NCBI GenBank assembly: GCA_964410905.1
Contig: CAYPIR010000007.1
Coordinates: 11,773 to 75,772 of the forward strand
DNA length: 64,000 bases
Reading direction: 5' to 3'
DNA from: an uncultured bacterium
GTDB taxonomy: Bacteria; Omnitrophota; Omnitrophia; Omnitrophales; Aquincolibacteriaceae
Part shown: piece by piece, positions 1-64,000 of the stretch
Numbering within the stretch: the first letter of the stretch is position 1
How the letters are laid out: the number at the start of each line of letters is the position of its first letter
Notes under the pieces: model-generated
Told to the model about the DNA's origin: nothing
Databases searched by the model: none
What the model saw: only the letters and a program-made list of their open reading frames with translations
Translations under genes and position numbers: made by a program

Positions 1-2600
1 GTGTTTAAGGATTTGGGCGTTGATTTGCGTGATGGAAAAGAACATAAAATCGCGGAACTTGGCACGGGGATTATGCCTTTGAGTCTTTTTGAAATGACAG
101 AGGCTTTTCAAAAAATTAATCCCAAAATTAAAACGGCAGGAGTTGATATTTTTACCGCAAGAAAAATGGTGATTGACACCAAAAATAGCTTGGCGTTTTT
201 TATTGATGATGCGGGAAATCCAATAGAAATTGTTGAATTTGCTCCGACTGATACAAACGGTGTTGAGCTTCGCACGATTTATTCAAAAGGGACTACAAAT
301 GTTTATCCGGCTTTGGCGAAAATAGATGCTGGTTTTATTAATGGGACAAAAAAAATTGCCCATGAGGCGGGAGAGGAATATCGCGTCGTTGAAAATCCTA
401 CCGAAACATTTTTGCTTGATATGTCGCGGAAATTTAACATTCCTCAAGACATAACGCGATATGAGACAGGAACATCGGACTCAGCAATATTTAAAGACGC
501 TGACATCGCAACCATGTCTCATATGAAAGGTTATTTGTCCGATTTTTCAAAAGCATTGAAAGATCTTGCGCAACAAATGAAAGAGGGAGGAATTATTGTG
601 GCTTACGACGGGTATGCCAATCTTTTTCCTCTTGAAATCTGGCAGGTAAAAAATAAACACGCGGAACCGGTATTTGTCGAAAAAGATTTTTTTGCGGCGG
701 ATTTAAACGCGCAAGAAATCTTGAATGTAAATGGTAAGGTCTATCATCTTCCTCGTAGCAGTGAAGAACCGAACGAAGTCGCTACTGCCATTAGTAATTA
801 TTTTATAGGATTAGCATCGCGCAGCGAAACCCGCCAACAAGAAGAACGCAAAATCACTGGAATGACCGGCGTTGGACGAAATTTGCTTTTGCATCAATTT
901 ATGGTTTCTAACGAATTTGAAAAATGGACCGGAATCGATATTTCTCGCGGCGATTTAAAGGTGTCGGAACTTGGGACTGGAATCCTGCCGATTAGTTTTG
1001 CGGAAATGACAAATCTCCTTTGTTCCATAAATCCTAAAATCAAAACGGTTGGCGTTGACATATACAAGACGGATTTTGTAGCAATTCCTGTGGAGCATTC
1101 CGATACTCTTTATTTTGTTGATTCAAAAGGAGCGATTGGCGAGATTATGCGGATAAATAGCGATTTTTTGGTGTCGGTTTATTTAAATGAACGGACAAAA
1201 TCAAAAGAAAATATATTTGGATTTGAAAGAGAATTAAAAAAAATAGCAGGTAAAAAGTCTTTGGAGCGAACTTATAAGTTGGGTTGGCAAGATTTTGAAG
1301 TTTATTTTGACCCCGCGGAAAAATTTCTCAATTGGGCAAGCGGTAATGGAAATTTTAATAGGCAAAACGCATCTCTTTATCAAGGAGACGCGTCTTCGGA
1401 ACAATTGAAGAACTCTGATATCGTGATTATGGCGCATGTGGAAGGACATTTGAAATCGCGAGGTTTGTGGGGAAAAACTTTGCGAGAACTTGCTAGGAAT
1501 ATAAAAAGCGGCGGCGTTATTTTGAGTTATGACGAATTTGCCGGAGTAAAGAACAATTTAAATATTTGGAAAGTGAATAGTGAACATTTATTTACTCGTG
1601 TTGATAACGGATTTAAATTAGCTTCAGAATACAATCCGCCAGGGGATGCTGGTGTGCCTTCTAAATCTGTTTTGTTAGGAGACGAATCAAAAGAAACGCT
1701 TACATTTACACCTCAAGCGGAAGATTCTCTTGCGACAACTTCTCAACTAAGGCGAAATCTTTTGGATGCGTTTTCTAGACAAAACATTTCGGAATTTTTT
1801 GAAAGAGAAAAAAAAGAGGCTCGTTCCGAGACTAGAGCGAAAATAACAGGGCGGACAGATAGCGGCGACCGCAATAAAATTTTATTTCAATTTTTAACAT
1901 CCAATACATTTCGTCAAATTACAAATATTGACTTTTCTAAAGACGCCCCCAAAATCGTGGACTTTGGATTTGGAATTATGCCGTTTCATCTTCCATTCTT
2001 GAATGCTTTTTTAAAAGATCGTAATCCTTTTGCTGAAATCATTGGCATTGATCAATTTAGGGCGGATGCGATTGTTATTGATAAAACAAAACCTAATTTA
2101 TGGGCATTTATGGAAACGGTGGGAAATATCGCGGAAGTTATGGAGGTGAGTCAGCCAAACGGCGCTGACGGGCAATTTGAAATGCATCACTTTATGAAAC
2201 GTTTTCTTTTGTCGAATTTTGATGAAGAGCGACGAGAGTTTGACGCGGCATACATTGAATCTTTTAACCGAGCGAAAAATGGCGAAACTAAACTTGGTGA
2301 TATGCAAGTTATTTTAAACCCGATTGCGCATTTTCTTGAATATTCAAAGAAACGGCAAGGTGTTGAAGGCGATTTTATTCGTGCGGAGGTTGGAAGCGAA
2401 AGCTCTGAAGAATTAAAAGATGCGGATGTTATTTTGATGTCGCATGTTACTGTTCATTACACAAGAGACGGGATGAAAGAATTGATCGGCTCTGTCTTAA
2501 AACAAATGAAGCCGGGCGGAGTTGTTGTCGAATGGACTTATGGATTTGATGACGGAGGGACGGTTTATCTCTGGAAACTCGGGAGGAATGGCGAAGCGAC
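1..2600 (+). other. Three diverged tandem protein-level repeats (~300 aa each) of a SAM-MTase-like fold, at approx nt 1-690, 900-1620 and 1900-2600.
   Basis: The block ITG.TG.GRN.L..QF..SN.F....IDxS / ELGTGI.P / D..IM.HV / GG... recurs three times in the translation. Confidence 0.6.
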
Positions 2601-5600
2601 AGAATTTTCAAAAATAGCAATATATAAAAATTCCGATTTGGGAAATGTTTCTTTTGTTTGGTTTACGCCTACCCAAGTCAATGCGCTTAAAGAGACTGTA
2701 TCAGATGCAATTCCGAGAGCGGCAATTAACGCGCAAACGATAACGAATGAATGGATAAAAAGCATTCTTGATTTTACGTCGGCCGCTGAAAAGGAGAAAG
2801 CCGGCAAAGCTGATTCGCCTAGCTCTGCTCGCGATGACAAAGTTTTTTCACAGATTGAGGATCGTGAAAAAAATATCGATATTGATTTAGCGAACAAAGC
2901 GGACGAGATGTTACCTGCGGCTAAGCCTGACGAACCCGTGTCGAAAGCGGTTGAAAAATCTTCGTATGTCGAGAAGAACGCAGAGTCTTATCAAATTTTG
3001 TTTCAGGATTATTGGGACAAAAACCCAATCGCTCAAACGGATACAAAGAAACTAATGAATCGAATGTCTGTCCTGTCAAAGACTCTATCGAAACTTCTCT
3101 CAGCGCCTGATGCTATGCAAAATGCATTGCATCTCAAAAGACTGCTTGATGCAAACTTTAAAAGTAAAAAACTTCTTCCCGAAGCGGAGAAAATGATTCG
3201 CTCATTTCTTAATGTCTATGAGCTACGCAGGAACGGTGAACCAATAAATGTTGGTTATGTGATCTCGATGTATGGCGAGGCGGATAGGTTAAACGCGGAA
3301 TCTCTTGATAATTTGCTGGGCGAAGACGCTCTGGCTGAAAAAATCGCTGAATTAGATGAGTTGTATTCGGTAAATTTAAATGTTCATTACCGGTTGCTCT
3401 TAGTTGATGATGGAGAATTTAACGGCCAACGCGATAAATCAGACGAAACTTTGAGTTTTGAAATCGTGCCTTCAAATTATAGGGAAAACTTTTTACAGAA
3501 CGTTTCGAGTTGGATTAATAAAAACTTCGCTCTGAATGCGCATAAATTTTTGCACGAATTTTTTGACGAAAATAAAAACACACAATTTCGCGTGAAGTCA
3601 AAGTATGGCGGAATATCGTCTGGTGAGACTGCACTTCAAATTTTGCAAGAGCGTTTCGCGGACAAATTAAAATCGGGACAGGTAAAAGTTTTTTTTGTTG
3701 ATAAAAAACAAAAAAAACAAATCAGCGGACGGAAAGGGAGCGGTGTGATTTTGGGGATGCGTAAGGCTATAAACGACGGCGCTGATTATGTGATTTTTAC
3801 AGGTACGGATAGAACCATTCATACGGGGCAGTCTGGACTTCTTTTGTCGGATCTTGTAGCGGGAAAAACAGATGTTGTGATTGGCAGTCGACGGCTTAGC
3901 GACAGTATTGTTTATGGGCAATCAAATGGGGAAAATCGCGCGAGTTTTCTTTATAACAAATTCGCAAGATTATTTTTGCGAGCGGGAAAAATCAAAGACA
4001 CGCAGGAAGGTTTTAAAGGATTTACGCGTGATATCCTGGAACGAATTTTACCCGTTGATAATGCTTGGTATCTCGATGAGAAATTTACATATGACTATAC
4101 GTTTGATACGCATTTGCTTATGCGTGCTCGTGATGTATCTGATAAGCCGATAAAAGAAGTTTCGACCGTGTGGATTAATAACTCTCGTGCTGGAATGAGA
4201 CGGACTAATAGCGAACAGGACATGTCGTTGATAAAAAAGCGTGAATTTAAGAGACTTAAAGATTATAAGCGAGCGATTGAATCAGGAAAATACGAAAACG
4301 GCGGATTGCAAAAAGGTTCGATGGTTGATTTGAGAGGAATTGATAAGAGAGTCATATTTGTTGGAGATATTCACGGGAGAGTCGACAACTTGAACAGCGT
4401 TTTAGAAAGGAATAATAATTTTGAAGATATAGCGGACGGCAATGCGGTTTTAATTCTTACCGGAGACATCGTTCACAGCAAAGATGAATATCTTAATCGC
4501 ACGGGAAATGAAACGGAGTTTGGAGAGAATTCGTATGAGGCGATTAAACGAGTAATGGATCTTAAAATAATGTCGCCGCAAAATGTTTACTTGCTTGGAG
4601 CTGATCATGAACAAGACGCGCGGGCTGTTGGTATTCCAATCGATAAGAGGATAGTCAATCAGAGTCAGAATTATTTTGATTATCTGGAGAAGTTTTTCGG
4701 AGATAATTTTTTAAAGCAATATCGGAGGGCCATGAGCACTGCACCTATTTTGGCGATTGGCTCCAATTTTTTAGCCGCGCACGCTGGTCCGATTAAGCGG
4801 ATTAGATATGGTGATTTGCCGAATAATTTGGAGGAGTTTCTAACTTCCAGAAATGATTTGTTTGCTTCCGTAAATAACGGAATAGTCGATGACCTCATAG
4901 GTATTCACAATCGTGTTGACGTAGGTTTTGGTGAAGAGGAAGTTATCAGATTTTTTGAGCTTTTTGGAATGGATCCGTCCAAATCTATATTTATAACGGG
5001 GCATTCTCCTGAAGACCCGAAAATTCCGATTTTTCAACCTTATGACAGTAAATTAATTGTGTCGGTGGCGCAATTTGATAAATTCGCTTGGGAAGAAATT
5101 ATGCCTGACGGTGAGCTGAAAGTATTTGACATGGATTCGTCTGATGCGGAAACGGCTAAAAGTGAGCAACGTGCTAAAGATTCTTCCGCGTCTGACGGCA
5201 GTTACGCGGATAATTTGATGCGCGAGAAACAAGAACGTAAATTTTATAGCATTCCACGAAATCGCGCGGATCGCGCGAAAGGAAAAGAAAATCCTAATGT
5301 CCGTGCGCTCAACAATATTATTCGCTCGCAACTTCGTCCTTTGGCTGATGACGCGCCGGACGCGAAAATCGCCATAACCCTATTGCTTGGCGGATTTCTT
5401 AATTTAGGCGAAATGAGCAATGATGAAATAAAAGATTTTGCGGAAGTTTTGGCTAGCTTTGTTCAAGAAAAAACTGAAGAATCCATAGAAACTATTTTTG
5501 CGCGTCATTTCCCAAACTCTATGATTTTAAGCTCGGAACCTTCGTCTGTTATGGAGTTTTTTGACGCGGTTCCTACTGAAGAAGATAAGAAACGAATATT

Positions 5601-6102
5601 AAACGATGTCAAGGCTTTGCTTCTTTTAAATAGAAATTTATCATACAAATTGGTCTTTCCATTTGAAACTAATTTGAGAAATTTTAATGAAAACCTTGAG
5701 AAGTTTGCCACGGAAAACGGTATAGAAAATTTGCGATTGCGATTTTCAGTTATAGCGAGCAGACAAACACCAAAAAATTTGATGGCTCTTGCGCGCGCGC
5801 TTTCGCTTAGATATGGAAGCTCCACGGTGATTATTGGTGACGGCAAAGCTCTTTCAATGCTTGGAGATGATTTGATGCGGCCTAAAACTAAAATAATCGA
5901 AAGGCGTTTTTCGGGTCTTTCGCCGCTTGCTACCGTATCGCGCGTGAAGGCTGTGGTCTTATCTCGCGATTTTAAAGAAGATGATTTGGCGATAACTAAA
6001 AAGGGTTCTCGCTATGAATTTAATATCAAAATTCTAAGTCAAATGATGGATTCTATTGTAACCGCGATTAACGGTTTACTGAGTCTATCCAGGTCGGCGT
6101 AG
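1..6102 (+). CDS. Giant multidomain protein, 5'-truncated by the window edge (>=2033 aa). It carries three tandem class-I SAM-methyltransferase-like modules, a GT2 glycosyltransferase domain and a calcineurin-like metallophosphoesterase domain, followed by a C-terminal region of unknown function.
   Basis: The ORF is open from base 1 to the stop at 6100-6102. Motif-I-like ELGTGIMP/ELGTGILP/DFGFGIMP and post-I DIATMSHM..EGGIIV / DIVIMAHV..KSGGVIL / DVILMSHV..KPGGVVV recur three times. GT2 motifs ISMYGEADRL, LLVDDGE, GADYVIFTGTDRT and DTQEGFKGF are present. Phosphoesterase motifs VGDIHGR, LTGDIVH, GADHE, AAHAGP and ITGHSPED are present. Confidence 0.8.
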   Translation: MFKDLGVDLRDGKEHKIAELGTGIMPLSLFEMTEAFQKINPKIKTAGVDIFTARKMVIDTKNSLAFFIDDAGNPIEIVEFAPTDTNGVELRTIYSKGTTNVYPALAKIDAGFINGTKKIAHEAGEEYRVVENPTETFLLDMSRKFNIPQDITRYETGTSDSAIFKDADIATMSHMKGYLSDFSKALKDLAQQMKEGGIIVAYDGYANLFPLEIWQVKNKHAEPVFVEKDFFAADLNAQEILNVNGKVYHLPRSSEEPNEVATAISNYFIGLASRSETRQQEERKITGMTGVGRNLLLHQFMVSNEFEKWTGIDISRGDLKVSELGTGILPISFAEMTNLLCSINPKIKTVGVDIYKTDFVAIPVEHSDTLYFVDSKGAIGEIMRINSDFLVSVYLNERTKSKENIFGFERELKKIAGKKSLERTYKLGWQDFEVYFDPAEKFLNWASGNGNFNRQNASLYQGDASSEQLKNSDIVIMAHVEGHLKSRGLWGKTLRELARNIKSGGVILSYDEFAGVKNNLNIWKVNSEHLFTRVDNGFKLASEYNPPGDAGVPSKSVLLGDESKETLTFTPQAEDSLATTSQLRRNLLDAFSRQNISEFFEREKKEARSETRAKITGRTDSGDRNKILFQFLTSNTFRQITNIDFSKDAPKIVDFGFGIMPFHLPFLNAFLKDRNPFAEIIGIDQFRADAIVIDKTKPNLWAFMETVGNIAEVMEVSQPNGADGQFEMHHFMKRFLLSNFDEERREFDAAYIESFNRAKNGETKLGDMQVILNPIAHFLEYSKKRQGVEGDFIRAEVGSESSEELKDADVILMSHVTVHYTRDGMKELIGSVLKQMKPGGVVVEWTYGFDDGGTVYLWKLGRNGEATEFSKIAIYKNSDLGNVSFVWFTPTQVNALKETVSDAIPRAAINAQTITNEWIKSILDFTSAAEKEKAGKADSPSSARDDKVFSQIEDREKNIDIDLANKADEMLPAAKPDEPVSKAVEKSSYVEKNAESYQILFQDYWDKNPIAQTDTKKLMNRMSVLSKTLSKLLSAPDAMQNALHLKRLLDANFKSKKLLPEAEKMIRSFLNVYELRRNGEPINVGYVISMYGEADRLNAESLDNLLGEDALAEKIAELDELYSVNLNVHYRLLLVDDGEFNGQRDKSDETLSFEIVPSNYRENFLQNVSSWINKNFALNAHKFLHEFFDENKNTQFRVKSKYGGISSGETALQILQERFADKLKSGQVKVFFVDKKQKKQISGRKGSGVILGMRKAINDGADYVIFTGTDRTIHTGQSGLLLSDLVAGKTDVVIGSRRLSDSIVYGQSNGENRASFLYNKFARLFLRAGKIKDTQEGFKGFTRDILERILPVDNAWYLDEKFTYDYTFDTHLLMRARDVSDKPIKEVSTVWINNSRAGMRRTNSEQDMSLIKKREFKRLKDYKRAIESGKYENGGLQKGSMVDLRGIDKRVIFVGDIHGRVDNLNSVLERNNNFEDIADGNAVLILTGDIVHSKDEYLNRTGNETEFGENSYEAIKRVMDLKIMSPQNVYLLGADHEQDARAVGIPIDKRIVNQSQNYFDYLEKFFGDNFLKQYRRAMSTAPILAIGSNFLAAHAGPIKRIRYGDLPNNLEEFLTSRNDLFASVNNGIVDDLIGIHNRVDVGFGEEEVIRFFELFGMDPSKSIFITGHSPEDPKIPIFQPYDSKLIVSVAQFDKFAWEEIMPDGELKVFDMDSSDAETAKSEQRAKDSSASDGSYADNLMREKQERKFYSIPRNRADRAKGKENPNVRALNNIIRSQLRPLADDAPDAKIAITLLLGGFLNLGEMSNDEIKDFAEVLASFVQEKTEESIETIFARHFPNSMILSSEPSSVMEFFDAVPTEEDKKRILNDVKALLLLNRNLSYKLVFPFETNLRNFNENLEKFATENGIENLRLRFSVIASRQTPKNLMALARALSLRYGSSTVIIGDGKALSMLGDDLMRPKTKIIERRFSGLSPLATVSRVKAVVLSRDFKEDDLAITKKGSRYEFNIKILSQMMDSIVTAINGLLSLSRSA
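3240..4150 (+). other. GT2 (DPM1/GtrB-like) glycosyltransferase domain inside the giant protein.
   Basis: DDG, DxD-like and DTQ(E/C)GFK motifs occur in the canonical order. Confidence 0.6.
4320..5030 (+). other. Calcineurin-like metallophosphoesterase domain inside the giant protein.
   Basis: GDIHG...GDxVH...G(A)DHE...AHAGP...GHSP metal-ligand motif series. Confidence 0.6.
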
Positions 6103-6274
6103 TTATTGAATGGCGCGGAGTATAAAAAATGCCTTCAGCGACGAACAATGTTGTTGAGGATACGCGGAGGTTGGGCGTTAATAGCATTTTTTTGTCTAAT
6201 CCTCTGTATTTGCGATAAAAACATTCGGGGATAGCGGCATGAGCAATAAAATGAATTTTCTTCATAGTTATTGA

Positions 6275-7096
6275 TTGAAAGTGTGTCTTGAGTCGGTAAA
6301 ATGTCGCGTTATGAAAGTCTTAAAAGAAAAATATTTCAATTCTCTCGAAAGTCTCATCCGCTCAAGCGTTCTCTGGGCGGAAACTGTTTTTCTCACCTTC
6401 TTTTATTCTTTCACAATCTTGATTGTGTTTTGTTTTTACTCGTTTTTCTTTGACCGTGAAAGACGCGAAATTCCGCAATGGCTTTCTTCAGATTGGTCTC
6501 GCTCAATTCTTAGATGGAGTCAGATTTGGCGAATAGTAGTAACGGGAAAAAAGAATATTCAAAAAGGAAAGCATTACATTGTTGTGGCGAATCATCAAAG
6601 TATGCTAGATATTTTGGCGGTAAACGCGGCGCTGCCTCTTAATTTTAAATTTCTCGCTAAAAAAGAACTTTTTGATATTCCTTTTATGGGCTGGGGAATG
6701 GCGGCAATCGGATATATCCCAGTAAATCGAGCCAGTAGCCGAAGCGGACTCGAAGCGATCAGGCAAATTTCAAATTGTCTTGGCAAAAACGTCAGTGTTC
6801 TCCTTTTTCCTGAAGGAACGCGAAGCCCGGACGGAGAAATTTATGATTTTAAGATGGGAGCGTTTAAAATTGCGCGCGATCATCGCGCGGAAATTTTGCC
6901 TATAGTGATAGACGGGACAGGACAAGCGCTTCCTAAAAACTCCTGGCTCATACGAAAAAAAAGCGCGTTTGTTGTCTCAATTGGCAAACCTATTCCGCTT
7001 GAAGGGATTAGCGGGGAAAAACTCGCAGATGCTAAAGAGTCGATTCGTCTTGAGATGATAGAACGCCTTCAGTTAATCAGAAAAGGGGAAAAATAA
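6275..7096 (+). CDS. plsC: 1-acyl-sn-glycerol-3-phosphate acyltransferase (LPLAT family). The true start may be the ATG at 6311.
   Basis: HxxxxD motif (ANHQSMLD) and FPEGTRS motif. An N-terminal TM helix is present. Confidence 0.75.
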   Translation: MKVCLESVKCRVMKVLKEKYFNSLESLIRSSVLWAETVFLTFFYSFTILIVFCFYSFFFDRERREIPQWLSSDWSRSILRWSQIWRIVVTGKKNIQKGKHYIVVANHQSMLDILAVNAALPLNFKFLAKKELFDIPFMGWGMAAIGYIPVNRASSRSGLEAIRQISNCLGKNVSVLLFPEGTRSPDGEIYDFKMGAFKIARDHRAEILPIVIDGTGQALPKNSWLIRKKSAFVVSIGKPIPLEGISGEKLADAKESIRLEMIERLQLIRKGEK

Positions 7097-8197
7097 ATGT
7101 CTGAGCGAGCGGAACAAGCAAAGGCTTATCAAGCGATTCGCCGCAAAATTTCAATTTTCAGTCTTTTTTTATCTCCCGCAATTCTTTTAATTTTACTCGT
7201 AAGCGGCTGGACTTTTTTGATGCGACAAAACTCTATTGCTTTATCCGGCGATAATGAATGGCTTGTTGTGGCGAATTATTTTTTTCTCTTTACGATTTTT
7301 CAACTTATTTTTGAATTGCCGCTTTCATACTATTCTTCGTTTTCACTAGAACATAAATTTAAACTTTCCAACCAAACTTTTTTGGCGTGGGCAAAAGAAA
7401 CGCTGAAAAAAATAACGCTTTCATTTTTTCTTTCTCTCGTGCTTATTGAAACACTTTATTTTTTTATCCGCCAATTCCCGAATGTTTGGTGGATTTTGGC
7501 ATGGTGCGGTTACGCTTTCGTTAGTTATGTTATGGGAAAAGTTTTTCCTGTTTTTATTGTGCCCCTTTTTTATAAATACAGTGATTTGAAAGACGATTTG
7601 TTGAAGCGGAAAATTTTTGCGCTTGCCGAGCGTTTCAAAATGCCAATAAAAAATATTTACTCAATTAATTTAAGTTTGACTACCAAAAAGGCGAACGCCG
7701 CGTTTATGGGTTTAGGCAAAACAAAGAGAATCGTTTTGAGCGATACTTTGATTGAAAATTTTACGCATGAGGAAATTGAAATGGTTTTGGCGCACGAAAT
7801 TGGACATTTTAAAAATCATGATGTCTGGCGTTTTTTGACGCTTGGGCTCATTGCCTCGTTTGTTGTTTTTTATGTAGGATTTTTGACAATGAACGCCGTA
7901 GCCGTAAAATTTTCAATACAAACCATTTCTGACATTGCGGGTTTGCCGCTTCTTTTTTTGATTTTTTGTATTATGAATTTAATGGGGACTCCAATTTTGA
8001 ATGGATACTCGAGAAGGAGAGAATACGCGGCGGATGCGTTTGCTCTTTTGGCCACAAAGAACCTTGGAGTTTTTATTTCGTGTATGAAAAAACTAGAATC
8101 TCAAAATCTTGCCGATCCGGAGCCGCCAGTTTGGTATGAATGGTTTTTTTACGATCATCCGTCAATTCCTAAACGTATCGCGAGGGCAAAAAAATGA
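7097..8197 (+). CDS. Integral-membrane M48-family zinc metallopeptidase (Ste24/HtpX-like).
   Basis: Multiple TM helices and an HEIGH (HEXXH) motif with a downstream E. The C-terminal motif is ...YDHPS. Confidence 0.7.
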   Translation: MSERAEQAKAYQAIRRKISIFSLFLSPAILLILLVSGWTFLMRQNSIALSGDNEWLVVANYFFLFTIFQLIFELPLSYYSSFSLEHKFKLSNQTFLAWAKETLKKITLSFFLSLVLIETLYFFIRQFPNVWWILAWCGYAFVSYVMGKVFPVFIVPLFYKYSDLKDDLLKRKIFALAERFKMPIKNIYSINLSLTTKKANAAFMGLGKTKRIVLSDTLIENFTHEEIEMVLAHEIGHFKNHDVWRFLTLGLIASFVVFYVGFLTMNAVAVKFSIQTISDIAGLPLLFLIFCIMNLMGTPILNGYSRRREYAADAFALLATKNLGVFISCMKKLESQNLADPEPPVWYEWFFYDHPSIPKRIARAKK

Positions 8198-9303
8198 ATT
8201 TTAGAAAAAAGTTTTTTGTTTTTTTTGTGTTCTTTACCGCGGCTCTTTGCCAAAGCGTTTTTGCTGAAGACTCTGATTATGCGAAAGAGACAATGGAACG
8301 GCGTCAGCAGACAGAAATAGACGGATTTCTTTATGGCTATACAAAAGATATACCAACGATGACTTTGTCCATACAGTTTTTCAATGACGCGGTAAAGTTT
8401 TTCGAGAAAAATGAGTTTGATCTTTCGCGTGAAGCGCTGCAACAAGCAATAGAGCTAGAGCCGCGAAATTCTCTTGCTTTCGAACTTTTGGGGGATATTG
8501 AAAATCTTCATCAAAAATTTGATTTGGCAGAGCATTATTACAAGAAAAGTTATCTGGTTAGTGCTTCATCGCGCATTAAAGACAAAATAGGAAAACTGCA
8601 AAAAGAGCGTTCGGTGGAGGATAACTTTGATACGGATGAAGACGAACTCTTTTTAATTAAATATCGCCGCGGCGAGCAAAGCTATGACAGTTCCGAACTG
8701 AAAGGTTTTTTGCGTGATGCCTACAGACAGGTGTCGCAGGATTTTTCGTTTTATTTTAATCATAAAACCACAGTGCTTTTTTATACGGGTGAGCAGTTTC
8801 ATGAGGTAACTGGAAAAGAGAAATGGGTAACAGGACTTTATGACGGTAAAATTCGCTTGCCTGCTTATAAACAAACATTTAACCGCAAAGATTTACAGGC
8901 TGTTATAGTCCATGAACTAACACACGCGTTCGTAACTGCTTTAAGCGCTGGACGTGCTCCTGTTTGGCTGCAAGAAGGGCTCGCGCAGTATGAGCAAAAT
9001 AAAGTTGTGCCGATTGATACTATAGTTTTTGATTCCGCGGTCAGAATAAACGGACTTTTATCGTTTAATAGACTTTTTTTTGATAAGTTTGATGGCGAAA
9101 AAGTTACCCCTCTTGAAATTTCGCTTTTTTATCAAGAATCGTATAGATTTGTCAGATATTTGATCGAACGTTATAAAATGTATTACATAAAAGAATTACT
9201 CGGCAAAATCAAAGACGAAAAAACCATTGATCAAGCGATAGAAGAATCGTTTTTAATTAGCGTTTCGCAATTGGAGAAAGAATGGCTGGCAGCCCTAAAA
9301 TAA
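8194..9303 (+). CDS. Secreted TPR-containing protein with a peptidase MA-like (Peptidase_MA_2) domain.
   Basis: Signal peptide. TPR-like helices. HELTHAF...WLQEGLAQYEQ. Confidence 0.55.
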   Translation: MNFRKKFFVFFVFFTAALCQSVFAEDSDYAKETMERRQQTEIDGFLYGYTKDIPTMTLSIQFFNDAVKFFEKNEFDLSREALQQAIELEPRNSLAFELLGDIENLHQKFDLAEHYYKKSYLVSASSRIKDKIGKLQKERSVEDNFDTDEDELFLIKYRRGEQSYDSSELKGFLRDAYRQVSQDFSFYFNHKTTVLFYTGEQFHEVTGKEKWVTGLYDGKIRLPAYKQTFNRKDLQAVIVHELTHAFVTALSAGRAPVWLQEGLAQYEQNKVVPIDTIVFDSAVRINGLLSFNRLFFDKFDGEKVTPLEISLFYQESYRFVRYLIERYKMYYIKELLGKIKDEKTIDQAIEESFLISVSQLEKEWLAALK

Positions 9304-9800
9304 AAAAGCGAACAGAGCTTCAATCCTTATCAACTTTACCAGTTTTGAAAAAGTTGTCTGCCTCCGACCGCCGATATTTTGAAAATGAATTTCTCAAGAA
9401 AATTCCTTTTACTCAATCTCAAATTAGACAAATTTTGGAATGGCTTTGGGATTTAGCCAAGAGGGAAGACGCGAGTTTTTGTAAGTTAACCGAAAAGTTG
9501 GAATTTTTTAAAAATCTTGATGATGTGGAAGATTTGAGATTTAAAGCCGAAACCGTTTTCAGCCGCGTACGTCTTGCTAGGTTTCCCGAAAGCGCTAGCC
9601 GAATGGAAAAATTTGAGCAATTTAAGCGTAAGCATTTCGGCGGTATGAAAAAAGTTCGTATTGAGCCTGTTTCTGGATTTGACGAACCCGGCCTTCGATT
9701 GACAATTCAAGTGAATAATTCAGAAGAAATCAAAACGCTTGCCGTTCTGCTGCGAAAAAAAATCCCGTCGTTGAAGACGCTGTTTGAAATGACTATATAA
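9282..9800 (+). CDS. Hypothetical protein.
   Basis: 172-aa ORF in the operonic + strand series that overlaps the upstream gene by 22 nt. No recognisable motif. Confidence 0.4.
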   Translation: MAGSPKIKKRTELQSLSTLPVLKKLSASDRRYFENEFLKKIPFTQSQIRQILEWLWDLAKREDASFCKLTEKLEFFKNLDDVEDLRFKAETVFSRVRLARFPESASRMEKFEQFKRKHFGGMKKVRIEPVSGFDEPGLRLTIQVNNSEEIKTLAVLLRKKIPSLKTLFEMTI

Positions 9801-9820
9801 TTCCTATACAATAGCCTCTT

Positions 9821-11722
9821 ATGACCACGACAAAAAAAACTCTCATCATTGCGCTTGCTATAGGGTTGTTTTTTTCTTATACCCTCTACGCCGAAGACGC
9901 AACGGTTACCGCGACTTTGGAACCGACCTCTGTTCAAGTAGGGCAGCAAGCAACCATGAGCATTCAAGTATCCGGGCAGACCCAAAATGTTCAGACGCCT
10001 CGTCCTCCGTCCTTGAGCGACATTGATATTTTTTATAGCGGTCGATCTTCTCGTATTTCAATGGTAAACGGAGTAACTGCTGCGAGTTTAAATTTTATTT
10101 ATGTTTTGGTTCCAAAACGAGAAGGTGATATTTCAGTCCCGCCATTCGATGTCTCAGTTGACAACAAAATCATAAAAACACCGGAATTTAATTTAAAAGT
10201 CCGCGGCGTAAAAGCGATGCCGCAGGCAGCCAATCCTAATCCTTACGCAAACACACCGGCAGCAAACACCGCGCCATCTCTTCAATCGGTATCGCTTGGC
10301 GCTGGCGAAGACAATAATGTTTTTGCTCGCGTTTGGACGGATAAAAAAACGCTTTATCAAAATGAGCAGCTGCTTTTAATTTATTCGCTTTATACGCGTT
10401 ACGATACGCGATATGAAGGCTTTGACAAAGAAGCTGAGACTAGCGGGTTTTGGATAGAAGAGTTCCCAATTGGGCCGGATGTCCCTAGAGAAACTACTAC
10501 GGTAAACGGCAAGCGGTATGTAAAAGCCGATGTTCGCAAAATGGCGCTTTTTCCAACTGCACCGGGAAATTACACGATACAACCTGGCAGTTTGAAAGTA
10601 TCGGTTTTGGAAGAAAAACGCGACAGCAAAAGTTTATTTGACGAGTTCTTTAGCGACAATTTTTTTAATGGCAATCCAATGTTTTCGCGCAGGCAAAACC
10701 GTTCGCTTAATATGCCCGCAATACAGTTGGAAGTCCTGCCTTTGCCGGAAGTTGCCCGCCCGGCGAGTTTTCAAGGCGCGGTCGGACAATTTAAGTTAAC
10801 TGCCGCTATAGACCACGCCAGAGTTAAACAAAATGAACCTGTAACATTGAAAATCACCATAGAAGGCGAAGGCAATATTGAGACGCTTTCGAGACCGAAA
10901 GTCCCAGAACTTACGGGGTTTAAAACATATGACGCCGATACCAATTCAAAACTTTTTCAAAACGCGAATGTTGTCGGCGGAAGCAAAACTTTTGAAGTGG
11001 TGTTTATCCCTAAAAATGAAGGGCAGTCATTTATTCCGCCGCTTGAGTTTAGTTATTTCGACCCGCGTCTTGCGAAGTATAAGGTTTTGCAAACTCCCAA
11101 TTTCCCCATAACAGTAGAAAAAAATGATGTAACTTTCCAATTGCCCGATTCTGTTGAAAACGTGTCGCTTTTTCAAAAGAAAGTTCGTTCTGAGACAAAA
11201 GATATACGATTTATCGATGAAAAAATAACAAGTCTCAAATGGCTTCGAGTCGTGGATTTAAGTTTTTTAATTTTGTTATGGGTAGACATTTTTCTCGTTT
11301 TAGTTTTTCTGGTGCTCTGGAATCGCTCGCGCCGAGAAAAAGTTTTTTCAAAAGATGTAGCGCTTAAAAGACGCAAAACAGCGCGTTTGACGGCGGACGC
11401 CAATATCAAAAATCTCAAAAACTTGGCGAGCAAATCGAATGCGGAATCGTTGACGAAATTTTTTGTTGAGGTGGAACGCTCTCTAACTCAATATCTTACG
11501 GATAAGTGGAATTTGTCGGTTTATGGAGTAACGCGACAGGAGTTGGAAGATATTTTGACGCGGCACTTTGACGCGGATGATGCGCACTTGAAAGAAGTTC
11601 TTGAGCTGTTTCGGCTTTGCGATGAATCAAGATTCGGGAAGTGTTCTCTTCCTCAATCTTCAAAAAAAATCGCACTCAGAATTTTTCAAGAAACGGTAAA
11701 CAAAATAGAAAGGATGCGATGA
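9821..11722 (+). CDS. batD: BatD-like protein.
   Basis: Signal peptide, a long extracytoplasmic domain, a single C-terminal TM helix and a roughly 100-aa cytoplasmic tail. Size and architecture match BatD, and a TPR+SH3 BatE-like gene follows immediately. Confidence 0.5.
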   Translation: MTTTKKTLIIALAIGLFFSYTLYAEDATVTATLEPTSVQVGQQATMSIQVSGQTQNVQTPRPPSLSDIDIFYSGRSSRISMVNGVTAASLNFIYVLVPKREGDISVPPFDVSVDNKIIKTPEFNLKVRGVKAMPQAANPNPYANTPAANTAPSLQSVSLGAGEDNNVFARVWTDKKTLYQNEQLLLIYSLYTRYDTRYEGFDKEAETSGFWIEEFPIGPDVPRETTTVNGKRYVKADVRKMALFPTAPGNYTIQPGSLKVSVLEEKRDSKSLFDEFFSDNFFNGNPMFSRRQNRSLNMPAIQLEVLPLPEVARPASFQGAVGQFKLTAAIDHARVKQNEPVTLKITIEGEGNIETLSRPKVPELTGFKTYDADTNSKLFQNANVVGGSKTFEVVFIPKNEGQSFIPPLEFSYFDPRLAKYKVLQTPNFPITVEKNDVTFQLPDSVENVSLFQKKVRSETKDIRFIDEKITSLKWLRVVDLSFLILLWVDIFLVLVFLVLWNRSRREKVFSKDVALKRRKTARLTADANIKNLKNLASKSNAESLTKFFVEVERSLTQYLTDKWNLSVYGVTRQELEDILTRHFDADDAHLKEVLELFRLCDESRFGKCSLPQSSKKIALRIFQETVNKIERMR

Positions 11723-12474
11723 TGAGAAAAATAGTTTTATTTTGCGTCTTTTCTATTCTGCTCGCTTTGCCCGCTTTGGCTCAGGATGTTCAAGAGTCGT
11801 TTCATAAAGCGAATGAATTTTATCGCGCGGGAGATTACGCGAAGGCTGAAAAAATTTATAGTAATTTGATTGAATTAAATCCCAATGTCGCGTCTTTCTA
11901 TTATGATTTAGCGAATACGCAAGTCCGGCTTGGAAAATTGAGTTCTGCGATTTTGAATTATGAGAAAACGCTTTTGCTTGCTCCGCGAAATAAAGACGCG
12001 CGGGATAATTTGAAATACGCGCGCGGACTTTTGGAATACAGTGTTGAAGACACGCGTAATTGGTATGTTAGGACAGGTGAAGCGGTTTTGAAATTTGCTA
12101 CAAAAAAAGAAATTTTGACAGCGGAGCTTTTGGCATTATTTGTTTTTTTTATTAATGGAATGCTGTTTTTTTTGACAAGACGAAATGCTTTTTGGAGTTC
12201 ATGGCAAAAAGTTTGGCTGGTTGTTCTTTTGCTTGTTTCCATAGTTGTTTTGGCAAAATATTTGCAGAGCGACAGACTTCGCGAAGCCGTTGTGGTTCAG
12301 AAGGAATGCGACGCGAGATTCGGTCCTTCAGTCCGCGATTCCGCGGCGTTTAAAATGGGCGAGGGAATAAAGGTTTTTGTGGTTGATAGAAGAGAAGATT
12401 GGAGCAGGGTTCTTTTGACTAATGGCGAAAGTGGTTGGGTTAACGATAATGATATAGCGGAGGTTGTGTTGTGA
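11719..12474 (+). CDS. batE: BatE-like TPR plus SH3-like domain membrane protein. The start is taken at the ATG overlapping the batD stop. The ORF track starts it at 11641 inside batD.
   Basis: Signal peptide and TPR repeats. A TM helix follows. The C-terminal SH3b-like segment reads [32 protein letters not shown] lies upstream of the ATG at 11719. Confidence 0.5.
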
Positions 12475-13661
12475 AAAAAATGCCTGATATAAATGGACAT
12501 TTTGGTGACTACGGCGGGCGTTACGTTCCTGAAACACTTATTCGCGCTTGTAACGAGTTGACTGACGCTTACGCGAAAATCAAAAAGGATAAAAAGTTTC
12601 AGGCGGAACTTGCTGACTATTTTCGCGATTATGTCGGACGGCCTTCTCCGGTTTATGAGGCTAAGCGTTTGGCTAAATATTTTGGACGTGGACGGATATT
12701 TTTAAAGCGTGAAGATTTAACGCATACTGGCTCACATAAATTGAACAACGCAATCGCGCAAGCGCTTTTGGCGAGACGTATGGGAAAAACACGCGTTGTG
12801 GCGGAAACAGGCGCGGGACAGCACGGCCTTGCCTCTGCTACCGCGGCAAGTGTTTTGGGATTGAAATGCGTTGTATATATGGGAGCGGTTGACATTGAAC
12901 GGCAGGCTCTTAATGTTTATAAAATGAAATTGCTTGGCTCGGAAGTCCGTCCAGTCCATTCTGGTTCAAAGACTTTGAAAGACGCGACCAACGAGGCCAT
13001 TCGTGATTGGGTCGCCAACGTTGAGGACACTCATTATTTGCTTGGCTCTGTTATGGGACCTCATCCGTATCCTATGATGGTTCGTGATTTTCAGTCGGTT
13101 ATTGGAAAGGAGACGCGGAAACAAATGCTCGAGAAAATAGGAAAACTTCCTAATTATGTTTTGGCATGTGTTGGTGGTGGAAGCAATTCTATAGGAATGT
13201 TTTATCGGTTCCTTGCCGACAAGTCTGTCAAGATGATTGCGCTTGAGGCTGCGGGAAAGGGAATTGAAACGCCATATCACGCGGCGACTATGACAAAAGG
13301 CAGACCGGGAGTTTTGCATGGAATGAAAAGTTATTTGTTGCAAGATTGTGAAGGGCAAGTCCTGCTTGCGCACTCGATTTCTGCCGGACTTGACTATCCT
13401 GGAGTTGGTCCGGAGCATTCTTATTTACGAGATGTCGGACGAGTTTTGTATCGAGCGATAACGGACGGTGAGGCGCTAAAAGGTTTTGAACTTTTAACAA
13501 AATTAGAAGGAATAATGCCCGCCTTGGAATCAGCTCACGCCATCGGCTATCTGCCCAAACTAATGCCCAAAACAAAAAAGTCCGATGTCGTAGTGGTTTG
13601 CCTTTCAGGACGAGGAGATAAAGACATACATACAATAAGTGAATATTTGAAACGGAAGTGA
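12471..13661 (+). CDS. trpB: Tryptophan synthase beta chain.
   Basis: [12 protein letters not shown] motif. PLP-lysine motif [18 protein letters not shown]-like motif. Confidence 0.9.
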
Positions 13662-13804
13662 AATAAAAATTGATTTGTAAAAACAAAGCTGAAATTAGCA
13701 CGGTTATTATTCTGAAAATATGAAATGCTATTGTGTTTTTGCGGATTTATGTTAAATAATCTCAGATTAGAATATTTAGGGATAATAATTTTGTAAAAAA
13801 TAAA

Positions 13805-14599
13805 TTGGATAATATGAAAAATAACTTTGACGATAAAATTTTGGAAAATAAAAAAAATGGCCTCAAACTTTTTTGTGTGTTTTTAACCTACGCGTATCCA
13901 AACGTAAAAGCGACAGAACGGCTGATTTTACAAGCCGAAAAAGACGGCGTTGATATTATCGAACTTGGTTTTCCTTTTTCTGATCCGCTCGCGGACGGTC
14001 CGACAATTCAGCACGCGTCCGAACAAGTCCTTAAAAAACACGTCAAAATAAAAGACGCGTTCAAACTTGTCAGCCGCGTCAGGGAAAAAGGCGCGCGAGT
14101 TCCAATAGTTTATTTTGGCTATTTCAATCCAATTTTGTCATATGGCATAAAAGACTTCGCTTGCGATGCCCGCCGCGCCGGAATAGACGGACTTATTTTG
14201 CCCGATCTTCCTCCCGAAGAGGAACGCGATTTTTTTACGTCGTGTGAAAAAGTCGATTTGAAATTTATTCAACTTGTCGCGCCGACTACAACTTTGGCGC
14301 GCGCGAAATATCTTGCTGCCAAGACGCAAGGCTTTCTCTATTATGTATCGCTTCGCGGCGTAACCGGCGCGAGAGCGAGTCTGCCTAAGGATTTGTCGGC
14401 AAATATTAAAAAGGTAAAAAAATTATCAAAAGTGCCCGTGTTGGCGGGCTTTGGCGTGTCGACTCCGGAGCAAGCGAGGTCTATTTGTAAAACGGCTGAT
14501 GGTGTTATAGTGGGAAGCGCGGTTATCTCGCGGCTTGGTAAAAGCGTCGCGGAAACCGAACGCTACATAAAACAAATGTCGCGAGCGGTTCACGCGTAA
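13805..14599 (+). CDS. trpA: Tryptophan synthase alpha chain.
   Basis: ELGFPFSDPLADGPTIQ motif and a C-terminal GFG...GVIVGSA motif. Confidence 0.88.
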   Translation: MDNMKNNFDDKILENKKNGLKLFCVFLTYAYPNVKATERLILQAEKDGVDIIELGFPFSDPLADGPTIQHASEQVLKKHVKIKDAFKLVSRVREKGARVPIVYFGYFNPILSYGIKDFACDARRAGIDGLILPDLPPEEERDFFTSCEKVDLKFIQLVAPTTTLARAKYLAAKTQGFLYYVSLRGVTGARASLPKDLSANIKKVKKLSKVPVLAGFGVSTPEQARSICKTADGVIVGSAVISRLGKSVAETERYIKQMSRAVHA

Positions 14600-15042
14600 T
14601 GAACGAAACTGTTTTAGGATTGGATTTGGGAGAAAAGCGAATCGGTGTCGCAATCGCGCATGCGGGAACCAATATAGCGCTGCCGCTTACTACGATAGAA
14701 GTCAAAGGACGCGGCAAATCCCTAGAGGAAATTAAACGACTTGTTCAGTCTTATAAGGTAAAAAAAATAGTTGTTGGGCTTCCAAAAACATTGAAGGGCG
14801 AAATAGGAATTGCGGCAGAAAAACGCGTCAAAGAAACAGAGTGGTATCGCGGGCAGATTGATATTCCAATAGATATGTGGGACGAGAGACTTTCATCAAA
14901 AGAAGCGGAACGGATTTTGTTGGATTTTGATGTGAGCAGGGAACGTCGGAAAGAAGTTATAGACAAGCTCGCGGCGCAGAGAATTTTGCAAAATTATATT
15001 GATTTTTTCATGTCAAATCCGAAAGGGAATTATGACTTATAA
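14599..15042 (+). CDS. ruvX: Putative pre-16S rRNA nuclease / Holliday junction resolvase-like protein YqgF.
   Basis: LGLDLGEKRIGVAI N-terminus typical of the YqgF/RuvX RNase H-like fold. Confidence 0.8.
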   Translation: MNETVLGLDLGEKRIGVAIAHAGTNIALPLTTIEVKGRGKSLEEIKRLVQSYKVKKIVVGLPKTLKGEIGIAAEKRVKETEWYRGQIDIPIDMWDERLSSKEAERILLDFDVSRERRKEVIDKLAAQRILQNYIDFFMSNPKGNYDL

Positions 15043-16303
15043 ACTAACTACGCTTGAAAATGGACTCAAAGTGCTGACCGTAAAAATGCTTAATAGGGCG
15101 TCTGCCGGCGTGGCTATTGCCGTTAAAGCGGGCGGGAGATACGAACCAAAAAAAATCTCCGGAGTGTCACATTTTTTGGAGCATATGCTTTTCAAAGGAA
15201 CAAAAAAACGCAATACGCGTCAGATAAAAGAGGAAATAGAAGGAGTGGGCGGAGTTTTAAACGCGTTTACGGCAGAAGAAGTTACGTGCTACTATGCCAA
15301 GCTTCGCAAAGAGCATTATCCGCGAGCACTTGAGGTTTTGTCTGATATGGTGCTGAACGCGACTGTTCCGGAAAATGAATTAAAAAAAGAACGTACGGTT
15401 ATTTTAGAAGAAATAAAAATGTATCAAGATGTTCCCTCGTATCATGTCCAAGAACTTATTAGCGAACTTTTGTGGCAAGGCCAGCCGCTTGGGCGTAATT
15501 TGGCGGGGACGCCTGAAACGGTGAGCGCGATGTCGCGCAAAGATATTCTTGATTACAAGAATGCCTTTTATAATGGCGTGAATATGTTAGTGGCCGTGTC
15601 GGGCGATATTGAGCACGAGGATGTTTTGAGACGGGTCAGGCAAATCTTTAGAACAAAAAAAGTCCAAAAAAAATCAAAATTCGTGGTGGCTGACAGTTCG
15701 CAATCAAAACCAAAAACAAGTTATCTTGAAAAGAAAACGGAGCAAACGCATTTTGTTTTGGGATTTCATTCGCTTCCGCATTCTCATCCGGACAGATATA
15801 AGCAAACGCTTTTGCACGTGATTTTGGGAGCGAATATGTCGAGCCGTCTTTTTGATGAAGTTCGCGAAAAGCGTGGACTTGCTTATGAAATAAAATCAGG
15901 CATATCGGGTTTTTACGACACGGGAGCATTTACAATATCCGTCGGAGTCGAGACAAGCAAGGTGTCAAAGACTGTAGAAGTTATTATGCAGGAACTTAAA
16001 AAAATCAGTTCGAAGGTTGTCGCACCGGAAGAATTGCGGAGAGCGAAAGAATATTATAAAAGCCAGGTGTCTTTAAGTGTAGAGGACACGCTGGACCATT
16101 TGTTTCGCGCCGTGGAAAAAACATTTCGCGATGATGGAATGCTAGACATTAAAGACACTTGTGAGAAAATTGAGAAAGTAACGGCGGAAGAAATTCTCGC
16201 GGTTGCGAAAAAAATTTTTAGAACCAACAATATTAATCTTGCTTTGATAGGCCCGGTTGATTCGGATTATCAAAAAAAGATTACAAGCAAACTAAAAATA
16301 TAA
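15032..16303 (+). CDS. M16-family (pitrilysin/insulinase-like) zinc peptidase.
   Basis: Inverzincin motif HFLEHMLFKGT with a downstream E. Size is ~420 aa. The start is taken at MTYKLTTLENG, 11 nt inside the ruvX end. Confidence 0.8.
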   Translation: MTYKLTTLENGLKVLTVKMLNRASAGVAIAVKAGGRYEPKKISGVSHFLEHMLFKGTKKRNTRQIKEEIEGVGGVLNAFTAEEVTCYYAKLRKEHYPRALEVLSDMVLNATVPENELKKERTVILEEIKMYQDVPSYHVQELISELLWQGQPLGRNLAGTPETVSAMSRKDILDYKNAFYNGVNMLVAVSGDIEHEDVLRRVRQIFRTKKVQKKSKFVVADSSQSKPKTSYLEKKTEQTHFVLGFHSLPHSHPDRYKQTLLHVILGANMSSRLFDEVREKRGLAYEIKSGISGFYDTGAFTISVGVETSKVSKTVEVIMQELKKISSKVVAPEELRRAKEYYKSQVSLSVEDTLDHLFRAVEKTFRDDGMLDIKDTCEKIEKVTAEEILAVAKKIFRTNNINLALIGPVDSDYQKKITSKLKI

Positions 16304-16305
16304 AA

Positions 16306-16959
16306 ATGAAAAAAATACTTATAGCGCCAAGCCTGTTATCAGCGGATTTTGGACGGTTGCGAGAAGAAGTCCACGACATCGAAGGCGCCGGAGCGGACGT
16401 TTTGCACGTTGATGTGATGGACGGAGTTTTTGTTCCTAATTTGACCATCGGGCCATTGGTTGTCTCGGCGGTAAAAAAAATCGCGACAATTCCTCTTGAT
16501 GTTCACCTTATGATTACGGAGCCGTCCCGCTATATCGCGGAATTTCGCAAGGCGGGAGCGGATTGGATTACTATTCACGTTGAGTCTGAGAAAAATATAA
16601 CGTCTACGCTGCGGCAAATCCGCGAACTTGGCGCGAAGGCAGGTATTTCATTAAAACCAAAAACTTCAGTTTTGGAAATAAAACCGTATTTTGAATTTCT
16701 GGATTTGATTTTGGTTATGTCCGTTGAACCCGGATTTGGCGGTCAATCTTTTATGAAAGAGCAGATGCAAAAGCTCGCGGAACTTCGCTCGGAATTTAGC
16801 GGACTTATTTCTGTCGATGGCGGAATTGATTCAGTAACCGCTGCTTCGGCGGTTTCCGCGGGGGCGGACGTTTTGGTCGCGGGCAGCGCGATTTTCGGAA
16901 AACCCGACCGCGCAAAAGCAATACAAGATATTAGAGAGACTATTCAAAAGACATTGTGA
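16306..16959 (+). CDS. rpe: Ribulose-phosphate 3-epimerase.
   Basis: [18 protein letters not shown] motif and a C-terminal VDGGI motif. Confidence 0.88.
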
Positions 16960-18743
16960 TGATCCCTTCAAAAATCCGTAACTTTTCCATTATCGCGCAT
17001 ATTGACCACGGCAAATCCACGCTTGCCGACAGACTTCTTTTGCACAGCGGCGCGATAAGCAAGAGGGAGTTTCGCGATCAAATTCTTGACGATATGGACT
17101 TGGAAAGAGAACGCGGAATCACGATCAAGGCGCGCGCCGTCAGAATCCGCTACAAAGATTATTGGCTCAATTTAATTGATACACCCGGACATATTGATTT
17201 TACTTATGAGGTTTCAAAAAGTCTCGCGGCTTGCGAAGGCGTTTTGCTTTTAGTCGATGCCGGACAAGGAATTCAGGCGCAAACGGTTACTAATCTTTAT
17301 CTCGCGCTTGAACGCAATCTCAAGATCATTCCTATCGTAACAAAAATCGATTTGTCCGCGGCGGAGCCCGAACGCGTTAAAAAAGAAATCATGGATTTTC
17401 TTGGAGTAGATGAGAGCGAAATAATTTTGGCGAGCGCTAAAACAGGCGAAGGAGCGGAGGAAATACTTCAAGCGATTATTCACAAAATCCCGCCGCCGCA
17501 AGGAGATTTAGACAAACCATTGCGGGCACTTATATTCGATTCAAAGTTCGACAGTTATCAAGGCGTTGTGGCGTATTTCCGCGTGTTTGACGGAAGGCTT
17601 AAACTTGGCGATAAAGTTTTGATGATGCAAACAAAAAACGAACACGATGTTGAGCAAATAGGTATATTCAATCCCAATCCCGAGCAGGTTAAAGAACTTG
17701 GCGCCGGCGCGGTCGGATTTGTAAACGCCAATATAAAAGACATTGCGGATGTGAAAATCGGCGATACGATGACGCTTGCCTCATCCCCTGCGACAGATCC
17801 GCTGCCCGGCTATCAAGATGTCAAGCCGATGGTTTTTTGCGGACTTTACCCAATACAAGCAAAAGACTTTACGATACTTCGTGATGCCCTCGCTAAACTT
17901 CGTTTGAACGACTCTTCTTTTGTATACGAACCCGAATCCTCGGCGTCTCTGGGCAACGGCTATCGCTGCGGATTTCTCGGGCTGCTTCACATGGATATTA
18001 TTAAAGAGCGGCTCGAACGGGAGTTTAATTTGGAGCTTATAATCACCGCTCCGAACGTCGTTTACAAAGTTCTCACTACAAAAGGCGATATTCTTGAAAT
18101 TGAGAATCCGACAAAACTTCCGCCTGTTCAGCAAATCGAGATTATTGAAGAGCCGTATATTCGCGTGCGCGTAATGATTCCCGCGTCCGCGCTTGGTCCA
18201 ATAATGCAACTATGTCAAGATAGACGCGGTGATTATATCGGAACAGATTATATTGACCCGACTCGCGCTATTCTCACTTACGAAATTCCGTTTTCTGAAA
18301 TAGTTATGGATTTTTATGACAAAATTAAATCCATGACGGCGGGATACGGCTCGCTAAATTATGAGTTTATCGGACACAAACCGTCCGACCTTGTCAAAAT
18401 GGATATTCTAATAAACAGCGAACCTGTGGACGCTCTCGCGATTATTACTTGGAAAGAAAAGGCATATCCGCGTGGAAAAGCGCTTGTCGCAAAACTTAAG
18501 GAAGTAATTCCGCGGCAAATGTTTGAAGTCGTAATTCAAGCGGCGATTGGAGCCAAAATTATCTCACGCGATTCAATCAGCGCGATGAAAAAAAATGTTA
18601 CCGCGAAGTGTTACGGCGGTGACATTACGCGCAAACGGAAACTTTGGGAAAGGCAAAAGGAAGGGAAGAAGCGAATGAAAAAAATTGGGCGCGTGGATTT
18701 GCCGCAGGAAGCGTTTATCAGCGTATTGAAGGTGGATGAATGA
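16956..18743 (+). CDS. lepA: Translation elongation factor 4. Start is GTG at 16956 or ATG at 16959.
   Basis: [23 protein letters not shown]1 motif, DTPGHIDF motif and the LepA C-terminal domain. Confidence 0.92.
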
Positions 18744-19405
18744 AGACGGAAATTGTTGAATGGCTGCAAAAAAACATTTGGCTTTTGCCGGTTATTTTTC
18801 TGGTTGCTATGCTGTATAGAAACAAAATTACTTCGGAATGGAAACTTGCCAGGTCTGAACCGACGAAGTGGGTATATGAAAAATGGAAGAATTGGGGCGA
18901 GCCGCTTTTAGTCGCCGCAATTTTGGCGATTTTAATCCGCACATTTGTTTTTGGACCATACAAAATTCCTACAGGCTCGATGAAGCCGACTTTTATGGAA
19001 CAAGATAAAATTTTTGTTGACAAGATTAGCTATCGATTCCATGAGCCGAAACGCGGCGACATCATAGTTTTTAAATATCCCGTTGATCCTAAAAAGGATT
19101 TCGTTAAGCGTTTGATCGGGCTTCCCGGCGATGCGGTTGAAATCCGCAAAGGCGTTGTTATTGTCAATGGAAAATCTTTAACCGAGCCTCCGTTTTCAAA
19201 ATATATTTACTACAATGTTGACGATTGGAACTATGGGAAAACAGGGCAGGTTATAAATGTCCCCGAAAATAACTATTTTGTGCTTGGGGATAACTCCGCG
19301 CATTCGGCGGATAGCCGCCAGTGGGGATTTGTCCCCCAAAAAGATTTGGTGGGGCGGGCGTTTATGATTTGGTGGCCGCCAAAACGAATTCGTTGGGCGG
19401 AATGA
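18740..19405 (+). CDS. lepB: Signal peptidase I.
   Basis: GSMKPTF (Ser box), [10 protein letters not shown] and [13 protein letters not shown] boxes. ATGA overlap with lepA. Confidence 0.9.
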
Positions 19406-19553
19406 CAACAACCGTAAGCTTGCGATGCTTCCTCTCCTTACGAATTGGTCACAAGTGTGGAATAAAATTTGCATACCGAATAAAGAATTAATCAAAATTT
19501 TCTTTATTTTACCCTTCGCTTTGCCGTTAATGGTTTTGCGGAGGAACTAAAAA

Positions 19554-20210
19554 ATGCAAACAGAATTATTTGAATTTCCCACACCTAAAGCAATCCTTGA
19601 AGAGCGAACTGCTCCAAAAGCCTCATTTCTTGAGAAAAAAATTTTTATACTAAGAGTTGATCATCTGCTCGCCATTTTTATGCTGCTATCTGTTTTTTAT
19701 GTACTCGTCTTTTCTTGGGGAGTGGAAAACGGAAAAAGACAACTGGCGAAAAGTCGGATTTTTCGCGTGCCTTCCGAACAAGTTGTAGAAACAAACACAG
19801 ACGTTGGCGGAGTTTTGCCGCAGACAGTTGCTGCTAGTGAAAGAGCGACGCAGGTTTTTCAACCTGCCGCAAAAATTATGTCGTCTGAAAGTGTTCAAGT
19901 TGAAATACCGCGAGAGGTCCCCATGACTGTGAGCGAATTACCTAAACCTATCGCGCAAGTCGTTCGTCCCGAAGGACAATTTACAATTCAACACGTAACT
20001 TATGTAACGCAAAAAGCAGCTGAAGCGGAAATCGCAAGATTGTCTAAACTGGGCTATCAAGCCTTCACGATACCAAGTGGAAAGCATTATCAAGTCTGCA
20101 TTGACGCGTTTCAAACAAAAGAGTCGGCGAAGGAAATGCTGAAGAATTTGCGGACAAAAAAAATAGTTTCCGGCGATGCGTATGTCCGTCCCATGATAAG
20201 AAGTAGCTAG
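19554..20210 (+). CDS. SPOR-domain membrane protein.
   Basis: N-terminal TM helix and a C-terminal SPOR-like segment (FTIQHVTYVTQKAAEAEIARLSKLGYQAFTI...YQVCIDAFQTKESA). Confidence 0.55.
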   Translation: MQTELFEFPTPKAILEERTAPKASFLEKKIFILRVDHLLAIFMLLSVFYVLVFSWGVENGKRQLAKSRIFRVPSEQVVETNTDVGGVLPQTVAASERATQVFQPAAKIMSSESVQVEIPREVPMTVSELPKPIAQVVRPEGQFTIQHVTYVTQKAAEAEIARLSKLGYQAFTIPSGKHYQVCIDAFQTKESAKEMLKNLRTKKIVSGDAYVRPMIRSS

Positions 20211-20278
20211 CGTATTCGTATGCCTTCCTTAGTGAAAAAATATTTTAAAATTTACTAATTTGCTCTAGTCAATTCAGT

Positions 20279-20284
20279 AGAGCT
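20279..20284 (+). promoter_or_regulatory. Candidate sigma70 -10 hexamer TATAAT with a weak -35 (tagtca) 17 nt upstream, ahead of the small basic-protein gene.
   Basis: Perfect TATAAT roughly 75 nt upstream of the ATG at 20360. AGGAG RBS at 20344-20348. Confidence 0.3.
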
Positions 20285-20359
20285 TCGTTATAATGCGAAA
20301 ATTCCCGGTAAAAAAAGTCGCGGATAATTTAAAAATTAAATCAAGGAGTTAAAGTTTTT

Positions 20360-20611
20360 ATGTCTCAGCATAATAGTCTTAGGTCCGATAGCGTCGGCGT
20401 AAAACATAGAAATGTTTTTAAGCGTGGCGAGCGTGTCAAAAAACTTCAAGATATTGGCAAGTGGAATCGCGAGTCTGTTTTTTATCTTCCTAAAGTTAAA
20501 TCAATGAAAATTAAAGTGAAAAAGAGTGCGGGGAAAGAAGAAAAAGAAGGTGAAGCAAAACCAGCAGCCGGTGCCGCCGCAAAAGCCGCTGCTCCTGCAG
20601 CAAAAAAATAA
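20360..20611 (+). CDS. Small basic hypothetical protein with a Lys/Ala-rich tail.
   Basis: 83-aa ORF with a strong AGGAG RBS. The C-terminal tail reads KPAAGAAAKAAAPAAKK. Confidence 0.45.
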   Translation: MSQHNSLRSDSVGVKHRNVFKRGERVKKLQDIGKWNRESVFYLPKVKSMKIKVKKSAGKEEKEGEAKPAAGAAAKAAAPAAKK

Positions 20612-20616
20612 GACAA

Positions 20617-21114
20617 ATGATAGAGATCAGACGTTGGACAAAAGGAGATTCTGAAGCGGTTTTAAAACTTATTGTTGATATTATGGACAAAGAGTTTCAA
20701 GACGCGAAGCATGCCTATCCGATGGAAGACGTTGAGGCAATTGATAAGGCCTATAGCGCAATAGGCGAAGCTTTTTTTGTTGCCGTTGATAAAAAGTCTC
20801 AACAAGTAATTGGGACTGTCGCGGTCAAAAAAGAAGATGAACGCACAGCTCTTTTAAGGCGGCTTTTCGTATCTTCTAATTATCGAAATCAAAAGGTTGG
20901 CAGGAGTTTGGTCGGGCGGGCTTTGGAATTTGCCCGCGAAGTTGGCTATCATGAAATGATTTTTAAGACAACTTCTAAAATGTCCGGTGCGATTGAGCTC
21001 TGTCGCAAAAATGGATTTGTTCAACGCGCTCATATTGTGTTAGGTCCTATTGAATTGATTAAATTGGCGTTAGCGCTTAACGGCGATGCTATCGGCACTA
21101 AGAGGAATTCCTAA
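20617..21114 (+). CDS. GNAT-family N-acetyltransferase.
   Basis: Acetyl-CoA-binding motif-A-like RRLFVSSNYRNQKVGRSLV. Confidence 0.65.
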   Translation: MIEIRRWTKGDSEAVLKLIVDIMDKEFQDAKHAYPMEDVEAIDKAYSAIGEAFFVAVDKKSQQVIGTVAVKKEDERTALLRRLFVSSNYRNQKVGRSLVGRALEFAREVGYHEMIFKTTSKMSGAIELCRKNGFVQRAHIVLGPIELIKLALALNGDAIGTKRNS

Positions 21115-22121
21115 TGGGATTGTTTAGAAATAAAAATAAATCTGTATTCGTGCAGTCGACAATGTCGGAAGCCGAAATTCAGCGGAAACTATATGGCGAG
21201 TTTGTTCCTCAAACGACACCTGCTATTTTCGACGTAACGCGCGACGTAAGAAAAAAAGAGCCCACCGTATTAAAACCACAAATCAGTTCAGCCGATCCAA
21301 AAACTGCTGTATCGGATGATTTGTTTTCCAGAACTAAAGAAGTTTCTGTTGATGAAAATGAAGAGAAAGAGCCTGTCTCGTTGAAGACGCAACTCAAAAT
21401 AGAAAATAAGAAAATTGTTGTTGGTGCGTCTTCTTCAGAATATTTAGATCCTTATGCCAGGTTTAAGCAAAAAGCTGAAGAGAGATACAAAAGAAACGGT
21501 TTTCTTGAAACTATTAAAATTATTTTTGTTGGTGTGTTAGGTTTTTTTCAAGCGTTTGGGGAATCGCAGAACGCAAAGCTTAGAAAAACAATTTACGCGA
21601 TACTGGCTGTTTTATGCGTGACTGGACTTTTTTTTGCCATTAATTCGTTGAATGCAAAGCGTGAAGCGGCTATGTCCATCAGATATGAAACGCCGTCTTC
21701 TGCGCCGCGTAAAAGCGCGGGCGTGAGTTTGTCCGTTTCTTCATCTGTAACAACGGATTATGGCGATATAGGAGAAAGTCCGATATCGTTGCCGTCTGCA
21801 ATACAAGAAAATGCTGGAACAACTTCTAAAACGTCAGCTGTCGTGGGCGCTGAATCGCCTGCGGCCGTTAAAAATACATATGTAATTCAAGTCGTAACCT
21901 ATCCTACTAAGGCAGACGCGGATAGAATAGTGTCTAATTTCAGGAAAGAAGGTCTTAAAGCATATGTGAAAGAAAATGTTCGTCCAAGCGGCAGAGTCTT
22001 TTATCTTGTTCTTTTGGGCGGATTCAAATCGGAACCAGAAGCGCAAGCGCAGCTTCTGAAATTTCGCAAAATGGAAATCGCGCGTCCTTTTCAAGATGCA
22101 TTTGTAAAATCGAGTAAATGA
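21114..22121 (+). CDS. SPOR-domain membrane protein.
   Basis: Internal TM helix and a C-terminal SPOR-like segment (YVIQVVTYPTKADADRIVSNFRKEGLKAYV...VLLGGFKSEPEAQAQ). Confidence 0.55.
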   Translation: MGLFRNKNKSVFVQSTMSEAEIQRKLYGEFVPQTTPAIFDVTRDVRKKEPTVLKPQISSADPKTAVSDDLFSRTKEVSVDENEEKEPVSLKTQLKIENKKIVVGASSSEYLDPYARFKQKAEERYKRNGFLETIKIIFVGVLGFFQAFGESQNAKLRKTIYAILAVLCVTGLFFAINSLNAKREAAMSIRYETPSSAPRKSAGVSLSVSSSVTTDYGDIGESPISLPSAIQENAGTTSKTSAVVGAESPAAVKNTYVIQVVTYPTKADADRIVSNFRKEGLKAYVKENVRPSGRVFYLVLLGGFKSEPEAQAQLLKFRKMEIARPFQDAFVKSSK

Positions 22122-22486
22122 CAATGAGTTCACTTTGGGATGGATTTAATAAAAGAAAATATCCTCGCATACCTGTAACTTGCGATGTGGTGGTTGAACC
22201 TATAGGTAAAAAACAGTCTTTTACAGTCACGACTGAAGATGTCGGGATGGGAGGGCTTTCTGTGCTGTTGCCCGAACAACTCGAGCGATTTGACCGCTGC
22301 AAAATTTCAATTGAATTAAGAGACGGCAAATCTCCCGTGGAATGCATTGGACGCAGCGTTTGGATTATACCAAGCCATGACCCGAAATCGGCGCGTAAGC
22401 ATTATGACACAGGGTTGGAATTTATTGGACTTGATGAAGCGTCAAAATTACGACTTCAAATATTTTTGACTCCTAAAGCGTTATAA
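22118..22486 (+). CDS. PilZ-domain protein (c-di-GMP receptor).
   Basis: KRKYPRIPV (RxxxR-like) and DVGMGGLSV (D/NxSxxG) motifs. Confidence 0.65.
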   Translation: MTMSSLWDGFNKRKYPRIPVTCDVVVEPIGKKQSFTVTTEDVGMGGLSVLLPEQLERFDRCKISIELRDGKSPVECIGRSVWIIPSHDPKSARKHYDTGLEFIGLDEASKLRLQIFLTPKAL

Positions 22487-22495
22487 CTTTTCAAA

Positions 22496-22999
22496 ATGGC
22501 TCAACAGTTCTCCTTCGATATTGTCTCCGAAATAAATCTCCAAGAAGTCGATAACGCCGTAAATCAAGCCAAAAAAGAACTTTTCACTCGATTTGATTTC
22601 AAAGGGAGCAAAAGTTCCATAGAGTTTTTAAAAAATGAAAAAGAAAAACGCATTCGATTGCTTGCTGACGATGAAATGAAACTTCGTAATCTACAAGACA
22701 TTTTAAAAACTCGTATGGCTAGCCGCAAAATTTCTCAAAAATCGCTTGAGTTCAAAACGCCGGAAGCGGCGTTTGACGGCTGTCTCAGACAAGAGGTAAC
22801 TATGACGATGGGGCTGCCTCAGGATAAAGCCAAAGAAATTGTGAGGATTATTAAGTCCATTCCTGCCAAAGTTCAGGCCTCTATTCAGGGTGACGAAATT
22901 CGAGTTACTTCCAAAAGCAAAGACGATTTGCAAACCGTTATGCATAATCTTCGGTCTGCTGATTTGTCCGTTCCAATACAATTTACCAATTTCCGCTAA
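22496..22999 (+). CDS. yajQ: YajQ-family (UPF0234) nucleotide / c-di-GMP-binding protein.
   Basis: The N-terminus MAQQFSFDIVSEINLQEVDNAVNQAKKE is characteristic of YajQ. Length is ~165 aa. Confidence 0.8.
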   Translation: MAQQFSFDIVSEINLQEVDNAVNQAKKELFTRFDFKGSKSSIEFLKNEKEKRIRLLADDEMKLRNLQDILKTRMASRKISQKSLEFKTPEAAFDGCLRQEVTMTMGLPQDKAKEIVRIIKSIPAKVQASIQGDEIRVTSKSKDDLQTVMHNLRSADLSVPIQFTNFR

Positions 23000-23231
23000 A
23001 ATCAAACCTGCATTTTTACATGGTTTTTAATGAATAAAATCATAAAAAAAATAATCTTGAGGACTTGCTATTTCAAACTTATATGCTATGGTTTCTGCGT
23101 AGTGGTTCTATGGCTGTTTTTTTAACTTAATAAAGATTAAACGGCGGTCGATATAAATGATGGTCGTTATAAGTTTGCTTAATTAAGTTTCAAAATTTTA
23201 AAAGTTTTAAGAAAAAATTAAGGGAGGAGAT

Positions 23232-23621
23232 ATGAGTCAGGACAAACGAAAATTCAAACGTTTTGACGCTTATATGAGTGTTAAATTCACGGGAATTGAA
23301 GCGACTTCAGTGAAAGGCGTCGGGCTTAGTCGCGACCTTTGCCGTGAAGGAATCAAAGTTAACTCTGATCAATTGATTCCCGAAGGGACGCAGCTGGATT
23401 TGGAAATAGCAATTCCTGATGATCCGAAGCCGATTTACAGTAACGGAATTGTAATGTGGTCGAAACCTTCTGATGGAATAGAACAGGGATTTGACCAAGG
23501 TTTGCGTTTGATGAATATGGATCCTGTTGATAAATTTCGCGTTCTTGATTATGCGTACAATCATTGGCTTGAAACAAAAGTAAGCGATTACGCGAATCCT
23601 GAGACAATTCAAGAATGGTGA
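23232..23621 (+). CDS. PilZ-domain protein.
   Basis: RKFKRFDAYMSVKF...VKGVGLSRDLCREGIKV (RxxxR ... D/NxSxxG). Confidence 0.6.
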   Translation: MSQDKRKFKRFDAYMSVKFTGIEATSVKGVGLSRDLCREGIKVNSDQLIPEGTQLDLEIAIPDDPKPIYSNGIVMWSKPSDGIEQGFDQGLRLMNMDPVDKFRVLDYAYNHWLETKVSDYANPETIQEW

Positions 23622-23670
23622 ATGATTTAATAACGTCGTAAGTTATCTTAAATAATTAGAAAAAGCTATA

Positions 23671-23709
23671 ACGCCTCGGTACTGAATAAGATACCGAGGC
23701 GTTTTTTTT
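23671..23709 (+). terminator. Rho-independent terminator.
   Basis: ACGCCTCGGTA / TACCGAGGCGT 11-bp inverted repeat with a 9-nt loop, followed by T8. Confidence 0.8.
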
Positions 23710-23744
23710 AAGGAAGAGGGCTGTGCGAGCCGATATTAATTATT

Positions 23745-25733
23745 ATGATGAACTTTTTTTCATTTGGTAAAAATCCTAGTAATTTTCGACGCGATAATTA
23801 TTTTTTAGACACTATGCCTCTATTTCAAGCTCTCACTTCTAATGAGCAATCGCAAATCGAACGCGCCGCGCGCCTCATTGGTTTTCATCGCGGCGATAGG
23901 GTCTATAATGAAGGCGATAAAGCGGATGCTTTTTATATTATAGTTTCAGGACGATTTCGTCTTTTTACTCACGATTATACAAACAAAAAAGAAACCAATA
24001 TTTTATATTTTTATAGAGGCGAGCACTTTGGGGAAACATCGCTTCTTACGGGAAACCCGCATAGCGCTTCGGTCGAAGCTGCCACTGACGCTACTGTTTT
24101 GAAAATAGAAGCCGCCAAGTTTCAAAAACTTTTAAAAGAAATTCCATCTCTTTCTATTTATTTAAGTCGCGCATTAGGCCGTCATCTGACACGCGAAGAA
24201 CTGGGTTACAGCAGCCACCGCAGAGAAGTTCGCATCGCTTCCGTTTTTACTTCCGGTGCGTCTGCTGAAGTTTTTGCTTTTTTAAAAGACTTCGCAAAGA
24301 CCATCGGAAACGAAACTAAACACAAAGTGCTTTTACTTAACCTGTTTTCTAACACGCAAGATTTTTCAAAACAAATAAATTCGAAATCTGGGTTTGACTT
24401 TGAAACTATGGACCCATCTCACAAAGCATTAATTCATTCACAGATAGAAAAAAACGAAGACGACGTGGAGTTTATTAATTTTCAAAATAATGACGCGCTT
24501 GAAAATGAAGACGAAAAATTCGCGGCATTTCTAACTTATCTGACCTATAAATATGACTATCTTATTTTGCTCTTGCCGGATAAAAAAACAAAAGTTGTCT
24601 CTAAAGCGTTGAGTTATTCCGACCGCGCGTATCTTTTGACAAACCACCAAATAAACGCGGTGAAGTTTATTTTGTCCAAAACAAAAATGTTAATGGACGA
24701 CTTTGGGTTTAATAAAAAAGAAATAAAAGCATTAGTGGAATCGGCGGCTGACGAGTTTCAGATATTTTGTAGCCTGCCTGACTTGAAATTCCAGCGGTAT
24801 AAATATGAAAAATCATTGGTGTTTCTTGCCAAAGATTGGGCGGAGCGGCTTGTTGGATTGGCGTTAGGGAGCGGTGCGGCGTATGGGTTGGCGCACATAG
24901 GCGTTTTGCGTGTAATCGAAGAAGAAAAAATTCCGATAGACATAATATCGGGCACAAGCATTGGCGCGCTTATCGGCGTATTTTGGTCCGCTGGCTACGA
25001 TTCATATGAAATAGAAAAAATAGCCAAATCCATAAATAAAAAAACTGCATTTTTCAAGCTTGTAGGTTTTATGGATTTTTCCAATCCTTACAAAGGTTTT
25101 TTAAAAGGGAAACAGATTATGCGGTTTTTAGAAAGCTATTTAGGTCATAAGACTTTCAAAGATCTGCAAACTCCACTGAAAATTTCGGCAACGAATCTGC
25201 TGACTGCTGAAGAAAAAATATTTGATGACGGCGACTTGCTGTCCGCCGTCCGCGCTTCAATTTCAATCCCGGGATTTTTCCGCCCGGTTAAACATGAGGG
25301 AAGCTATCTTATAGATGGCGGCATTGTAGACCCTTTGCCCGTGCGCGTGCTTTCGAATATGGGCGCAAGAAAAATTTTAGCGGTTAATGTATTGCCGTCT
25401 CCTCAGGATTTGCTGGAACGCAATAATCTTATTCGTCAGCGTTTTCACGCTGAATTTCAGAAACGAAAACATTTGCAAAAAATGCTGATGAAATGGAAAG
25501 ACGGATTTTTTAGAAATTATGAGGATAATATTTTTAATGTGTTAATGAATTCAATTATGTACACGGAATTTGAAGTCGCGAGAATGGAAGGCGAAGAGGC
25601 GGATGTTTTTATAAACGCTGCGACACTGGACGCGAATTGGGCGGAATTTTTTTCTGCGGATAAGTTTATTGACGAGGGAATAAAAAAAACTCGGGAGCGA
25701 CTACCCGAGATAAAACAGTTAATAGATGAATGA
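23745..25733 (+). CDS. Cyclic-nucleotide-binding domain fused to a patatin-like phospholipase (NTE-like). The start may instead be the ATG at 23814.
   Basis: N-terminal cNMP-binding fold (FGETSLLTGNPHSASVEA). Patatin GSGAAYG oxyanion motif, GTSIG lipase serine and DGG (LIDGGIVDP). Confidence 0.8.
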   Translation: MMNFFSFGKNPSNFRRDNYFLDTMPLFQALTSNEQSQIERAARLIGFHRGDRVYNEGDKADAFYIIVSGRFRLFTHDYTNKKETNILYFYRGEHFGETSLLTGNPHSASVEAATDATVLKIEAAKFQKLLKEIPSLSIYLSRALGRHLTREELGYSSHRREVRIASVFTSGASAEVFAFLKDFAKTIGNETKHKVLLLNLFSNTQDFSKQINSKSGFDFETMDPSHKALIHSQIEKNEDDVEFINFQNNDALENEDEKFAAFLTYLTYKYDYLILLLPDKKTKVVSKALSYSDRAYLLTNHQINAVKFILSKTKMLMDDFGFNKKEIKALVESAADEFQIFCSLPDLKFQRYKYEKSLVFLAKDWAERLVGLALGSGAAYGLAHIGVLRVIEEEKIPIDIISGTSIGALIGVFWSAGYDSYEIEKIAKSINKKTAFFKLVGFMDFSNPYKGFLKGKQIMRFLESYLGHKTFKDLQTPLKISATNLLTAEEKIFDDGDLLSAVRASISIPGFFRPVKHEGSYLIDGGIVDPLPVRVLSNMGARKILAVNVLPSPQDLLERNNLIRQRFHAEFQKRKHLQKMLMKWKDGFFRNYEDNIFNVLMNSIMYTEFEVARMEGEEADVFINAATLDANWAEFFSADKFIDEGIKKTRERLPEIKQLIDE

Positions 25734-25812
25734 TTTTTGAATTAATTTTTTATTTGAGTATAATGCGCAAAGTGTTTAAAGCCTAATATTCTCAATAAGA
25801 CAGGAGCGGTTC

Positions 25813-26415
25813 GTGCGTTCTTCGTTTCATAATTTTTTTGTGTTTCTAATAATGGCTTTTCTTCTGACGCAATTTAATTTTCTTTCCACGGCGTTTGCGA
25901 AATCCGCCGAGGCTGACTTTTCTGTCATGTTGTCTCCGCAGGCAATCGGCAGTCAAATTTCTCGGAATATTTCAAAACGCAAGACTGAAAAAGAACTGAT
26001 GTTTGAAAAAAATAAGTCTGACGTAACAAATAAAAAAAACGCAGATTCAATTCAACTCTCACCCAAAAAGGACGTGTTTGTCCCGCCACCTCCGCCAACG
26101 CCTGTTAATCAAAATATTTCTGAAATCAGCTTGCAAGTTCAACGAATTATGGATACGAATAAGCGTATTCAATCTCTTCAACTGTCTCAGGTAAATCAAT
26201 TACAAAAAATTAACGAACAACGGGGCACTCATATTGGTGCTATTGAAAAATATGAAAAAATGCCTAATCCTGAAAAAAATAATATAAAAAAAATCTCTAA
26301 GAATGTTTTATTCGCTCAAGAGTCCTTGCGTGAAGAGCAGGCAGCAAATGACAAGGATTATGAGATTGCGGCGTCTATTGGCAATGTGATAGCGCAAAAC
26401 GCCAACGATTTATGA
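25813..26415 (+). CDS. Secreted hypothetical coiled-coil protein.
   Basis: Signal peptide (FLLTQFNFLSTAFA). No enzymatic motif. Confidence 0.45.
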   Translation: MRSSFHNFFVFLIMAFLLTQFNFLSTAFAKSAEADFSVMLSPQAIGSQISRNISKRKTEKELMFEKNKSDVTNKKNADSIQLSPKKDVFVPPPPPTPVNQNISEISLQVQRIMDTNKRIQSLQLSQVNQLQKINEQRGTHIGAIEKYEKMPNPEKNNIKKISKNVLFAQESLREEQAANDKDYEIAASIGNVIAQNANDL

Positions 26416-26564
26416 TGTCTGGGCATGTTCTTAGCCAAGCTTTAAATATAAATCCGTTCTTAAATGACGGAATCCCTCAAAAGTTTCCACGAGAAAAATT
26501 TTAATATTGTACGAATGTTTTTAAACCTCCTAGAGCCATCGTGCCAATAACGAGATAGTTTAGA

Positions 26565-27419
26565 ATGACCGATTTTGTATGGCAAAAAGACGCGTTTGAA
26601 AGTTGGGACAAAACGGAGATTGCTTATCGTGTTTGTTTAAATCACAAGGCTAAGCATAGCGTTATTTTAGTCCATGGTTTTGGCGAACACGGCGGACGTT
26701 ATTATAAGTTTCTGTCTCATATGAAAGAGCCGGAAACAAAAGAACTTTTAGCGCAACTGGCGATTATGGATTTACGCGGTATGGGCGAATCGGCTGGAAA
26801 ACGCGGCGACGTAAAATGCTTTAATGATTATCTTGAGGACATTTCCGCATTTGTTAAACACTTACAAAAGGCACACTTTTTCCCATCTAAAATAATTATT
26901 TTGGGGCATAGTCTTGGCGGCTTGATCGCATTTGATTGGGCAAGGCTAAATCCTGATTTAGTAAAACTGCTCATTTTGTCTTCACCTTTTATTGGAATGA
27001 AATATGGCGGAATCATTCGGTGGATGAATAATATTGTTTGCCGAATAAAGCCTGATTTTTTATACAAAAATTTTGTTCGCGCTGGAGATTTGAGCCGAAG
27101 CCACGAAGTTAAGGCTAGTTATCGAACAGATCCGCTTATTGTTCGGAAAATGACCTCAAGACTATTGTATGAAATTTTGAATAAACAAAAACTGATAGAC
27201 AAAATGTCGATTTTATCGACTGCGTTTCCGATCCATTTGTTGATGCCGGCTGAAGACAGAACTTTGGATATAAAAAAAACCGCGAGATTTTTTGATAGGC
27301 TTGCAATGTCCTTAAAGAGGAAAACGGTATTTGAAGGTTCGTTTCATGAGATTTTTAACGATTACAATGAGCAAAAAACTTTTAATGTTTTAAAGACAAT
27401 TATTGGGGAATGTGTATAA
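26565..27419 (+). CDS. Alpha/beta-hydrolase lysophospholipase / monoacylglycerol lipase.
   Basis: HGFGEHGGRY and GHSLGG nucleophile elbow. Hydrolase_4-like layout. Confidence 0.7.
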   Translation: MTDFVWQKDAFESWDKTEIAYRVCLNHKAKHSVILVHGFGEHGGRYYKFLSHMKEPETKELLAQLAIMDLRGMGESAGKRGDVKCFNDYLEDISAFVKHLQKAHFFPSKIIILGHSLGGLIAFDWARLNPDLVKLLILSSPFIGMKYGGIIRWMNNIVCRIKPDFLYKNFVRAGDLSRSHEVKASYRTDPLIVRKMTSRLLYEILNKQKLIDKMSILSTAFPIHLLMPAEDRTLDIKKTARFFDRLAMSLKRKTVFEGSFHEIFNDYNEQKTFNVLKTIIGECV

Positions 27420-27450
27420 TACCGCCCCAGAATTTCTCACCTGAATTTAC

Positions 27451-27523
27451 GGGCCTGTAGCTCAGTTGGTAGAGCGCTGCATTCGCATTGCAGAGGTCAG
27501 GAGTTCAACTCTCCTCAGGTCCA
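27451..27523 (+). tRNA. tRNA-Ala (anticodon CGC).
   Basis: Cloverleaf GGGCCTG/CAGGTCC acceptor with G3:U70, D-arm GCTCAGTTGGTAGAGC, anticodon loop TTCGCAT, T-arm AGGAGTTCAACTCTCCT and discriminator A. No encoded CCA. Confidence 0.85.
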
Positions 27524-27564
27524 AATTTTTATGCTTTTAAAATGGCGCGCAGCAATTCTTCTAT

Positions 27565-29199
27565 ATGACTGAATCACAAAAATCTTTTCCTATAGCAGTC
27601 GCACAAATAAACTCCACCGTTGGCGATTATGAGGCTAATTATCATAAGATTATTTCCTTTATAACTGCTGCCGAAAAAAACAATTTCGTGCTTACAGTGT
27701 TTCCTGAATGCGCGCTTTGCGGCTATCCCGTTTGGGATTTAGCAAATAAATTGGATTTCGTGAAAGCTGGAATCAAATACTTAAAAAAAATTACTCACTG
27801 GACACGGAACAAAAAAGGCGCGGCGATAGTTGGATTTATTGATAGAGAGAAAAAAAAAGAAGGAACTAAATTTTATAACGCGGCGGCTTGGATTGAATCC
27901 GGCAAAATTCGTGCTGTTTATCACAAAAGACTTCTCCCGACCAACGACGTTTTTTTGGAAAAAATATTTTTTGAAAAAGGAAATAAGCCTTGCGTGGTTT
28001 CGTTTAGAGGAAAAAAGATTGGAATTAGCATTTGCGAGGATTTATGGAGCAAAAATTATTCTGAAAAACCCATAAAAGATTTGAAGAAAAAAGGCGTGGA
28101 CATAGTTATCAACATATCCGCTTCGCCATTTTATCATGGAGTGTTTAAAAAACGCCTCAATCTTGTCTCGTCTCATGCGAGGAAATACAAATTGCCGATT
28201 GTATACGTCAATCAAGTGGGCGGACAAGACGATCTGATTTTTGACGGTCGAAGTTTCGCGGTTAATAGTAATGGAAAAGTTCATTTTATCGCGCCTGCGT
28301 TTTCTGAGAACGATGTTTCTTTTTTAGAAGCAGAAAATCCTCGTTCATATTCTTTCCGCAAAAGTGATTCAATCGAAAATGTTTATGCCGCCCTTGTTAC
28401 CGGCGTTAGGGATTATTTTAAGAAAAATGGATTCGAGAGAGCATTAATAGGTCTTAGCGGCGGAATTGATTCGGCGCTTGTTGCCGCGATAGCAACGGAC
28501 GCTCTTGGCAAAGATTCAGTAAAAGGAGTAACGATGCCCGGACCATTCTCCTCGAAAGGAAGTTGGCGTGATGCCGAAACTCTCGCGAAAAACCTTGAAA
28601 TTGAATTTGAAGTCCGTCCGATTAAAAAAATGTATAAGAATTTTTTGAAATCCAAAAGCGGTTTGTCGCCAACGCTTGCTATGGAAAATTTACAAGCGCG
28701 GCTGCGCGGACTGCAGCTGATGTATCTCTCCAATGATGAAGGGCGGCTTGTTTTGACTACGGGAAACAAGTCCGAACTTGCTATGGGGTACTGCACGCTT
28801 TATGGTGATATGGCGGGCGGATTAGCGGTTATCGGCGATGTTTATAAAACAGACGTTTATGAGCTGGCGCGATTTAGAAATTCTGTATCCAAAGTTATTC
28901 CTGATGAGACTCTTACAAAGCCGCCGTCTGCCGAGCTTCGCCCGAATCAAAGAGACCAAGACACACTTCCGCCATACGAAATTCTTGATGCTGTTCTGCG
29001 TTTGTATATTGAGGAAAACAAAAGCGCGGCGGCAATTGCAAAAAAGATCAAAGGAAAGATGTCTTTAAAATTAATAAACGAAACGATTAAAAAAGTTGAT
29101 GGAAATGAATACAAACGTCGCCAGACGCCGCCGATTTTACGCGTAACCGAAAAAGCGTGGTTTGGCCGCCGTATGCCGATTACGAATAGATACAGATAA
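27565..29199 (+). CDS. nadE: Glutamine-dependent NAD+ synthetase.
   Basis: N-terminal CN-hydrolase domain and C-terminal synthetase domain with the PP-loop GLSGGIDSALVA. Confidence 0.88.
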   Translation: MTESQKSFPIAVAQINSTVGDYEANYHKIISFITAAEKNNFVLTVFPECALCGYPVWDLANKLDFVKAGIKYLKKITHWTRNKKGAAIVGFIDREKKKEGTKFYNAAAWIESGKIRAVYHKRLLPTNDVFLEKIFFEKGNKPCVVSFRGKKIGISICEDLWSKNYSEKPIKDLKKKGVDIVINISASPFYHGVFKKRLNLVSSHARKYKLPIVYVNQVGGQDDLIFDGRSFAVNSNGKVHFIAPAFSENDVSFLEAENPRSYSFRKSDSIENVYAALVTGVRDYFKKNGFERALIGLSGGIDSALVAAIATDALGKDSVKGVTMPGPFSSKGSWRDAETLAKNLEIEFEVRPIKKMYKNFLKSKSGLSPTLAMENLQARLRGLQLMYLSNDEGRLVLTTGNKSELAMGYCTLYGDMAGGLAVIGDVYKTDVYELARFRNSVSKVIPDETLTKPPSAELRPNQRDQDTLPPYEILDAVLRLYIEENKSAAAIAKKIKGKMSLKLINETIKKVDGNEYKRRQTPPILRVTEKAWFGRRMPITNRYR

Positions 29200-29251
29200 C
29201 CTATGTGTTATAATCCCGCCGCTTTAAAATCCTAAATAATGGAGAATTGCT

Positions 29252-29584
29252 TTGCAGCCTAAAAAAATTGCCGAACTATTAAAATCTTTAGCTGAAGACA
29301 AAAAAGCGGAAAATCCAATTCTGCTCGATATGAAAAAATATTCTGCTCTGGCAAGTTTCTTTTTGATTTGCCACGGAACAAGCGACCGCCATGTAAAATC
29401 TATTGCGATGCATTTGATGGACGAAATGAAAAAGAAAAAGATGCCTGCCTATCACGTGGAAGGTTTAGCGGATGGAAAATGGGTTTTGCTTGATTTTGGC
29501 TCGGTTATCGCGCATGTTTTTTATCACGAGACAAGAAATTTCTACGCACTTGAACGGCTTTGGGGCGACGCCAAACAGGTCTAA
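29252..29584 (+). CDS. rsfS: Ribosomal silencing factor RsfS (Iojap).
   Basis: ~110 aa. ILLDMKKYSALASFFLICHGTSDRHVKSIA...WVLLDFGSVIAHVF. Confidence 0.8.
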   Translation: MQPKKIAELLKSLAEDKKAENPILLDMKKYSALASFFLICHGTSDRHVKSIAMHLMDEMKKKKMPAYHVEGLADGKWVLLDFGSVIAHVFYHETRNFYALERLWGDAKQV

Positions 29585-29591
29585 TGCCGAT

Positions 29592-31247
29592 ATGAAAAAT
29601 AAACTGCAAAACATAATTAATCAAGCTGCCGCCTTTTTTTGCAAAAATAACGGAGCCGAACTTCCTGATAATTTTTCCTACGATTTACATCCGCCAAAAG
29701 ATAATCAACACGGCGATTTTGCTTCCAATGTCGCTTTTAAACTTACGAAAATTGTCCGACAAAAAACCACGGATATTGCTACCGCCATTATTACTGAAAT
29801 TAATAAAATTTCTGACGATAACCCGATAGAAAAAACAGAAATTGCCGGTGGCGGTTTCATAAATTTTTATTTAAAAAAAGAAAATTTGGCTTCAGTGCTG
29901 CTTGAAATTCATAAAAAAGATCGCGACTATGGGCGAGTAGATTTTGGAAAAGGACAAAAAGTAATTTTGGAATTTGTGAGTGCCAATCCCACGGGACCGC
30001 TTACTATCGCGCACGGACGGCAAGCGGCTGTTGGGGACTGTTTAGCTCGAATTCTAAAATTTACGGGGCATGAAGTTTACGCCGAATATTATTTGAACGA
30101 TGCCGGCCGGCAAATGAAAATGTTGGCGCAAAGCGTTTGGGTTAGATATAACGAGCTTTTGGGAAATCAAAAACCTTTTCCCGAAGACGGCTATCACGGA
30201 GCGTATATTCAAACGATTGCCCGTGAAATTATTGAAAAAGAAAAAAAAGAATTGCTCGAAAACGACGAGGCGGAATCTATAGCGTATTGCGAGACTTACG
30301 CGATAGATTATCTTATGAATTCCATACGAGAAGACTTGGCGAAAATGGAAGTTCATTTTGACAACTATTTTAGCGAGAAAACTCTTTACGCGAAAAATGC
30401 TGTCGAAACCACGCTCGGCGTATTAAAAGAAAAAGGTTATTTGTTTGAAAGCGAAAGCGCGCTGTGGTTTCGTTCTACAGATTTTGGCGACGATAAAGAC
30501 CGTGTGGTGAAAAAATCTACTGGAGAATACACTTATCTTGCGCCTGACATTGCCTATCATTTAACCAAATATGAGCGAGGATACAACACGCTCGTTAATT
30601 TTTGGGGGCCAGACCATCACGGTTATATTCCTCGTTTAAAAGCCGCGTGCAGAGTTCTGGGTTATCCTGATGAGGCGATTCATATCGGAATCGTTCAACT
30701 TACGACTCTTTTTAGAAAAGGTCAGCCTGTCAGGATGTCTACCCGCGCTGGTGAATTTGTAACTCTTCGTGAACTTTATGAAGAAGTCGGCGTGGACGCC
30801 ACCCGTTTCTTTTTTATTATGCGGCGCCAGGAGAGCCATCTTGATTTCGACTTAGATTTAGCAAAAGAAAAATCTCAGGAAAATCCCGTTTTTTATCTTC
30901 AGTATGCCCACGCGAGAATAGCCAGTCTTTTGAAATATTCCGAACAAAAAGTAACAGCGGATGTCGATTTAAAACTTTTGTCAACGCCGGAAGAAGCGAC
31001 TCTTTTAGGAAGTCTTGGGCAATTTTCTAATTATTTAATTCAAGCAAGCCGAGAAATAGAGCCTTATCGTTTGGCGGATTATCTCAGGCAAGTCGCCGCG
31101 GATTTTCATAAGTTTTATGCGCGTAATCGCGTGGTGAGTGAAGATAAAGAACTCACGAAGTCGCGGCTTTTGCTTGCCGATGCGACACGTATTGTTTTGC
31201 GAAATGGATTAGAATTACTTGGTATATCTCAACCTGAATCAATGTAG
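29592..31247 (+). CDS. argS: Arginine--tRNA ligase. The start is taken at ATG 29592, after the rsfS stop.
   Basis: HIGH-region SANPTGPLTIAHGR and the class-I ArgS layout with a DALR anticodon-binding C-terminus. Confidence 0.88.
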   Translation: MKNKLQNIINQAAAFFCKNNGAELPDNFSYDLHPPKDNQHGDFASNVAFKLTKIVRQKTTDIATAIITEINKISDDNPIEKTEIAGGGFINFYLKKENLASVLLEIHKKDRDYGRVDFGKGQKVILEFVSANPTGPLTIAHGRQAAVGDCLARILKFTGHEVYAEYYLNDAGRQMKMLAQSVWVRYNELLGNQKPFPEDGYHGAYIQTIAREIIEKEKKELLENDEAESIAYCETYAIDYLMNSIREDLAKMEVHFDNYFSEKTLYAKNAVETTLGVLKEKGYLFESESALWFRSTDFGDDKDRVVKKSTGEYTYLAPDIAYHLTKYERGYNTLVNFWGPDHHGYIPRLKAACRVLGYPDEAIHIGIVQLTTLFRKGQPVRMSTRAGEFVTLRELYEEVGVDATRFFFIMRRQESHLDFDLDLAKEKSQENPVFYLQYAHARIASLLKYSEQKVTADVDLKLLSTPEEATLLGSLGQFSNYLIQASREIEPYRLADYLRQVAADFHKFYARNRVVSEDKELTKSRLLLADATRIVLRNGLELLGISQPESM

Positions 31248-31251
31248 TTTT

Positions 31252-32349
31252 GTGAACGCGCTAACCCCCACAAAAGTTATTTTTGTTGTAGGCCCTACCG
31301 CGTCCGGCAAATCCGCTCTTGCGATTTCTCTTGCTAAAAAACTCAACGGTGCAATTGTTTCCGCCGACTCAATGCAAATTTACAAAGGTATGGATATTGG
31401 GACGGCTAAACCCGGCAAATCCGAGCTCCGTCTTGTCCCTCATCATTGTATAGATATTGTCACGGCTTCAAAAAAATTTTCAGTCTATGAGTATAGACGG
31501 CACGCGCTGCGCGCGATAAAGCAAATTGTTAAAAATGGCAAAACGCCAATAGTCGTTGGTGGAACGGGACTTTATGTCCGCGCTCTTTTACAGGGTTTGA
31601 CGGAGCAACCGGCTGTTGATAAGGAACTTCGTTTGAAAGCTGAGAAAGATCTAGAACGGTATGGAGTCGCTTATTTATATAAAAAATTAAAGGCAATTGA
31701 CAAGTCCGCAGCGCAGGCTATTGATGATAAAAATCCTCGACGAGTTTTGCGCGCCCTTGAAATAACAGCCGCAAAAAAAAAGGGAGATTTGAGAAGTCTG
31801 AGGCATTTGCCAAGCCTTGAGGAAATGGGTTATCAAACGCAAGTTTTTGCTTTAAATCCTAGCCGCGAAACATTGTATAAAAGAATTAATAAGAGAGTTG
31901 ATTTGATGTTTAGGCGTGGTCTTTTACGCGAGGTGAAAAAACTTTCTAAACATAAATTGTCAGAAACGGCAATGCAAGCTGTTGGGTATAAAGAGATTTT
32001 GATTAAAAAACCATCCCGCGCGAAACGAGGCGGAGTTGCGGGATCTAAGGACTTGGTGGATTTTGCGACGTTAAAAAGTAACGCGCGGAATGAGGTAAAG
32101 GATGGGGGAGGCGAAGCCAATACGCACTTACGCGCCAATACATTGCGGATTGCTGTAGTCAATCGCAATGATGCCGGGCAATGTCTTCAGACAATAAAAG
32201 AGCAGATAAAGCAAAATACCCGCCGCTACGCGAAGCGGCAATGGACTTGGTTTAAGAAGGAGCGGAATGTTAAGTGGATATGGATGCCGGATGGCGCGAC
32301 TATTACGAGTGTTAGAGATTTTGTTTTAAAATTAATTTGTGGACGGTGA
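31252..32349 (+). CDS. miaA: tRNA dimethylallyltransferase. The probable GTG start at 31252 lies just after the argS stop. The ORF track begins at TTG 31219.
   Basis: P-loop VIFVVGPTASGKS followed by SADSMQIYKGMDIGTAKP. Confidence 0.8.
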   Translation: MNALTPTKVIFVVGPTASGKSALAISLAKKLNGAIVSADSMQIYKGMDIGTAKPGKSELRLVPHHCIDIVTASKKFSVYEYRRHALRAIKQIVKNGKTPIVVGGTGLYVRALLQGLTEQPAVDKELRLKAEKDLERYGVAYLYKKLKAIDKSAAQAIDDKNPRRVLRALEITAAKKKGDLRSLRHLPSLEEMGYQTQVFALNPSRETLYKRINKRVDLMFRRGLLREVKKLSKHKLSETAMQAVGYKEILIKKPSRAKRGGVAGSKDLVDFATLKSNARNEVKDGGGEANTHLRANTLRIAVVNRNDAGQCLQTIKEQIKQNTRRYAKRQWTWFKKERNVKWIWMPDGATITSVRDFVLKLICGR

Positions 32350-32401
32350 TATAATCCCGCCTCTTTTTATCATTATCGTTAACAATTGAAAGGAAATAGA
32401 A

Positions 32402-34135
32402 ATGGCAGCTCAAGTAAAAACAGCAACATTTATTCCGGAAATTTTTGAAGCAAAGTCTCAAGCGGAAATATCAAAATTGTCTGGCAAAGGCGCTCACGAG
32501 CGTTGGCTCAGAAAAGACACGACTCTTTGGACTAATGATGAAAATCATAAAAAAGTAATTTTGAATCGCTTGGGTTGGGTGAATATAGCTGAAGAAATTA
32601 AAACGCGACTTTCGGAAATTGACGCGTTGAAATCCATCATTGTTGAATCGAAAGTAACGGATCTTGTGCTTCTTGGAATGGGCGGTTCAAGTCTTGCCGC
32701 TGAAGTGTTTTCTGAAATATTGAAAGCTCCAAAGTATAAGACGAAAGACGCTAAAAAAGTTCGTTTTCATTTGCTTGATACGACAGACCCTGCCGCGATT
32801 ACGAAAGTGGAGCGTGCCACAAAAGTTCAAACCGCTTTCTATCTTGTCGGTTCAAAATCGGGTTCAACAATTGAGACTCGTTCACAATATCAATATTTTT
32901 TTGACAAGGTGAAGAAGTTCTATAAAGGCGATGAGGATAAGGCCGCTGGCCGATTTATTATCGTAACTGATTTTGATTCACCTCTTGAAACGCTCGCGAA
33001 ATCAAAACCGTTCGCGGCGCTTTTTTTAAATCCAAAAGACATTGGTGGACGTTATTCGGCTTTGTCTATGTTCGGCCTTGTTCCGGCGGCGATACTTGGC
33101 ATTGACGTGCGCAAGGTATTGGCGGACGCGAATCGGTTTCTTAAAAACATGCGTGAGGAAAAAGATTTAACGCGAAATGAAGGAATAAGACTTGGCATTC
33201 AACTTGGAACATTGGCATTGGAAGGCAAAGATAAACTAACGTTTTGGACATCGCCGGAACTAGCGTCTTTTGCCGATTGGGCGGAGCAGTTGATAGCGGA
33301 AAGCACTGGAAAAGACGGCAAGGGAATTACTCCAGTCGCGACCGAGCCTATTCTTTCTCTTGATAAATATGGAAGCGATAGAGTGTTTGTGATACTTCGG
33401 TTGAAAGGTGAAAATGAAAAAATATGGAACGCACGGATTAAGGCGCTGCGCGAAAAAGGTTTCCCCGTTTTTGATTTTGTTTGGGAGGATGGAACGAATG
33501 TAGGCGGCGAGTTTTTGCGCTGGGAAGTAGCGACATCATTCGCAAGCGTTGTCTCAAGAGTAAATCCGTTTGACGAACCGAATGTTACGGAATCTAAAAA
33601 TATTACAAAGCAGCTTTTGGAAGACATTAAGAAGAAAAAGAAACTTAGCGCGCCATCTAACTTGGTTTCTATAAAAGGTTTGAAATTTAGTTCATCAGAA
33701 CTTAAGAAAGTTGACGATTTTTTTGCTTCTCTTCCCAAAAACGGATTTGTTTCGGTTTTGGCATATATCGAACGAAATCTTGCGACTAGAAAATCGCTTA
33801 AGAATTTTCAAAAATTAATTGCTTCGTCCTTAAAAGTTCCCACGCTTTCAGGATTCGGTCCAAGATATCTTCATTCTATCGGACAGCTTTATAAAGGAGG
33901 CCCGAAACAGGGCATTTATATTGAATTTTTTGTAAAAGACGTAAAGGATCTCAAAATTGCGGGTGAGGTCTACGGATTTAGTCAATTGAAGCAAGCTCAG
34001 GCGCTTGGAGATTACAAGGCGATTACTAGTAAAGGGCTGCCGGTGCTTGCGGTTGATTTGGGAAATAATCTAACAAAAGGTTTGACCGCGTTTTATAAGA
34101 AGCTAGCGACGTATTTTTCGACGAAAAAATGGTAG
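32402..34135 (+). CDS. pgi: Glucose-6-phosphate isomerase (SIS-type PGI).
   Basis: LLGMGGSSL, YLVGSKSGSTIET and IGGRYSALS PGI signature motifs. Confidence 0.75.
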   Translation: MAAQVKTATFIPEIFEAKSQAEISKLSGKGAHERWLRKDTTLWTNDENHKKVILNRLGWVNIAEEIKTRLSEIDALKSIIVESKVTDLVLLGMGGSSLAAEVFSEILKAPKYKTKDAKKVRFHLLDTTDPAAITKVERATKVQTAFYLVGSKSGSTIETRSQYQYFFDKVKKFYKGDEDKAAGRFIIVTDFDSPLETLAKSKPFAALFLNPKDIGGRYSALSMFGLVPAAILGIDVRKVLADANRFLKNMREEKDLTRNEGIRLGIQLGTLALEGKDKLTFWTSPELASFADWAEQLIAESTGKDGKGITPVATEPILSLDKYGSDRVFVILRLKGENEKIWNARIKALREKGFPVFDFVWEDGTNVGGEFLRWEVATSFASVVSRVNPFDEPNVTESKNITKQLLEDIKKKKKLSAPSNLVSIKGLKFSSSELKKVDDFFASLPKNGFVSVLAYIERNLATRKSLKNFQKLIASSLKVPTLSGFGPRYLHSIGQLYKGGPKQGIYIEFFVKDVKDLKIAGEVYGFSQLKQAQALGDYKAITSKGLPVLAVDLGNNLTKGLTAFYKKLATYFSTKKW

Positions 34136-34318
34136 TAAAATTGCCGTTGTTTGCGCGTAATTGTGTTTGAAAGTATTTGTGAATTCCCGATAAAAATATT
34201 TTTGAATGACAACGTACGGTTCCAGTTTTTAGCGCTTGACGCGGGTTATGAAAATTGCAATTATTCGCTAAAACAAAAGTCTTTTTGGGCGTAAATATAG
34301 GTTAATTACGAGGCGTTT

Positions 34319-35146
34319 ATGAATTTAAAAACTCAAAAAATCTTGTCGCTAATATTTGTTTTGGCGATGTTTTTTCTCTCAGGTTGTTCCTCAACGCCCA
34401 AGTTCGCTGACTCTAATTATTATCCCGCGTATCAGCCGTCTTATAATTCCGCGCCAATAATTCCGGCGAAGGCTCCTTCGGCTATAACTACTATGCTTCC
34501 AGCTCCGTCCGGACCGCTGCGCGATATTTACCATGAAGTCGGACCATCTGAAACTTTGTGGAGAATATCAACAATTTATAGCGTTGATCAACAAACGATT
34601 ATGAAAGCTAATAATTTGCGAGATGCAACACAAATTAAAAGCGGAATGAAGCTTTTAATTCCTAATACTCGAGGTCCGAGACCGAATATTCCTCTCTATC
34701 CAACTACCAGGTGGACGCATATTGTAATTCACCACACGGTGACAGATGAAGGAACGGCGTACACAATAGATGGTCTCCATCATCAGCGAGGCTGGGAAAA
34801 TGGCATGGGTTATCACTTTTTAATTGATAATGGAACGCGCGGGAAAGCTTTGGGACAAATCGAGGTGGGCCCAAGATGGATAAAGCAAATGCAGGGAGCT
34901 CATGTTAAGGTCGGAGAATGGAATCAAAAATCAATTGGGATAGCTGTTGTGGGAAATTACAGCGCGACGGGATTGCCAGACAAAATGTTAGAAAGTTTAG
35001 TTTTTCTAGTTACCACTTTGAAAGGGTTTTACCATATATCTGATAAAAATATTTTAGGACACCGTGATGTTCAAGGAGCAGCAACTGAGTGTCCCGGAAA
35101 GTATTTTCCATGGAGTGAATTTAAGAGGAAAATTAAGATGTATTAG
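34319..35146 (+). CDS. Lipoprotein with a LysM domain and an N-acetylmuramoyl-L-alanine amidase (Amidase_2/PGRP) domain.
   Basis: Lipobox LSGCSS. LysM (YHEVGPSETLWRISTIYSV...MKLLIP). Amidase_2 motifs HIVIHHT, HFLID and ILGHRDV...ECPG. Confidence 0.75.
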   Translation: MNLKTQKILSLIFVLAMFFLSGCSSTPKFADSNYYPAYQPSYNSAPIIPAKAPSAITTMLPAPSGPLRDIYHEVGPSETLWRISTIYSVDQQTIMKANNLRDATQIKSGMKLLIPNTRGPRPNIPLYPTTRWTHIVIHHTVTDEGTAYTIDGLHHQRGWENGMGYHFLIDNGTRGKALGQIEVGPRWIKQMQGAHVKVGEWNQKSIGIAVVGNYSATGLPDKMLESLVFLVTTLKGFYHISDKNILGHRDVQGAATECPGKYFPWSEFKRKIKMY

Positions 35147-35267
35147 TTGTGGGGAAGGATTTTTTTTAAATAAATATATGCATTATAATCATAATTATAT
35201 TGCAATTATTATAAAATAACTATATTATTCAAATGCTCCAATAAAAAAACTAAGAAGAAGTTTTGAA

Positions 35268-35522
35268 ATGAAAACAATTTCTAATGAGGAAGTGGAGAGC
35301 AAAATTATCAGGATACGCGGTCAAAGCGTGTTTTTGGGCACTGATGTGTCAAGGTTGTATGGCGTTGAGACAAAGGCGATAAATCAAGCTGTAAAGAATA
35401 ATAGCGATAAGTTTCCTTACGGATATGTTTTTGTTCTTGCAAGCAAAGAAAAAGAAGAGGTGGTAAAAAATTTTTACCATCTTAAAAAAAGAGTGCTCGG
35501 TTATGGCAGACATATTAGGTGA
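35268..35522 (+). CDS. ORF6N-domain (KilA-N-related) protein fragment. It appears truncated after the N-domain.
   Basis: IIRIRGQSVFLGTDVSRLYGVETKAINQAVKNNSDKFPYGYVFVL matches the ORF6N consensus (..IRGQ.VMLD.DLA.LYGVETK.LNQAVKRN..RFP.DFMF.L). Only 84 aa, versus the usual >150 aa. Confidence 0.55.
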   Translation: MKTISNEEVESKIIRIRGQSVFLGTDVSRLYGVETKAINQAVKNNSDKFPYGYVFVLASKEKEEVVKNFYHLKKRVLGYGRHIR

Positions 35523-35893
35523 AAGTTTAGCTCCGTCCGAGAACGAAATGAGTTTTGAAATAAGTTTTGTAGTTATGAAGTTTAAGCATTCGATAAAACG
35601 GAAAAAAGAAATTCAGCTAAAAGTCGGAGGGAAAATGCGTTCTCGCGACAGCGAAAAAAATATGTTATTCCGCTTGATGTAAAATTCGATTTCAAAATAG
35701 TTTTTAAAAGTTTTTTATTGACTATATAAATTAATTAATTTTAAAGTTTTCATAGAGAATTTTTTTTCAAAAAAATACAAAAAATCAGCGTTGTAATTGC
35801 TAGAAAAAGATAAAATATTTTATCTTTTTGTTTATAAAGTTGTAACATATTGTATTTTAATGGCTTGCAACATTAAAAAAAATTCATCATTTA

Positions 35894-35922
35894 TTGACAA
35901 CGGCCCATATAGAAGGTATCAT
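35894..35922 (+). promoter_or_regulatory. Candidate sigma70 promoter for the giant gene: TTGACA, a 17-nt spacer, then TATCAT.
   Basis: Perfect -35 hexamer at 35894-35899 and a 5/6 -10 at 35917-35922. It sits in a 512-nt AT-rich leader. GGAGG-like RBS at 36019-36027. Confidence 0.35.
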
Positions 35923-36034
35923 TTTTAATGAGCTTAATAAGAATTTAAATTAACTTTATTTAATTAGCAATTAGCAAAGAACGAAGTAGGAAAATATATT
36001 ATGAGCAAAACATTTTTAGAGGAAGGTGACATAA

Positions 36035-39000
36035 ATGATTAACGCTCAGACAGGAAAATTGAAATCTTGGATTAGAACAATCGCATTTTTTACCGTATTT
36101 ATTTTTACATTTACAAGCGTTGTTTGGGACGGCGGAATAAATAAAGCCTACGCAGCCGCGGCCCAGCCGAGACTTGATTCTCGAGTTTCTACCACAGTTC
36201 TTACTTCCATAATCGACCGCTCTGATCTTCCCGAAACATACGGAACCATAAAAAATTCATATCGCGGAGCAGGCGACCAAGTTTTCATTCACGTTCAAGA
36301 CGCACATATCAACGAAGAGGCACAGCTTAATATCGCTAATATTCTCAAATGGTTTTCTGAAAAACACCAAATGAGGCTTGTTAACATCGAAGGCGCGGAA
36401 GGCGAACTTAACGCTAAGACGCTTACTGCTATTTCTGACAAAGCGGCAAGAAAAGATGTCTCGGGATATTTTTTGCGTGAAGGCAGAATGGCTGGAGCGG
36501 ATTATTTTGCAATCGTTGATAAGCCGGAGCTGACCCTTTACGGAGCGGAAGACAATGAGCTTTATGAAGAAAACCGTAAGGCATATGTCAACGCGCTTGA
36601 ATTTAAAGATAAAGACGAAAAAGTTTTGTCTTCTTTGCGTTCTATTATGGAGAAGGTTGGGAGATTCATTTTTTCTGACGAAGCGCGTGAACTTTATCGC
36701 CGTCGTGTCGACTTTCAAGACGGCGGAGCGCAGCTAGTTGCTTATGTTCGTTACCTTGTTAGCATTGCAGAAAAAAATCAAATGGACTTGTCCGCATACA
36801 GCGGAATGAAATCTCTTCTGCAGCTTGTAGATCTCGAAAAGAAGGTTAATTTTGACAAAGCCGAAAGCGAAGTCGATAGATTAGTTGAACATCTCAAGAA
36901 AACTTTGCAAAGCGACAAACTTTCTCGATTTCTCACCAATACCGTTCATTTCCGAATGAAGAGAATGAATCGTGCTGATTACTATTCATATCTTCAAAGC
37001 GAAATTGACGGACTTATCGATGCCGAGACTGTCAAAACGCAATATTTAAATGCCATCGCCTACATTGAATATATGAAACTTTATGATTTAATCGGCATTG
37101 CAATTTTTGATGAAATTGAATTTTTGGAGAGAACCATAAAAGCAAAAATTCTCACGACTCCCGAAGCCCAAAAATTAGACCAGCTTTATCGAGTTTGGGA
37201 CATTATGCAAAAAATGTTCGACTTTTCGCTTACAAAACAAGATGCCGAATATTTTTACTCCAACCAAACCGCGTTTTCCTCTAACAATTTTGTGGAATTT
37301 CTTACCCCGTTGATGAAGGAACATCGTTTTTCTGATTCTATACCGGCAAACGCTTCGATTTTGGATACCGATTTATCAAAGGTTGAAAAGTTTTATCAAC
37401 TCGCGCTTGAGCGTGATATCGTAATTATTGAACGCGCGATTGAAAAGACAATGAGGAGCGGGCAAAAAGTCTCCGCGATTGTAACCGGTGGATTTCACAC
37501 ACCAGGGATTGAAGCCGCGCTTAAAGAAAAAGGGTTTTCATATTTAGTTGTTACGCCAAGAATTTCCAAGTCGATTGATCAGAAAAAAGAAAGCAAACTT
37601 TATGACGAAGCGCTCCGTCAAACTCCGCTTCCTATAGAAAAAGTTTTGTCTGAAACTCTTACTTTGCAATCGGGGACGGTAAACGATCCACGGTTTCAAC
37701 TTTCAGCGAAGCATTTTCTTGATGTTCCAGAAATGGTTGATCAAGCCGCGACTTTGATGGCGGCTAAATCTATTTTGAATGCTGTGGCGGAGGGTAAGTC
37801 GCCGGCGGCTCGCCTTGAGGAATTGCGTAGAACCGCAGCCGACGCGAACTCGCCCAAATTGATGAAAATTTTAAATTCTTTCGAAGTGGGGACGATTAAC
37901 GGAAAACAAGTTCCTGTGTATCCAAACATAAACGGAACATATTTGGCATTTTTCTCTGAAACAACTAAGCCTTCCGAGGTGTCTCCTAAATATCGTTCTT
38001 CAATTCAAAATCTAAAATTGTCGGACGATAGTTTTCTCTCTATGCGTGTTGTTGCTCCCGAACAAATTTCTGGGATTAGCCGTTCCGAAACGCGCCAGTT
38101 GACTGATGGGACTTCAGCTCTGAAATTGGATGCGTTTGAAGCTGAGGGCATTAAAGTTGAAGCGGGAAAAATTGAACGGGGAGTATTTCAAAAGGAGCTT
38201 ATTGCTAAATCCGGTTATGCGGGCTATGGATTTGTTGTCCCGGATTTGACGCGGGCAAGCGACAAGGCTTTAAGAGATATTTCCGCGGCATTTTCCGATT
38301 CTAAAATAAATGACAAATTGAAAGCGGTGAGTTCTGCTTTTTCAGAAGCAGGCGTAGACCCTATTGCTGTAAGTTCTCAGGCGGTGTTGAGACTTCTTAG
38401 TGAGAATACAGCCGATGAAATTGCTCAAAAGGTCAGCCTTTTGCGTTTATTAAATCGCTCAATAACTACTTCCAATGTTGGTTATTCTGTTGAAAAATTG
38501 CAGGAACTTGCGGCTGAAGCGCAAGCCCAAAAACAAGCAGCCCAAGAAACAGCGGTTGCCGAACTCGCCAAGACTAAAGTTGAAGTGCCAACAGTAGCGG
38601 GTGGCGTTTCTGCTGAAATGATTGAACAGCGCATAAATGCGTTTCTTGGTAAATACAAAACAAGAAATGTAAATGGTAAGGAAATTGAAAACAGCGAAAA
38701 AGTTTTAAATATTATGCGCCTAGCACTTCGTGGAATTTTTGCTGACCCCAAAAACAGTGAAAATAATGCGGCTGCTAATAGTGTTTTTACGCGTTTTGAA
38801 GAACAAATTAAAGTCGCGAGAGATATAACTGAGGAAAGTCTTAATCAAGTTACTATGGGTGCTGGTAAAACAACTATTTTGCAGCTGGGTTTGCAATATC
38901 TCTACGACAAGGGATTTAAACAATCTGAGGGCAAAGGGGTAGTGCTTGTAACTGCTAATGACAAGTTGTCTGAACGCGATGCCGAAAAATCGGCAGCAAT

Positions 39001-42000
39001 GTTTGGCGGACAAGGGATAATTGTCGGTTCTGTTTCAAAAGATGAAAGCGGTAAACCAATTGGCCATATTTACGACTTAAAAACGAAAACTTTTAAGACA
39101 ACAACAGCCGAAGATGTCTATAAGAATACTGACTTTATTTTTGGTTCAATGGAGACATTTCAATTCAGAGCTATAGAAGAAAGAAAAGCGCTTAATGAAA
39201 AAGATAGAATTTTTACTTCGCGCGAGTTTGCCCATCTTCTCGATGAAGCGGACGCTCAATTGGATAATAACAATCCTGCCATTATTTCTGGCGGGATAAA
39301 AGAAGATGCTGAGGAAATAAGGGCAAGAACAATTAAAGCAAATGCTTTTGTCAAAGGAATATTCTTTTCTGGCGTAAATGACGGTTTTGTTGATGTGTCT
39401 GAAGCTAAAAACCAGTCGCGTTCTGTCAAGCTAACCGAAAAAGGCGTGGCTAAGCTGCGGGCGTCCTTCCCAAATCTATCTGAAAGTGAGTTTGATCTTT
39501 TAAAGGAATCCGTCAACACTTCTTTGACCGTATATTTTGCCTATGAAGAAGGAGTGGATTATGTTGTAAAAACGACAACGGCCGCGACCGAAGATGGTAA
39601 AGCATCTAAAAAAGTGGAAATTGTTCTTTTGTCTGAAGGACAAGAACGACCCGGAACACGATTGCAAGGCGGATTGCATTCTGCTATTGAAGCAAAACAC
39701 ATGCAGAGTGAGTCTGATGTTCAATTGGAGCATGATATAGAAGGGTCCATAACTGTGCCGGAGTATCTTTCACTTCCGCATGTAAAGGGTTGGGGAGGCG
39801 TGAGCGGAACTTATGACAAGCCGCAAATGGAAGCGAAATATGGGAAAGTTGTTAAAGAATCAGCATTAAAAAGTAAACGCGGCGAAGAAGGGGCAATATT
39901 TGCTACGGAACAAGAAAAAACGGATGCGTTTTTGGCAGACGCGCTTGCGCGGCATAGAGCCGGGCATCCAATTATCATCAAGGTTGCTGAAGGTAAGACG
40001 GCAGAAACCGCAAAACAAATCAGAGATTATTTCGCTAAAAATGGTGAAAAAGTTGATGAGGAAGCAGTTGGAATATTTGACGCGACATCAAGAACTGATT
40101 TGAAAGAGTTTGAGGCAACAGCAGGAAAAAAAGGCGCTATTTCCGTTGTAACACAGATTGGCGCGCGCGGCGTTGACGTTAAGGTTGAAAATGGCAAAAC
40201 TATAGAGGAAATGCTAGATGAAGCGATTGATAAGGTTCAAGCCGAAATAACCAGGCAAAATCTTGTTTTTACTGGATACGCGCTTTATATCGATGACAAG
40301 GAAGCGTTGGATATTCAGTTCAGAGGCCGCGTTGGACGCGCTAATGACGAAGGTCTTTTTAGAGCGTTTTGGTCAGCGGATGACCCCATTTTTAATAAGT
40401 ATAAGGAATTAGCCGGCGTTCAAGCCGTTTTAGCTGATATTAAAAATGCGTTGCGAAGCGGTAAGACACTGACTTCAGAACAAGCGTTTAAACTGATTTC
40501 TACTCTCCAAACCGCCGTTTCAGATCAAGAAATTTCTTCGTGGAAATCGAATAAATTGTTTGGAGAAGAAAAAAACGCCCGGCTAAAAGAATTCACTGCT
40601 ATTAGAGAAGCTATTTTAAAAGGCGAATTTAATTCTCCAATCGTTCAAAATATTTTCCCTGGTTTGTCTGAATTCGCGGCTAGTCTTAACGACGCGAATA
40701 AAGAAAAACTTAGAATCGGACTATTGAAATTGATGGATAAGGCGTGGAGCAAGTATGAAACCAAATCAGAAGAATCTCGCGTTGCTTTGACAAGAATTTT
40801 GCAAAGCGGCTGGCAAGGCGTTGCGGCGCAAAAAGACGCTGTGGAGAGTTTTCAAAAAGTAATGCGCGGAGTTTATCAGGGAATTGTTCTTGAACTTCAA
40901 AAGCAAATCGCTGGGATATCTGCTGAAAGCAGATCCGAAGCGGAAGAAGTAATCAGACGAATTGATTTTGCTGCTAGATGGAAGTCGTTTGGGAACAAAC
41001 TTCTTGCTTATGTGTATGGCGGAGCCGTGGTTGGTGCTGTCGCTGTAGTTATTGCCAAAGTTATGGCTTTTGTGAGCGTGACAGGAAAAATTGGCGGAGG
41101 AGCGGCCGCGTTGGCAAGTTTAACTGATACGCTTGCTCCCGTAATGAACTTGCTTCCCGGATGGGCTTGGATTGGCATCGCGCTTTTTGCGGCGATGGGG
41201 ACATTTGCTATTGCTCAAACACTGCTTAAGCGGTTTCAGCAGAGTTATCGCGGCACTAAAAACATTGCTCTTTTGCTTAGCGGGCAAGCGGTTTCTGAAG
41301 AACGCGCTTCAGCCGGGCTGTCTGTGCTTGTTCAACCTCTTACAATGATTGTTTCGATAACTCCGATTGGAGTTGTCTTAACAGGCGTAGCCGCTATTGC
41401 CGCGCCCGCCTTAGCGCCCTTGCTTTGGACTATTGCGGCTATTTCCGCGGTTGCGGCACTTGTCGCGGCAGGTTTGATTGTGGCTGTGAATTATTCTAAA
41501 CACATAAAAGATGCCGCAAGACCTACAGATACAGCCATGGGAAGAATTGGTCGCGCGTCCTTTGTCGGATTAGCTTTGATGACCGGACTAGTGACAGTTT
41601 TTAAACCGATAATTTTAACCGGCGCGGCCGCAAGTTTTACAACGATTTTTGGCGCTGTCGCGATACTCGCTGTAATAGCATTTTCTGGTTATTGGGTGAT
41701 GAAAGGTTTTGACTCTGCTTACGGAAAGGAATTTGCGGGGCTTCAACATAATATAAAATTAAATCAGATAGGCGCTGCTGTAGGCGTATCTTTGGCCATC
41801 TTCGCGGGGGCGATAGCGTTTGCTGTTGGTTCTACCGCGATAGCTTTGACTGTTTTGATGTCGCTGGGCTCCATTTTGTTTGCCGCTGTGAGTATTCTTC
41901 AAATTATTGCCGCTCCCGGAATTACTAAAAAAATAGCAGAACAAAAATCTGCGGCCAAAGGCGAACGATTCGGTAAGAGAGATGCTTTCGGAGAACTTTT

Positions 42001-45000
42001 TGAATTTGTGGTGGTTAACGCGCGTTCTATTATTCTTGGATTAGGCGGCATTGTAGGTCTTGTTTTTACTGCTACTAATCTTGCTTTGCCAATAACATTG
42101 GCATACACAGGCTTAGCGGGCGCGGCGGCGACTGTTGTTACCGCTGCTGGCGTAACATTGATATTGGCAGTTGTAATTTCGCTGGTTTTTATGGGAATAG
42201 CCAAATATAGAAACGGTTTGCTTGAAAGAAAAGCAAAAGGCGAAATTTTTACGAATAAAATTGAAAAAGTTTTTTCTACGGACAGCAAAAAAATTGTTGG
42301 AGTCGTTTTAGGATTGGTTGGAATTTCAGCCGCCATGCCATCACTTGCGGCGGGCGCGCAATATGTTCAGCAGTCTGCGACGGCTGAATACACATCTGTT
42401 ACAACAACTTCTGAGTCGGCTTCAGTTACGGAACAATATCTCGAGACTGGGAAAACCTCTTTACCTCAGGGGATTACGGTTTCTGTTGCTGAAAAGACAG
42501 TTGCTCAAAAACCTGTAACGGCATCGCAATTAGAAGATACTGAAAAAAAAGCAGAAACACCGGTTGTTGCCGCTCCTGCTCATGATGTTTCAAAAGATGT
42601 TGTCGCGCCGCCTCCGCCTCGAGAAGATTTTACGATAACTATGGACAAAACTTCGTTTGGACCGGCTGGCATTGCTTGGAAGGTTAGCCGCGATGGAACG
42701 ACTGCGGCAGATAATGAAGAAAATTTGATTGAAGCCGTTCGGAATGCTGAAAAAGATGCCTCTATCGCGAGCGCTCAAGCGGATTTAAATGCATTTATTT
42801 ACAGAGTTGTTCAGGCTTTTGATACTGGAGCGCAAGGAAAATCTGAGGAAGATCAAAAAAGAATAACAAACGCAAAGGCCGAATTTTTAGAAGAAGCCAC
42901 AAATGGATTAGCCCAAGTTAGTGAAAACCCGCTTGATTTGAACGATGTGGTAGCAAATTTAGATGCGCTTTCTCATCGGCTTTTTGATTTGGCAGGATTG
43001 GATAGAGACGACGCGAGAATTCGCCAAAGTATTGCGGAAGACCAAGCTCAAACACGCGCTGAACTAATGGAAGACGCGTTAAGACTTTCTGAGTCTCAAG
43101 CGGAGAAAGACGCAGCGGTTGCTGTTGAAGAGCCTGTTGTGATGACAGAGGCGCTGGCCGCGGCATGGGAGGATTATGAAAAATTCAAAGCGGATACAAT
43201 AGAAAATCTTATTAACACTGAGGATGCCGAACGATTGAATGCATTTAACGATCGCGCTGACGAACTAGAAAAAAATGTTGTAACCGTAGAAGATCTTCAT
43301 CTTGCACAGTTGGAACTTGACCAAATAGCGACCATTTTTGAAGACGCTGGTGGAGATGTTATTGGCGAAGCTGCAAGCGGTGCTGGAGATGGCGCTGGAA
43401 CGCCGCCTCCTCCTCCAACATCTGAATACGGACCGGTCGTGCCGCTTCTTGCTGATATGCTTCCTGTTACTGTTCCACGACCTGCGGCTGAAGGCTCTGC
43501 TGCCGGAACAGCTGGCGCTGCGGCAGGCGCTGCAAGGGTTGTAGCCGATAAGCTTGTCCAAGTTGACGCTAAAAGAGTTGCCAAAGATGTGTCAGTAAGC
43601 GGACCTGTTGCGTTTTCTAAGGAAATTATTAGAAGAACTATCGCGGGCGATCAGCTGCATGAGCCTATGGGACTCTCGGTTGCGACAATCTTGTTTGCCG
43701 AAGACCATCAAGCACCACATGTAATTGCTATGGCTCAAGAGGCGGAAAATTACAAGGATTACTCAGAAGATTATAAATCTTGGGGAACATTTCTAACCGC
43801 TGGCGTTCGTTCGGTTTTGACAAAACATGAAGAAACAAAAACTTACAAAACCCAAACTATCGAAAAAGGCGAAAGGCTTGTTGATATTGATGACGAATAC
43901 GACTTCGGGCTAGGGCTTACAGAATTAGAAACATATAGTTATATGAAGACGAATGTAAGCAGCGTAACTTCTAAGGTCGAAGAACCATTTGTTGCTTCCG
44001 CGTCTGCCGGCATAAAAACAGGCAGCGCTGAGATTAAAGAAGATAAACTTAAAAAACTGCAGGTCGAACAAACGCGGTTGAGCGCGAAGCATGCTTATAT
44101 TGAACAGCAAATGGATAAACTTTTTCATATGGTTGAAATTGTTACCGCTAACCGCTCCCTTGAAACCATACAAGAAAATGAAAAACTTCTTCGTGAGCTA
44201 AAACGAAAGCAAGAAAAATTAAGCGGCATAAGCGCGGAGGTGAAGGCTCGCAGTAAATCTCTTGATGTGGCGCTTGATGGCTTAGAGGTTGCGAAGAATG
44301 ATATTGCAAAAGAGCGCGACAGGCATGCCGCTCATATAGCCTATTTATCAGGCCGCGCGGACATCAGCAATTCCGAAGATTTTATGAAATTTGTTAATGG
44401 TCTGACTTTTAAGAAAATTGAAGAAGATATTTCCGGCAGCCATTTGCCTACAGATATGGCGAGAGTTGTTGTGCAATCGGCACGCAATTATGTTTTGATG
44501 CGCGTTGCTGAACAAGACAAAATAGCAGGGTTAAGTTGGCAATTAACTACGCCGGAAATAGGCGTAAGTTACGGCTCTGAATACGGGTGGAACTTGCGTG
44601 CCAATTTGTTTACATTTGACGCGCAATGGTCATATAGAGATTTTCAAAAAAACAAAGCAAAAATTTTTAAATCCGAAGCGGCTGCGGCAGATGTTTTGAG
44701 CCGCTTGCTTGATGAGGTGGAAAAGGCGCAGCTTGATCGCAGCCGGATTGATGATGTCCGAAAATCAATAGAAGAATTGAAGGCTCAAAAGGATGCTCAG
44801 CAAGCAATAGTTGAGAGCCTTTTTTCTGATCCTACCGGAAAGTCTATTCGGGATGAAGATTCTAATGCGGCACTAGTAAAATTGTTGAAAATACAAAGAC
44901 TTTTAATAGCGGCGGAAGGCGACGCGTATCAAAGAAATGTTGCCGCACAAGAACTTGATACTGTTATCCGCAATGTATCACAAGCCATAAACGAATTGTC

Positions 45001-48000
45001 GGTTAAGTTTCCCAAAGTCGCTAAACAACTAGATGTGAAGGCTAAACTTGAACGACTTCAAGAGGCCGCAAGACAAACAGCGAAAGAACGAAACTTAGAA
45101 CTTGCTCAGACTGCGGATGCTCTTTATAGGAAATATAAGGATTTAGACAACCGTGTTCACATCGATGCGTTTGTCGATGGCTTGCTTGCGGGCAACACTC
45201 GCATTGCCGCGGGACAATTCGCATCGATTGCGCGCCGCGCGGATTATGTCAGGAGTGAATATTTTCGCGTTTTTGGCTACGCGAATGCCGGCGTAAGTGT
45301 TTCATTAAGCGATACAGGCGTAAAAACTAAGACAACAAATATTGGTTTAGGCTTTGATATTCCGATTTTAGATTGGACGCGAAGTTCGGAGGCTATCTCT
45401 AAAGAAGCGGCGCAAAGAGCTAGTGTTTTGACAAAAACAGATGTTGATATGCGTTTGCATTTTCAAACTAATGAGCTTCTCAGAAGAATTGCTAATTTGA
45501 CAGAAGAACGGCAAAGAGTTGAAGAAAAAATTGCGAATGAAGAAAGTAAATCAAAAAAAATTGAAGAAGGAATTGAAATCCGAGCAAAAGAAGTTACGGA
45601 CGGCTCAGACTTGAGCCAGCAATCCAAACTTGCAAGACAAGCCGCGCGTTTGAGCCTTCTTGAAGCGCAGAGAGAGCTTGCCGCTTTGGATGAAAACCGA
45701 AATGCCGCCGTGATGATGCTGCGGCATCTGACTGATACGCATCTTGATTCTGATAATGTCGCCGTGTTGTCTAAAGAAGCGGAATTAAAACTTGATGATT
45801 CTAACTATGTTGAGAGTCTTGGGAAATTTCAAAATCCCGCGTTTGGATTTTTATCACTTGACGGAAAAATCACTCAAGAGGCCGTCCCTACAATTAAAAA
45901 AATGCTTAGTGTTACGCATAGTTTGATGAGCGAAATGACTAAAAAACTTAATGGTTTGAAACGCGCGAATCCAAACTATGAACAAAAATTAAAAGAGCTT
46001 GAGGAGGAACGAAAATCTTTGGATGCTGAAGCGGAGCAGCTCTTAAAAGAAAAGCCTCAGCAAAAAGATTTTGAAAACAAAAAAGACTTTAATAAAGCGG
46101 AAAAAGCATGGGAAGCAAAACGTAGTAGTTATGCGGAAAAATTAGCAAAAAATAATAAAAACAAACTGCCTCTTTCAGCGATTAGAGATTTAGAAAAAAC
46201 TCTTTCTCAATTTCAATCGGCGGAACGTGATTTGAATGAACTCAGCCTATCACCCGACGGCGATCAAACGGATGCTGTCCGCGGCATGCTTATCAATATT
46301 TTAAATGCCTCTGATAGTTATGTTACTTCTGATTATTTATTGCACAAATTCTTCACGCTTGGAGCGTATGATTCTCGCGACGCGTTTTATGAAGAGATTA
46401 GAACTTTGCTTGGAATTATTGCCGATAAAACGGCGGTGCGGGGAATTGTCGGCAGAATAGCAGCCAACGAAGAAGCTTTTGTAAAAATTGAAGAAGCGTG
46501 GAATGTCCTAAAATCGCCGCTTACTATTTCGCTTGGCGCGACATTTCAGGCTACATGGGGCGGGAATAGCGGGACATCTGTTTCCGGTTCGTTCGGAGGA
46601 GTTTTAAGTCATTTATTTTATGCTCCCGCAAGTTATTTGGGGCTCACGAGTGATACTCGAAATCAAATTGCCGGCGAACTTTTGCGCGAGGGTGCCCGCA
46701 ATGTTTTGAAAACTGCGGAAGCTCATCAAAAAGAAGATGTCGCGGTTCGGAATGTCCAAAAGAGGATTGGTGTTTTATCAAGCCGAGTTAAGTTGTATGA
46801 GCGCTTGAGAGATGAATTTACGAAAATGCAAACGGAAGTTGCGCGAAAAAATAAAACTATGGGTTTTGCGAATCTGGTGCGTAAATTATTTTTGAATAAT
46901 AGAGTGAGTGAGGAAAATCTTAATCTTAAAGTTTTAGAATACCAGATTCGTATCGAAAAAGACCAGGCATCTATTGACGCACTTAAAGATGAACTAAGAG
47001 ATACGCTTAACAACACATCTGAAGTTGAGGGAAGCGCCGGTTTTCAAGAAGGCGCGGCAGAATTTGCCGTAACAGAGCAGAGTATTAAAAATCAGTTGGA
47101 AGAGTTGGGCGCTCAAAGCCCTGAACAGCGTCTTGCGACACTTGACAGTATTGTGTCCGCTAACACGGCAAATTTAAGCATTGGGGGCGGCGCGAGATTT
47201 TCTAACGCGATTAGTTCTGCGGGCTCGTCTTTCAACCGAGATTTGGGTGTTTTTTATCAAAAACTTGATGCTGACTCAGGAACGCCGGGCGCTTCCGGCA
47301 ACCGTTATTTTGCAATGAACATTGATGTGTTGTCATTTGCGGGAAATCGCAGTGAAACATTCGCGCTTTTAATGGTGCACGATGAAAGCGAACGAGGAAC
47401 TTTAAGCCGCGAAAAACAAGCGCAAATTCAGGCGCAGGCTCTTGAATTACTTAGAGCGGTTTATCACGCGCGTGTCGCAAATAATGTTTATCGTGAAATT
47501 TCTAAAAGCGCCATTGGTATACATGCGCTTGAAAGAGTTTTAAATTTAAGCCGTGCTGAAAACGCTATGAAAGCAATGGCGGCATCGGCTTTAGGCAATG
47601 TTAGAGAAATTGAGGCCCTCGAGACTGTGAGTTCGCAAATTGCTAGATTAATGGCGGAACTTGGTTTGGCGGATTCTGACAGCGCTTTGAAAAATAAGGA
47701 ATTTTTGAGCCGGCTCAATGGGCTTGTAGCTGCAGCAGGCGATGACATTACAGCGGAAAGCGAAAAACTAACAAAGTTGGCCGCGGAACTTGGCGTTAAT
47801 TTTGATTTAATAGAAGGCTTAGACCTTAGCAAAACTATTTTGGAAGAGAACAAACTTACTCCAGCAACGTATCGCGCCTTGTTGCGTGAAGAAATTGCGC
47901 GGCAATTTGTCAAAACTCTAAAAAACAGCCGTTTTCAATTCACCGCCCGCGGCGGATTTCGCCAGCCGACTCGCGTGTCAGATTTTTCTGCGGCTGAACC

Positions 48001-51000
48001 TCTTGTTGAATTTGGCGTGTCGGCAATTATTCACGATTCTAATGTTGCGGCTGCTGAAAAATTTCATACTAAATGGATAGAAATTGAAAAAATTAAAAGC
48101 GTCCAAGCAAAATTAAAAGATAATAAAACATGGAAAGATATTGCCCGCGACATTAAGTATCTCAGCCAAGAAATTGAACAACGTTTGAAAACTGTTAAGG
48201 ACGCGGAAGAGTTGTATCGCATCGAAGGCGGAATTGGCCGTCAATTCGGCTACGACGACGCGCCTAATGATGTTGTCTTTGTCTATATGAATGAACTTTT
48301 GGCGTATAAGGCCGCAGTGGATTCATATATGTCGGCGGTTCAACGCGCCAACAGTTTCTTAATTGAACAAGGCATAAAAGTTGATGATACTCAAACTTCG
48401 CCGTCTTCCGCTAAAGTTAAAGATATGATTCCAGCTTGGATTAGCGACAAAATATCTTTCTTCGATACGGGCGTCGAGGAGAAATATGAGGCAGGTAATG
48501 GCTTAAATGTTGATTTGTCTACAGCGAAGGTAAGTGCCAACACAGAGTTGATAATTGATACGCGGGTAGATGAATCTGAAAATGCTCGGGTTGAAACGCT
48601 TTATCCAGACATTTCTGGAGCTACCGCGGAGCTTTTGAAGGCTATGGGATTGGCGCCGCTTGATGGAAACGCAAATAGCGAAGAGAAGGCTGACAGAGAA
48701 GACTTGCAAATTATTGCTCAAAATATTTTAGGTCGCGTTGCGGCTAACTATGGCAAAAAAGATGCGAATGCTTGGGTCGCCGAAATCACTGAAACTTATA
48801 ACAAACTTTCTGAAAATAAGTTTTGGGATAAATCGGAATTTGCGTCTCAAAACCACCGCACTTTGGGCGAGGAAGTTTTTGGAAACCTTTTCCGCGCCGC
48901 GTTTTTTGAAACAGGGAGAGTTAATAAACTTTTGCGTAACGCGAATATCGATTTGGATAAACTTGCATTCGCGGCATTTTTGGCAAGCTTAGATGGTGCC
49001 TCTGCTACTCGTCTTTCGCCAGATGAGCGCGCGGCGTTTAGGGACGCAATCCTTCGTGATTTGCCAGCGGCGCGAAAAGCTCTTCAAGAAGACAAAAAGA
49101 ATAAAACGGGAGTTTTTCGTTGGGACGCTGTCCAATTTTCAGAAATATTGTCTTTAGCAATTTTTCACGTGAGTGATACTGAAGCTAAAAAAATGTCTTT
49201 TGAAGATATTCTTAAAAATGATGAATATAGACGCGATATTTTTGAGATTTCTCCGGAAATCAATTTTAACAATGTCTCTAACGCGATTTTGGGTTTTAAT
49301 CGCGGAGATGACTCTCGCACAACAGGTTGGGAAGAATTGGCGGCATTTTTGGCAATCGCGCAAGGGAAATACGATCCCAATACTAAAACGGTGTCTCGTA
49401 AAATACTCGATGTCGCAAATCCTGAAACTATGGCAAATGTTTTGGCGGAGGTGGGGATTGCCAAAGCGAAAGATGACACAACCGCTTATTTGATTGCGCG
49501 CATGAGACATAATTTGGAAAAATTTACAAATCTTGATCCAACTAAAGATGAGCTTGGCGAGACGACTTATAATCGGTTGGTGAAGCTTGTTGAAGATGAG
49601 GCGAATGACTTGCTTGATAAAGCGGGCGTAAGCAAAGATGATATTAAAAGACGACGTGACACGGTCGAGAAAATGCAAATTGAGGCGTTGCGTTTTGCTA
49701 AAGCGGCGGCGTATGTAAACAATATTTTATATGGAACGGGATTTGAAGCGGGGATAGACAGAAACGAATGGCTCGCGAAATCTCTTGATGAACGCGTTTC
49801 GTTGACCGAAAAAAATATGGAAGTATCAAACGGGCTAATTTCAAGAGGCATAAAGAACCATATCGGAATGGATAAATCTTTGACCCCTCGCGAACAAAAA
49901 CAGGCCGAAGCGATTGTGAACGGTCTTATATCCAGCATGGCGTTTGAAATTATGGGCGAGACTGGAAAAGATATTGGAAGAGAAGGTATCAAGAGAATAG
50001 AGGAATTAAAAAAAGAAGCCAAAGAGCTTGAAAAGAAGATCAAAGAAAAGACCCTTTCGTCTAGCGCAACTACGGCAACGTCTTCTGTGTCTACAGCAAC
50101 GGAAGATGGTTCTGTTGAGACCTCAACCTTGCCAACAACATCGGTCACTGAAAGTTCTTCTGATGTTGATGCCTTGATGGCTCGGCTTGAGCAAGTCCGG
50201 GAAAAAATTAGTGATTTTGAAAAAAATCGCGCTAAAGCAAGAGCGGATTATGAGACATTTAGGAACCTTCCTTCCGCAGACCGCGAAACGCGCTTGATAG
50301 AGTTGCAAAAAGAAATGAATGCAATTCAACCGCGTGTGGAAAAAATGCTTGGCCGAAAATTAAATCTTGGCGAAGCCGCGGACATTGCAATCCTTCGAGC
50401 TCAGGCGGAAATGATTTTGGGTGATGTCCAATCTAAATTTATGGAAGGCGGAGCATTTGGTGATGATGAAGAGGCTTGGGATGAATGGCGCGAACTAACC
50501 GTTGAAAAACGCAGACAGATTTTCACAAAAGAACTTGATTCTGCGGCGAAGCTAAAGTCTGAGCTGCAGGGGATAGGCGTTTCTTTTAACCTTTCAGATA
50601 GGGATGAAGCTGGTAATAAAATGCCAGTCGAAGAACGTGGGGAAGATTTGGGTGTTTTGCTTTCTTTAGCAAAATCGGTTTTGTCTGACAAATTATCGAA
50701 TATTGGAACCGTTTTTACAAAAGATGGAGAAATTGTTCAAGGGAAAGAAGGTTTGGCTTGGGCGATTTTGACTGCGACAAGAGATGCTGATGTTCAAAAG
50801 GCAGCTGATGAATTTTTGAATAAAACATATCCGCGGTACAACACCTTAACACCCGTTGAAAAAAGAGGCCGGATTTTCTCTGCCATCGAAGAAACATTGG
50901 CGGATCATGCTACGAGTAAGGAATTAAGCGATTTGGACAGAGAAAAGTCTGAACTTGCGGATTTGATTAAATCTAAATTGCTTGGCAGAGTCGCGTTGTA

Positions 51001-54000
51001 TGAGAAAACTGGTTCTGCAACCGTTTTTGACAGAAAAAGTTTTGATGAGTTGAAAGAGGCTACGACTGTTACCGATTTAACTGAAACAACTTGGAAAAAC
51101 TTACTTTATTCGATTTCTAACTTGCCTAAAAAATCCACAGACACTGTTATTGCTCAAGTTGAGCATTTTGGAAGAGTTGATTTAGCTAAAAACCTGTCTT
51201 TTGGAGATAAGCTAAATCAAAAACCAGATTTCTGGTTAAGCGATAGTGAAAGAACTCGCTTGATTAGAGAATTTAAAACTCTTTCTGATCGAAATAAATC
51301 AAGTGCTGATGTGCTTGCGTGGGCAACCGAACTTTTAAAAATGTCTCTTTTTAATGGTAAAACTGTTGCTGATGTCAATCGATATGCTGAAGAAATGGAA
51401 GAAGTTAGAAACTTTTTGCAAGCGGCGTATAAATTGTATTCCGGGGCAGATTTGCCTTTGGGCGATCTTTCAGCATTTGCAAATGATGTCATAACTGCGG
51501 AAATGGATGTCAGACAGGAACAAGAAAGAAACAATGCGCGTTTAGGGCGGAAATTGACTGAAGCTGAAAAATTGTCCCAGCAACTAGAAGTTTTTGCTGT
51601 TAGATACCGTTATGGACATAAGCTCAAACTTTACGGCTTGGCTGAAGCGGCTTATGAGGGGAGAGAAGTTGCGAGTAATCCATACAAAAATAAAAACGAT
51701 CGAGTTTCTCAAATAATTTATTGGCTAAATTATTTTGGAAAAATCAATCAAGGCGATAAGTGGCAGGAGGTAAATGCTGACTGGGTTCGTCAACATCATA
51801 ATGGTTGGAGCAAACAGCAAATAGTTGGGAAAATTGAGCGGATTTTAGCGGAGCAATATGAAGGAGCTCCGCTTTTTGAACTCACCCCGGAAAGTGCTGT
51901 GAACCAACTTTATCAAGATGTTCAAGATGAGGCGATAATGGATTCAGTTATTTATATAACTCAAAAACATTTTCTCTCTAATGAAAAACTCTCAGCGCTT
52001 GTTTTCGCGGAGCGTGAAGGTAAAGAATCTATACCGCATTTCAAAATCACAAACAACGTTATGACATATGCGTATGACGTTGTCCCATTTTTACATTCGC
52101 TAGAAGACGGTGCGTGGAACGTTTCTGGGGGGTACGCAAACTATTTATTGCTTAAATATGCGACTCAACAAATTTGGGATCCGGATCTCCGTGCATTAGA
52201 AAAACCGGTTCAGGTGAATGGAAAAGATTTGGTTGTGTCTGTTAATGGCATAGATACTCCCGTAAATTTATCAGACTTAAATAATGTCTGGACAAGTTAT
52301 TTGTCTGTTTTTCGATCAGTTAGCATTCTTCAGGAACCAATTAATGAGATGGATTCAAATAAAGTTCTTTCATCGCTTTGGTTTGTTCAACAAATTAAGC
52401 AGCTTGAATCGGATTTGAAAGCTAAAGAAGCGGCAGGTGAAGAAATTGCGGTTGCTGTGAACGAGTTTATGACAGGCGTGAAGCGAGCGGAATCTGTTTT
52501 TTATCAATTTTCAAAAGATGAAGATAAGAAAAAAGATTTCATCAATAATTGGGCTAAAGACTTCTTGGTTGACCGCGAACGCCGCGCGGGGCAAAAATTT
52601 GAGAGGTATGATTTGGTTAAAATTGATGCCGAAATTAAGCACGGAAGAAAAGAGAATGCTAATAAATATGCCGCCGATGCTTTGGAAAAACATAGTCAAG
52701 AAGGTATCCGCAACGCTGCTTTTATTAGGCCTATGGTTGAGATAGTAAAAAAAGAGGCGAAACGCGGCTTTGAATATGAAATTGGAAAAGAGGATGCGAA
52801 AATTATTGCTGAGAAAATGGTTGATGAGGGCTGGGCGGCTCGTGAATTGTTACTTTTAGAGAAGGTTATTGTTCCTGCCCTTACTGAAGGCAGCTCTCTG
52901 ACTATAGAAGTACGCGGAGATATTTATAATGTAGCAGAAATTCTTTTGCAAAAAACAGAATCGGAAGAGCTTTTGAAATTGAGAGGAAGTAATCCGAAGG
53001 CGACAATTGAAAATATTTCGCTTCAAACTCTTAAAGCATCAATTGAAAAGCGTATTGAATTATATAAAAAAGTTATTGATCTTAAAAAGATTATTACGGA
53101 ACAATTTGTAAAATTTCAGGTTTATAGCAATGATGAGAAAATGTTTAAAAATGAAATTGTTAGAATTTCGACTGATGCTATTGAAAGAGGATTTCAAACA
53201 GAATCTCTCAGGCGTTGGTTTGAAACTGCGGAAACGCTTAACATGCTCAATCCTAAAGTTGATATATTGCAGACATTGTTTGTGGCTGACGGGCTTTTGC
53301 AATTAGGCCTTGCGACTCAGCCTCGTGAAAAAATAATTGAAAAGCATACAGATGCTGAAATCGCTGAAAAAATAAATGAAACCTTGGGCTGGATTTTTGC
53401 TGTGAGCGACAATACGCAACCGATGTATTCGTTGGGCGGAAAAAGCAGAACCGATTACGAAAATGAACTTACGCTTGAAAAATATATAAAAAATTATGAT
53501 TCCAAAACCCGCCAACAAATCAAAGAGGATTTGTATGCGCGAGTTACCTCGATGATTAAAAACGGTTCGCTAAGTTTTGCTGATTTGGAAAATCTGAAAA
53601 AATTAACAATTGAAAGAGTGGCGTTTTTAGTGAAAGGTGATACGGAGAGAAAATCAGACACCTTTTCAGCATATGATTTGCCTCAACCGCATCAAGTTGC
53701 GCCGCTTACTATTTTGTCGGTTTTAGATAACAGTGCAGGTGAGCCTTCTAAGCGGATTGGAATTTTAAATATTATTTTTTCTTCGCACAGAGGAGAAGTA
53801 AAAGGGGCGTCTTGGCTAAGATTTAACGACTTTAGAGATCCTTCTCGTCTTTCTGAGCAAGTAGCGGGGCAAACTGGCGCGATGGTTCGTCGTGAATTTG
53901 TTAAACTTGTTGATATTTACGATCCTGTAGATGCAGGGTTTCAATCTTGGTTTGGCAAGAATTTTCAAAAAATAAGCGAAGCTAGCGGATTTAGCAAAAA

Positions 54001-57000
54001 CTCAAAAGGTGAAGAGTCTTTGGCGAAAATTGTTCGTGGCGCGCTTATTGTCGGCACTGCTTTTTCGCTGTATGGTTTATTGGCGACGCTTATTAGGGGA
54101 AGAGTTTTTGCTGCACCTAAGTTATCAGGTTATTCAAAAGCAGAGAATGATAAGTCAAAACGTGGGGGGGCTGGAACTTCTGGTGACGCTGGTGCGAGCG
54201 GTGCCGGCGGTGATGGAGAAGGGAAAAAGCCTGTTTGGAAACAGGACCAGTCTGATAAAAATATTAAATTAATCAAAACTGGCGCGATTTTAGGTGTTGT
54301 CAGAATTTATCTCTTTAAATTTTTGCAATACTCTGCTGTTGCTGGACTTCTGCTTTTGGGGTTGGCAGTTATGCCGGCGACCGTTGGAACTTTTTCAATT
54401 TTATTTCAAATTATGTATTTGCTTATTCATTGGCAATTATTTGAACAAGCGATGTATGCATTTTTGGCATATGCATTTAGTTGGACAAGAGTATTTGCCG
54501 TTGTAGGTGTTTTGGGATCCATTTTTGTTGGAATTAGTTTTGCGCTAGGTTTGCCATGGTTGTCGGCTTTTGGAGCGATTTTAATGGCAAATCCTATTAC
54601 GGTGAGTTTGATACTAGTTTGGGTTGGTTTTTTTGCACTTGTTATGTTCTTAGGCTCTTCTAGGATGCCTTCGTCTGGCGTTCATTGGGCAAGTTTCGAT
54701 AAGTATATTAAAAACGCTCAAGATATAGAGCGGCTCTTTAGACCTGAACTTAATGATGAAAGAACTAAATTGGCGGAAGAAATGAAAGCCCAGATGGATA
54801 AAGTTGGTAAAGCGACTGACGAAACGGATAAAACTGAAGCCCAAAATAAACTAAAGGAACTTATTAGCAAGTTTAAAGAGATTACTCCATCGTTAGATAT
54901 GAATGATTTTCTCGGAGAAAACGAGAGAATTGATGCCGATCAATATGTTACAGACTTCGCACAGTCAAAACCAAATTTATCAGTTGATGAATTAGACGGA
55001 TTAATGTTGGCGCAAATCTTGACTTTAGCTTACAATAATTTTAAGCAAAAAAAATCTATTATATATTTTATGGACGACCTGATTTTGCAATATGTTAAAG
55101 CGGAAAATAGCGTGTCGGCAGAAATTACAGGAGATGAACGAACGCAGGCTGTAAAAGAAAAACTTAGAGAAATAATTAGTGCGGTCGTTAAGGGGGATAA
55201 GGCGTTTAAGAATAAGTCGGAAGAAGATCAAAAAAAGGTAATAGAAGCGCGTTTTAAACAAATTACGTCTTGGGTTGAAAGGATTAAAATTTGGCAAAAA
55301 ATGGCAGATGATGTTTTGACTTATGAAAACGGTGCGGAGAAGATAAATGGCAGCGATCGTCTCATAGTGTCTTTTTCTGGCGCAGGAGGTATGAGAAAAC
55401 CGGTAGGGAATGTTTTAGGGATTAACCAATTTACGGGTTATGGCGAAGATGGAACGCCGGGAAAATATTGGGGACAAATATCTAATGGAGGTGAGTTAGA
55501 TCCTGCAATGCTTGCTTGGCAGCCTTCTCATGATGGAAAACGTTTGCATGTTTATGGCCCAATGTATATTACGGACGTGCTGTTAAAGGCCGCAAAAGGT
55601 CAAACTCTTTCTGGTGTCGAAAAAAGTTTTATTGAAGAAGTTAAACTAGCAAAAGGACTTACTGACGAAGATTTGACGAAAATTGTCCCCGTTACAACAC
55701 ATGATAATGAACCGTTCTTTACAGGGGTTATGAAGGCGGATGGTTTTGTTGCTTATGATAGCTATGTTGCGCACGAAAGACCTGAAAACGATAAGACGGG
55801 ACTTGCGGTATTGCTACCGAAGAAATCAGATTCTGGAGAAATGATACCGCGAGTTATTTATTCGACAACTCTTGACTCAGGAAACTTTGTCAATGTTGGA
55901 ATGGATCTTTTGATGTATAAAGCGATGATCGAAAGACCTGATGCTGGAATGTTTCAAATGAACACTGGATATGTAACAGATAAATCAGACGTTCATTATG
56001 AAGAAAAAATAATATCACATCAATCTGGATTTGGGACGCAAATTTCTAACGGAAAAATTGCTGGGCAAATACGTGCGTTCGGTAAATATTCAATCAGAAC
56101 GGGTTTTGGGCGCGAATTTGGTCGTCCGCGTCCGGGCGTTCCAATGGGTTCGTATTTTTCACGCGTTATGCTTTATAGCGGAATCTTGCCTGAAATTGTA
56201 GAGACTTTCAGTGAAACAGAAACGAATATGAATATGGATGACTACAGAAAAGCCGTTTATGGAAAAATGAACGGCGGAGGCGGCTGGGTTGTTATAGTTA
56301 ACGGAGAAGACGAAATTGTAACCAATACTGCATCTGATATGTATGTTATCGCAAAGGCTATTTCTGATGAAAATGTTCTAAAACGATTGAGAGAAAAGGA
56401 TAATGTCTTGGGGCGAATGTATTTTGGACTAAAAACGCCGGTTATAGATGATGCCGCTGTTGAGCTTTTGGAGCCTGATATTTGGGAAAATCTTGCTAAG
56501 GGCGGAAATCCAATGCCTATGGGCAAGCCAGTTCTTTTAATGTGTAAAGACCGTGCGGGTATTATTGATGATACGGATTTTAATATGATTGCGGAAGACG
56601 GCAAGGCTGCAAAGTGGGGAATTATAAATGATGAAATTACGGATATTTTTAGAAATCGAGGCGGATTTGCCTTGACACCTCAGACGCGATTTTTTAACGA
56701 TCTCCCTAAAATTTCCTTGACCGTTGAAAAAAAATGGATGCAATCACTTTTGTGGTGGGCTGCTATGGGGTGCGTTCCGGGTCTCGGCGGGATTACCGGA
56801 GTTCTTGGTGCGTTGCTCTTGACAGCGATTGTGTTAGGGACGTTGATGTCTGCGCCGTTTATTGGAATTTTGCAATATTATTGGGCAAAGACAGTCAATG
56901 TTGTTAAGGAGCCGGGTAAGGCATTTAAAACGTATATTTTGGAGCCGATAGTTGATATTTTGGGAATGTTTGGAGAAAAATTTGGCAATAGCGGTCCTGA

Positions 57001-59689
57001 ATATGTTTCAAGTGCGCTTAAGCAGATACCTGTAATTATCATTGAGTTGCTTCAAATAATAAGCGGATCTGTATTGTTTAATTTTATTTATAATTTAGGC
57101 TCTTTGTCCTCTTCTAAGAGCAAATGGCGTAAATTTTTTGATAAAGTTGAACCTTTAAAACATGGACTAATTGGACTTTTTATTAAAACCCCTGTTCAAA
57201 AACGTGAAATGGATTTTGAACGTGAAAGGCTTGTTGCCCCGGCTCCTCCGGCGGGTATCCCAGAACAAAAAACGAAAGCCTATAAAGACTATTTGGATAA
57301 CCAAACAACAAGACATGGTCTTGCTTTAGGTTATTCCTTTTTGATTTTGTTTTTGACTCAACTGGGAATAGCGATACCTTTTTGGAGTATTGTTCTTCCT
57401 GTTGTCTACTTTACCATGATTTTGCCGGGTTTTTATGGAAGTAAAATTCATAGTGAGTTTGCACGAACTGTTATTTCAAAAGATGGTTATGATGTAAGCA
57501 AAGAAAGATTTAAACCATCGGAGGAAAATGTGGAGCACAATTATCGATACTTTGCTGAAAAATATAGGGCTTATGCAAATCATGTTATTTTTTCATCGTT
57601 ATTGGTTGTGCTTGTTGGATTTTTTGCTTCCGACCTTGCGTTGTTTTTAAATCCTGCATTTGTCTTTTTATCAACTATTTTGGCGTTGTATGGTTTTGGC
57701 CGTCCTTTTGTGTCGCAATGGACTGGAACAATATTTAAGACTAGAGCTGTTGCGCGGACGGCTTTGGCTGTGGAAGGGACGCTTATAATAGTGCTTTTCT
57801 TGAGTGCTATTTACATACCTTTGTTTAATGTTATTTTTCAAAAAATATTTGGTATGGCTTTGGCTAAATCGGCATTTTTGGGCGGGTCGGGATATTTTAT
57901 GGAAGGTATGAAGGGTTTCTTTGGGCTTGCTTCTGCTGGTTTTAGCCATTGGTGGATGGCGATACAATCTGCTTCTTTGTTGGGAACTTTGAGTGCTATA
58001 GGCTTGGGCGTTATCTCATCTGTTGCAAGATTTTTAGGATTTGAATATTCCGAAGATGCTGGGAGAGAAACGTGGAGTAAAAGGCTAACAGGAAATTGGG
58101 AAAAACTTTTTAAAGCGATAAAAGGTCCTTGGAGTAAAAAAACCAGAGCGCAGTTTTGGAAAAATTTTAAAGATAATTTGATTATGTATTTTAAAGCATT
58201 TGGTGCTACTGTAGGCAATAGTCGGGCGAGGAGTTTTAAGAAAATAGACGGTAAAAAGATTGAAAAGAAAACTCCTCCAACACCTATAGCGCCAGCGCCC
58301 TCGGCGGGAGAGCCTATTGCTGTGCCAGCTGAGCAAACGGAAACTCCAACGTCTGCGGAAACACCTGCTGTGCCAGCAGAGCAAACGAATACTCAGGCAG
58401 AGCCTAAACGAACAACAACTATGCAACCAACTCCAACGCCTGCGCCGATGGAAGAAAAAGCCGAACCGGCTTATGCACCTGCTCCAGCTACATCCGAAGA
58501 CGCAGAGACTACATCGACTAAATTAGAAACGCCAATTTCTCTAACCCCTGCACCAGTTGCTCCAGAAGCCCCCGAGGAGACATCGTCGGATGAGGCTGTT
58601 CAGTCGCCGGATTTGATGAATCCATTAACTCTCCCAGAAGCTTCTTTCGGAACAGATCGAAGGATTTTGACTAGATTAAATAATGCTAGATATAAAGTTG
58701 AAGCGACTACGGGCAGCAATGCCGAGATATATGGAGCCGGTGGGAGTTTTGTTGGAGTTAGGTCTAAAATTATCGCTGGCGGTAATTCTACTTTGACCTT
58801 CAGTATTGGAAATCCGTTGTCAAAGCCGCAATACTCGGTTGCGTTAGAACTCGGGTATGTTTATTTGCGACAGGAATTGACTCTTTCAGTGATTTTTACT
58901 GATGAGGGTGGTGAGACTTATTCTCGCGATATTAAAACAACAGCCTCAGCGGGAGAACGCATTTATACGTTTGAGCCTACTTTGAAGAATGTCGCATCGA
59001 TTACAATTGTTAACAAAACCGAAGGTGATTCAGCTTATGCTATCAGATTCGCCGGTGGAATTGCTGGTAATGCGCGAAGTGAATTGAGAGAAACTAAATC
59101 AGCACGTGAAAAAGAGCTTGAGCGTGCGCTTAATTCGACTCGTGCTATGGATTTGGAAATCAAATATAATGAAATTTTGTCTTTGGCAAAAGCTGATGAG
59201 ATCGAACGCTCGCTGACCGGTTGGGCGACTAACGAAAAGATTCTTGTTTCGCTGGGCTTACCGTCAACTTTTATTAGAACGAACAATATAAAGATTTTCG
59301 ATGGATTTAACACGGAAAAGTTGGAAGCGTATTTATCGAGCGCTAGTAGAGATGTGCGGGTTATAGTTGCTAACGCCAGCCTTGAAGATGTGGAGATTGC
59401 TAATGCCATATTCGCAAAGTTTGGCATTCCTAAGGGCTATGGCGTGGCAACATCTGATTCTGTTGAGACAGTTATGACTAAACGCGCTTTGAATGTTGCG
59501 AACGCAATTCAAATTAGGGATACGGCTTCGCTCCCTGCGGGTGTTTACGCCAAGTTGCTGGCAGAGATACCGGGCTTGGTGGTTGTGTCAGACAATAATG
59601 TGGGAATTGCAAGCGCGAATCAAATTAGCGCCGTAGAAGTTATTGTCGCCGCGTTCGAGGCTCAACAAGCGGTTGCGATCGCTGCGTAA
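36035..59689 (+). CDS. Giant 7,884-aa multidomain envelope protein. It contains an N-terminal signal/TM segment, a SecA-like ATPase core and three multi-TM clusters. It also has a ~4,000-aa alpha-helical region with TolC/OEP-like segments, a Pro/Thr-rich linker and a beta-rich C-terminal domain.
   Basis: 23,655 nt with no in-frame stop. All overlapping antisense ORFs are short. A rho-independent terminator follows at 59726-59757. The domain evidence is given in the sub-features. Confidence 0.85.
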   Translation: MINAQTGKLKSWIRTIAFFTVFIFTFTSVVWDGGINKAYAAAAQPRLDSRVSTTVLTSIIDRSDLPETYGTIKNSYRGAGDQVFIHVQDAHINEEAQLNIANILKWFSEKHQMRLVNIEGAEGELNAKTLTAISDKAARKDVSGYFLREGRMAGADYFAIVDKPELTLYGAEDNELYEENRKAYVNALEFKDKDEKVLSSLRSIMEKVGRFIFSDEARELYRRRVDFQDGGAQLVAYVRYLVSIAEKNQMDLSAYSGMKSLLQLVDLEKKVNFDKAESEVDRLVEHLKKTLQSDKLSRFLTNTVHFRMKRMNRADYYSYLQSEIDGLIDAETVKTQYLNAIAYIEYMKLYDLIGIAIFDEIEFLERTIKAKILTTPEAQKLDQLYRVWDIMQKMFDFSLTKQDAEYFYSNQTAFSSNNFVEFLTPLMKEHRFSDSIPANASILDTDLSKVEKFYQLALERDIVIIERAIEKTMRSGQKVSAIVTGGFHTPGIEAALKEKGFSYLVVTPRISKSIDQKKESKLYDEALRQTPLPIEKVLSETLTLQSGTVNDPRFQLSAKHFLDVPEMVDQAATLMAAKSILNAVAEGKSPAARLEELRRTAADANSPKLMKILNSFEVGTINGKQVPVYPNINGTYLAFFSETTKPSEVSPKYRSSIQNLKLSDDSFLSMRVVAPEQISGISRSETRQLTDGTSALKLDAFEAEGIKVEAGKIERGVFQKELIAKSGYAGYGFVVPDLTRASDKALRDISAAFSDSKINDKLKAVSSAFSEAGVDPIAVSSQAVLRLLSENTADEIAQKVSLLRLLNRSITTSNVGYSVEKLQELAAEAQAQKQAAQETAVAELAKTKVEVPTVAGGVSAEMIEQRINAFLGKYKTRNVNGKEIENSEKVLNIMRLALRGIFADPKNSENNAAANSVFTRFEEQIKVARDITEESLNQVTMGAGKTTILQLGLQYLYDKGFKQSEGKGVVLVTANDKLSERDAEKSAAMFGGQGIIVGSVSKDESGKPIGHIYDLKTKTFKTTTAEDVYKNTDFIFGSMETFQFRAIEERKALNEKDRIFTSREFAHLLDEADAQLDNNNPAIISGGIKEDAEEIRARTIKANAFVKGIFFSGVNDGFVDVSEAKNQSRSVKLTEKGVAKLRASFPNLSESEFDLLKESVNTSLTVYFAYEEGVDYVVKTTTAATEDGKASKKVEIVLLSEGQERPGTRLQGGLHSAIEAKHMQSESDVQLEHDIEGSITVPEYLSLPHVKGWGGVSGTYDKPQMEAKYGKVVKESALKSKRGEEGAIFATEQEKTDAFLADALARHRAGHPIIIKVAEGKTAETAKQIRDYFAKNGEKVDEEAVGIFDATSRTDLKEFEATAGKKGAISVVTQIGARGVDVKVENGKTIEEMLDEAIDKVQAEITRQNLVFTGYALYIDDKEALDIQFRGRVGRANDEGLFRAFWSADDPIFNKYKELAGVQAVLADIKNALRSGKTLTSEQAFKLISTLQTAVSDQEISSWKSNKLFGEEKNARLKEFTAIREAILKGEFNSPIVQNIFPGLSEFAASLNDANKEKLRIGLLKLMDKAWSKYETKSEESRVALTRILQSGWQGVAAQKDAVESFQKVMRGVYQGIVLELQKQIAGISAESRSEAEEVIRRIDFAARWKSFGNKLLAYVYGGAVVGAVAVVIAKVMAFVSVTGKIGGGAAALASLTDTLAPVMNLLPGWAWIGIALFAAMGTFAIAQTLLKRFQQSYRGTKNIALLLSGQAVSEERASAGLSVLVQPLTMIVSITPIGVVLTGVAAIAAPALAPLLWTIAAISAVAALVAAGLIVAVNYSKHIKDAARPTDTAMGRIGRASFVGLALMTGLVTVFKPIILTGAAASFTTIFGAVAILAVIAFSGYWVMKGFDSAYGKEFAGLQHNIKLNQIGAAVGVSLAIFAGAIAFAVGSTAIALTVLMSLGSILFAAVSILQIIAAPGITKKIAEQKSAAKGERFGKRDAFGELFEFVVVNARSIILGLGGIVGLVFTATNLALPITLAYTGLAGAAATVVTAAGVTLILAVVISLVFMGIAKYRNGLLERKAKGEIFTNKIEKVFSTDSKKIVGVVLGLVGISAAMPSLAAGAQYVQQSATAEYTSVTTTSESASVTEQYLETGKTSLPQGITVSVAEKTVAQKPVTASQLEDTEKKAETPVVAAPAHDVSKDVVAPPPPREDFTITMDKTSFGPAGIAWKVSRDGTTAADNEENLIEAVRNAEKDASIASAQADLNAFIYRVVQAFDTGAQGKSEEDQKRITNAKAEFLEEATNGLAQVSENPLDLNDVVANLDALSHRLFDLAGLDRDDARIRQSIAEDQAQTRAELMEDALRLSESQAEKDAAVAVEEPVVMTEALAAAWEDYEKFKADTIENLINTEDAERLNAFNDRADELEKNVVTVEDLHLAQLELDQIATIFEDAGGDVIGEAASGAGDGAGTPPPPPTSEYGPVVPLLADMLPVTVPRPAAEGSAAGTAGAAAGAARVVADKLVQVDAKRVAKDVSVSGPVAFSKEIIRRTIAGDQLHEPMGLSVATILFAEDHQAPHVIAMAQEAENYKDYSEDYKSWGTFLTAGVRSVLTKHEETKTYKTQTIEKGERLVDIDDEYDFGLGLTELETYSYMKTNVSSVTSKVEEPFVASASAGIKTGSAEIKEDKLKKLQVEQTRLSAKHAYIEQQMDKLFHMVEIVTANRSLETIQENEKLLRELKRKQEKLSGISAEVKARSKSLDVALDGLEVAKNDIAKERDRHAAHIAYLSGRADISNSEDFMKFVNGLTFKKIEEDISGSHLPTDMARVVVQSARNYVLMRVAEQDKIAGLSWQLTTPEIGVSYGSEYGWNLRANLFTFDAQWSYRDFQKNKAKIFKSEAAAADVLSRLLDEVEKAQLDRSRIDDVRKSIEELKAQKDAQQAIVESLFSDPTGKSIRDEDSNAALVKLLKIQRLLIAAEGDAYQRNVAAQELDTVIRNVSQAINELSVKFPKVAKQLDVKAKLERLQEAARQTAKERNLELAQTADALYRKYKDLDNRVHIDAFVDGLLAGNTRIAAGQFASIARRADYVRSEYFRVFGYANAGVSVSLSDTGVKTKTTNIGLGFDIPILDWTRSSEAISKEAAQRASVLTKTDVDMRLHFQTNELLRRIANLTEERQRVEEKIANEESKSKKIEEGIEIRAKEVTDGSDLSQQSKLARQAARLSLLEAQRELAALDENRNAAVMMLRHLTDTHLDSDNVAVLSKEAELKLDDSNYVESLGKFQNPAFGFLSLDGKITQEAVPTIKKMLSVTHSLMSEMTKKLNGLKRANPNYEQKLKELEEERKSLDAEAEQLLKEKPQQKDFENKKDFNKAEKAWEAKRSSYAEKLAKNNKNKLPLSAIRDLEKTLSQFQSAERDLNELSLSPDGDQTDAVRGMLINILNASDSYVTSDYLLHKFFTLGAYDSRDAFYEEIRTLLGIIADKTAVRGIVGRIAANEEAFVKIEEAWNVLKSPLTISLGATFQATWGGNSGTSVSGSFGGVLSHLFYAPASYLGLTSDTRNQIAGELLREGARNVLKTAEAHQKEDVAVRNVQKRIGVLSSRVKLYERLRDEFTKMQTEVARKNKTMGFANLVRKLFLNNRVSEENLNLKVLEYQIRIEKDQASIDALKDELRDTLNNTSEVEGSAGFQEGAAEFAVTEQSIKNQLEELGAQSPEQRLATLDSIVSANTANLSIGGGARFSNAISSAGSSFNRDLGVFYQKLDADSGTPGASGNRYFAMNIDVLSFAGNRSETFALLMVHDESERGTLSREKQAQIQAQALELLRAVYHARVANNVYREISKSAIGIHALERVLNLSRAENAMKAMAASALGNVREIEALETVSSQIARLMAELGLADSDSALKNKEFLSRLNGLVAAAGDDITAESEKLTKLAAELGVNFDLIEGLDLSKTILEENKLTPATYRALLREEIARQFVKTLKNSRFQFTARGGFRQPTRVSDFSAAEPLVEFGVSAIIHDSNVAAAEKFHTKWIEIEKIKSVQAKLKDNKTWKDIARDIKYLSQEIEQRLKTVKDAEELYRIEGGIGRQFGYDDAPNDVVFVYMNELLAYKAAVDSYMSAVQRANSFLIEQGIKVDDTQTSPSSAKVKDMIPAWISDKISFFDTGVEEKYEAGNGLNVDLSTAKVSANTELIIDTRVDESENARVETLYPDISGATAELLKAMGLAPLDGNANSEEKADREDLQIIAQNILGRVAANYGKKDANAWVAEITETYNKLSENKFWDKSEFASQNHRTLGEEVFGNLFRAAFFETGRVNKLLRNANIDLDKLAFAAFLASLDGASATRLSPDERAAFRDAILRDLPAARKALQEDKKNKTGVFRWDAVQFSEILSLAIFHVSDTEAKKMSFEDILKNDEYRRDIFEISPEINFNNVSNAILGFNRGDDSRTTGWEELAAFLAIAQGKYDPNTKTVSRKILDVANPETMANVLAEVGIAKAKDDTTAYLIARMRHNLEKFTNLDPTKDELGETTYNRLVKLVEDEANDLLDKAGVSKDDIKRRRDTVEKMQIEALRFAKAAAYVNNILYGTGFEAGIDRNEWLAKSLDERVSLTEKNMEVSNGLISRGIKNHIGMDKSLTPREQKQAEAIVNGLISSMAFEIMGETGKDIGREGIKRIEELKKEAKELEKKIKEKTLSSSATTATSSVSTATEDGSVETSTLPTTSVTESSSDVDALMARLEQVREKISDFEKNRAKARADYETFRNLPSADRETRLIELQKEMNAIQPRVEKMLGRKLNLGEAADIAILRAQAEMILGDVQSKFMEGGAFGDDEEAWDEWRELTVEKRRQIFTKELDSAAKLKSELQGIGVSFNLSDRDEAGNKMPVEERGEDLGVLLSLAKSVLSDKLSNIGTVFTKDGEIVQGKEGLAWAILTATRDADVQKAADEFLNKTYPRYNTLTPVEKRGRIFSAIEETLADHATSKELSDLDREKSELADLIKSKLLGRVALYEKTGSATVFDRKSFDELKEATTVTDLTETTWKNLLYSISNLPKKSTDTVIAQVEHFGRVDLAKNLSFGDKLNQKPDFWLSDSERTRLIREFKTLSDRNKSSADVLAWATELLKMSLFNGKTVADVNRYAEEMEEVRNFLQAAYKLYSGADLPLGDLSAFANDVITAEMDVRQEQERNNARLGRKLTEAEKLSQQLEVFAVRYRYGHKLKLYGLAEAAYEGREVASNPYKNKNDRVSQIIYWLNYFGKINQGDKWQEVNADWVRQHHNGWSKQQIVGKIERILAEQYEGAPLFELTPESAVNQLYQDVQDEAIMDSVIYITQKHFLSNEKLSALVFAEREGKESIPHFKITNNVMTYAYDVVPFLHSLEDGAWNVSGGYANYLLLKYATQQIWDPDLRALEKPVQVNGKDLVVSVNGIDTPVNLSDLNNVWTSYLSVFRSVSILQEPINEMDSNKVLSSLWFVQQIKQLESDLKAKEAAGEEIAVAVNEFMTGVKRAESVFYQFSKDEDKKKDFINNWAKDFLVDRERRAGQKFERYDLVKIDAEIKHGRKENANKYAADALEKHSQEGIRNAAFIRPMVEIVKKEAKRGFEYEIGKEDAKIIAEKMVDEGWAARELLLLEKVIVPALTEGSSLTIEVRGDIYNVAEILLQKTESEELLKLRGSNPKATIENISLQTLKASIEKRIELYKKVIDLKKIITEQFVKFQVYSNDEKMFKNEIVRISTDAIERGFQTESLRRWFETAETLNMLNPKVDILQTLFVADGLLQLGLATQPREKIIEKHTDAEIAEKINETLGWIFAVSDNTQPMYSLGGKSRTDYENELTLEKYIKNYDSKTRQQIKEDLYARVTSMIKNGSLSFADLENLKKLTIERVAFLVKGDTERKSDTFSAYDLPQPHQVAPLTILSVLDNSAGEPSKRIGILNIIFSSHRGEVKGASWLRFNDFRDPSRLSEQVAGQTGAMVRREFVKLVDIYDPVDAGFQSWFGKNFQKISEASGFSKNSKGEESLAKIVRGALIVGTAFSLYGLLATLIRGRVFAAPKLSGYSKAENDKSKRGGAGTSGDAGASGAGGDGEGKKPVWKQDQSDKNIKLIKTGAILGVVRIYLFKFLQYSAVAGLLLLGLAVMPATVGTFSILFQIMYLLIHWQLFEQAMYAFLAYAFSWTRVFAVVGVLGSIFVGISFALGLPWLSAFGAILMANPITVSLILVWVGFFALVMFLGSSRMPSSGVHWASFDKYIKNAQDIERLFRPELNDERTKLAEEMKAQMDKVGKATDETDKTEAQNKLKELISKFKEITPSLDMNDFLGENERIDADQYVTDFAQSKPNLSVDELDGLMLAQILTLAYNNFKQKKSIIYFMDDLILQYVKAENSVSAEITGDERTQAVKEKLREIISAVVKGDKAFKNKSEEDQKKVIEARFKQITSWVERIKIWQKMADDVLTYENGAEKINGSDRLIVSFSGAGGMRKPVGNVLGINQFTGYGEDGTPGKYWGQISNGGELDPAMLAWQPSHDGKRLHVYGPMYITDVLLKAAKGQTLSGVEKSFIEEVKLAKGLTDEDLTKIVPVTTHDNEPFFTGVMKADGFVAYDSYVAHERPENDKTGLAVLLPKKSDSGEMIPRVIYSTTLDSGNFVNVGMDLLMYKAMIERPDAGMFQMNTGYVTDKSDVHYEEKIISHQSGFGTQISNGKIAGQIRAFGKYSIRTGFGREFGRPRPGVPMGSYFSRVMLYSGILPEIVETFSETETNMNMDDYRKAVYGKMNGGGGWVVIVNGEDEIVTNTASDMYVIAKAISDENVLKRLREKDNVLGRMYFGLKTPVIDDAAVELLEPDIWENLAKGGNPMPMGKPVLLMCKDRAGIIDDTDFNMIAEDGKAAKWGIINDEITDIFRNRGGFALTPQTRFFNDLPKISLTVEKKWMQSLLWWAAMGCVPGLGGITGVLGALLLTAIVLGTLMSAPFIGILQYYWAKTVNVVKEPGKAFKTYILEPIVDILGMFGEKFGNSGPEYVSSALKQIPVIIIELLQIISGSVLFNFIYNLGSLSSSKSKWRKFFDKVEPLKHGLIGLFIKTPVQKREMDFERERLVAPAPPAGIPEQKTKAYKDYLDNQTTRHGLALGYSFLILFLTQLGIAIPFWSIVLPVVYFTMILPGFYGSKIHSEFARTVISKDGYDVSKERFKPSEENVEHNYRYFAEKYRAYANHVIFSSLLVVLVGFFASDLALFLNPAFVFLSTILALYGFGRPFVSQWTGTIFKTRAVARTALAVEGTLIIVLFLSAIYIPLFNVIFQKIFGMALAKSAFLGGSGYFMEGMKGFFGLASAGFSHWWMAIQSASLLGTLSAIGLGVISSVARFLGFEYSEDAGRETWSKRLTGNWEKLFKAIKGPWSKKTRAQFWKNFKDNLIMYFKAFGATVGNSRARSFKKIDGKKIEKKTPPTPIAPAPSAGEPIAVPAEQTETPTSAETPAVPAEQTNTQAEPKRTTTMQPTPTPAPMEEKAEPAYAPAPATSEDAETTSTKLETPISLTPAPVAPEAPEETSSDEAVQSPDLMNPLTLPEASFGTDRRILTRLNNARYKVEATTGSNAEIYGAGGSFVGVRSKIIAGGNSTLTFSIGNPLSKPQYSVALELGYVYLRQELTLSVIFTDEGGETYSRDIKTTASAGERIYTFEPTLKNVASITIVNKTEGDSAYAIRFAGGIAGNARSELRETKSAREKELERALNSTRAMDLEIKYNEILSLAKADEIERSLTGWATNEKILVSLGLPSTFIRTNNIKIFDGFNTEKLEAYLSSASRDVRVIVANASLEDVEIANAIFAKFGIPKGYGVATSDSVETVMTKRALNVANAIQIRDTASLPAGVYAKLLAEIPGLVVVSDNNVGIASANQISAVEVIVAAFEAQQAVAIAA
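38600..40960 (+). other. SecA-like translocase ATPase core (NBD1, PPXD-like insert, NBD2, helical scaffold) embedded in the giant protein.
   Basis: MGAGKTT (SecA: MRTGEGKT). KGVVLVTANDKLSERDAE (SecA: KGVHVVTVNDYLAQRDAE). LLDEADAQLDNNNPAIISG (SecA: [21 protein letters not shown]). EEGVDYVVK...GQERPGTRLQGGLHSAIEAKH (SecA PPXD: [40 protein letters not shown]). TQIGARGVDVK (SecA: TNMAGRGTDI). GRVGRANDEGLFRAFWSADDPIF (SecA: [23 protein letters not shown]). GWQGVAAQKDAVESF (SecA HSD: GYAQKDPKQEY). Confidence 0.8.
41000..42370 (+). other. Polytopic membrane domain (about 10-12 predicted TM helices) immediately C-terminal to the SecA-like core.
   Basis: A continuous run of 18-25-residue hydrophobic segments rich in A/G/V/I/L, separated by short polar loops. 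Confidence 0.6.
44550..46950 (+). other. Alpha-helical region with TolC/OEP-like (outer-membrane-factor-like) repeat segments. Tentative.
   Basis: Gly/Ser/aromatic strand-like segments (GVSYGSEYGWNLRANLFTFDAQWSYRDF; GLGFDIPILDWTRS; TFQATWGGNSGTSVSGSFGGV). Each is followed by long helices with OEP-like text such as GSDLSQQSKLARQAARLSLLEAQRELAALDENRNAAV. Confidence 0.3.
54020..54670 (+). other. Second multi-TM cluster (~6 helices), preceded by a Gly-rich acidic loop.
   Basis: Hydrophobic helices LIVGTAFSLYGLLATLI, AILGVVRIYLFKFLQYSAVAGLLLLGLAV, VFAVVGVLGSIFVGISFALGL and others. Confidence 0.55.
55350..56720 (+). other. Unassigned ~450-aa globular Gly-rich, non-helical domain between TM clusters 2 and 3.
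   Basis: Composition shifts sharply from coiled-coil to a G/P/aromatic-rich sequence (FSGAGGMRKP..., GFGREFGRPRPGVPMGSYF..., NGGGGWVVIVNGEDE...). I recognise no family signature. Confidence 0.4.
56735..58050 (+). other. Third multi-TM cluster (~10 helices).
   Basis: WMQSLLWWAAMGCVPGLGGITGVLGALLLTAIVLGTLM ... through SASLLGTLSAIGLGVISSVARFLGF. Confidence 0.55.
58265..58630 (+). repeat. Low-complexity Pro/Thr/Ala/Glu-rich linker with an imperfect ~27-nt direct repeat (AVPAEQTETP / AVPAEQTNTQ).
   Basis: TGCTGTGCCAGCTGAGCAAACGGAAACTCC at 58319-58348 against TGCTGTGCCAGCAGAGCAAACGAATACTCA at 58367-58396. Translation reads PTPIAPAPSAGEPIAVPAEQTETPTSAETPAVPAEQTNTQAEP... Confidence 0.6.
58650..59689 (+). 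other. Beta-rich C-terminal domain of unknown function, ending in a hydrophobic Ala/Val-rich tail.
   Basis: Alternating polar/hydrophobic strand-like pattern (TLTFSIGNPL..VALELGYVYLRQELTLSVIFTDEGGETYSRDIKTTAS..ITIVNKTEGDSAYAIRFAGG). The terminus is ...VEVIVAAFEAQQAVAIAA. Confidence 0.4.
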
Positions 59690-59725
59690 TTTTAAAGCAG
59701 TATTTTACAACTAGAAAATGCGGAA

Positions 59726-59757
59726 GCGGAGGGCGGAAACGTCCTCCGCTTTTTTTG
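59726..59757 (+). terminator. Rho-independent terminator of the giant gene.
   Basis: GCGGAGG / CCTCCGC 7-bp stem with a 10-nt loop, followed by T7. Confidence 0.75.
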
Positions 59758-59822
59758 TTTTTTAATTCAAGATTTTGTGTATTTTTTCCGTTAATTATGC
59801 AGTCAAAAAGGGAGGAAGTTTT

Positions 59823-60035
59823 ATGATAAATCAAATGGTTGTGTCGCGAGATATTGAATGGATTGGTTATGAAAGAAAACGTAATATGCTTCAAGTTGAA
59901 TTTATTGCAGGACAAATTTATCAGTATGAAAATGTTCCGGAGCTGGTGTATGAAGATTTTTTAGTCGCGCAATCTTACGGAAAATTTTTTGAATCTAATA
60001 TTCGCAACAAATATCAAACCAAAAAAGTCCGCTGA
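59823..60035 (+). CDS. KTSC-domain protein. The start is taken at the internal ATG preceded by AAGGGAGGAAG.
   Basis: IEWIGYERKRNMLQVEFIAGQIYQYENVPELVYEDFLVAQSYGKFFESNIRNKY matches the KTSC consensus (I.A.GYD.....L.V.F..G..Y.Y..VP..VYE....A.S.G.YFN..I...Y). Confidence 0.65.
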   Translation: MINQMVVSRDIEWIGYERKRNMLQVEFIAGQIYQYENVPELVYEDFLVAQSYGKFFESNIRNKYQTKKVR

Positions 60036-60065
60036 AAGAACTGATAAGAAAAGCTGGTGGGAAAA

Positions 60066-60374
60066 CGACCCCGGGCAGATTCGAACTGCCGACCCTCTGC
60101 TTAGCATCCGACATCAAGTTGCCTTGACCGCTCAAAAAATTGAGTTTGTCGGCTGGACTTTCTCTTAGGCGTTGCAGCCTTGCCGTGTAAAGTCTCTACA
60201 CTTCCCGATGGATTGGGTAGCTCGGTGTTGTCCTCAAATCAGATTTCCGTTTTCACGGATAAATAAATCAAAGGGGATTCACCGAATTAGCGGCATTCAC
60301 TTTACGAGTTCAATTCCTCGTAAAGGCTCCATTATATAGAAGGCAGATGCTCTATCCAACTGAGCTACGGGGCC
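60066..60374 (-). tRNA. tRNA-Arg (anticodon UCU) interrupted by a 235-nt group I intron between anticodon positions 34 and 35. The mature tRNA is 74 nt.
   Basis: 5' exon (60374->60340): GGCCCCGTAGCTCAGTTGGATAGAGCATCTGCCTT. 3' exon (60104->60066): CTAAGCAGAGGGTCGGCAGTTCGAATCTGCCCGGGGTCG. The joined exons give a canonical cloverleaf: acceptor GGCCCCG/CGGGGTC, Arg-type D-loop TGGATAGAGC, anticodon stem TCTGC/GCAGA with loop CUUCUAA, T-arm GGCAGTTCGAATCTGCC. The 5' exon ends in U and the intron ends in G. Confidence 0.8.
60105..60339 (-). ncRNA. Group I self-splicing intron (IC3-like, Azoarcus/cyanobacterial tRNA-intron type).
   Basis: The P7 pairing GACUUU / AAAGUC lies inside R-like (GUGUAGAGACUUUA) and S-like (AGAGAAAGUCC) elements. 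AAUUCGGUGAAUCC resembles the Azoarcus AAUUCGGCGAAACC. GUGUAGAGACU is shared with the Azoarcus tRNA-Ile intron. 235 nt is a typical size. Confidence 0.7.
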
Positions 60375-60548
60375 ATCCATACGCGTATAATACAATAAAC
60401 CCTTTTAAATAGGTTGACTTTTATATGAAAAAATTTTAATTTACAACATATAGCAAACTATAACATCGACTCATTTGACAAAACCTTTAATACAAGTTAA
60501 GCTTCTCTTAGATATCGTTGTAGCAGGAAAAGAAAGGAAGGCGAATTT

Positions 60549-63500
60549 ATGACAGAGCATATGAGTAGTAGAAAAAGATTGGTCTTTCGCTCTATAAGCC
60601 TTTTTGTAATTGTTGCTTTTCTTGTTACGCAAAGCGATGTTCATCTTGCTTTAGCCAGCATTCAAACTCCAAGCGTTCCCGCGGTGCCTAATGTTGATGT
60701 AAAAGCGGATTCCAAAATTCAATACGCCACCGATTTTGCTGAAGCATTTAAAACTCAATCCCAAACAGAAAAAGATCCCACGCAAGGCGTCAGCCCCGAT
60801 CAAGTTCGCGAGTCGTCTTTTACGTATGATATTCCCGAAGGCGTAACTCCTGAACAATCGACCACGTTTTTAGAGAATCAAAATCCGCTTTTAAGAAAAA
60901 CCGCTGAAGGCGCGACTATTGAAAATGTAAATGGTGTTATTAAAGTTTCTTACGCGGACGGCGCTTATTTTAAATATGACGAAGAGAATAAACACATTTT
61001 AGAAATTTGTGATTTTACGCGTTCCGTTACAAACGAACAAACAGGCGAAGTTTCTTTTGAACTTGAGAGAAGACTTTTTGACAGCGGCGTTTCAAACGGA
61101 CAAAGTTATATTCGCATAACAACAGTTGACTCAGTTAGCGGAGTTGATTCTTATCAAAAATTCGCTACCGATAGTTCACGGCAGCTTGGCGATCTTTTAG
61201 AAACTGGACTTTTAGTAACGGACGACAACGGAACCGCGCGAGAAATTCCCACGGTTGTTTATTCCGGAAATCAGATAACAATTTATGACAGGACAGATGA
61301 CGCTGGTTTTTATGCCGAACGCGTTTATGAAAAAACGTCTGAGACGGCGGCTCGGCTTTTGTCTTATCAAGTTATAGAACGTTCTGAAACAGGCGAGGCG
61401 TTTGCTTCCGTTAATATAGAAGTCATTTATAATGACGAAGCGAAAACGGTTACCGTTATTGATCGTTCTCAAGAAAATGAAACTAGACCGGAAACTGTTT
61501 ATTATTGGAAATATAATCTTGTAAACGGAAACGAACGCGGCGAACTTGTCGAAGTTGGCATTATGAAAAACGACACGACGAACGCGATTGTTTCTAGTTT
61601 TCAAATCAGCGCTGACCGATACACTTTGACCGACGCTAGCAATCCAAATTATTTAGTTGAGTTTGAACGTCTTACAAACGACGGAGTCGGTCGCGTTCTT
61701 ACTTTCCGCGATCCATCCGTTAATGCCAATTTGGAATATATTTATAATGACGATGCGGACACGCCTTCTGTAACTATTTTGAACTATATAGAAAACACTT
61801 ATGTAAAAATCAGTGTTACCGACCCTGCGGCTCTTCCAGCCGCGGCTGACGCGACTATTACGGATTTCGAGAAGGTTATTGAAGCTGGGACTTTTGTCGC
61901 GGTAAACGGCCAAAAACAATTTAAAAAATATTTTGAACGAGTAGACGGAGATTGGCTTGTTTATGACCCTACAAATCCGCAAATCTTCGATATCTATGCT
62001 TCCTTTCCTAGCGATGCGTGGGGCAGTGTAATTCAAGCTCGGGGTCCTCCGGAAGATGGTTTTGAGCAGTTGATGGATTATCGTTATGAATACGATATAT
62101 CCGCCCGCACCGTTACTGTTTATGCTGTTACAAATTTCACCTACGCGACCTACCAATATTACGATTCAGGCACATCCTCATTAATAGAACAAGGCACTTT
62201 TACTTTTGACGGCTACGAAGTTACTTCAAAGACCCCTGTTCCAATTCCGACATTAGATGACCGCATCGCCGATGGCACTGCCGATGAGGAAACTTCTGAT
62301 GTCCGGACAGTTGATCCTCTTACTTCAGACCTCGCTATCGCCGCCGCAAAAGCGGATTTGGCGGAGCGTTATCCCGATATAGATTTATCTGAAGTCGGCG
62401 GGGAAGTTTTTTATTACGATCCGGATGTTGAAGGTCATCTTTATGTTGTTTTGTCTCACGGCGACACACAATATGAATACGATTATGAAATTGAGACTCA
62501 AACTGCAACTTATATAAGCTACAGCGTTGTTCAGGTTCGCAACTCAGACGGGTCAGTTGACTGGTTCCGTTATGATTTGCAGGGGCGATTGATAGCTGAA
62601 TGGCGAAGAACCTCAGACGGAGATATTTTAACGATTCGTCTTTATCGATATGACAATCCCGGAGAAATTATTATTACGGATTATGAAACGCACACGCTTC
62701 GTGTCGCTCGATTGAATGAAAGCGGCGAGATTGGCGAAACTTTGCAGTGGGGATATTTTGATGAGCAGCAGGGAATTTATTCGATACAAGGCACGGGTGA
62801 TAAGGAAGCGAAATGGTTCACGATAGGCGCTGATGGTCTTATTTTAAGCGGTGATGAAGTCGCGACAACGGAACCGCGTCGGGCTTATTATTCCAACAAA
62901 GGAAGCGGTCGCGGCGGATATCGAAATGACGAGTTGGACGCGCTCATAAAAAAGCTGCGAAACAACATCAAAAGTTATTCCGAGTGTTTGGAGGAGCGTG
63001 AAAGAACAAGTAATTGGGGAATGTCGTGCGATGAATTTAGCGGCAATATCGGCGTTCTTCAAAAACAAATTGATGATTCTATAGAACGCCGTTCGGATGC
63101 TCCGCGCGGCGGCGAAGGCAGTAATGATCTTAATTATCACAATCCCGCGGCAACGCCAAATTATGTTCCTCCGATTTCCGGAAGCGGCGGCGCGCCGATT
63201 CGCGCTCCCGGCGCGGTTGTTACCGAGAACGAAGACGGAACGGTTACGGTAAACTTAAACGGCCTTGATCAAGTTTGGCGCGCTGGAGAAAACGGAACTT
63301 ACGGCAACAGCAATGATGAGCTTATCAAGGTAACCGAGGTTGCTACGGGAACGATTTGGTATTACGAAAATTCTCGCGCGGTTCGATCAGCAAAACTTGG
63401 TGAGGATGGAGTTGAAATTACTCTTGCTACATATCAATATGACCTCGAAGCAAATACCGCAACTGTAATTGAGGCTGATGGTTCATCGTATACATTCAAG

Positions 63501-64000
63501 TTTGACAGTCTTGATAACCCGTTTGAAACCGGGAATTTAATAAGCGCTTCGTTTTCCCGAGACGGCATTCAAATTAATCAAAATTATGAAGACGGGCGGT
63601 TGCTGTCTGAATGCAACGGCACGTCTAACACATGCACAACTTATGAATATGATTTGGAAAAGAATACCGCAACGCTCACATCCGCGAACGGCACTCGTAT
63701 TGTGAATCTCGGCGCGGACGGAGCGCTTGGGACAGAAGATGACTTTCTTGTCGGCGGCGATGATGACACGGCGCTTTTGATTGAGAGAAATGGAGACGGA
63801 ACAATTCAGTCTATAACCGACTCAGTCAATGATGTTATTACCTTCTATATATATAACGGTCAGGAGGTAACCATAATACAAGAAGAAGGAATCGCGGAAA
63901 CGCCTAGAAAAGTTCTTTCTACGATTAAAATAAATCTCGGCGCGGACGGGGAATTAGGAACGGCAGATGACCGGATGCTTTCTGTTGACGGAATTTTTGA
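60549..64000 (+). CDS. Secreted YD-repeat (RHS/teneurin-like) protein, 3'-truncated by the window edge (>=1150 aa).
   Basis: GGAAGG RBS and a signal peptide (RKRLVFRSISLFVIVAFLVTQSDVHLALA). YD-repeat motifs: FRYDLQGRLIAEW, YRYDNPGEIIITDYE, ATYQYDLEANTATVIEADG, CTTYEYDLEKNTATLTSANG. Recurring NLGADG.LGT.DD units. I read the frame as open to the end, from my own translation and from the absence of other + strand ORFs here. Confidence 0.65.
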   Translation, partial: MTEHMSSRKRLVFRSISLFVIVAFLVTQSDVHLALASIQTPSVPAVPNVDVKADSKIQYATDFAEAFKTQSQTEKDPTQGVSPDQVRESSFTYDIPEGVTPEQSTTFLENQNPLLRKTAEGATIENVNGVIKVSYADGAYFKYDEENKHILEICDFTRSVTNEQTGEVSFELERRLFDSGVSNGQSYIRITTVDSVSGVDSYQKFATDSSRQLGDLLETGLLVTDDNGTAREIPTVVYSGNQITIYDRTDDAGFYAERVYEKTSETAARLLSYQVIERSETGEAFASVNIEVIYNDEAKTVTVIDRSQENETRPETVYYWKYNLVNGNERGELVEVGIMKNDTTNAIVSSFQISADRYTLTDASNPNYLVEFERLTNDGVGRVLTFRDPSVNANLEYIYNDDADTPSVTILNYIENTYVKISVTDPAALPAAADATITDFEKVIEAGTFVAVNGQKQFKKYFERVDGDWLVYDPTNPQIFDIYASFPSDAWGSVIQARGPPEDGFEQLMDYRYEYDISARTVTVYAVTNFTYATYQYYDSGTSSLIEQGTFTFDGYEVTSKTPVPIPTLDDRIADGTADEETSDVRTVDPLTSDLAIAAAKADLAERYPDIDLSEVGGEVFYYDPDVEGHLYVVLSHGDTQYEYDYEIETQTATYISYSVVQVRNSDGSVDWFRYDLQGRLIAEWRRTSDGDILTIRLYRYDNPGEIIITDYETHTLRVARLNESGEIGETLQWGYFDEQQGIYSIQGTGDKEAKWFTIGADGLILSGDEVATTEPRRAYYSNKGSGRGGYRNDELDALIKKLRNNIKSYSECLEERERTSNWGMSCDEFSGNIGVLQKQIDDSIERRSDAPRGGEGSNDLNYHNPAATPNYVPPISGSGGAPIRAPGAVVTENEDGTVTVNLNGLDQVWRAGENGTYGNSNDELIKVTEVATGTIWYYENSRAVRSAKLGEDGVEITLATYQYDLEANTATVIEADGSSYTFKFDSLDNPFETGNLISASFSRDGIQINQNYEDGRLLSECNGTSNTCTTYEYDLEKNTATLTSANGTRIVNLGADGALGTEDDFLVGGDDDTALLIERNGDGTIQSITDSVNDVITFYIYNGQEVTIIQEEGIAETPRKVLSTIKINLGADGELGTADDRMLSVDGIF

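Follow-up and report, generated by a model that had tools for sequence, protein, structure and literature searches.

The window analyzed here is a 64,000-nucleotide stretch of Omnitrophota DNA that opens inside a very long reading frame, which raises the question of what kind of protein this frame encodes and where that protein might act. Positions 1-6102 form a single open frame (frame 1), running from base 1 to a stop codon at 6100-6102. They contain the final 2,033 codons of a gene for 2,662 aa that begins 1,887 nt before the window. The complete product, P0001 (2,662 aa, 100% identical), was recovered, which confirms the initial annotation in describing an upstream giant ORF continuing into the window. 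The upstream sequence does not fit the short gene starting close by that was also considered there: the ATG is located 629 codons upstream of the window and is preceded by stop codons, so the gene is 7,989 nt long, i.e. large, not enormous. The window also encodes a LepA that shares 85-89% identity with that of many Ca. Omnitrophota MAGs, and relatives of P0001 carry Omnitrophota names in their source records. The downstream neighbour of the P0001 gene encodes a PlsC-type acyltransferase, and no secretion-system genes were found near the P0001 gene within the window. The parts of P0001, and the head of a second giant ORF in the window, are listed below (nucleotide positions of the window).

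Upstream of the window (aa ~45-500 of P0001): head domain, ~450 aa, predicted TIKI/TraB/erythromycin-esterase fold
1-858, + strand: methyltransferase-like module 1, last 286 of ~315 aa (first ~29 aa upstream of the window); ELGTGIMP (55-78), GVD (139-147), DADIATMSH (496-522), MKEGGIIV (577-600)
820-834, + strand: RSETR junction motif, modules 1/2
859-1875, + strand: methyltransferase-like module 2, with a ~75-aa beta-rich insertion after the GVD strand; ELGTGILP (967-990), GVD (1051-1059), NSDIVIMAH (1411-1437), IKSGGVIL (1501-1524)
1822-1836, + strand: RSETR junction motif, modules 2/3, with codons unlike those of the first copy
1876-2880, + strand: methyltransferase-like module 3; DFGFGIMP (1960-1983), GID (2044-2052), DADVILMSH (2419-2445), MKPGGVVV (2506-2529)
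2881-3087, + strand: charged, low-complexity linker from module 3 to the GT2 unit
3088-4320, + strand: GT2 (GT-A) unit of DPMS/ALG5/GtrB type, with a helical lead-in, beta1 VGYVISMYGE and a ~70-aa insertion; LVDDG (3400-3414), FTGTDRT at the DXD position (3796-3816), IGSRR (3880-3894), DTQEGFKGF (3997-4023; window aa 1333-1341), YTFDTH (4096-4113)
4321-5118, + strand: PPP-family metallophosphatase domain; GDIHG (4363-4377), GDIVH (4462-4476), GADHE (4597-4611), AHAGP (4777-4791), GHSP (4999-5010)
5119-6099, + strand: C-terminal ~330 aa, an acidic/serine-rich linker followed by an orphan domain; stop at 6100-6102
5158-5172, + strand: KSEQR, relaxed junction motif, phosphatase/C-terminal region
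6091-6099, + strand: R-S-A of the carboxy end ...SLSRSA, a family-typical [AS]-A end
36227-37579, + strand: TIKI/TraB-like head of the other giant ORF (its aa 65-515); HVQDAH, IEGAEG, VTGGFHTPGI

The three methyltransferase-like modules (window aa 1-286, 287-625 and 626-960) are 26-33% identical to one another (blastp, E 7e-30 to 2e-18), and the complete protein contains exactly three of them. When the whole fragment was compared with Pfam, methyltransferase families were the sole matches over this part – PF13489 (33.8 bits, cut-off 27), PF08242 (33.9, cut-off 30) and PF08241 (33.6, cut-off 21.2) – in line with the original assignment to diverged tandem class-I modules. Searched singly, each module scored under the Pfam cut-off (E 7e-4 to 3e-2), and profile searches of the PDB returned almost exclusively SAM methyltransferases at weak E-values (0.013-0.8). 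The SAM-binding residues singled out for checking in the initial annotation, the acidic ones of motifs I and II, are kept in all three copies: motif I, with its G-x-G loop, reads ELGTGIMP, ELGTGILP and DFGFGIMP in modules 1-3, and the motif II Asp lies in D-A-D-I, N-S-D-I and D-A-D-V. Each module also has an acidic residue closing beta2 (G-V-D, G-V-D and G-I-D) and the motif III strand, K-x-G-G-[IV]. The modules carry a 75-80-aa insertion; once this is removed, the G-V-D strand aligns with beta2 of YcgJ and ToxA/XrdM. The AlphaFold2 model of module 2 was low-scoring (pLDDT 53, pTM 0.54), and Foldseek comparison of this model with the PDB gave no match at E<=1e-3. No relatives of the modules outside P0001 were found in sequence searches. 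Since protein identity is only 26-33% and DNA similarity among the modules is limited to two short motif stretches, the duplication is old, not recent as had been supposed. By these sequence features, the modules are old paralogous class-I SAM-methyltransferase-like units with putative methylation activity.

Pfam Glycos_transf_2 (PF00535) scored 20.7-21.2 bits on P0001 alone, under its cut-off of 23.3; it was matched by 10 of the 24 aligned family members at E <= 1e-3 (best 1.3e-10). The family profile, built from the P0001 domain and 23 relatives, matched dolichol-monophosphate mannose synthase (5mlz) at E 2.7e-11 and ArnC at E 2e-3. The proposed DPM1/GtrB-like identity therefore holds, together with the DTQEGFKGF, LVDDG, IGSRR and FDT motifs. 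The description of all motifs as intact does not: the DXD position reads G-T-D, with the first Asp lost (likewise in three other members) and the second, family-invariant Asp retained. In common with DPMS, ALG5, GtrB and ArnC, the unit has a GT-A core with D-D-G, [ST]-D, I-G-S-R, D-T-Q-x-G-F-K and F-D-T-E-like motifs. It differs from them in lacking the first DXD Asp and a membrane or amphipathic C-terminal part, in its 70-aa insertion after D-D-G, and in being embedded in a multi-domain, probably exported protein. The hydropathy profile of P0001 contains no hydrophobic segment past residue 27, so there is no membrane part at GT2; two stand-alone GT2 relatives carry a GtrA_DPMS_TM membrane domain. 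Profile comparison confirms a unit of the dolichol-phosphate-mannose-synthase type, with glycosyl transfer as its putative activity.

The calcineurin-like phosphoesterase was correctly recognized from its GDIHG, GDIVH, GADHE and GHSP motifs, all in place, and Pfam Metallophos (PF00149) scored 37.7 bits against a cut-off of 21.5. A family profile matched the catalytic subunits of BSU1, calcineurin, PP1 and PP5 at E 9e-17 to 1e-10. As in PPP phosphatases (PP1, calcineurin, PP5, BSU1; bacterial PrpA/ApaH-like enzymes), motifs I-V occur in order. Motif I (GDIHG) is canonical; motif II is G-D-x-V-H (GDIVH), without the arginine of D-R-G, motif V is G-H-S-P, and motif III is A-D-H-E (N to D), as opposed to G-N-H-D in most relatives. 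The same D-H-E variant occurs in relative P0067, and all residues invariant in a 21-member PPP alignment are present in P0001. These sequence comparisons confirm a PPP-family metallophosphatase domain, whose phosphatase activity is putative.

Sequence searches detected no relatives of the last ~330 aa of P0001, in keeping with their initial description as a tail without recognizable identity. The pentapeptide R-S-E-x-R was found in 105 copies in the family set, compared with 6.9 expected. None of 75 copies fell inside domain matches, which cover 13% of residues, and the codons used vary from copy to copy. The strictly conserved pentapeptide is therefore a mark of module borders. Its link with the head is loose, because the motif abounds in headless proteins (P0068, P0031) and is missing from some head-bearing ones. 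P0001 may possibly be cut at these junctions into separate enzymes.

The N-terminus of P0001 is K-rich and continues into 16 hydrophobic residues, with A-T-A before the likely cleavage site; this signal peptide was called by eye and from hydropathy. There is no second hydrophobic segment, and the 2,662 aa include one Cys. A signal-like hydrophobic segment precedes the head in 23 of 25 family members, and we infer that P0001 is exported by Sec. The AlphaFold2 model of the head (pLDDT 73.9, pTM 0.65) has the alpha/beta fold of the TIKI superfamily (Tiki, TraB/PrgY, GumN, EreA-C/Bcr135/136, ChaN, HopBA1, RRSP of MARTX toxins, PMT C1-C2), which in the head is split by a ~300-aa helical insertion. 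As in this superfamily, whose active members have a 2His/2Glu set, a His and a Glu lie 28 residues apart and a second His belongs to a G-x-x-H motif. Across the family, H75, E103, R437 and H464 do not vary. Both motifs were found in 22 of 25 members, and all of these keep the 28-residue spacing from His to Glu, which also occurs in Bcr135 and RRSP (PMC6254334). At the first acidic position (IQDAH), P0001 has N where most members have D. A Pfam search of P0001 matched no TIKI-superfamily family; among ten members, one matched PF04187 (ChaN) weakly (E 0.0011). Structural relatives of the head are largely periplasmic, surface/extracytoplasmic or secreted-toxin proteins.

The other giant ORF of the window (36035-59689; 7,884 aa) had been regarded as a gene of a different type. 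It begins with the same head (E 3e-28), contains the RSExR junction motif and terminates in the [AS]-A carboxy end, and additionally carries SecA_DEAD, SecA_PP_bind and P-loop_SecA domains. On this sequence evidence, both genes are built on one framework and differ in cargo.

A phmmer search against 1.84e9 representatives yielded 569 matches, the best 150 of which, with P0002 and the window's other giant ORF, constitute 152 locally mapped proteins. The GT unit is present in 93 of these best 150 of 569 matches, often in two to three copies per protein, and PPP in 60 of the 152. Many mapped relatives are 2,000-7,800 aa long and contain other cargo (NUDIX, GNAT, HD, kinase, HPr, M50). Among Omnitrophota proteins of 2-8 kaa, shuffling of the head, GT2 and PPP modules is seen in many. 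The initial annotation had missed this context of long multi-enzyme Omnitrophota proteins.

Long Omnitrophota proteins have been described as multi-enzyme arrays, mostly targeted by signal peptides and/or to the membrane; their cleavage is suspected in the literature, without known cleavage points. Both the giants of the 'Archaeovorin' type (West-Roberts et al. 2023, bioRxiv 10.1101/2023.11.21.568195) and the class named 'multi-enzyme metabolic cluster' (Nielsen & Lui 2026, bioRxiv 10.64898/2026.06.07.730766) come from the phylum of P0001 and are close comparisons. Like P0001, Omnitrophota giants place arrays of cytoplasm-type enzymes (glycosyltransferases, methyltransferases, phosphatases etc.) behind an N-terminal targeting signal, and the GT2 and PPP of P0001 are 32-47% identical to modules within Omnitrophota proteins of 4,000-7,800 aa. 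However, P0001 is 2.66 kaa in length, whereas the catalogues cover proteins from 10 or 30 kaa upwards ('Archaeovorins'); its one hydrophobic segment, at the N-terminus, contrasts with their many membrane helices, it lacks a SecA-like domain, and its glycosyltransferase is a GT2, while both studies stress GT1/GT5. A term search of both papers found neither a TraB/TIKI-like head nor the RSExR motif or [AS]-A end. MARTX and other modular secreted toxins resemble P0001 as long exported polypeptides (export of P0001 being predicted) with several unrelated enzyme modules, a TIKI-fold domain included, and with modules swapped between members. RTX repeats, a cysteine protease domain and a type I secretion signal were not seen in P0001, and the TIKI fold belongs to the conserved head of its family, not to a cargo module. 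By analogy with these toxins, P0001 might conceivably be delivered into a target cell.

With a probability of roughly 0.6, we consider P0001 to be a mid-sized, Sec-exported modular multi-enzyme protein of Omnitrophota, possibly processed at its junction motifs and acting outside the cytoplasm of its producer. A possible, if unlikely, alternative is a megaenzyme that faces the cytoplasm and belongs to an envelope pathway of the producing cell itself. The N-terminal hydrophobic segment would tether it to the membrane, GT2 would load sugar onto polyprenyl phosphate, and a glycolipid or glycoconjugate would be tailored by the methyltransferase-like and phosphatase modules. SAM, NDP-sugars and phosphoprotein substrates are cytoplasmic, and all three enzyme types require such cofactors. 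The GT2 profile is nearest to DPMS and ArnC, polyprenyl-phosphate enzymes of the cytoplasmic face, two stand-alone relatives have the GtrA/DPMS membrane domain, a PlsC-type acyltransferase is the next downstream gene, and nearly half of the catalogued long Omnitrophota proteins are read as membrane-anchored with a cytoplasmic bulk. However, the K-rich start, the short, moderately hydrophobic stretch and A-T-A suit a cleavable signal peptide, the positive-inside rule puts the bulk of P0001 outside, and no further membrane segment would keep a polyprenyl-phosphate enzyme at the bilayer. The relatives of the head and the single Cys also speak against a cytoplasmic location, and a fixed pathway is disfavoured by the free movement of GT2 and PPP among unrelated sets of cargo. 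The initial reading as a polyfunctional glycoconjugate- or lipid-modifying megaenzyme, and not an adhesin, is thus upheld in its domain calls and in the rejection of an adhesin; a cytoplasmic role is doubtful, given the signal-peptide-like start, the one Cys and the fold class of the head.

It is rather improbable that the modules are catalytically dead relics, serving as binding or scaffold domains of a surface protein without methyl, glycosyl or phosphoryl chemistry. The G-T-D of GT2 and the A-D-H-E of PPP motif III (in place of G-N-H-D/E) mean that enzyme activity is not assured, and the missing D-R-G arginine, as well as methyltransferase-like modules with a 75-80-aa insertion and no relatives outside P0001, point the same way. 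Nevertheless, all three modules, though ~70% diverged, retain the [ED]-x-G-x-G loop, the residues of motifs II and III and the acidic position that follows beta2; PPP retains every family-invariant residue and shares its D-H-E variant with P0067, and GT2 keeps the one invariant Asp of a DXD position whose first Asp varies in other members too. An assembly chimera, or separate genes fused through sequencing error, is hardly credible: the P0001 cluster has one member only, and GTDB representatives and JGI metagenomes gave no ortholog, but the identical 2,662-aa product is encoded by a 113,962-bp NCBI contig as well as by an independent Logan assembly of SRR11845625, composition is even throughout the region, and both the start (signal and head) and the end ([AS]-A) match the family framework.

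In the favoured reading of P0001 as an exported multi-enzyme protein, a Sec-type signal peptide would be followed by the ~450-aa head, three methyltransferase-like modules, GT2, PPP and an orphan domain ending in -SA. The protein may be cleaved at its junction motifs into separate enzymes, which would methylate, glycosylate and dephosphorylate their targets. Because SAM, NDP-sugars and phosphoproteins are cytoplasmic, such activity would need the cytoplasm of a target cell or novel chemistry; P0001 would act at the surface of its producer or else on or inside an attached cell, whether host or prey.

Frame 1 of the window is uninterrupted from base 1 to a TAG stop at positions 6100-6102. A search of 5.8e9 proteins identified the complete product, P0001, a protein of 2,662 aa which is 100% identical across the 2,033 window residues. 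Its ATG start, preceded by stops, was located on a Logan contig 629 codons upstream of the window, which gives a gene length of 7,989 nt; the short gene with a nearby start, considered as the alternative in the initial annotation, was therefore not found. The P0001 gene is large, yet it falls outside the class of giants of 10-150 kaa. No terminator-like site was found 3′ of the gene, and no P0001 ortholog turned up when GTDB representatives and JGI metagenomes were scanned with P0001 patterns.

The LepA protein encoded in the window shares 85-89% identity with its counterparts in many Candidatus Omnitrophota MAGs, the next phyla reaching ~60%. The source names of proteins related to the P0001 modules are likewise Omnitrophota, plus one Endomicrobium. 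The neighbours are ordinary bacterial genes located on the same strand as the gene under study. They encode a PlsC-type acyltransferase, M48 and MA peptidases, BatD and TPR/SH3 proteins, TrpB, TrpA, an M16 peptidase, Rpe, LepA, signal peptidase I, SPOR proteins, a patatin-cNMP protein, NadE, ArgS, MiaA and an amidase. The following features of the window were distinguished:

1-6102, + strand, 3′ part of the gene encoding P0001
8194-12474, + strand, Bat-like cluster directly downstream of the M48 peptidase and PlsC-type acyltransferase genes (MA-superfamily peptidase with TPR, 172-aa ORF of unknown kind, BatD, TPR/SH3 protein)
23745-25733, + strand, 662-aa protein with a cyclic-nucleotide-binding domain and a patatin-like phospholipase
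27451-27523, tRNA-Ala (CGC), the sole RNA gene that Rfam and ARAGORN identified in the window
36035-59689, the other giant ORF (7,884 aa)

The N-terminus of P0001, MKNKIKKTISLFLISTFVWTQIVDATA/LP, is the sole hydrophobic segment of the protein, which contains a single Cys residue. The N-terminal domain (P0001 aa ~45-500, referred to as the head) is common to 14 fetched proteins, in every case at the N-terminus; one of the 14 is the 7,884-aa ORF of the window (aa 65-515, E 3e-28). Alignment yielded 15 further head carriers, none of which (0/15) has a Pfam domain over the head region. The TIKI superfamily set matched to the head comprises Bcr136, Bcr135, a TraB-family protein, EreC, HopBA1 and RRSP. 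Residues H75, E103, R437 and H464 of the head are invariant, and the His-Glu spacing is 28 residues in 22 of 25 members, i.e. in all those in which both motifs were found; the same spacing occurs in Bcr135 (H85/E113) and RRSP (H3902/E3930) (PMC6254334). The fold is divided by a helical insertion of ~300 aa. Sequence profiles did not detect the TIKI relationship of the head, barring one weak ChaN match. A weak centrin/calmodulin EF-hand match of the head-alignment profile within the helical insertion (P0001 aa ~200-325, E 3e-4 to 1e-2) was judged probably compositional.

The closest head relatives, P0166, P0168, P0169 and P0171, are complete proteins of ~1,000 aa and 31-36% identity. They are composed of a head (with the IQNAH variant also present in P0001), ~400 aa of unassigned sequence and an -SA end, and thus look like a chassis without enzyme cargo. 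Right behind the head of the other giant ORF there are divergent SecA_DEAD, SecA_PP_bind and P-loop_SecA domains (window 38489-40405; aa 819-1457); SecA-like domains are a reported feature of the giant proteins of Omnitrophota. Beyond these domains, ~6,400 aa of this ORF gave no Pfam match at E<=1e-4.

The signal-peptide-like start, the lack of any later membrane segment, the near-zero Cys content and the fold relatives of the head, which are mostly extracytoplasmic or toxin proteins, point to export of P0001. This reading leaves standing a known puzzle, namely the presence of cytoplasm-type enzymes outside the cell. In the main rival reading P0001 is an anchored megaenzyme facing the cytoplasm; that arrangement would avoid the puzzle, and would have to be reconciled with the scarcity of Cys and the nature of the head's fold relatives.

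Downstream of the head, the initial annotation had recognized three methyltransferase-like modules, a GT2 glycosyltransferase and a PPP-like phosphatase, and these domain calls stand. The methyltransferase-like modules, at window aa 1-286, 287-625 and 626-960, are mutually similar (E 7e-30 to 2e-18, 26-33% identity), and the complete protein contains exactly three of them. Similarity of their DNA is confined to the stretches coding for motifs I and III (74-79% over 28-47 nt), and a tandem repeat was not detected, so the triplication is old; the recent internal duplication proposed earlier was rejected on this DNA evidence. Each copy, and not just one, retains the [ED]-x-G-x-G loop of motif I, a strand with G-[VI]-D located 28 residues further on, the motif II Asp and a K-x-G-G-[IV] strand. 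An insertion of 74-80 aa, beta-rich in the model of module 2, follows the G-V-D strand.

Pfam searches with the whole fragment returned methyltransferase families only, three of them above the cut-off, and each module alone gave E values of 7e-4 to 3e-2. PDB profile searches listed almost only SAM methyltransferases (E 0.013-0.8), and the scores improved once the insertion was removed. The AF2 model of module 2 was poor (pLDDT 53, pTM 0.54), and Foldseek found no significant match with the AF2 module model. The signals for a methyltransferase fold are thus consistent but weak for each copy. The module was absent from other proteins among the best 150 of 569 matches (1.84e9 representatives), and a JGI metagenome scan with one valid pattern of the spliced module alignment revealed no other protein carrying it. 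The three-module alignment also retrieved none in a word-index search; self-absence is uninformative there, as such a search apparently leaves out the cluster to which an alignment query itself belongs.

The GT2 and PPP units were compared with the PDB by family profiles in place of single sequences; Symfoil and chaperonin matches of this region in single-sequence searches were spurious. The GT2 unit proved larger than initially estimated, as a helical lead-in and the beta1 strand (VGYVISMYGE) invariably accompany the core. Of the best 150 proteins, 93 contain the unit, frequently in two or three copies; it also forms stand-alone proteins (300-500 aa), and a GtrA/DPMS membrane domain is present in two of these. 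A profile built from the P0001 unit and 23 stand-alone relatives matched dolichol-monophosphate mannose synthase (5mlz, E 2.7e-11) and ArnC (2e-3). The D-D-G, I-G-S-R, D-T-Q-E-G-F-K-G-F and F-D-T motifs are kept in P0001, with G-T-D at the DXD position and an insertion of ~70 aa after D-D-G.

The phosphatase scored above the Pfam Metallophos cut-off, and its profile with 20 short relatives matched PPP catalytic subunits (BSU1, calcineurin, PP1 and PP5; E 9e-17 to 1e-10). It holds every residue invariant in the PPP family alignment; its motif III reads A-D-H-E instead of G-N-H-D, a variant common to the relative P0067. PPP modules were found in 60 of 152 locally mapped proteins (150 listed by the search, P0002 and the other giant ORF of the window). 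P0002, the only other match of the first search, is a signal-peptide-bearing protein of 2,219 aa from a different, G+C-rich organism, found in Logan only, and contains a ROK domain. It carries the same PPP module as P0001, including the lead-in G-x-Q-x-G-x-x-V-D-L-R-G, which indicates that this module travels beyond Omnitrophota. A second rival, in which the modules are a dead scaffold, could draw on the G-T-D of the GT2 unit, the A-D-H-E of the phosphatase and the lack of methyltransferase-like module matches outside P0001 in the above searches, and is to be set against the retained motifs of all five units.

Both junctions between the methyltransferase-like modules of P0001 carry the sequence R-S-E-T-R; K-S-E-Q-R lies between the phosphatase and the C-terminal region. 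The window encodes the following copies:

820-834, R-S-E-x-R
1822-1836, R-S-E-x-R
5158-5172, relaxed copy
38081-38095, R-S-E-x-R
59075-59089, R-S-E-x-R

In 179 fetched proteins 105 copies were observed (about 80 without near-duplicate cluster members) versus 6.9 expected and a maximum of 13 in 100 shuffles, for a motif noticed post hoc in a set picked by homology to P0001 and containing some near-duplicates. P0068 has 22 copies, P0003 has 12, P0004 has nine and the other giant ORF has two; P0031, P0005 and P0148 carry the motif as well. Copies are 200-600 aa apart, at most 22 per protein, and sit in otherwise unconserved linkers with flanks lacking conservation. None of 75 copies lies within recognized domain hits (13% of residues), and several are 4-30 aa from a domain edge. 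A DNA repeat was ruled out because codons vary among copies. A strict link between head and motif was also rejected, since several head proteins lack the motif and P0068 has no head, which makes the motif independent of the head in cis. The N-terminus of P0068 (7,560 aa), MAAFSRRAFLTGLG, resembles a twin-arginine (Tat) signal. R-S-E-x-R is a candidate processing or modification site.

P0001 ends in -R-S-A (window 6091-6099) and the other giant ORF in -I-A-A (59681-59686), while none of the 24 other ORFs of the window has an [AS]-A end. Such ends (e.g. ..LRSA, ..ILTAA, ..VLIAA) terminate 46 of 167 family proteins versus 1.2% expected. The x-[AS]-A end, possibly a signal for sorting or recognition, closes even short stand-alone GT2 and PPP relatives. 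For the C-terminal 330 aa of P0001, Pfam, PDB, phmmer searches of the family set and a profile made from the closest chassis proteins revealed no relative.

What is known of the giant multi-enzyme Omnitrophota proteins comes from sequence alone. P0001 is best regarded as a medium-sized representative of the long multi-enzyme proteins of this phylum. Two preprints (10.1101/2023.11.21.568195; 10.64898/2026.06.07.730766) describe these proteins as glycosyltransferase, methyltransferase, hydrolase and other domains strung in arrays, for the most part preceded by signal peptides and/or membrane helices. Most likely, it is an exported modular array with predicted methyltransferase, glycosyltransferase and phosphatase activities, which would act at the cell surface or in/on an attached host or prey cell, possibly after cutting at R-S-E-x-R. 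The last rival, an assembly artefact, would have to account for the record of P0001 both on a 113,962-bp NCBI contig and in the Logan assembly of run SRR11845625.

A further-reaching proposal, which we consider unlikely, is that the long and giant Omnitrophota proteins are polyproteins on one chassis: a signal peptide and TIKI-fold hydrolase head, modules parted by invariant R-S-E-x-R, and an x-[AS]-A end. R-S-E-x-R would then mark the cleavage points that have long been sought, where either the head or a trans-acting protease would cut to release separate enzymes acting on an attached host or prey cell, and P0001 (2.7 kaa, single signal) would be the smallest tractable model.

These observations matter for two questions on the Omnitrophota giants: whether they act as one chain or cut into parts, and whether they do so inside or outside the membrane. 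West-Roberts et al. (10.1101/2023.11.21.568195) found analysis blocked by the lack of known cleavage points. The P0001 gene offers a small, clean case, with five recognizable modules and one predicted export signal that is not followed by any further membrane segment. Three family-wide marks, i.e. the TIKI-fold head with its catalytic residues, R-S-E-x-R at module borders and the [AS]-A end, provide testable handles on processing and sorting.

Follow-up and report, generated by a model that had tools for sequence, protein, structure and literature searches.

A divergent SecA-like core joined to a block of about 11 membrane helices within a 7,884-residue protein of an uncultured Omnitrophota bacterium

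The DNA analyzed here (hereafter, the window) is a 64,000-nucleotide stretch of contig CAYPIR010000007.1 from an uncultured bacterium of the Omnitrophota. It contains a giant open reading frame (ORF), which holds all of the parts listed below with their window coordinates and the evidence used to assign them.

36035-59689, + strand: giant ORF of 7,884 aa, uninterrupted
36068..36127, + strand: hydrophobic helix at the N-terminus (residues 12-31) with A-x-A after it; hydropathy
36155..37702, + strand: conserved N-terminal domain (residues ~41-556), fold not assigned by Pfam; homologue comparison
38489..40657, + strand: divergent SecA core (residues 819-1541) composed of NBD1, PPXD, NBD2, and the long scaffold helix; Pfam, NCBIfam, PDB, and hhalign
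40658..40954, + strand: helical linker (residues 1542-1640) weakly resembling the latter half of the SecA scaffold (two-helix-finger region)
40997..42355, + strand: transmembrane (TM) block 1 (residues 1655-2107), ~11 TM helices arranged as five hairpins and one exit helix; hydropathy, loop charges, and conservation
41228..41314, + strand: loop on the cytoplasmic side following TM2 (residues 1732-1760), carrying the motif KRFxQSYRGxxNxxLxxxG; conservation
42293..42355, + strand: TM11 (residues 2087-2107), a putative in-to-out helix opening an extracytoplasmic segment; hydropathy and loop charges
42356..54028, + strand: segment without TM helices or Pfam domain (residues 2108-5998), S/T/P-rich linkers first; hydropathy and Pfam
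54029..54667, + strand: TM block 2 (residues 5999-6211); hydropathy
56735..58027, + strand: TM block 3 (residues 6901-7331); hydropathy

The genes flanking the giant ORF were of the housekeeping type (LepA, LepB, TrpAB, Rpe, NadE, ArgRS, MiaA, PGI-like, and an amidase). Neither secY nor secA was found within the window, and no gene for type II secretion (T2SS) or carbohydrate import neighbors the giant ORF there. Another long ORF, which encodes a signal peptide, begins 860 bases downstream of the giant one. The Pfam/NCBIfam scan of the 7,884-aa ORF gave SecA-type matches only, with no GT, GH, methyltransferase, NUDIX, dockerin, or C39 domain. At the N-terminus, the hydrophobic helix together with the following A-x-A looks like a signal peptide or a signal anchor, and this helix is also kept in the L002 homologue. 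The next domain (~41-556) gave no Pfam match and is the best-conserved part of the giant protein, exhibiting 55.6% identity with L002p and phmmer E-values of 5e-202 against L002p and 7e-67 against L003 orfA.

The SecA-like core was recognized by several profiles. Pfam SecA_DEAD (PF07517) matched residues 819-1247 (E 1e-11), indicating the presence of a DEAD-like NBD1, while SecA_PP_bind (PF01043) matched residues 1124-1219 over its gathering score (E 3.3e-8) and P-loop_SecA (PF21090) matched residues 1284-1457 (E 1.5e-8), which indicate the PPXD and NBD2, respectively. The NCBIfam SecA model covered residues 938-1541 with an E-value of 5e-34, though its score of 117 bits is below the family cut-off of 862; the secA2 model (E 5e-27) was similarly below threshold, with 94 bits against a cut-off of 930. 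SecA chains in the PDB were aligned with the core at a best E-value of 5e-20, and the identity to canonical SecA was about 24-26%. The core contains Walker A (MGAGKT), the DEAD box (LDEAD), RGVD (ARGVDV), and FRGRVGR, of which the last two are located in NBD2 and line up with SecA, showing that motif VI and the arginine finger of NBD2 are present. Walker A, the DEAD box, motif III, motif VI, and the arginine-finger region were intact across all family members described below. The window protein resembles the SecA of SecA-SecYEG complexes (e.g., PDB 3DIN and 5EUL) in its NBD1, PPXD, NBD2, long scaffold helix, and conserved ATPase motifs.

Toward the end of the core, the likeness to SecA becomes weaker. 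An hhalign comparison with 60 canonical SecAs assigned residues 1371-1531 to the last part of NBD2 plus the long scaffold helix with a probability of 97%. A second alignment covering the two-helix-finger region was weak when taken alone (E 0.22); a remnant of this element of canonical SecA is possible. When the wing-domain columns were deleted from the SecA profile, the alignment extended to ~1635, and the score rose from 92.8 to 97-98, a gain of only ~4. The helical wing domain itself, approximately 95 residues in SecA, has no counterpart according to hhalign, and the Pfam scaffold/wing family (PF07516) gave no match in the giant ORF. Neither did the C-terminal zinc-binding motif SEC-C (PF02810), and the chain runs directly into 11 TM helices, the first of which (residue 1655) is separated from the last scaffold-like helix by roughly 20 residues. 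Unlike canonical SecA, which is soluble and binds the membrane peripherally, the window protein has no wing domain, C-terminal linker, or zinc finger, and its motor is covalently joined to ~11 TM helices.

TM block 1 was delineated using Kyte-Doolittle hydropathy over 19-residue windows with a threshold of >=1.6. We obtained 160 such windows in residues 1655-2108 (maximum 2.69), and none in either the 1,623 preceding residues (32-1654, maximum 1.32) or the 3,890 following residues (2109-5998, maximum 1.40). The helix count was 11, for which 10-12 is a fair range. The sequence-only reading had placed, at positions 41000-42370, a 10-12-helix membrane domain directly behind a SecA-like core in one polypeptide; these positions correspond to residues 1656-2112, and the reading holds for the intact ORF with its SecA matches and ~11 helices. 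Its dense hydrophobic run of about 450 aa is found at residues 1655-2107, and its placing of the scaffold end at about residue 1640, with helices starting some 15 residues later, was approximately right, the weak scaffold likeness ending at ~1635.

A region rich in Ala (18.5%) and Gly (10.8%), for which AlphaFold gave helices of low confidence only, could also be read as a coiled coil, an amphipathic stretch, or an artefact of low complexity, without any membrane domain. Such a reading is extremely improbable for TM block 1. The block consists of uncharged runs of 19-64 residues with a mean hydropathy of 1.2-2.2, separated by K/R-rich loops, and its D+E content is 3.5% against 13.7% in the whole protein. 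Together with the alternation of K/R-rich and nearly uncharged loops, which is kept in four sequences, these values effectively refute the coiled-coil and artefact readings. The loops predicted to be cytoplasmic carry 3-9 K/R each in all four family members. Of the five interhelical loops predicted to be outside, four are only 5-15 residues long and nearly uncharged; among the 16 cells given by these four loops in four sequences, one K/R and no D/E were found. The first predicted outside loop is the longest (27-37 residues), with few charges and a moderately hydrophobic character. These loop charges clearly predict an N-in, C-out topology common to the four members. TM11 is hydrophobic in the window protein and L002p; in P0121 it is borderline, and in P0123, where another TM occurs ~190 residues beyond it, it is weak. 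The C-out assignment is therefore less certain for P0123 and P0121.

An exhaustive HMMER search of 1.84 billion proteins detected TM block 1 in only 3 other representatives, which gives a family of four members (the window protein, P0121, P0122/L002, and P0123) and makes the conservation statistics thin. Of the three related genes, two come from MAGs titled Candidatus Omnitrophota. The order of SecA core, linker, and TM block is collinear in all four genes, with 26-32% identity and E-values of 1e-90 to 1e-124, so that the fusion sought in homologous genes is indeed conserved there as a cassette. Loop lengths and the charge pattern of the block are kept helix by helix across the relatives. Its best-conserved parts are the cytoplasmic loops, above all the loop at residues 1732-1760, which ranks first within the block (mean pairwise identity 42%) and in which F, Y, L, and G are invariant; its motif was the pattern by which the related loci were recovered. 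Within the cassette, the TM helices rank with the most weakly conserved regions (27% identity). Beyond TM block 1, no sequence conservation was detected among the relatives.

These data bear on whether TM block 1 is only an incidental cluster, namely the first of three by which the chain is threaded through the membrane, without a specific functional tie to the SecA-like domain. The giant protein does contain two further TM blocks, which showed no homology to block 1, and many TM helices per giant protein are reported in published surveys; the small number of representatives also shows that SecA-like domains are not widely paired with the block. Yet the block directly follows the SecA-like domain and stays collinear with it in four relatives whose downstream parts have diverged past recognition, and its loop lengths and charges are conserved for each helix. 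We thus consider an incidental origin unlikely.

The sequence-only reading had proposed a single-chain motor plus a channel or an anchor, and a channel identity was searched for in several ways. A profile of the four TM-block sequences was compared with every PDB chain sequence and gave 0 matches at E up to 10, and the search of Pfam at the same limit gave noise only, with no SecY (PF00344), YidC, SecDF, MFS, or RND. No internal repeat was detected between the hairpin units, and hence no SecY-like two-fold repeat, and no invariant charged residue occurs within the helices of the four sequences. Two AlphaFold models of TM block 1 were of low confidence (pLDDT 50 and 42; pTM 0.28 and 0.34), and Foldseek with these unusable models (pLDDT 42-50) gave a best match of E 1.9 and TM-scores of <=0.14. 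The resemblance to small-residue-packed channel helices suggested earlier is one of composition only: small-xxx-small motifs are not in excess, numbering 51 against 54.9 +/- 5.0 in shuffled sequences.

The SecY/Sec61 fold has a plug, a lateral gate, and two pseudo-symmetric halves that together comprise ten TM helices. One could imagine a self-contained translocon, in which ten helices form a dedicated protein channel beneath the fused motor, so that a single chain would perform the work of both SecA and SecY, and the giant protein or another substrate would pass through this channel. Such a translocon would agree with the 10+1 helices, the N-in orientation, the longer and moderately hydrophobic first outside loop, the scaffold-like end of the motor lying ~20 residues from TM1, the conserved cytoplasmic loops, the proline-rich TM3-TM4 hairpin, and the maintenance of the cassette as a unit. 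It is nevertheless improbable, as channel or insertase likeness is lacking in Pfam and PDB sequences at E up to 10, the SecY-type two-fold repeat is absent, no charged residue is invariant in the helices, and these helices are only 27% identical. A bolder version, in which the motor and ten-helix bundle constitute an autonomous fused SecA-SecY analogue of a new membrane fold that threads its own chain independently of SecYEG, appears slightly less probable still. A built-in channel thus finds no support: no sequence likeness to SecY, YidC, SecDF, MFS, or RND was detected, intrahelical charges are not invariant, and four of the five outside loops between helices are short and nearly uncharged. 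The fusion itself stands, and the anchor half of the proposal agrees with the conserved positive-inside topology and with the loss of the SecA wing domain and C-terminal tail.

We therefore prefer, with a probability of roughly 0.5, the reading in which TM block 1 is a genuine polytopic domain that forms one conserved cassette with the motor and anchors it, and in which the motor drives downstream export. TM block 1 may replace the membrane association otherwise provided by the absent wing domain and C-terminal tail. Helices 1-10 would bring the chain back to the cytoplasm, and helix 11 would act as an internal signal anchor that starts the export of the next ~3,900 residues, ending at the TM helix beginning at residue 5999. 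Judging from the flanking topology, residues 2108-5998 would be located outside the cytoplasm, and the first helix of block 2 (5999-6021), which is followed by a K/R-rich loop, fits such a location. SecA is required for the export of such long loops. On these sequence-based grounds, the motor probably helps the export of the ~3,900 residues following TM block 1; made and inserted first, the tethered motor could drive this long loop in cis via the housekeeping SecYEG. Two well-conserved loops on the cytoplasmic side (1732-1760 and 2057-2086) are candidate sites of contact with the motor or SecY.

Several points count against this preferred reading, among them the weak or borderline TM11 in P0123 and P0121, the faint two-helix-finger likeness, the lack of secY and secA in the window, and the small family of four. 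In addition, the helix at residues 12-31 is predicted to be N-in, which is at odds with a cytoplasmic motor: taken at face value, this orientation and the absence of TM helices from residues 32-1654 would put the ATPase and the rest of residues 41-1654 on the outside of the cell. The anchored ATPase might also work in trans, exporting or inserting other proteins such as neighboring long secreted ones instead of its own segment. The retention of the preprotein-binding PPXD and the signal-peptide-bearing long ORF 860 bases away are consistent with this idea. It seems doubtful, since no conserved partner gene of the giant ORF was seen in its housekeeping, only loosely syntenic neighborhood, and the ~3,900-residue loop directly downstream in cis is a simpler substrate.

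Membrane-tethered ATPases with their own TM helices in one chain are found in HlyB of ABC type I exporters, EccC of the T7SS, and FtsK. The window protein shares this design principle with them by analogy, whereas it is unrelated to them in ATPase fold and TM architecture. Its likeness to the accessory SecA2/SecY2 systems lies in a second, divergent SecA-type motor for a substrate that is special, unusual, or of very large size. In those systems, the channel is a protein distinct from the motor, and no SecY2 or Asp genes were seen with the window protein. Its TM helices have no sequence similarity to those of SecY, and the outside loops of <=37 residues differ from the large periplasmic domains of SecDF, RND, and Gram-negative YidC.

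The closest parallel is given by the Omnitrophota giant proteins, for which SecA-like domains with adjacent TM regions, proposed as an anchor, were reported (West-Roberts et al. 2023, bioRxiv 10.1101/2023.11.21.568195); a PF07517 architecture cluster of 20 proteins was also described (Nielsen & Lui 2026, bioRxiv 10.64898/2026.06.07.730766). Similar to these giants, the window protein has a divergent SecA_DEAD and PPXD without a Pfam scaffold/wing match, is very long with many TM helices, some of them next to the SecA-like domain, and has relatives in Omnitrophota MAGs. It differs in its length of 7,884 aa from the >30,000-aa class central to West-Roberts et al. 2023, in the absence of glycosyl-hydrolase, methyltransferase, dockerin, and C39 domains from the Archaeovorin and Dockerin types, and in the absence of T2SS genes in the window from the loci of that study. 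The order of parts is also different: one Dockerin-type sequence was described with TM anchors and then SecA domains near the C-terminus, "as seen in Archaeovorins" (10.1101/2023.11.21.568195), whereas in the window protein the motor precedes the TM block within the first quarter of the chain. TM block 1 is further an orphan family of four members.

Although the joining of motor and TM helices is genuine and conserved, fusions of this type have already been reported for Omnitrophota giant proteins. For the way in which cells insert and export polypeptides of thousands to >100,000 residues, the SecA-like domain that recurs in these giants is so far the main clue. The present 7.9-kaa protein offers a small, tractable example of the SecA-bearing giants, in which an N-terminal cassette of ~2,100 residues (the signal-like helix, conserved domain, SecA-like ATPase, and 11-helix block) is conserved while the downstream "payload" varies. 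If TM block 1 is an anchor only, a topology detail is added to the published finding; should the tethered motor act on its own chain, this would represent a cis-acting variant of Sec-dependent export.

The segment at window 41000–42370, which corresponds to residues 1656–2112 of the giant ORF, was examined by a Kyte-Doolittle scan using 19-residue windows. The ORF and the other hydrophobic features located in the scan are as follows.

Window 36035–59689, + strand: giant ORF, uninterrupted, 7,884 aa
Residues 12–31, + strand: N-terminal hydrophobic helix
Window 54029–54667, + strand: transmembrane (TM) block 2, residues 5999–6211
Window 56735–58027, + strand: TM block 3, residues 6901–7331

Residues 1655–2108 gave 160 windows of ≥1.6, and none reached this value in residues 32–1654 (maximum 1.32) or residues 2109–5998 (maximum 1.40). 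This first TM block is composed of uncharged runs of 19–64 residues separated by short K/R-rich loops; its D+E content is 3.5% versus 13.7% in the whole giant protein, and Ala and Gly account for 18.5% and 10.8% of its residues, respectively. The helices in it are real, of the transmembrane type, and densely clustered. The amphipathic coiled coil or any other non-membrane reading, which the sequence-only reading had set against a membrane bundle, is effectively excluded by the hydropathy, the uncharged runs, and the low D+E content. The same reading had placed a polytopic TM domain directly behind a SecA-like core, with the scaffold homology ending at about residue 1640 and the helices starting some 15 residues later. 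This arrangement was confirmed, with eleven helices placed in the block, and the positions were correct within a few residues, as the SecA alignment reaches approximately residue 1635 and TM1 starts at residue 1655. TM blocks 2 and 3 were compared with block 1 as candidate paralogues and are not homologous to it; the segment of ~690 residues between them had no Pfam match.

The core preceding the TM block was assigned using Pfam, in which SecA_DEAD (residues 819–1247, E = 1e-11), the preprotein cross-linking domain (residues 1124–1219, E = 3e-8), and the SecA P-loop domain (residues 1284–1457, E = 1.5e-8) all scored above the gathering score. Residues 938–1541 also matched the NCBIfam SecA family (E = 5e-34) with 117 bits versus a family cut-off of 862, and solved SecA chains in the PDB matched the core with E-values down to 5e-20. 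A word-indexed protein query with the SecA part retrieved canonical SecAs only, at 24–26% identity. The Walker A (MGAGKT), DEAD box, motif III (GVSGTYD), ARGVDV, and FRGRVGR motifs are present and largely kept in the relatives, from which we infer that the core is likely an active ATPase. By profile comparison with 60 canonical SecAs, residues 1371–1531 correspond to the last part of NBD2 plus the long scaffold helix at a probability of 97%, and no counterpart of the ~95-residue SecA wing domain was detected in the giant ORF. When the wing-domain columns were removed from the SecA profile, the alignment extended to approximately residue 1635 and covered the “LLxxiDxxWxxHL ... QKDP” region, which is the two-helix finger of SecA. 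Since this extension raised the score by only ~4 units, retention of the finger is considered no more than possible. The SEC-C tail was not found in the giant ORF with Pfam.

An exhaustive HMMER search of 1.84 billion representative proteins with residues 1640–2130 identified only three relatives of the TM block (E = 4e-21, 6e-13, and 9e-7), which are listed below.

P0122: end of contig DAOSLF010000001.1, part of a gene encoding at least 2,971 aa (locus L002), record titled Candidatus Omnitrophota bacterium
P0121: JAPLMF010000026.1, second piece of a frameshifted gene, record titled Candidatus Omnitrophota bacterium
P0123: GCA_015231405.1, cut off by a frameshift at its start and by in-frame N at its end, running on for at least 2,046 aa

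The same hydrophobic query thus gave clear relatives, so that word-indexed searches with the TM domain alone or with the four-sequence alignment, which returned no match, are uninformative; unrelated membrane proteins fill their 8,000 candidates, and such negatives are unreliable for TM domains. Genome scans with single-sequence peptide patterns returned no match, and those with an alignment motif led to three related loci (L001–L003). P0123 was considered as a natural free-standing motor-plus-TM protein of 1,483 aa and rejected; its start follows the frameshift, its apparent end is the in-frame N run, and its locus is a giant gene too. Homologous giant genes of two MAGs (L003 2616–16408 and L004 7455–20631) are called as 2–3 separate genes, with two ORFs overlapping in different frames in L003 and a gene broken by a frameshift and an in-frame N run in L004. 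The entries of 1,000–2,700 aa that databases list as “proteins” of these loci are fragments.

BLASTP aligned residues ~924–2128 of the window protein collinearly with all three relatives (26–32% identity, E = 1e-90 to 1e-124), and the order SecA-like core, helical linker, and TM block was found in every one. The fusion is thus conserved in homologous giant genes. The best-conserved pieces inside the TM block are the cytoplasmic loop after TM2 (KRFxQSYRGxxN..., 42% identity), the proline-containing TM3–TM4 hairpin (33–40%), and the last cytoplasmic loop with TM11 (~36%), against 27% for the helices overall. The alternative that the TM cluster is incidental to the motor appears unlikely. A phmmer comparison of the window protein with the translated L002 giant gene (L002p) gave two conserved stretches, residues 5–558 and 921–2152, and no detectable conservation downstream of the TM block. 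The conserved unit is therefore an N-terminal cassette of ~2,100 residues, beyond which the sequence varies. Its first part holds two features.

Window 36068–36160, + strand: N-terminal hydrophobic helix and A-x-A motif, residues 12–42, resembling a Sec signal peptide
Window 36155–37702, + strand: conserved N-terminal domain, residues ~41–556, the most conserved part of the giant protein

This domain shares 55.6% identity with the L002 homologue (BLASTP), is also present in the L003 giant gene (orfA), and had no Pfam match. Motifs such as VFIHVQDAH..EAQ, NIEGAEGE, and TGGFH give it a possible resemblance to the Tiki/TraB/ChaN-type fold.

The topology was examined by counting loop charges over the four-sequence alignment. 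The flank preceding TM1 contains four K/R in three of the four sequences and one in L002p, and every second loop thereafter contains 3–9 K/R in all four. Among the alternate loops, the first is 27–37 residues long with a few charges, and the other four (5–15 residues in the window protein) hold no D/E and a single K/R in total over the four sequences. The positive-inside rule is well established, and under it this pattern predicts that the SecA-like domain is cytoplasmic, that helices 1–10 form five hairpins, and that helix 11 leads the chain out. Such an exit is consistent with the segment that follows, which starts with S/T/P-rich linkers and is TM-free for 3,890 residues, and with the strongly K/R-rich loop after the next TM (residues 5999–6021). 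The hydrophobicity of helix 11 is clear in both the window protein and L002p; in P0121 it is borderline, and in P0123, which has a further TM ~190 residues beyond this helix, it is weak. The predicted cytoplasmic motor conflicts with one feature of the cassette. The N-terminal helix is preceded by K/R, and ~9 residues past its end there is a conserved A-x-A motif; if it were a signal peptide, residues 41–1654 including the ATPase would lie outside the cell, which clashes with the K/R residues flanking TM1. Residues 32–1654 contain no TM in either the window protein or L002p. L003 orfA has additional TM segments within its insert.

The four-sequence TM-block profile gave no match to any PDB chain sequence at E up to 10 and only noise in Pfam; therefore, no sequence-level link to SecY, YidC, SecDF, MFS, or RND was obtained. 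AlphaFold2 models of residues 1640–2130 were of low confidence, both from the single sequence (pLDDT 50, pTM 0.28) and from the four-row alignment (pLDDT 42, pTM 0.34), and a Foldseek search of the PDB with the former returned noise (best E = 1.9, TM-scores at most 0.14), an outcome of model quality and not a demonstrated difference in fold. The five hairpins were also compared as candidate internal repeats and rejected (hhalign probabilities at most 2%). The Ala/Gly-rich helices had been likened to small-residue-packed channel helices, a resemblance that goes no further than composition, as 51 small-xxx-small motifs were counted versus 54.9 ± 5.0 expected from composition. Of the proposed single-chain motor with its own channel or anchor, the fusion stands and the anchor is best supported; a self-contained channel is an improbable rival.

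The giant gene lies among housekeeping genes, and no T2SS genes occur in the window. Synteny with L002 is only loose: homologues of an alpha/beta hydrolase (39% identity) and a 200-aa ORF directly precede the L002 giant gene (L002 790–4214 vs window 25813–27419), but the window has tRNA-Ala, NadE, ArgRS, MiaA, a PGI-like gene, and a LysM amidase in between. Scanning the window with Rfam and for tRNA genes detected tRNA-Ala only. Further upstream, window 23745–25733 (+) encodes a cyclic-nucleotide-binding domain fused to a patatin-like phospholipase (662 aa), which is unrelated to the motor–TM fusion. A second very long ORF (window 1–6102, +; at least 2,033 aa) enters from the window start with several methyltransferase-type matches and a calcineurin-like phosphoesterase, and has no TM helix in the part inside the window. 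A third (window 60549–64000, +; at least 1,150 aa) has a signal-peptide-like N-terminus, starts ~860 bases past the giant gene after a small KTSC-domain ORF, and leaves the window end.

West-Roberts et al. (2023, bioRxiv 10.1101/2023.11.21.568195) described full-length giant genes of Omnitrophota as encoding many TM regions along with SecA DEAD/PPXD domains that are mostly divergent, and Nielsen & Lui (2026, bioRxiv 10.64898/2026.06.07.730766) listed an architecture cluster of 20 Omnitrophota long proteins with SecA_DEAD only; the concept has therefore been published before. The window protein is a much shorter example (7.9 kaa) and carries the motor and then the TM block near its N-terminus. 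It adds a conserved, predicted 11-helix N-in/C-out topology, a core in which the long scaffold helix is kept, perhaps together with the finger, while the wing domain is lost, and a TM block forming an orphan family of four members.

The TM block is best regarded as an anchor and topology module for the motor. It may take over the membrane association otherwise provided by the SecA wing and tail, both missing here, and keep the motor on the cytoplasmic face, and helix 11 would initiate export of the following ~3,900-residue segment. A motor so tethered could also work on other substrates, which we regard as doubtful. Large periplasmic loops of membrane proteins need SecA for their movement. The abstract of PMC9192764 points the same way. 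Because the motor would be synthesized and inserted ahead of the downstream segment, the most economical inference, with a probability of about 0.5, is that it acts in cis, such that the giant protein's own downstream loop would be exported through SecYEG.

What the first reader, a model, noticed from the sequence alone, without database searches (positions are those of the whole stretch)
44550..46950. TolC/outer-membrane-factor-like repeat segments inside the central coiled-coil region (tentative)
Several stretches pair a Gly/Ser/aromatic-rich strand-like segment with long helices whose sequence resembles the OEP family (..SDLSQQSKLARQAARLSLLEAQRELAALDENRNAAV..; ..GVSYGSEYGWNLRANLFTFDAQWSYRDF..; ..TFQATWGGNSGTSVSGSFGGV..). 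Together with the cytoplasmic ATPase, the inner-membrane domain and ~4,000 aa of helix, this would suit a single polypeptide spanning inner membrane, periplasm and outer membrane. That would be a type-I-secretion-like or surface-fibre architecture encoded in one gene. This is my inference from pattern resemblance, not a demonstrated homology.
Basis: inference. Interest (0 to 1): 0.7.

Follow-up and report, generated by a model that had tools for sequence, protein, structure and literature searches.

The report
TolC-like repeat inside giant Omnitrophota protein
A 7,884-residue membrane protein of an uncultured Omnitrophota bacterium carries, in its long helical middle part, at least one genuine repeat of the TolC-type outer-membrane channel family; related giant proteins carry such repeats too, which suggests how these proteins reach or anchor in the outer membrane.

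Summary
The quoted segments are real. They lie in one ORF (36035-59689, 7,884 aa) between two clusters of transmembrane helices.

**What is supported**
- One segment is a statistically supported OEP (TolC-family) repeat. Scanned alone, aa 3040-3245 hits Pfam PF02321 at E=1.7e-6 and 28.4 bits (cut-off 22), covering aa 3069-3217.
- Reversed and shuffled copies give no hit.
- About 45 other windows of this protein and its orthologues, scanned alone, gave one further OEP hit, at E=0.054.
- The hit disappears when the repeat is scanned inside 450 aa or more of coiled coil.
- I found orthologues in Omnitrophota genomes. Two of them hit OEP at the same position.
- Four paralogous giant ORFs carry OEP repeats at E from 5.8e-13 to 4.5e-5.

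**What is not established**
- Five further helix-hairpin-helix units (aa 2585-4112) are conserved and have TolC-like dimensions. Their similarity to OEP is only sub-threshold.
- They show no detectable similarity to each other.
- Structure prediction failed, so a barrel is not shown.

**Verdict**
The envelope-spanning, single-polypeptide reading remains inference. I found no report of this feature in the two giant-protein surveys or in full-text searches, so I class it as a new variant of a known kind.

The parts
36035..59689 (+). Giant ORF, 7,884 aa, that holds everything below
   Evidence: A public Logan contig from run SRR11845624 carries the same upstream amidase gene and the first 980 codons.
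36212..37759 (+). N-terminal domain (aa 60-575), preceded by a signal-peptide-like hydrophobic segment (aa 13-31). It is shared with many large Omnitrophota proteins.
   Evidence: 58 protein hits match only aa 1-~650. 79 loci in Omnitrophota MAGs carry it. It matches no Pfam family.
38489..40405 (+). Divergent SecA-like ATPase (aa 819-1457): DEAD motor, preprotein-binding domain and second P-loop domain
   Evidence: Pfam SecA_DEAD E=9.4e-12, SecA_PP_bind E=3.2e-8, P-loop_SecA E=1.3e-8. About 25% identity to genuine SecA.
40997..42334 (+). First cluster of transmembrane helices (aa ~1655-2100, roughly 10-12 helices)
   Evidence: Kyte-Doolittle scan. Conserved in L013, L014, L030 and L031.
43787..44377 (+). 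Unit U0 (aa 2585-2781): hairpin H0, a ~67-aa helix and a ~42-aa return helix ending in YLSG
   Evidence: Helix lengths read by eye. hhalign of the orthologue profile against my OMF profile gives P=0.0017, in register. The L030 orthologue hits Pfam OEP at E=0.054. The window sequence gives no Pfam hit.
44402..44974 (+).
   Evidence: Second-best whole-profile placement in the protein with the enlarged OEP profile: +3.3 bits, above all 100 shuffle maxima. No Pfam OEP hit in the window or in three orthologues.
45155..45751 (+). Unit U2 (aa 3041-3239): the supported OEP repeat. The Pfam match covers aa 3069-3217 (nt 45239-45685). Hairpin H2 carries the motif GLGFDIPILDW.
   Evidence: Pfam PF02321: E=1.7e-6, 28.4 bits against a cut-off of 22, profile positions 26-184 of 187. 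Controls are negative. Orthologues L080 and L030 hit at E=4.9e-4 and 7.7e-3. It is the best whole-profile placement in the protein. AlphaFold predicts a 69-aa helix plus a 54-aa return helix at pLDDT 70-90.
45752..46399 (+). Helical insert of about 215 aa between U2 and U3, with no hairpin
   Evidence: Read. No OEP signal. It behaves as a decoy (P=0.34-0.62).
46400..47026 (+).
   Evidence: hhalign P=0.003, 0.0023 and 0.0081. The last alignment covers 148 columns of the whole first OMF repeat, in register. 0 of 200 position-matched shuffles reach the native score. No Pfam hit.
47090..47734 (+). Unit U4 (aa 3686-3900), with hairpin H4
   Evidence: Fourth-best whole-profile placement at -3.0 bits, about the 90th percentile of the null. 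Conserved in L080. No Pfam hit.
47762..48370 (+). Unit U5 (aa 3910-4112): hairpin H5, a ~60-aa helix, a turn, and a ~35-aa return helix
   Evidence: Architecture read by eye. Weak hhalign match, P=0.057, in register with the second OMF repeat. Conserved in L080. No Pfam hit.
54032..54664 (+). Second cluster of transmembrane helices (aa ~6000-6210). It closes the ~3,900-aa segment that holds the units.
56789..58024 (+). Third cluster of transmembrane helices (aa ~6919-7330)

Best explanation
The middle of this giant Omnitrophota protein contains a divergent module of the TolC / outer-membrane-factor type.

**Shown**
- Residues ~3069-3217 are a member of the OEP repeat family.
- Orthologues and paralogous giant proteins carry OEP repeats at the same relative position, about 2,100-3,900 residues from the start.

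**Inferred from architecture**
- This repeat is one of about six helix / amphipathic beta-hairpin / ~65-75-residue helix / ~35-55-residue return-helix units. They span aa ~2585-4112 and lie between two inner-membrane helix clusters.

**Inferred from what OEP repeats do in TolC, OprM and CusC**
- The hairpins insert into the cell's own outer membrane as a small beta-barrel.
- The long helices form a periplasm-spanning helical tube or stalk.
- The module thus ties the inner-membrane-anchored part (SecA-like ATPase plus polytopic membrane domain) covalently to the outer membrane. It would act as an anchor, and possibly as an exit duct, for this surface or secretion machine.

It is open whether three giant chains each contribute repeats, as in TolC, or one chain supplies all six hairpins.
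For: **The OEP hit on U2**
- Pfam OEP above the curated cut-off for aa 3040-3245 scanned alone: E=1.7e-6, 28.4 bits, nearly the full profile.
- The reversed sequence and 8 shuffled copies give no OEP hit.
- About 45 other windows of this protein and its orthologues, scanned alone, gave one further OEP hit: L030 U0 at E=0.054.
- Orthologous U2 of L080 and L030 also have OEP as their top Pfam hit.
- An independent home-made OEP profile, aligned over its whole length, puts its best placement in the entire protein at 3041-3239 (+5.5 bits). Shuffle maxima average -18.5 with sd 5.1. The best of 102,000 residues of other Omnitrophota proteins scores -5.3.

**The other units**
- An enlarged profile that excludes U2 puts its top four placements in the protein exactly on U2, U1, U3 and U4.
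- In-register profile-profile alignments match U2 to the second OMF repeat and U3 to the first.
- All six hairpins are conserved in L080.

**Relatives**
- OEP repeats occur inside other giant ORFs that share the N-terminal domain: L073 E=5.8e-13, L024 E=3.7e-6 and 4.9e-4, L016 E=4.5e-6, L020 E=4.5e-5, L014 E=6.4e-3. The separate protein P0009 hits at E=1.1e-3.

**Structure and topology**
- AlphaFold on U2 alone predicts a confident 69-residue helix plus return helix. From my own knowledge, the long helices of TolC are about 67 residues.
- The module sits between transmembrane clusters, so both of its ends can be periplasmic, as in TolC.
- Ordinary OMF genes exist in Omnitrophota.
Against: - Only one of the six units passes Pfam. 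The other five give no Pfam hit in the window.
- The units are not detectably similar to each other.
- hhalign probabilities are low, 5-11%.
- Profile searches of the PDB find no OMF. They do find a spurious 24-bit coiled-coil hit to AmfC on the long helix of U2. This shows that helical segments of this kind can score by chance.
- In full-length context, HMMER reports no OEP hit at all.
- No usable 3-D model was obtained. Single-sequence AlphaFold gave pLDDT 38 and 59, with low-confidence strands, and Foldseek found only generic helical hairpins.
- No beta-barrel, oligomeric state or outer-membrane location is shown.
- The signal-peptide-like N-terminus ahead of an ATPase leaves the overall topology unresolved.
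Confidence: 0.6

Rival explanations
1. The units derive from OEP repeats but have been repurposed. They do not build a channel in the cell's own outer membrane. Instead they serve either as a rigid periplasmic or extracellular spacer, or as hairpins that insert into the membrane of a prey or host cell, giving a pore-forming or attachment role in a predatory lifestyle.
For: - Omnitrophota giant proteins have been linked to predation and to attachment to or degradation of cell surfaces (paper 10.1101/2023.11.21.568195).
- Most units have diverged beyond recognition as OEP.
- The array has more than the canonical two repeats, plus a 215-aa insert.
- Weak Pfam hits to the Bacillus HBL pore-forming toxin family fall at aa ~3589-3660, E=0.02-0.07 and below the cut-off.
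Against: - The segment lies between two inner-membrane helix clusters. It is therefore tethered at both ends and poorly placed to reach another cell.
- The best-conserved motif is the family's hallmark strand-to-helix junction (GFDIP.L; the LPiFdgg consensus). In known OMFs, from my own knowledge, this junction sits at the barrel-helix transition.
- The HBL hits are far below threshold.
Confidence: 0.2
2. There is no real relationship to TolC. The region is a long coiled-coil stalk with occasional Gly/Ser-rich breaks, and the OEP hit is a chance or convergent match driven by helical heptad patterns.
For: - No OEP hit in full-length context.
- A spurious 24-bit AmfC hit on the same helix.
- Five of six units are not detected by Pfam.
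- Local HMMER scores with my own profile were at noise level compared with other Omnitrophota proteins.
- Low hhalign probabilities.
Against: - The Pfam match spans the pre-helix, the hairpin and both helices, and exceeds the curated cut-off.
- Nine composition-matched controls give nothing.
- The part of the match common to three orthologues (profile positions ~26-109) is centred on the hairpin, not on the coiled coil.
- An unambiguous OEP repeat (49.5 bits, E=5.8e-13) sits at the equivalent place in a paralogous giant ORF, and four more giant ORFs hit at E<1e-3.
Confidence: 0.12

Closest known systems
Outer membrane factor family (TolC, OprM, CusC; Pfam OEP PF02321; by my recollection TCDB 1.B.17)
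   Same: - One repeat matches the OEP profile above the curated threshold over nearly its whole length.
- The unit order is helix, two amphipathic strands, a ~69-residue helix, a tight turn at a Gly, and a return helix.
- The hallmark strand-to-helix junction is present: GFDIPILDW against the family consensus LPiFdgG.
- Both ends of the module can be periplasmic.
   Different: - It is not a stand-alone ~450-500-residue lipoprotein or secreted protein. It is embedded at residue ~3,000 of a 7,884-residue protein, between inner-membrane helix clusters.
- It has about six units instead of two, and five of them have diverged beyond Pfam detection.
- A 215-residue insert separates U2 from U3.
- Trimer formation and a barrel are unproven.
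Omnitrophota giant proteins with divergent SecA_DEAD domains (West-Roberts et al. 2023, bioRxiv 10.1101/2023.11.21.568195; the 20-protein PF07517 cluster in bioRxiv 10.64898/2026.06.07.730766)
   Same: - Omnitrophota origin.
- Many transmembrane helices.
- SecA DEAD and preprotein-binding domains, with no Pfam match to the rest of SecA.
- Large unannotated regions.
   Different: - At 7,884 aa it is well below the >30,000 aa class those authors emphasise.
- Neither paper mentions TolC or OEP. The 2023 text has 0 occurrences of 'TolC'. The 2026 text has 0 of 'TolC' and 0 of 'outer membrane', and treats its two beta-type topology calls as artefacts.
Tripartite envelope-spanning systems (type I secretion HlyBD-TolC; efflux pumps such as AcrAB-TolC and MacAB-TolC)
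   Same: The order of parts matches: a cytoplasmic ATPase, an inner-membrane domain, long periplasmic helices, and an OMF-type element.
   Different: - Here all parts are on one polypeptide rather than three proteins.
- The ATPase is SecA-like, not an ABC type.
- No adaptor (HlyD/MFP) domain was detected.
- No cargo is known.

Membership tests
OMF / TolC family (Pfam OEP, PF02321) | Sequence match to the OEP repeat profile above the curated gathering score | tested here: met
   Scanned alone, aa 3040-3245 scores 28.4 bits against a cut-off of 22, at E=1.7e-6 and profile positions 26-184 of 187. The result was reproduced with negative shuffle controls. It is not reported when the same residues are scanned inside 450-3,800-aa pieces.
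OMF / TolC family (Pfam OEP, PF02321) | Two adjacent OEP repeats forming one ~430-500-residue protomer | tested here: inconclusive
   Only U2 passes. Neighbours U1 and U3 give no Pfam hit. They do give the 2nd and 3rd best whole-profile placements in the protein. U3 also aligns in register with the first OMF repeat over 148 columns, at E=0.008 and 5% probability. A whole-protomer profile alignment did not exceed natural decoys.
OMF / TolC family (Pfam OEP, PF02321) | Stand-alone exported outer-membrane protein with its own signal peptide or lipobox | tested here: not met
   The repeat lies at residue ~3,000 of a 7,884-aa ORF, between transmembrane clusters at aa ~1655-2100 and ~6000-6210.
OMF / TolC family (Pfam OEP, PF02321) | Strand-strand hairpin followed by a ~67-residue helix and a return helix (the alpha/beta-barrel protomer fold) | tested here: inconclusive
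   Single-sequence AlphaFold of aa 3036-3245 gives helices at 3118-3186 (69 aa) and 3191-3244 with pLDDT ~70-90. The strands score only pLDDT ~30. Foldseek returns only generic helical hairpins, with the best E-value at 0.027. The 531-aa model of aa 3600-4130 was unusable at pLDDT 38.
OMF / TolC family (Pfam OEP, PF02321) | Homotrimer forming a 12-stranded barrel in the outer membrane | not testable with these tools
   No multimer prediction is available.
OMF / TolC family (Pfam OEP, PF02321) | Genetic or functional partnership with a periplasmic adaptor and an inner-membrane transporter | not tested
   No HlyD/MFP, ABC or RND domain was found within the giant protein. The other ORFs of the window were read but not scanned for such domains.
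Omnitrophota giant SecA_DEAD proteins (West-Roberts 2023) | Omnitrophota origin, many transmembrane helices, and divergent SecA DEAD plus preprotein-binding domains | tested here: met
   Pfam hits. Transmembrane clusters. All close relatives are Candidatus Omnitrophota MAGs. The length of 7,884 aa is below the authors' >30,000-aa focus.
ClyA / Hbl alpha-pore-forming toxins | Match to the family profile (PF05791 Bacillus_HBL) | tested here: not met
   Only E=0.024-0.07 and 13-15 bits against a cut-off of 29.1, on helix aa ~3589-3660.

The most novel reading that the evidence does not exclude
The six helix-hairpin-helix units (aa ~2585-4112) form a complete 'single-chain TolC'. Three tandem pseudo-protomers in one polypeptide would supply all 12 strands of an outer-membrane barrel and its periplasmic helical tunnel. 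This channel would be covalently joined to a SecA-like ATPase and a polytopic inner-membrane domain, making a whole trans-envelope export or anchoring machine encoded in one gene. It would be a general feature of a large family of Omnitrophota giant proteins.

The evidence does not exclude this reading, and some points fit it:
- The unit count is six.
- All six hairpins are conserved in L080.
- In L024, two Pfam-supported repeats start 1,027 aa apart, which equals 5 x 205 aa.
- U2 resembles the second repeat of OMFs and U3 the first.
Probability: 0.2. Interest if true: 0.9.

Novelty: new variant of a known kind. Interest (0 to 1): 0.72.

Why it matters
How giant, multi-pass membrane proteins of Omnitrophota get their huge non-cytoplasmic regions across and onto the cell envelope is an open question. 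The paper that described them raises it.

An embedded TolC-type module gives a concrete, testable answer. The protein may carry its own outer-membrane anchor or duct, linked in one chain to a SecA-like motor and an inner-membrane domain.

It would also be an unusual context for the OEP fold, which is otherwise known from stand-alone trimeric channel proteins. Here it would sit in tandem arrays of more than two repeats.

There is a practical lesson too. Domain surveys run on whole giant sequences miss such modules, because HMMER drops them in a coiled-coil context. Published domain catalogues of giant proteins are therefore probably incomplete.

Tried and rejected
**Searches that found nothing**
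1. Pfam on whole halves and on 450-1,700-aa pieces: no OEP hit. This turned out to be a masking effect, not true absence.
2. Word-index protein search, full phmmer against 1.84 billion representatives, PDB phmmer, and first scans of genome and metagenome contigs, all with the region itself: no homologues. The protein collections appear to lack giant proteins; the longest hit was 2,802 aa.
3. Second metagenome scan, using the orthologue alignment: nothing.
4. NCBIfam: no TolC-type model hit.
5. Profile searches of the PDB with the whole region and with the U2, U0 and U3 family alignments: no OMF, only spurious helical hits.

**Tests for internal repeats**
6. Self-BLAST, phmmer of each unit against the protein, and profile-profile comparison between units: no internal repeat signal.
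7. MAFFT alignment of the six hairpin windows: meaningless.

**Comparisons with OMF profiles**
8. Single-sequence hhalign against TolC and OprM: not significant.
9. Local hmmsearch with home-made OMF profiles: scores near 0 bits, no better than other Omnitrophota proteins. I rejected this as evidence.
10. Whole-protomer profile alignment: not above natural decoys.

**Structure**
11. AlphaFold without an alignment on aa 3600-4130: pLDDT 38, unusable.
12. AlphaFold on aa 3036-3245: only the helical hairpin is confident. Foldseek against the PDB was uninformative.

**Alternative families considered and rejected**
13. ClyA/Hbl-type toxin: hits are below threshold.
14. Trimeric autotransporter anchor: that anchor is C-terminal with four strands, which does not fit this layout.

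**Domains elsewhere**
15. The rest of the giant protein scanned in pieces: no further domains.

Full report
**What is there.** The finding lies inside one ORF, 36035-59689 (+), of 7,884 aa. All three quoted strings are present in frame, at aa 2843-2870, 3191-3226 and 3503-3523.

The domain order of the protein is:
- a signal-peptide-like hydrophobic N-terminus (aa 13-31);
- an N-terminal domain (aa ~60-575) shared with many large Omnitrophota proteins;
- a divergent SecA-like ATPase at aa 819-1457 (Pfam SecA_DEAD E=9.4e-12, SecA_PP_bind E=3.2e-8, P-loop_SecA E=1.3e-8);
- a cluster of about 10-12 hydrophobic helices (aa ~1655-2100);
- about 3,900 residues of mostly helical sequence;
- a second helix cluster (aa ~6000-6210);
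- a ~700-aa soluble region;
- a third helix cluster (aa ~6919-7330);
- a C-terminal region.

The neighbouring genes are ordinary bacterial housekeeping genes, as read. All relatives are Candidatus Omnitrophota MAGs. A public Logan contig (SRR11845624) holds the upstream amidase gene and the first 980 codons, so the 5' part of the gene and its junction with the upstream gene are independently assembled.

**The observation.** I count six low-charge, Gly/Ser/aromatic segments, H0 to H5, between aa ~2625 and 4001. Each has alternating hydrophobic and small residues and is flanked by long helix-type sequence.

Read by eye, several inter-hairpin stretches break up in the way TolC does. For example, H0 is followed by:
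- a 67-residue helix;
- a ~42-residue return helix ending in YLSG;
- a ~34-residue non-helical stretch;
- a ~34-residue helix leading into H1.

That reading is inference from the sequence, not a tool result.

**First tests were negative.**
- Pfam on halves of the protein and on 450-1,700-aa pieces gave no OEP hit, even at E≤10.
- The region had no homologues in the word-indexed protein search, in a full phmmer scan of 1.84 billion representatives, in the PDB, or in first scans of genome and metagenome contigs.
- Self-comparison showed no internal repeats.
- AlphaFold without an alignment on aa 3600-4130 was unusable at pLDDT 38.
- Local HMMER scores against OMF profiles that I built from TolC, OprM and nine plasmid-borne OMFs were about 0 bits. 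That is no better than other Omnitrophota proteins, so I do not count them as evidence.

**The turning point.** I wrote an alignment that forces the whole OEP-repeat profile to be matched.
- Its best placement in the entire protein was aa 3041-3239, at +5.5 bits.
- Maxima of 100 local shuffles averaged -18.5 (sd 5.1, highest -3.2).
- The best of 102,000 residues of other Omnitrophota proteins scored -5.3.

Scanning that unit alone against Pfam then gave PF02321 (OEP) at E=1.7e-6 and 28.4 bits, above the curated cut-off of 22. The match covers aa 3069-3217 against profile positions 26-184 of 187. The reversed sequence and eight shuffled versions gave no OEP hit, while the native sequence reproduced the result.

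The hit is therefore hidden when the repeat sits in a long coiled-coil context. I presume HMMER's bias and speed filters are responsible. That would explain the earlier negatives. It may also explain why domain surveys of whole giant proteins have not reported it.

**Orthologues and paralogues.** A scan of species-representative genomes with an alignment of the N-terminal domain returned 79 Omnitrophota loci. About 35 of them have ORFs of ≥3,900 aa that run off the fetched flank. In this small database, phmmer found true homologues of the hairpin region:

| Locus | Giant residues covered | Identity |
|---|---|---|
| L080 | 2534-4359 | 32% |
| L030 | to aa 3708 | 30% |
| L015 | to aa 3194 | 28% |

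- All six hairpins are conserved in L080. The U2 motif reads G(V/L)GFDIP(I/L)L in three of the four sequences.
- Orthologous U2 hits OEP as its top Pfam family in L080 (E=4.9e-4) and L030 (E=7.7e-3). U0 of L030 gives OEP at E=0.054.

Other giant ORFs that share only the N-terminal domain also carry OEP repeats at a similar distance from the start:

| Locus | Residues | E-value | Bits |
|---|---|---|---|
| L073 | 3356-3548 | 5.8e-13 | 49.5 (full profile) |
| L024 | 2349-2533 | 3.7e-6 | 27.3 |
| L024 | 3376-3579 | 4.9e-4 | 20.4 |
| L016 | 2726-2925 | 4.5e-6 | 27.0 |
| L020 | 2187-2366 | 4.5e-5 | 23.8 |
| L014 | 2827-3055 | 6.4e-3 | 16.8 |

The 2,781-aa protein P0009 has an OMF-like stretch at E=1.1e-3. 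OEP repeats are thus a recurring feature of this family of giant proteins, not an accident of one sequence.

**The other five units.** None gives a Pfam OEP hit in the window, at several window sizes. U1 orthologues give none either. The units are not similar to each other, even as small profiles. There is nonetheless consistent sub-threshold signal.
- Position-matched local shuffles reach the native fit to the OEP profile in these numbers out of 200: H3 0, H0 2-4, H1 8-9, H5 13-16, H4 23-27.
- With an enlarged profile that contains no U2 sequence, the four best placements in the whole protein are U2 (+9.0), U1 (+3.3), U3 (-2.6) and U4 (-3.0). Shuffle maxima averaged -9.4, with a 99th percentile of +1.0. 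The next placements are the U2-U3 insert (-7.3) and two stretches outside the array (-11.5, -11.7). U0 ranks twelfth (-19.4), and U5 is not among the top 14.
- hhalign of orthologue profiles against my OMF profile gives P=0.0017 (U0), 5e-4 (U2), 0.0023 (U3), 0.057 (U5), 0.1 (U4) and 0.36 (U1). Two decoy windows score 0.3-0.6.
- The tool's own hhalign aligns U2 with the second OMF repeat (E=0.0029). It aligns U3 with the entire first repeat over 148 columns (E=0.0081). Probabilities are only 11% and 5%.

I read this as follows. U2 is established. U3, U1 and U0 are probable divergent repeats. U4 and U5 rest on architecture and conservation alone.

**Structure.** Single-sequence AlphaFold of aa 3036-3245 gave a confident helical hairpin: a 69-residue helix at 3118-3186, a four-residue turn, and a 54-residue return helix, at pLDDT ~70-90. 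The strands were of low confidence. Foldseek found only generic helical hairpins.

The helix length agrees with the ~67-residue long helices of TolC (my own knowledge), but no barrel has been shown. This is the main gap in the analysis.

**Mechanism.**
- Shown: membership of one repeat in the OEP family, its conservation, and its recurrence in relatives.
- Inferred from the known role of OEP repeats in TolC, OprM and CusC: the hairpins insert into the cell's own outer membrane, and the long helices span the periplasm.

The module lies between two inner-membrane helix clusters, so it can start and end in the periplasm as TolC does. The protein would then be stapled to both membranes, with a SecA-like motor on the same chain. 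It is open whether the module is only an anchor or also a duct, and whether three chains or one chain form the barrel.

**Rivals.**
- A repurposed OEP-derived spacer or prey-membrane-inserting element, about 0.2.
- A chance coiled-coil match, about 0.12. A spurious 24-bit AmfC hit on the same helix shows this risk is real. The hairpin-centred matches in three orthologues and the 49.5-bit repeat in L073 argue against it.

**Comparison with what is known.** The protein fits the described class of Omnitrophota giant proteins with divergent SecA domains, though it is much shorter than the >30,000-aa examples.
- That paper never mentions TolC.
- A 2026 survey does not mention TolC or the outer membrane. 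It dismissed two beta-type topology calls, described as short strands scattered between long periplasmic regions, as artefacts. That pattern is what embedded OEP hairpins would produce.
- Full-text searches found no paper linking these proteins to TolC or OEP.

The protein is not a member of the OMF family in the usual sense. It fails the stand-alone, two-repeat architecture test. It does contain a member of the OEP repeat family.

I rate it a new variant of a known kind, with interest 0.72.

Noticed in passing
window 1-6102 (+): The C-terminal 2,033 aa of a second very large ORF that runs off the window start. Pfam finds three methyltransferase-type stretches, a weak GT2 match, and a calcineurin-like phosphoesterase at E=3.7e-9. 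It resembles the enzyme-rich class of Omnitrophota giant proteins described in 2023.
   Followed up: partly
window 45152-45769 compared with longer pieces containing it: The same residues hit Pfam OEP at 28.4 bits when scanned alone. They give no hit at E≤10 inside 450-3,800-aa pieces. Whole-sequence domain surveys of coiled-coil-rich giant proteins will therefore miss embedded domains.
   Followed up: yes
window 36071-40405 (giant aa 13-1457): A signal-peptide-like segment (positive residues, a hydrophobic core, then AYAAAA) precedes the conserved N-terminal domain and the SecA-like ATPase. If that segment is exported, the ATPase would lie outside the cytoplasm. The topology is unresolved.
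   Followed up: no
L085 3-1412; L072 2-1738; L086 139-1947: Ordinary stand-alone OMF (TolC-family) genes lie 8-10 kb upstream of the giant gene in three Omnitrophota loci. Each has two strong OEP-repeat placements of 19-56 bits. Whether they are functionally linked to the giant genes was not examined.
   Followed up: no
L024 giant ORF aa 2349-3579; L016 giant ORF aa 2275-3898: In L024, two Pfam-supported OEP repeats start 1,027 aa apart, which equals 5 x 205 aa. L016 shows about five OEP-like placements in a row. Both fit arrays of more than two repeats per chain.
   Followed up: partly
L011 8061-16406 (protein P0009, GCA_974446295.1): A complete 2,781-aa Omnitrophota protein has the same N-terminal domain (48% identity). 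It carries an OMF-like two-repeat stretch at aa ~2060-2480 (Pfam OEP E=1.1e-3, below the cut-off). It has no detectable similarity to the SecA-like part of the window protein.
   Followed up: partly
window 59690-64000: No ORF of ≥150 aa on the + strand, and no Rfam family at gathering score, in the 4.3 kb downstream of the giant gene. The content of this stretch is unexplained.
   Followed up: partly

Follow-up and report, generated by a model that had tools for sequence, protein, structure and literature searches.

A conserved membrane-domain-membrane module in a giant SecA-domain protein of Omnitrophota: a possible inner-membrane base for a fused trans-envelope apparatus

Giant membrane proteins with a SecA_DEAD domain have been described from Omnitrophota (West-Roberts et al. 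2023, bioRxiv 10.1101/2023.11.21.568195; Nielsen & Lui 2026, bioRxiv 10.64898/2026.06.07.730766), and for secondary SecA_DEAD proteins whose genes accompany T1SS-like ones a polytopic membrane partner has been postulated as the pore (Kamneva et al. 2015, PMC4452313). The analysis presented here proposes an organization in the envelope and a conserved core for giant SecA-domain proteins, which so far have been mainly long unannotated ORFs. It concerns a single ORF in a 64,000-nucleotide stretch of contig CAYPIR010000007.1 from an uncultured bacterium of the Omnitrophota (the window), and within that ORF a C-terminal unit consisting of a 5-helix membrane cluster (B), a linker, a ~470-aa domain and a second membrane cluster (C) (Table 1).

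Table 1. Features of the giant ORF, with positions in the window.
Feature	Residues	Positions	Strand	Basis or remark
Giant ORF containing the module		36035..59689	+	7,884 aa, single uninterrupted frame
Conserved N-terminal domain	53-571	36191..37747	+	BLASTP, 40-47% identity to P0001 and P0007 N-termini
SecA-like ATPase	819-1541	38489..40657	+	Pfam, NCBIfam, readable motifs
TM cluster A, 11 helices	1656-2105	41000..42349	+	hydropathy, loop charge
3,896-aa stretch between clusters A and B	2106-6001	42350..54037	+	without TM-grade segment
TM cluster B, 5 helices		54038..54652	+	hydropathy, dG scans, family alignment
Helix B1		54038-54094	+	followed by K/G-rich loop, 54095-54334
Helix B2		54335-54403	+	
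Helix B3		54410-54478	+	
Helix B4		54491-54547	+	
Helix B5		54596-54652	+	
Charged helical linker (~220 aa)	6207-6429	54653..55321	+	composition
Domain	6430-6899	55322..56731	+	family profile envelope
Most conserved core of the domain		56018..56314	+	holds all ten invariant residues
TM cluster C	6904-7331	56744..58027	+	~8 spanning helices, four hairpins
K/R-rich tail directly after cluster C		58028..58258	+	charge count
C-terminal extension		58259..59686	+	P/T/A/E-rich linker, then beta-rich and alpha/beta region

The N-terminal part of the protein places it among the SecA-domain giants. Its SecA-like region is matched by the Pfam families SecA_DEAD (1e-11), SecA_PP_bind (3e-8) and P-loop_SecA (1.5e-8) and by the NCBIfam SecA model NF006630 at 5e-34, although only over model positions 97-634 of 789, and GAGKT and DEAD motifs are legible in it; Pfam did not find SecA_SW (scaffold/wing) in the giant ORF, nor did it match the conserved N-terminal domain that precedes the SecA-like region. 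In the 11-helix cluster that follows, 35 K+R fall in the loops facing the SecA side and 2 in those opposite, a distribution that would orient the cluster with its N-terminus in and its C-terminus out and would place the long stretch beyond it in the periplasm. The original prediction had described this stretch as some 4,000 residues of helix: the length is about right, and no TM segment interrupts it, but it is not wholly helical, as beta-rich islands can be read from the sequence. Its last ~900 residues are homologous throughout the family described below. Hydropathy also marks a short hydrophobic segment at the very N-terminus (about aa 12-31) that resembles a signal peptide, which would conflict with a cytoplasmic placement of the SecA-like domain. 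The second gene upstream of the giant ORF is PGI-like. A single-protein search of GTDB genomes returned no close relative of the giant protein.

The membrane segments of the protein are sharply delimited. Of its 19-residue Kyte-Doolittle windows, 307 reach the threshold of at least 1.6, and all of them fall within four clusters (aa 12-30, 1656-2105, 5999-6206 and 6920-7331), whereas shuffling the protein yields a mean of 37 scattered windows; none occurs in aa 31-1655, 2106-5990, 6212-6900 or 7340-7884. Hydropathy, shuffles and a Hessa-scale scan thus agree with the original prediction that the chain re-enters the membrane twice near its C-terminus, and with 11, 5 and about 8 helices in separate places there are, as had also been pointed out, at least three multi-TM regions, unlike in an adhesin. 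The clusters are real, but the first estimates of ~6 and ~10 helices were too high: the Hessa-scale scan taken together with family alignments gives 5 for B and about 8 for C, and about 25 in four clusters for the whole protein. In the family alignment cluster B consists of B1 and two hairpins with a conserved NP turn, and its odd number of helices is kept across the family; cluster C, which also holds one or two amphipathic or re-entrant pieces, conserves its hydrophobic pattern and PG, NP and GDG-like motifs in 15 sequences, and motifs are common to the cluster B and C alignments over 13-15 sequences. It might be objected that these segments are the buried cores of soluble domains, since the TM calls rest on hydropathy scales and not on a trained predictor. 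However, 12-13 segments of at least 19 residues (summed Hessa dG -3.2 to +3 kcal/mol) are arranged in hairpins whose uncharged turns are 3-16 residues long, their hydrophobic pattern is kept while the sequence diverges, and no comparable segment exists in the remaining ~6,800 residues, so that we find this explanation hardly conceivable.

The linker between cluster B and the domain contains 47% helix formers and not one hydrophobic window, and would be cytoplasmic, as would the K/R-rich tail at the other end of the module, which lies within a run of 89 residues containing 21 K+R (aa 7332-7420; nt 58028-58294). The extension beyond is lineage-specific, and the BLAST alignment to the relative P0001 ends at aa 7347.

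The domain itself belongs to what is, as judged from its sequence, an undescribed family. It had been delimited at 55350-56720 before any relative was known, close to the envelope that the family profile gives, and the remark that it contains no assignable motif still stands after Pfam, NCBIfam and PDB-sequence searches, none of which returned a match. Its description as rich in glycine and proline is borne out (11.6% and 4.8%, compared with 6.5% and 2.7% in the whole protein), while the supposed richness in aromatic residues amounts to a slight excess (9.2% vs 8.1%). Two AlphaFold2 runs with inputs of 10 rows each, one headed by the window domain and the other by the more consensus-like P0005 domain, both ended at a pLDDT of ~44 and gave no usable fold; the best Foldseek E-value for the low-confidence model was 3.6. 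Searches of Pfam and NCBIfam with aa 5969-7884 and with the cluster C regions of six relatives found no match to a transporter family (ABC, RND, MFS), and a G-x4-G-K-[ST] motif is absent from the whole giant protein. What does stand out is a set of ten columns that are invariant despite a mean identity of ~25% across the 17-member family: H6662, R6680-x-F-G6683-K6684-Y6685, Y6707, G6716 and, in an N-G-E-D-E context, E6758-D6759-E6760. These residues look like a candidate binding or catalytic site and, being mostly polar or charged, make an enzymatic role for the domain possible, but they could be structural instead of functional.

An exhaustive search of 1.84 billion proteins yielded nine relatives of the domain, and DNA-motif scans enlarged the family to 17 distinct sequences. 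The motif was built by hand and is degenerate (R-x-F-G-K-Y, 14 residues, P-G-x-P-x3-Y); it matches the window once and its shuffles not at all. One metagenome match (L015) was discarded as a GC-rich chance match. Nearly all of the 17 sit in giant ORFs of Omnitrophota and Elusimicrobiota MAGs, the labels being Omnitrophota, Elusimicrobiota or Verrucomicrobia, with some MAGs unlabelled. The nearest to the window domain are from an unlabelled MAG (L008, 38%) and an Omnitrophota MAG (L002/L016, 34%); phmmer relates it to P0001 at E=7e-24, and hmmsearch with the family profile returns the window protein at E=6e-155, a value that is partly circular as the protein is among the profile's own sequences. 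The family can be defined by its ~470-position profile, its invariant residues and its 5-TM and ~8-TM flanks, all of which the window protein has. It is a small family of giant envelope-spanning proteins of uncultured Omnitrophota and Elusimicrobiota. The original prediction had proposed testing the domain for horizontal mobility; the outcome was negative, as the searches place it solely inside its own protein family, with no free-standing copy and none in a different architecture.

The domain is present in all 17 members, its flanking clusters are present wherever the sequence extends far enough, and the order cluster B, linker, domain, cluster C is repeated in P0001, P0005, P0006, P0007 and P0009; the window protein aligns to P0001 across aa 6121-7347. 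By comparison, members differ in their tails and in the SecA-like and OEP regions: some relatives without a detectable SecA-like region retain the module, and the tails after cluster C hold HEAT plus DUF218, Trypsin_2 or nothing, no tail domain being conserved there among relatives. Because the parts outside it vary, the module of B, domain and C is the constant unit. One unit, in which a cytoplasmic domain has 5 TM helices before it and ~8 after it, would thus be common to at least two phyla amid a divergent remainder.

In one lineage, represented by three assemblies, the system is split into two genes. Gene 1 encodes 2,939 aa with a signal peptide, an OEP domain (1.3e-21 by Pfam in L024), a long helical part of ~2,500 aa and cluster B; gene 2 encodes 964-985 aa, in which the domain and cluster C follow a hydrophilic N-terminus. 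The gene 2 protein opens with ~560 hydrophilic residues, has neither signal peptide nor TM segment before the domain, and carries at its N-terminus a shorter equivalent of the linker (~140 aa). The unit that holds the domain can therefore stand as a separate 985-aa subunit beside a TolC-fused partner. That one lineage encodes the module as a separate gene might be taken to mean that the ORF in the window is an artefact of assembly or gene calling in which several genes were merged. Yet the frame is open for 23.6 kb, homologous giant ORFs exist in independent assemblies, and the fused order recurs in five other giant ORFs and in P0001, for which there are eight contigs from several samples; an artefact is accordingly extremely unlikely.

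The two-gene form also bears on topology. The signal peptide and the TolC/OEP domain of gene 1 indicate that the chain is periplasmic before it reaches cluster B, and the gene split, the helix parity (five in B, an even number in C) and the positive-inside rule together place the domain probably on the cytoplasmic side of the inner membrane. In 15 homologues the short hairpin loops contain 3.6% K+R and the flanks in the long loops 11.7%, such that K+R is concentrated on the domain side of the helices. Although it draws on simple scales and parity, the overall topology is strongly suggested. The original prediction had allowed for an enzymatic or ligand-binding head; displayed as such, the domain would lie outside the cytoplasm, at the surface, with a membrane anchor on either side. 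Its Gly/Pro-rich globular composition, the long surface-type regions of the protein, the P/T-rich linker near the C-terminus and the uncertainty of exact helix counts based on hydropathy would all be compatible with such an arrangement. It is nevertheless very unlikely, as a stand-alone protein consisting of domain and cluster C has no signal peptide or TM segment ahead of the domain, the partner's signal peptide and OEP put the chain in the periplasm ahead of five conserved B helices, and the K/R bias marks the domain side as the inside; a cytoplasmic domain is not an exposed head.

How firmly can the outer end of the system be tied to the outer membrane? P0005 carries OEP at 1e-10, and both it and P0012 are named 'TolC family protein' by NCBI. 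In the window protein OEP (PF02321) was not detected at E<=1 in scans of the whole protein and of 500-aa fragments, and Pfam detected neither HlyD nor M50 domains, so that the link to the outer membrane rests on the relatives. A TolC-like reading of aa ~2560-4010 was dropped as a claim and kept as a lead, as no search gave a significant match, whether Pfam on 500-aa fragments, phmmer with E. coli TolC, jackhmmer with the relatives' OEP or self-comparison.

Taking these observations together, we regard it as about an even chance that the region is the conserved base, in the inner membrane, of a trans-envelope apparatus whose parts are fused, and that this base resembles a transporter or an enzyme. 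The chain, periplasmic for ~3,900 residues, would enter the inner membrane through the 5-helix anchor B, run through a ~220-aa helical linker and the ~470-aa domain on the cytoplasmic side, and then thread four tight hairpins (C, ~8 TM) to close in a cytoplasmic, lineage-specific tail. The domain and its ~13 helices would form the inner-membrane base, fed from the cytoplasm, of a covalently fused conduit across the envelope. The outer end of this conduit would, in relatives, be a TolC/OEP channel, and the N-terminal end of the window protein would add a SecA-like motor and an 11-TM bundle to it. This base might function as a transporter or as a membrane enzyme, and either role for the module can be inferred only weakly.

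A plainer alternative is that the module is purely structural, with B and C as stop-transfer elements that only hold the far end of the periplasmic segment in the inner membrane, and the domain as a plug in the cytoplasm or a platform on which, for example, the SecA-like motor of the same protein could dock, involving neither catalysis nor transport. Consistent with this are the lack of any enzymatic signature found, the tethering of the periplasmic stretch by cluster A at one end and cluster B at the other, and the variation of the tails by lineage. We consider it unlikely: a plain anchor needs no 13 helices with conserved intramembrane motifs, nor ten invariant, mostly charged or polar residues kept across phyla, and relatives with no detectable SecA-like region still have the module.

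It is also conceivable that the domain is a glycosyltransferase or polymerase that has diverged strongly, with the helices as a polymer channel; the whole would resemble BcsA or PgaC joined to a scaffold in the periplasm and a duct in the outer membrane. The layout of TM helices, cytoplasmic domain and TM helices is compatible with such a synthase and exporter, and some gene neighbors are suggestive: GH162 and UDP-glucose dehydrogenase genes adjoin P0001, a PF10091 glycoamylase with CBM9 adjoins P0005, PGM/PMM adjoins P0009, pairs of GGDEF genes lie on both sides of P0005 and P0009, and the PGI-like gene is close by in the window; in addition, weak Epimerase and GDPGP1_C matches occur somewhere in P0003. 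Carbohydrate neighbors are, however, seen in only three of seven contexts, none of the 17 members has a Pfam glycosyltransferase match, and Rossmann-like alternation is missing from the conserved half of the domain in the low-confidence models. When the family profile was compared by hhalign with E. coli BcsA and PgaC, a weak test as the templates are single sequences, the probability was ~0.1%. At the level that can be tested, homology to GT2 synthases was rejected, and we judge the whole explanation distinctly unlikely.

Returning to the inner-membrane base, it is tempting to speculate further. The system might be a new trans-envelope machine of one or two polypeptides in which a TolC-type duct, thousands of periplasmic residues and a new ~13-TM unit are combined with a cytoplasmic domain of a new fold or enzyme family, whose H / R-F-G-K-Y / E-D-E site would serve to load a substrate, perhaps a glycan, or to drive it; the window protein, with its own SecA-like motor and 11-TM bundle, might even act in cis to export the 3,900-aa periplasmic loop that it contains. 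So complete a picture is tentative and, as a whole, somewhat unlikely. If the domain does prove to be catalytic or coupled to transport, it would represent a new class of inner-membrane component for envelope-spanning systems. The module offers a small, clonable target for structural and topological work, the ten invariant residues are a ready set for mutation, and a topology is proposed for the whole protein (cytoplasmic motor, 11 TM, doubly tethered periplasmic loop, cytoplasmic domain).

How does this protein compare with systems already described? With BcsA and PgaC it would share a cytoplasmic domain between TM bundles, an analogy of layout and function only, and glycan-related and c-di-GMP genes occur near some relatives; it differs in that the family has neither a GT2 domain nor the D/DxD/TED/QxxRW motif set. 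Like tripartite efflux and type I secretion systems it appears to follow a trans-envelope logic, with OEP/TolC at the exported end in relatives and a polytopic inner-membrane part with a cytoplasmic domain at the other, but one or two polypeptides hold all parts, with 2,500-3,900 aa linking them, an HlyD adaptor domain is absent, and neither a P-loop nor an ABC, RND or MFS signature is present in the inner-membrane part. The loci of Kamneva et al. (2015, PMC4452313) are similar in that TolC/T1SS-type components are linked there to a SecA_DEAD ATPase that is not part of the canonical Sec system. Those loci are multi-gene, with HlyD, Peptidase_M50-like and GAF, whereas the window protein has its components fused, and its polytopic part comes from an unrelated, undescribed family; none of these three domains was found in the giant ORF or in the 19 neighboring ORFs scanned. 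GAF-GGDEF genes do lie on both sides of the relatives P0005 and P0009. The closest resemblance is to the SecA_DEAD giants of Omnitrophota, MAG proteins of that phylum being the nearest relatives for the domain as well as for the N-terminus. According to the two preprints (West-Roberts et al. 2023; Nielsen & Lui 2026), these too are very long single ORFs, mostly unannotated, with many TM helices and with divergent SecA DEAD and preprotein-binding domains but no scaffold/wing. At 7,884 aa the window protein is below the focus of both papers on proteins of at least 10-30 kaa, and their available text makes no mention of the module of B, domain and C, the domain family, the Elusimicrobiota TolC-type giants or the two-gene form. 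Among SecA-domain giant membrane proteins, a class already known, the module is a newly recognized variant.

The module described here lies in a single uninterrupted ORF of 7,884 aa (Table), whose protein contains TM-grade Kyte-Doolittle windows in four places only: an N-terminal segment (aa 12-30) and three clusters, A, B and C. All 307 windows scoring at least 1.6 fall within these four, and none in aa 31-1655, 2106-5990, 6212-6900 or 7340-7884, as against a mean of 37 scattered windows in the shuffled protein; that the segments are instead buried, non-TM cores is very unlikely. When the helices were resolved by a Hessa biological hydrophobicity scale scan together with family alignments, cluster B comprised five (an isolated helix, a K/G-rich loop and two hairpins) and cluster C about eight spanning helices in four hairpins, with one or two additional amphipathic or re-entrant pieces. 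The original prediction had placed and described this C-terminal region essentially correctly but counted about six and ten helices. The B-C segment is made up of a charged linker and the domain of interest.

Table. Coordinates of the features discussed (aa, giant protein; nt, window unless a locus is named)
Feature	aa	nt	Strand
Large ORF running off window start		1-6102	+
Patatin-like phospholipase gene		23745-25733	
tRNA-Ala(CGC)		27451-27523	
2-kb block, GC 0.35		34001-36000	
Amidase_2 + LysM cell-wall amidase gene		34319-35146	
888-bp gap without an ORF of at least 150 aa		35147-36034	
Giant ORF		36035-59689	+
N-terminal hydrophobic segment	13-31	36071-36127	
N-terminal domain	53-571	36191-37747	
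Cluster A	1656-2105		
Beta-rich islands	~2560-4010	~43700-48100	
Cluster B	5999-6206		
Charged helical linker (first part of B-C segment)	6207-6429		
Gly/Pro-rich domain, family-profile envelope (second part)	6430-6899	55322-56731	+
Cluster C	6920-7331		
P/T/A/E-rich linker	7409-7530	58259-58624	
Large ORF running off window end		60549-64000	+
Compact two-gene version, locus L024		1116-12895	
Compact two-gene version, locus L001		1771-7952	-

Pfam has no match for the domain, either flanking cluster or the whole C-terminal half, and gave only noise when all 17 family members were scanned one by one; NCBIfam has none for the domain, and PDB sequence searches were empty whether started from the single sequence, the profile of the family, the last 1,916 aa or a stand-alone homologue. 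The domain is thus, as first supposed, without an assignable motif. Two AlphaFold2 runs with 10 family rows each reached mean pLDDT values of 44.6 and 44.0, and the Foldseek comparison that had been proposed, run with the first of these low-confidence models, pointed to no known family (best match E=3.6).

In an exhaustive phmmer search, 1.84 billion cluster representatives yielded nine relatives of the domain (P0001-P0009; E 7e-24 to 5e-4, about 30-39% identity), six of them in proteins of 5,491-7,634 aa. From the stretch of highest conservation (R-x-F-G-K-Y, 14 residues, P-G-x-P-x3-Y) we derived a degenerate DNA pattern, which matches once in the window and never in shuffles and which recovered 11 loci from GTDB species genomes and five true loci from metagenomes, nearly all within open frames filling the fetched DNA; it is very unlikely that the giant ORF is an artefact. 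As for the short database entries, P0008 is a contig fragment, and P0004 is a short ORF whose sequence lies inside a giant open frame of locus L010, differing from it at the C-terminus alone; we read P0004 as a frameshifted gene call. The combined family numbers 17 distinct sequences from MAGs labelled Omnitrophota/Omnitrophica, Elusimicrobiota/Elusimicrobia, Verrucomicrobia (one) or unlabelled. Among them the domain was never found alone or in another architecture, so the horizontal mobility that a search with it might have revealed did not emerge. At about 25% mean identity the 17-sequence alignment retains ten invariant columns (H6662, R6680, G6683, K6684, Y6685, Y6707, G6716, E6758, D6759 and E6760) alongside near-invariant F, G, P, N, D-D and W, and the invariant polar residues form a constellation within the domain.

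The conserved unit is the module as a whole, 5-TM cluster, linker, domain and ~8-TM cluster. The order small TM cluster, linker of ~115-340 aa, domain, larger TM cluster recurs in P0001, P0005, P0006, P0007 and P0009; BLASTP aligns aa 6121-7347 of the window protein with P0001 5585-6864, and its aa 5066-5987 with P0001 4543-5500. Hydrophobic blocks and turn motifs are conserved in both clusters (NP in B; a PG turn, an N-P motif and a GDG-like motif in C). The parts outside the module vary. Past cluster C some relatives have unrelated domains (HEAT plus DUF218; Trypsin_2) and others none; P0003 has weak Epimerase and GDPGP1_C matches, their place within the protein not being reported. In the window protein a P/T/A/E-rich low-complexity linker with near-repeats of PAVPAEQT leads to a beta-rich region with a weak, sub-threshold OMP_b-brl_3 match (E=0.0025-0.007), and the protein closes with an alpha/beta region; relatives conserve none of the three.

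The N-terminal third carries Pfam SecA_DEAD, SecA preprotein-binding and SecA P-loop domains, with motif I (GAGKT) and the DEAD box both intact; the NCBIfam SecA match (5e-34) is limited to model positions 97-634 of 789, and no counterpart of this region was detectable in other family members. The N-terminal domain, which has no Pfam match, shares 40-47% identity with the giants P0001 and P0007 at their N-termini and is far better conserved than the rest; its H-x-Q-D-x-H and T-G-G-F-H motifs may recall ChaN/TIKI/erythromycin-esterase-type domains. NCBI names some relatives "TolC family protein [Elusimicrobiota]", and P0005 has a Pfam OEP (TolC-type outer-membrane factor) match at 1e-10. Five or six beta-rich islands of the window protein, each followed by a long helix (e.g. 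'NIGLGFDIPILDWTRSSEAISKEAAQ'), read like TolC/OEP repeat units. We reject this as a claim, though it may serve as a lead: Pfam, phmmer and jackhmmer all failed to detect an OEP in the window protein, although relatives have a true one, and any tie of this protein to the outer membrane is suggested by its relatives only.

In one lineage, represented by three assemblies of different samples, the system consists of two adjacent genes. Gene 1 (2,939 aa) starts with a signal peptide followed by an OEP/TolC domain in two stretches (Pfam, E=1.3e-21); its long helical part can be aligned to the regions that precede B in P0005, P0006, P0007, P0009 and P0001, and it stops ~30 residues past a five-helix cluster B. 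Gene 2 (964-985 aa, P0002) has ~560 hydrophilic N-terminal residues that include the domain, without signal peptide or TM segment, and ends in cluster C. Domain and cluster C are therefore separable as a protein of their own, and in relatives the module is fused to or paired with a TolC-type exported segment. Given this make-up, the chain would be periplasmic before B, B odd in its number of helices, and the domain, with strong support, cytoplasmic. The charges counted in the window protein fit this: the B1-B2 loop holds 15 K+R, the stretch past B5 10, and the tail past cluster C 21 in 89 residues; in a set of 15 homologues, K+R make up 3.6% of C's short hairpin loops versus 11.7% of its long-loop flanks. 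In cluster A the loops carry 35 K+R on the SecA side versus 2 opposite, a split that implies 11 helices whose N-terminal side is inside and whose C-terminal side is outside. The predicted order is thus a cytoplasmic N-terminal domain and SecA-like ATPase, the 11 helices of A, ~3,900 periplasmic residues, the five of B, linker and domain in the cytoplasm, the ~8 of C, and a cytoplasmic tail. Followed by A-Y-A-A-A-A, the hydrophobic segment at the N-terminus resembles a Sec signal peptide, which is at odds with a SecA-like domain in the cytoplasm; the charges of cluster A put the following 1,600 aa, the SecA-like ATPase among them, inside. An exposed position for the enzymatic or ligand-binding head originally envisaged is unlikely, as gene fission, helix parity and charge pattern all put the domain in the cytoplasm. 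The two-gene version is the best small target for experiments.

We tentatively suggest, as a reading about evenly poised between right and wrong, that the module forms the base, in the inner membrane, of a fused trans-envelope apparatus: the domain would bind or process a ligand or substrate from the cytoplasm and the ~13 helices of B and C would supply a path through the membrane. Its main rival, a purely structural anchor, seems doubtful to us. A more specific possibility, that the domain is a divergent glycan synthase, is prompted by the neighbours of several relatives: a 1,514-aa SGL_GH162 protein and a UDP-glucose dehydrogenase fusion next to P0001 (L018/L019), a PF10091 glycoamylase with CBM9 next to P0005 (L025), a 2,763-aa PGM/PMM protein next to P0009 (L022), and pairs of GGDEF genes, one gene also with GAF, flanking P0005 and P0009. 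However, Pfam offers no support among family members, nor does hhalign against BcsA and PgaC, and we consider it unlikely.

The 19 ORFs scanned around the giant ORF are ordinary chromosomal genes (ArgRS, MiaA, NadE, LepA, peptidases), with the cell-wall amidase gene directly upstream; the same ordinary context includes a tRNA-Ala(CGC) and a gene that joins a patatin-like phospholipase with a cyclic-nucleotide-binding domain. With large ORFs at both ends, the 64 kb hold three very large genes. The first (C-terminal part, at least 2,033 aa) has several methyltransferase-family matches and a calcineurin-like phosphoesterase domain but no TM-grade segment; the last (at least 1,150 aa) has a single hydrophobic segment, at its N-terminus, and matches nothing in Pfam.

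Secondary SecA_DEAD proteins have been linked to T1SS-like genes encoding HlyD, M50-like, GAF and sometimes OEP domains (PMC4452313); these partner domains are absent from the giant ORF and from the 19 ORFs scanned around it. The class concerned, giant multi-TM proteins with a SecA domain in Omnitrophota-like bacteria, has already been described, so the finding is not categorically new, and the protein's unlikeness to an adhesin, rightly noticed at the outset, is what that class would lead one to expect. What appears to be undescribed in the searched literature, as far as its text was available to us, is the conserved module that this protein has in common with TolC-type giants of Elusimicrobiota, its domain family with the invariant residues, the domain's predicted cytoplasmic orientation, and the two-gene form of the system.
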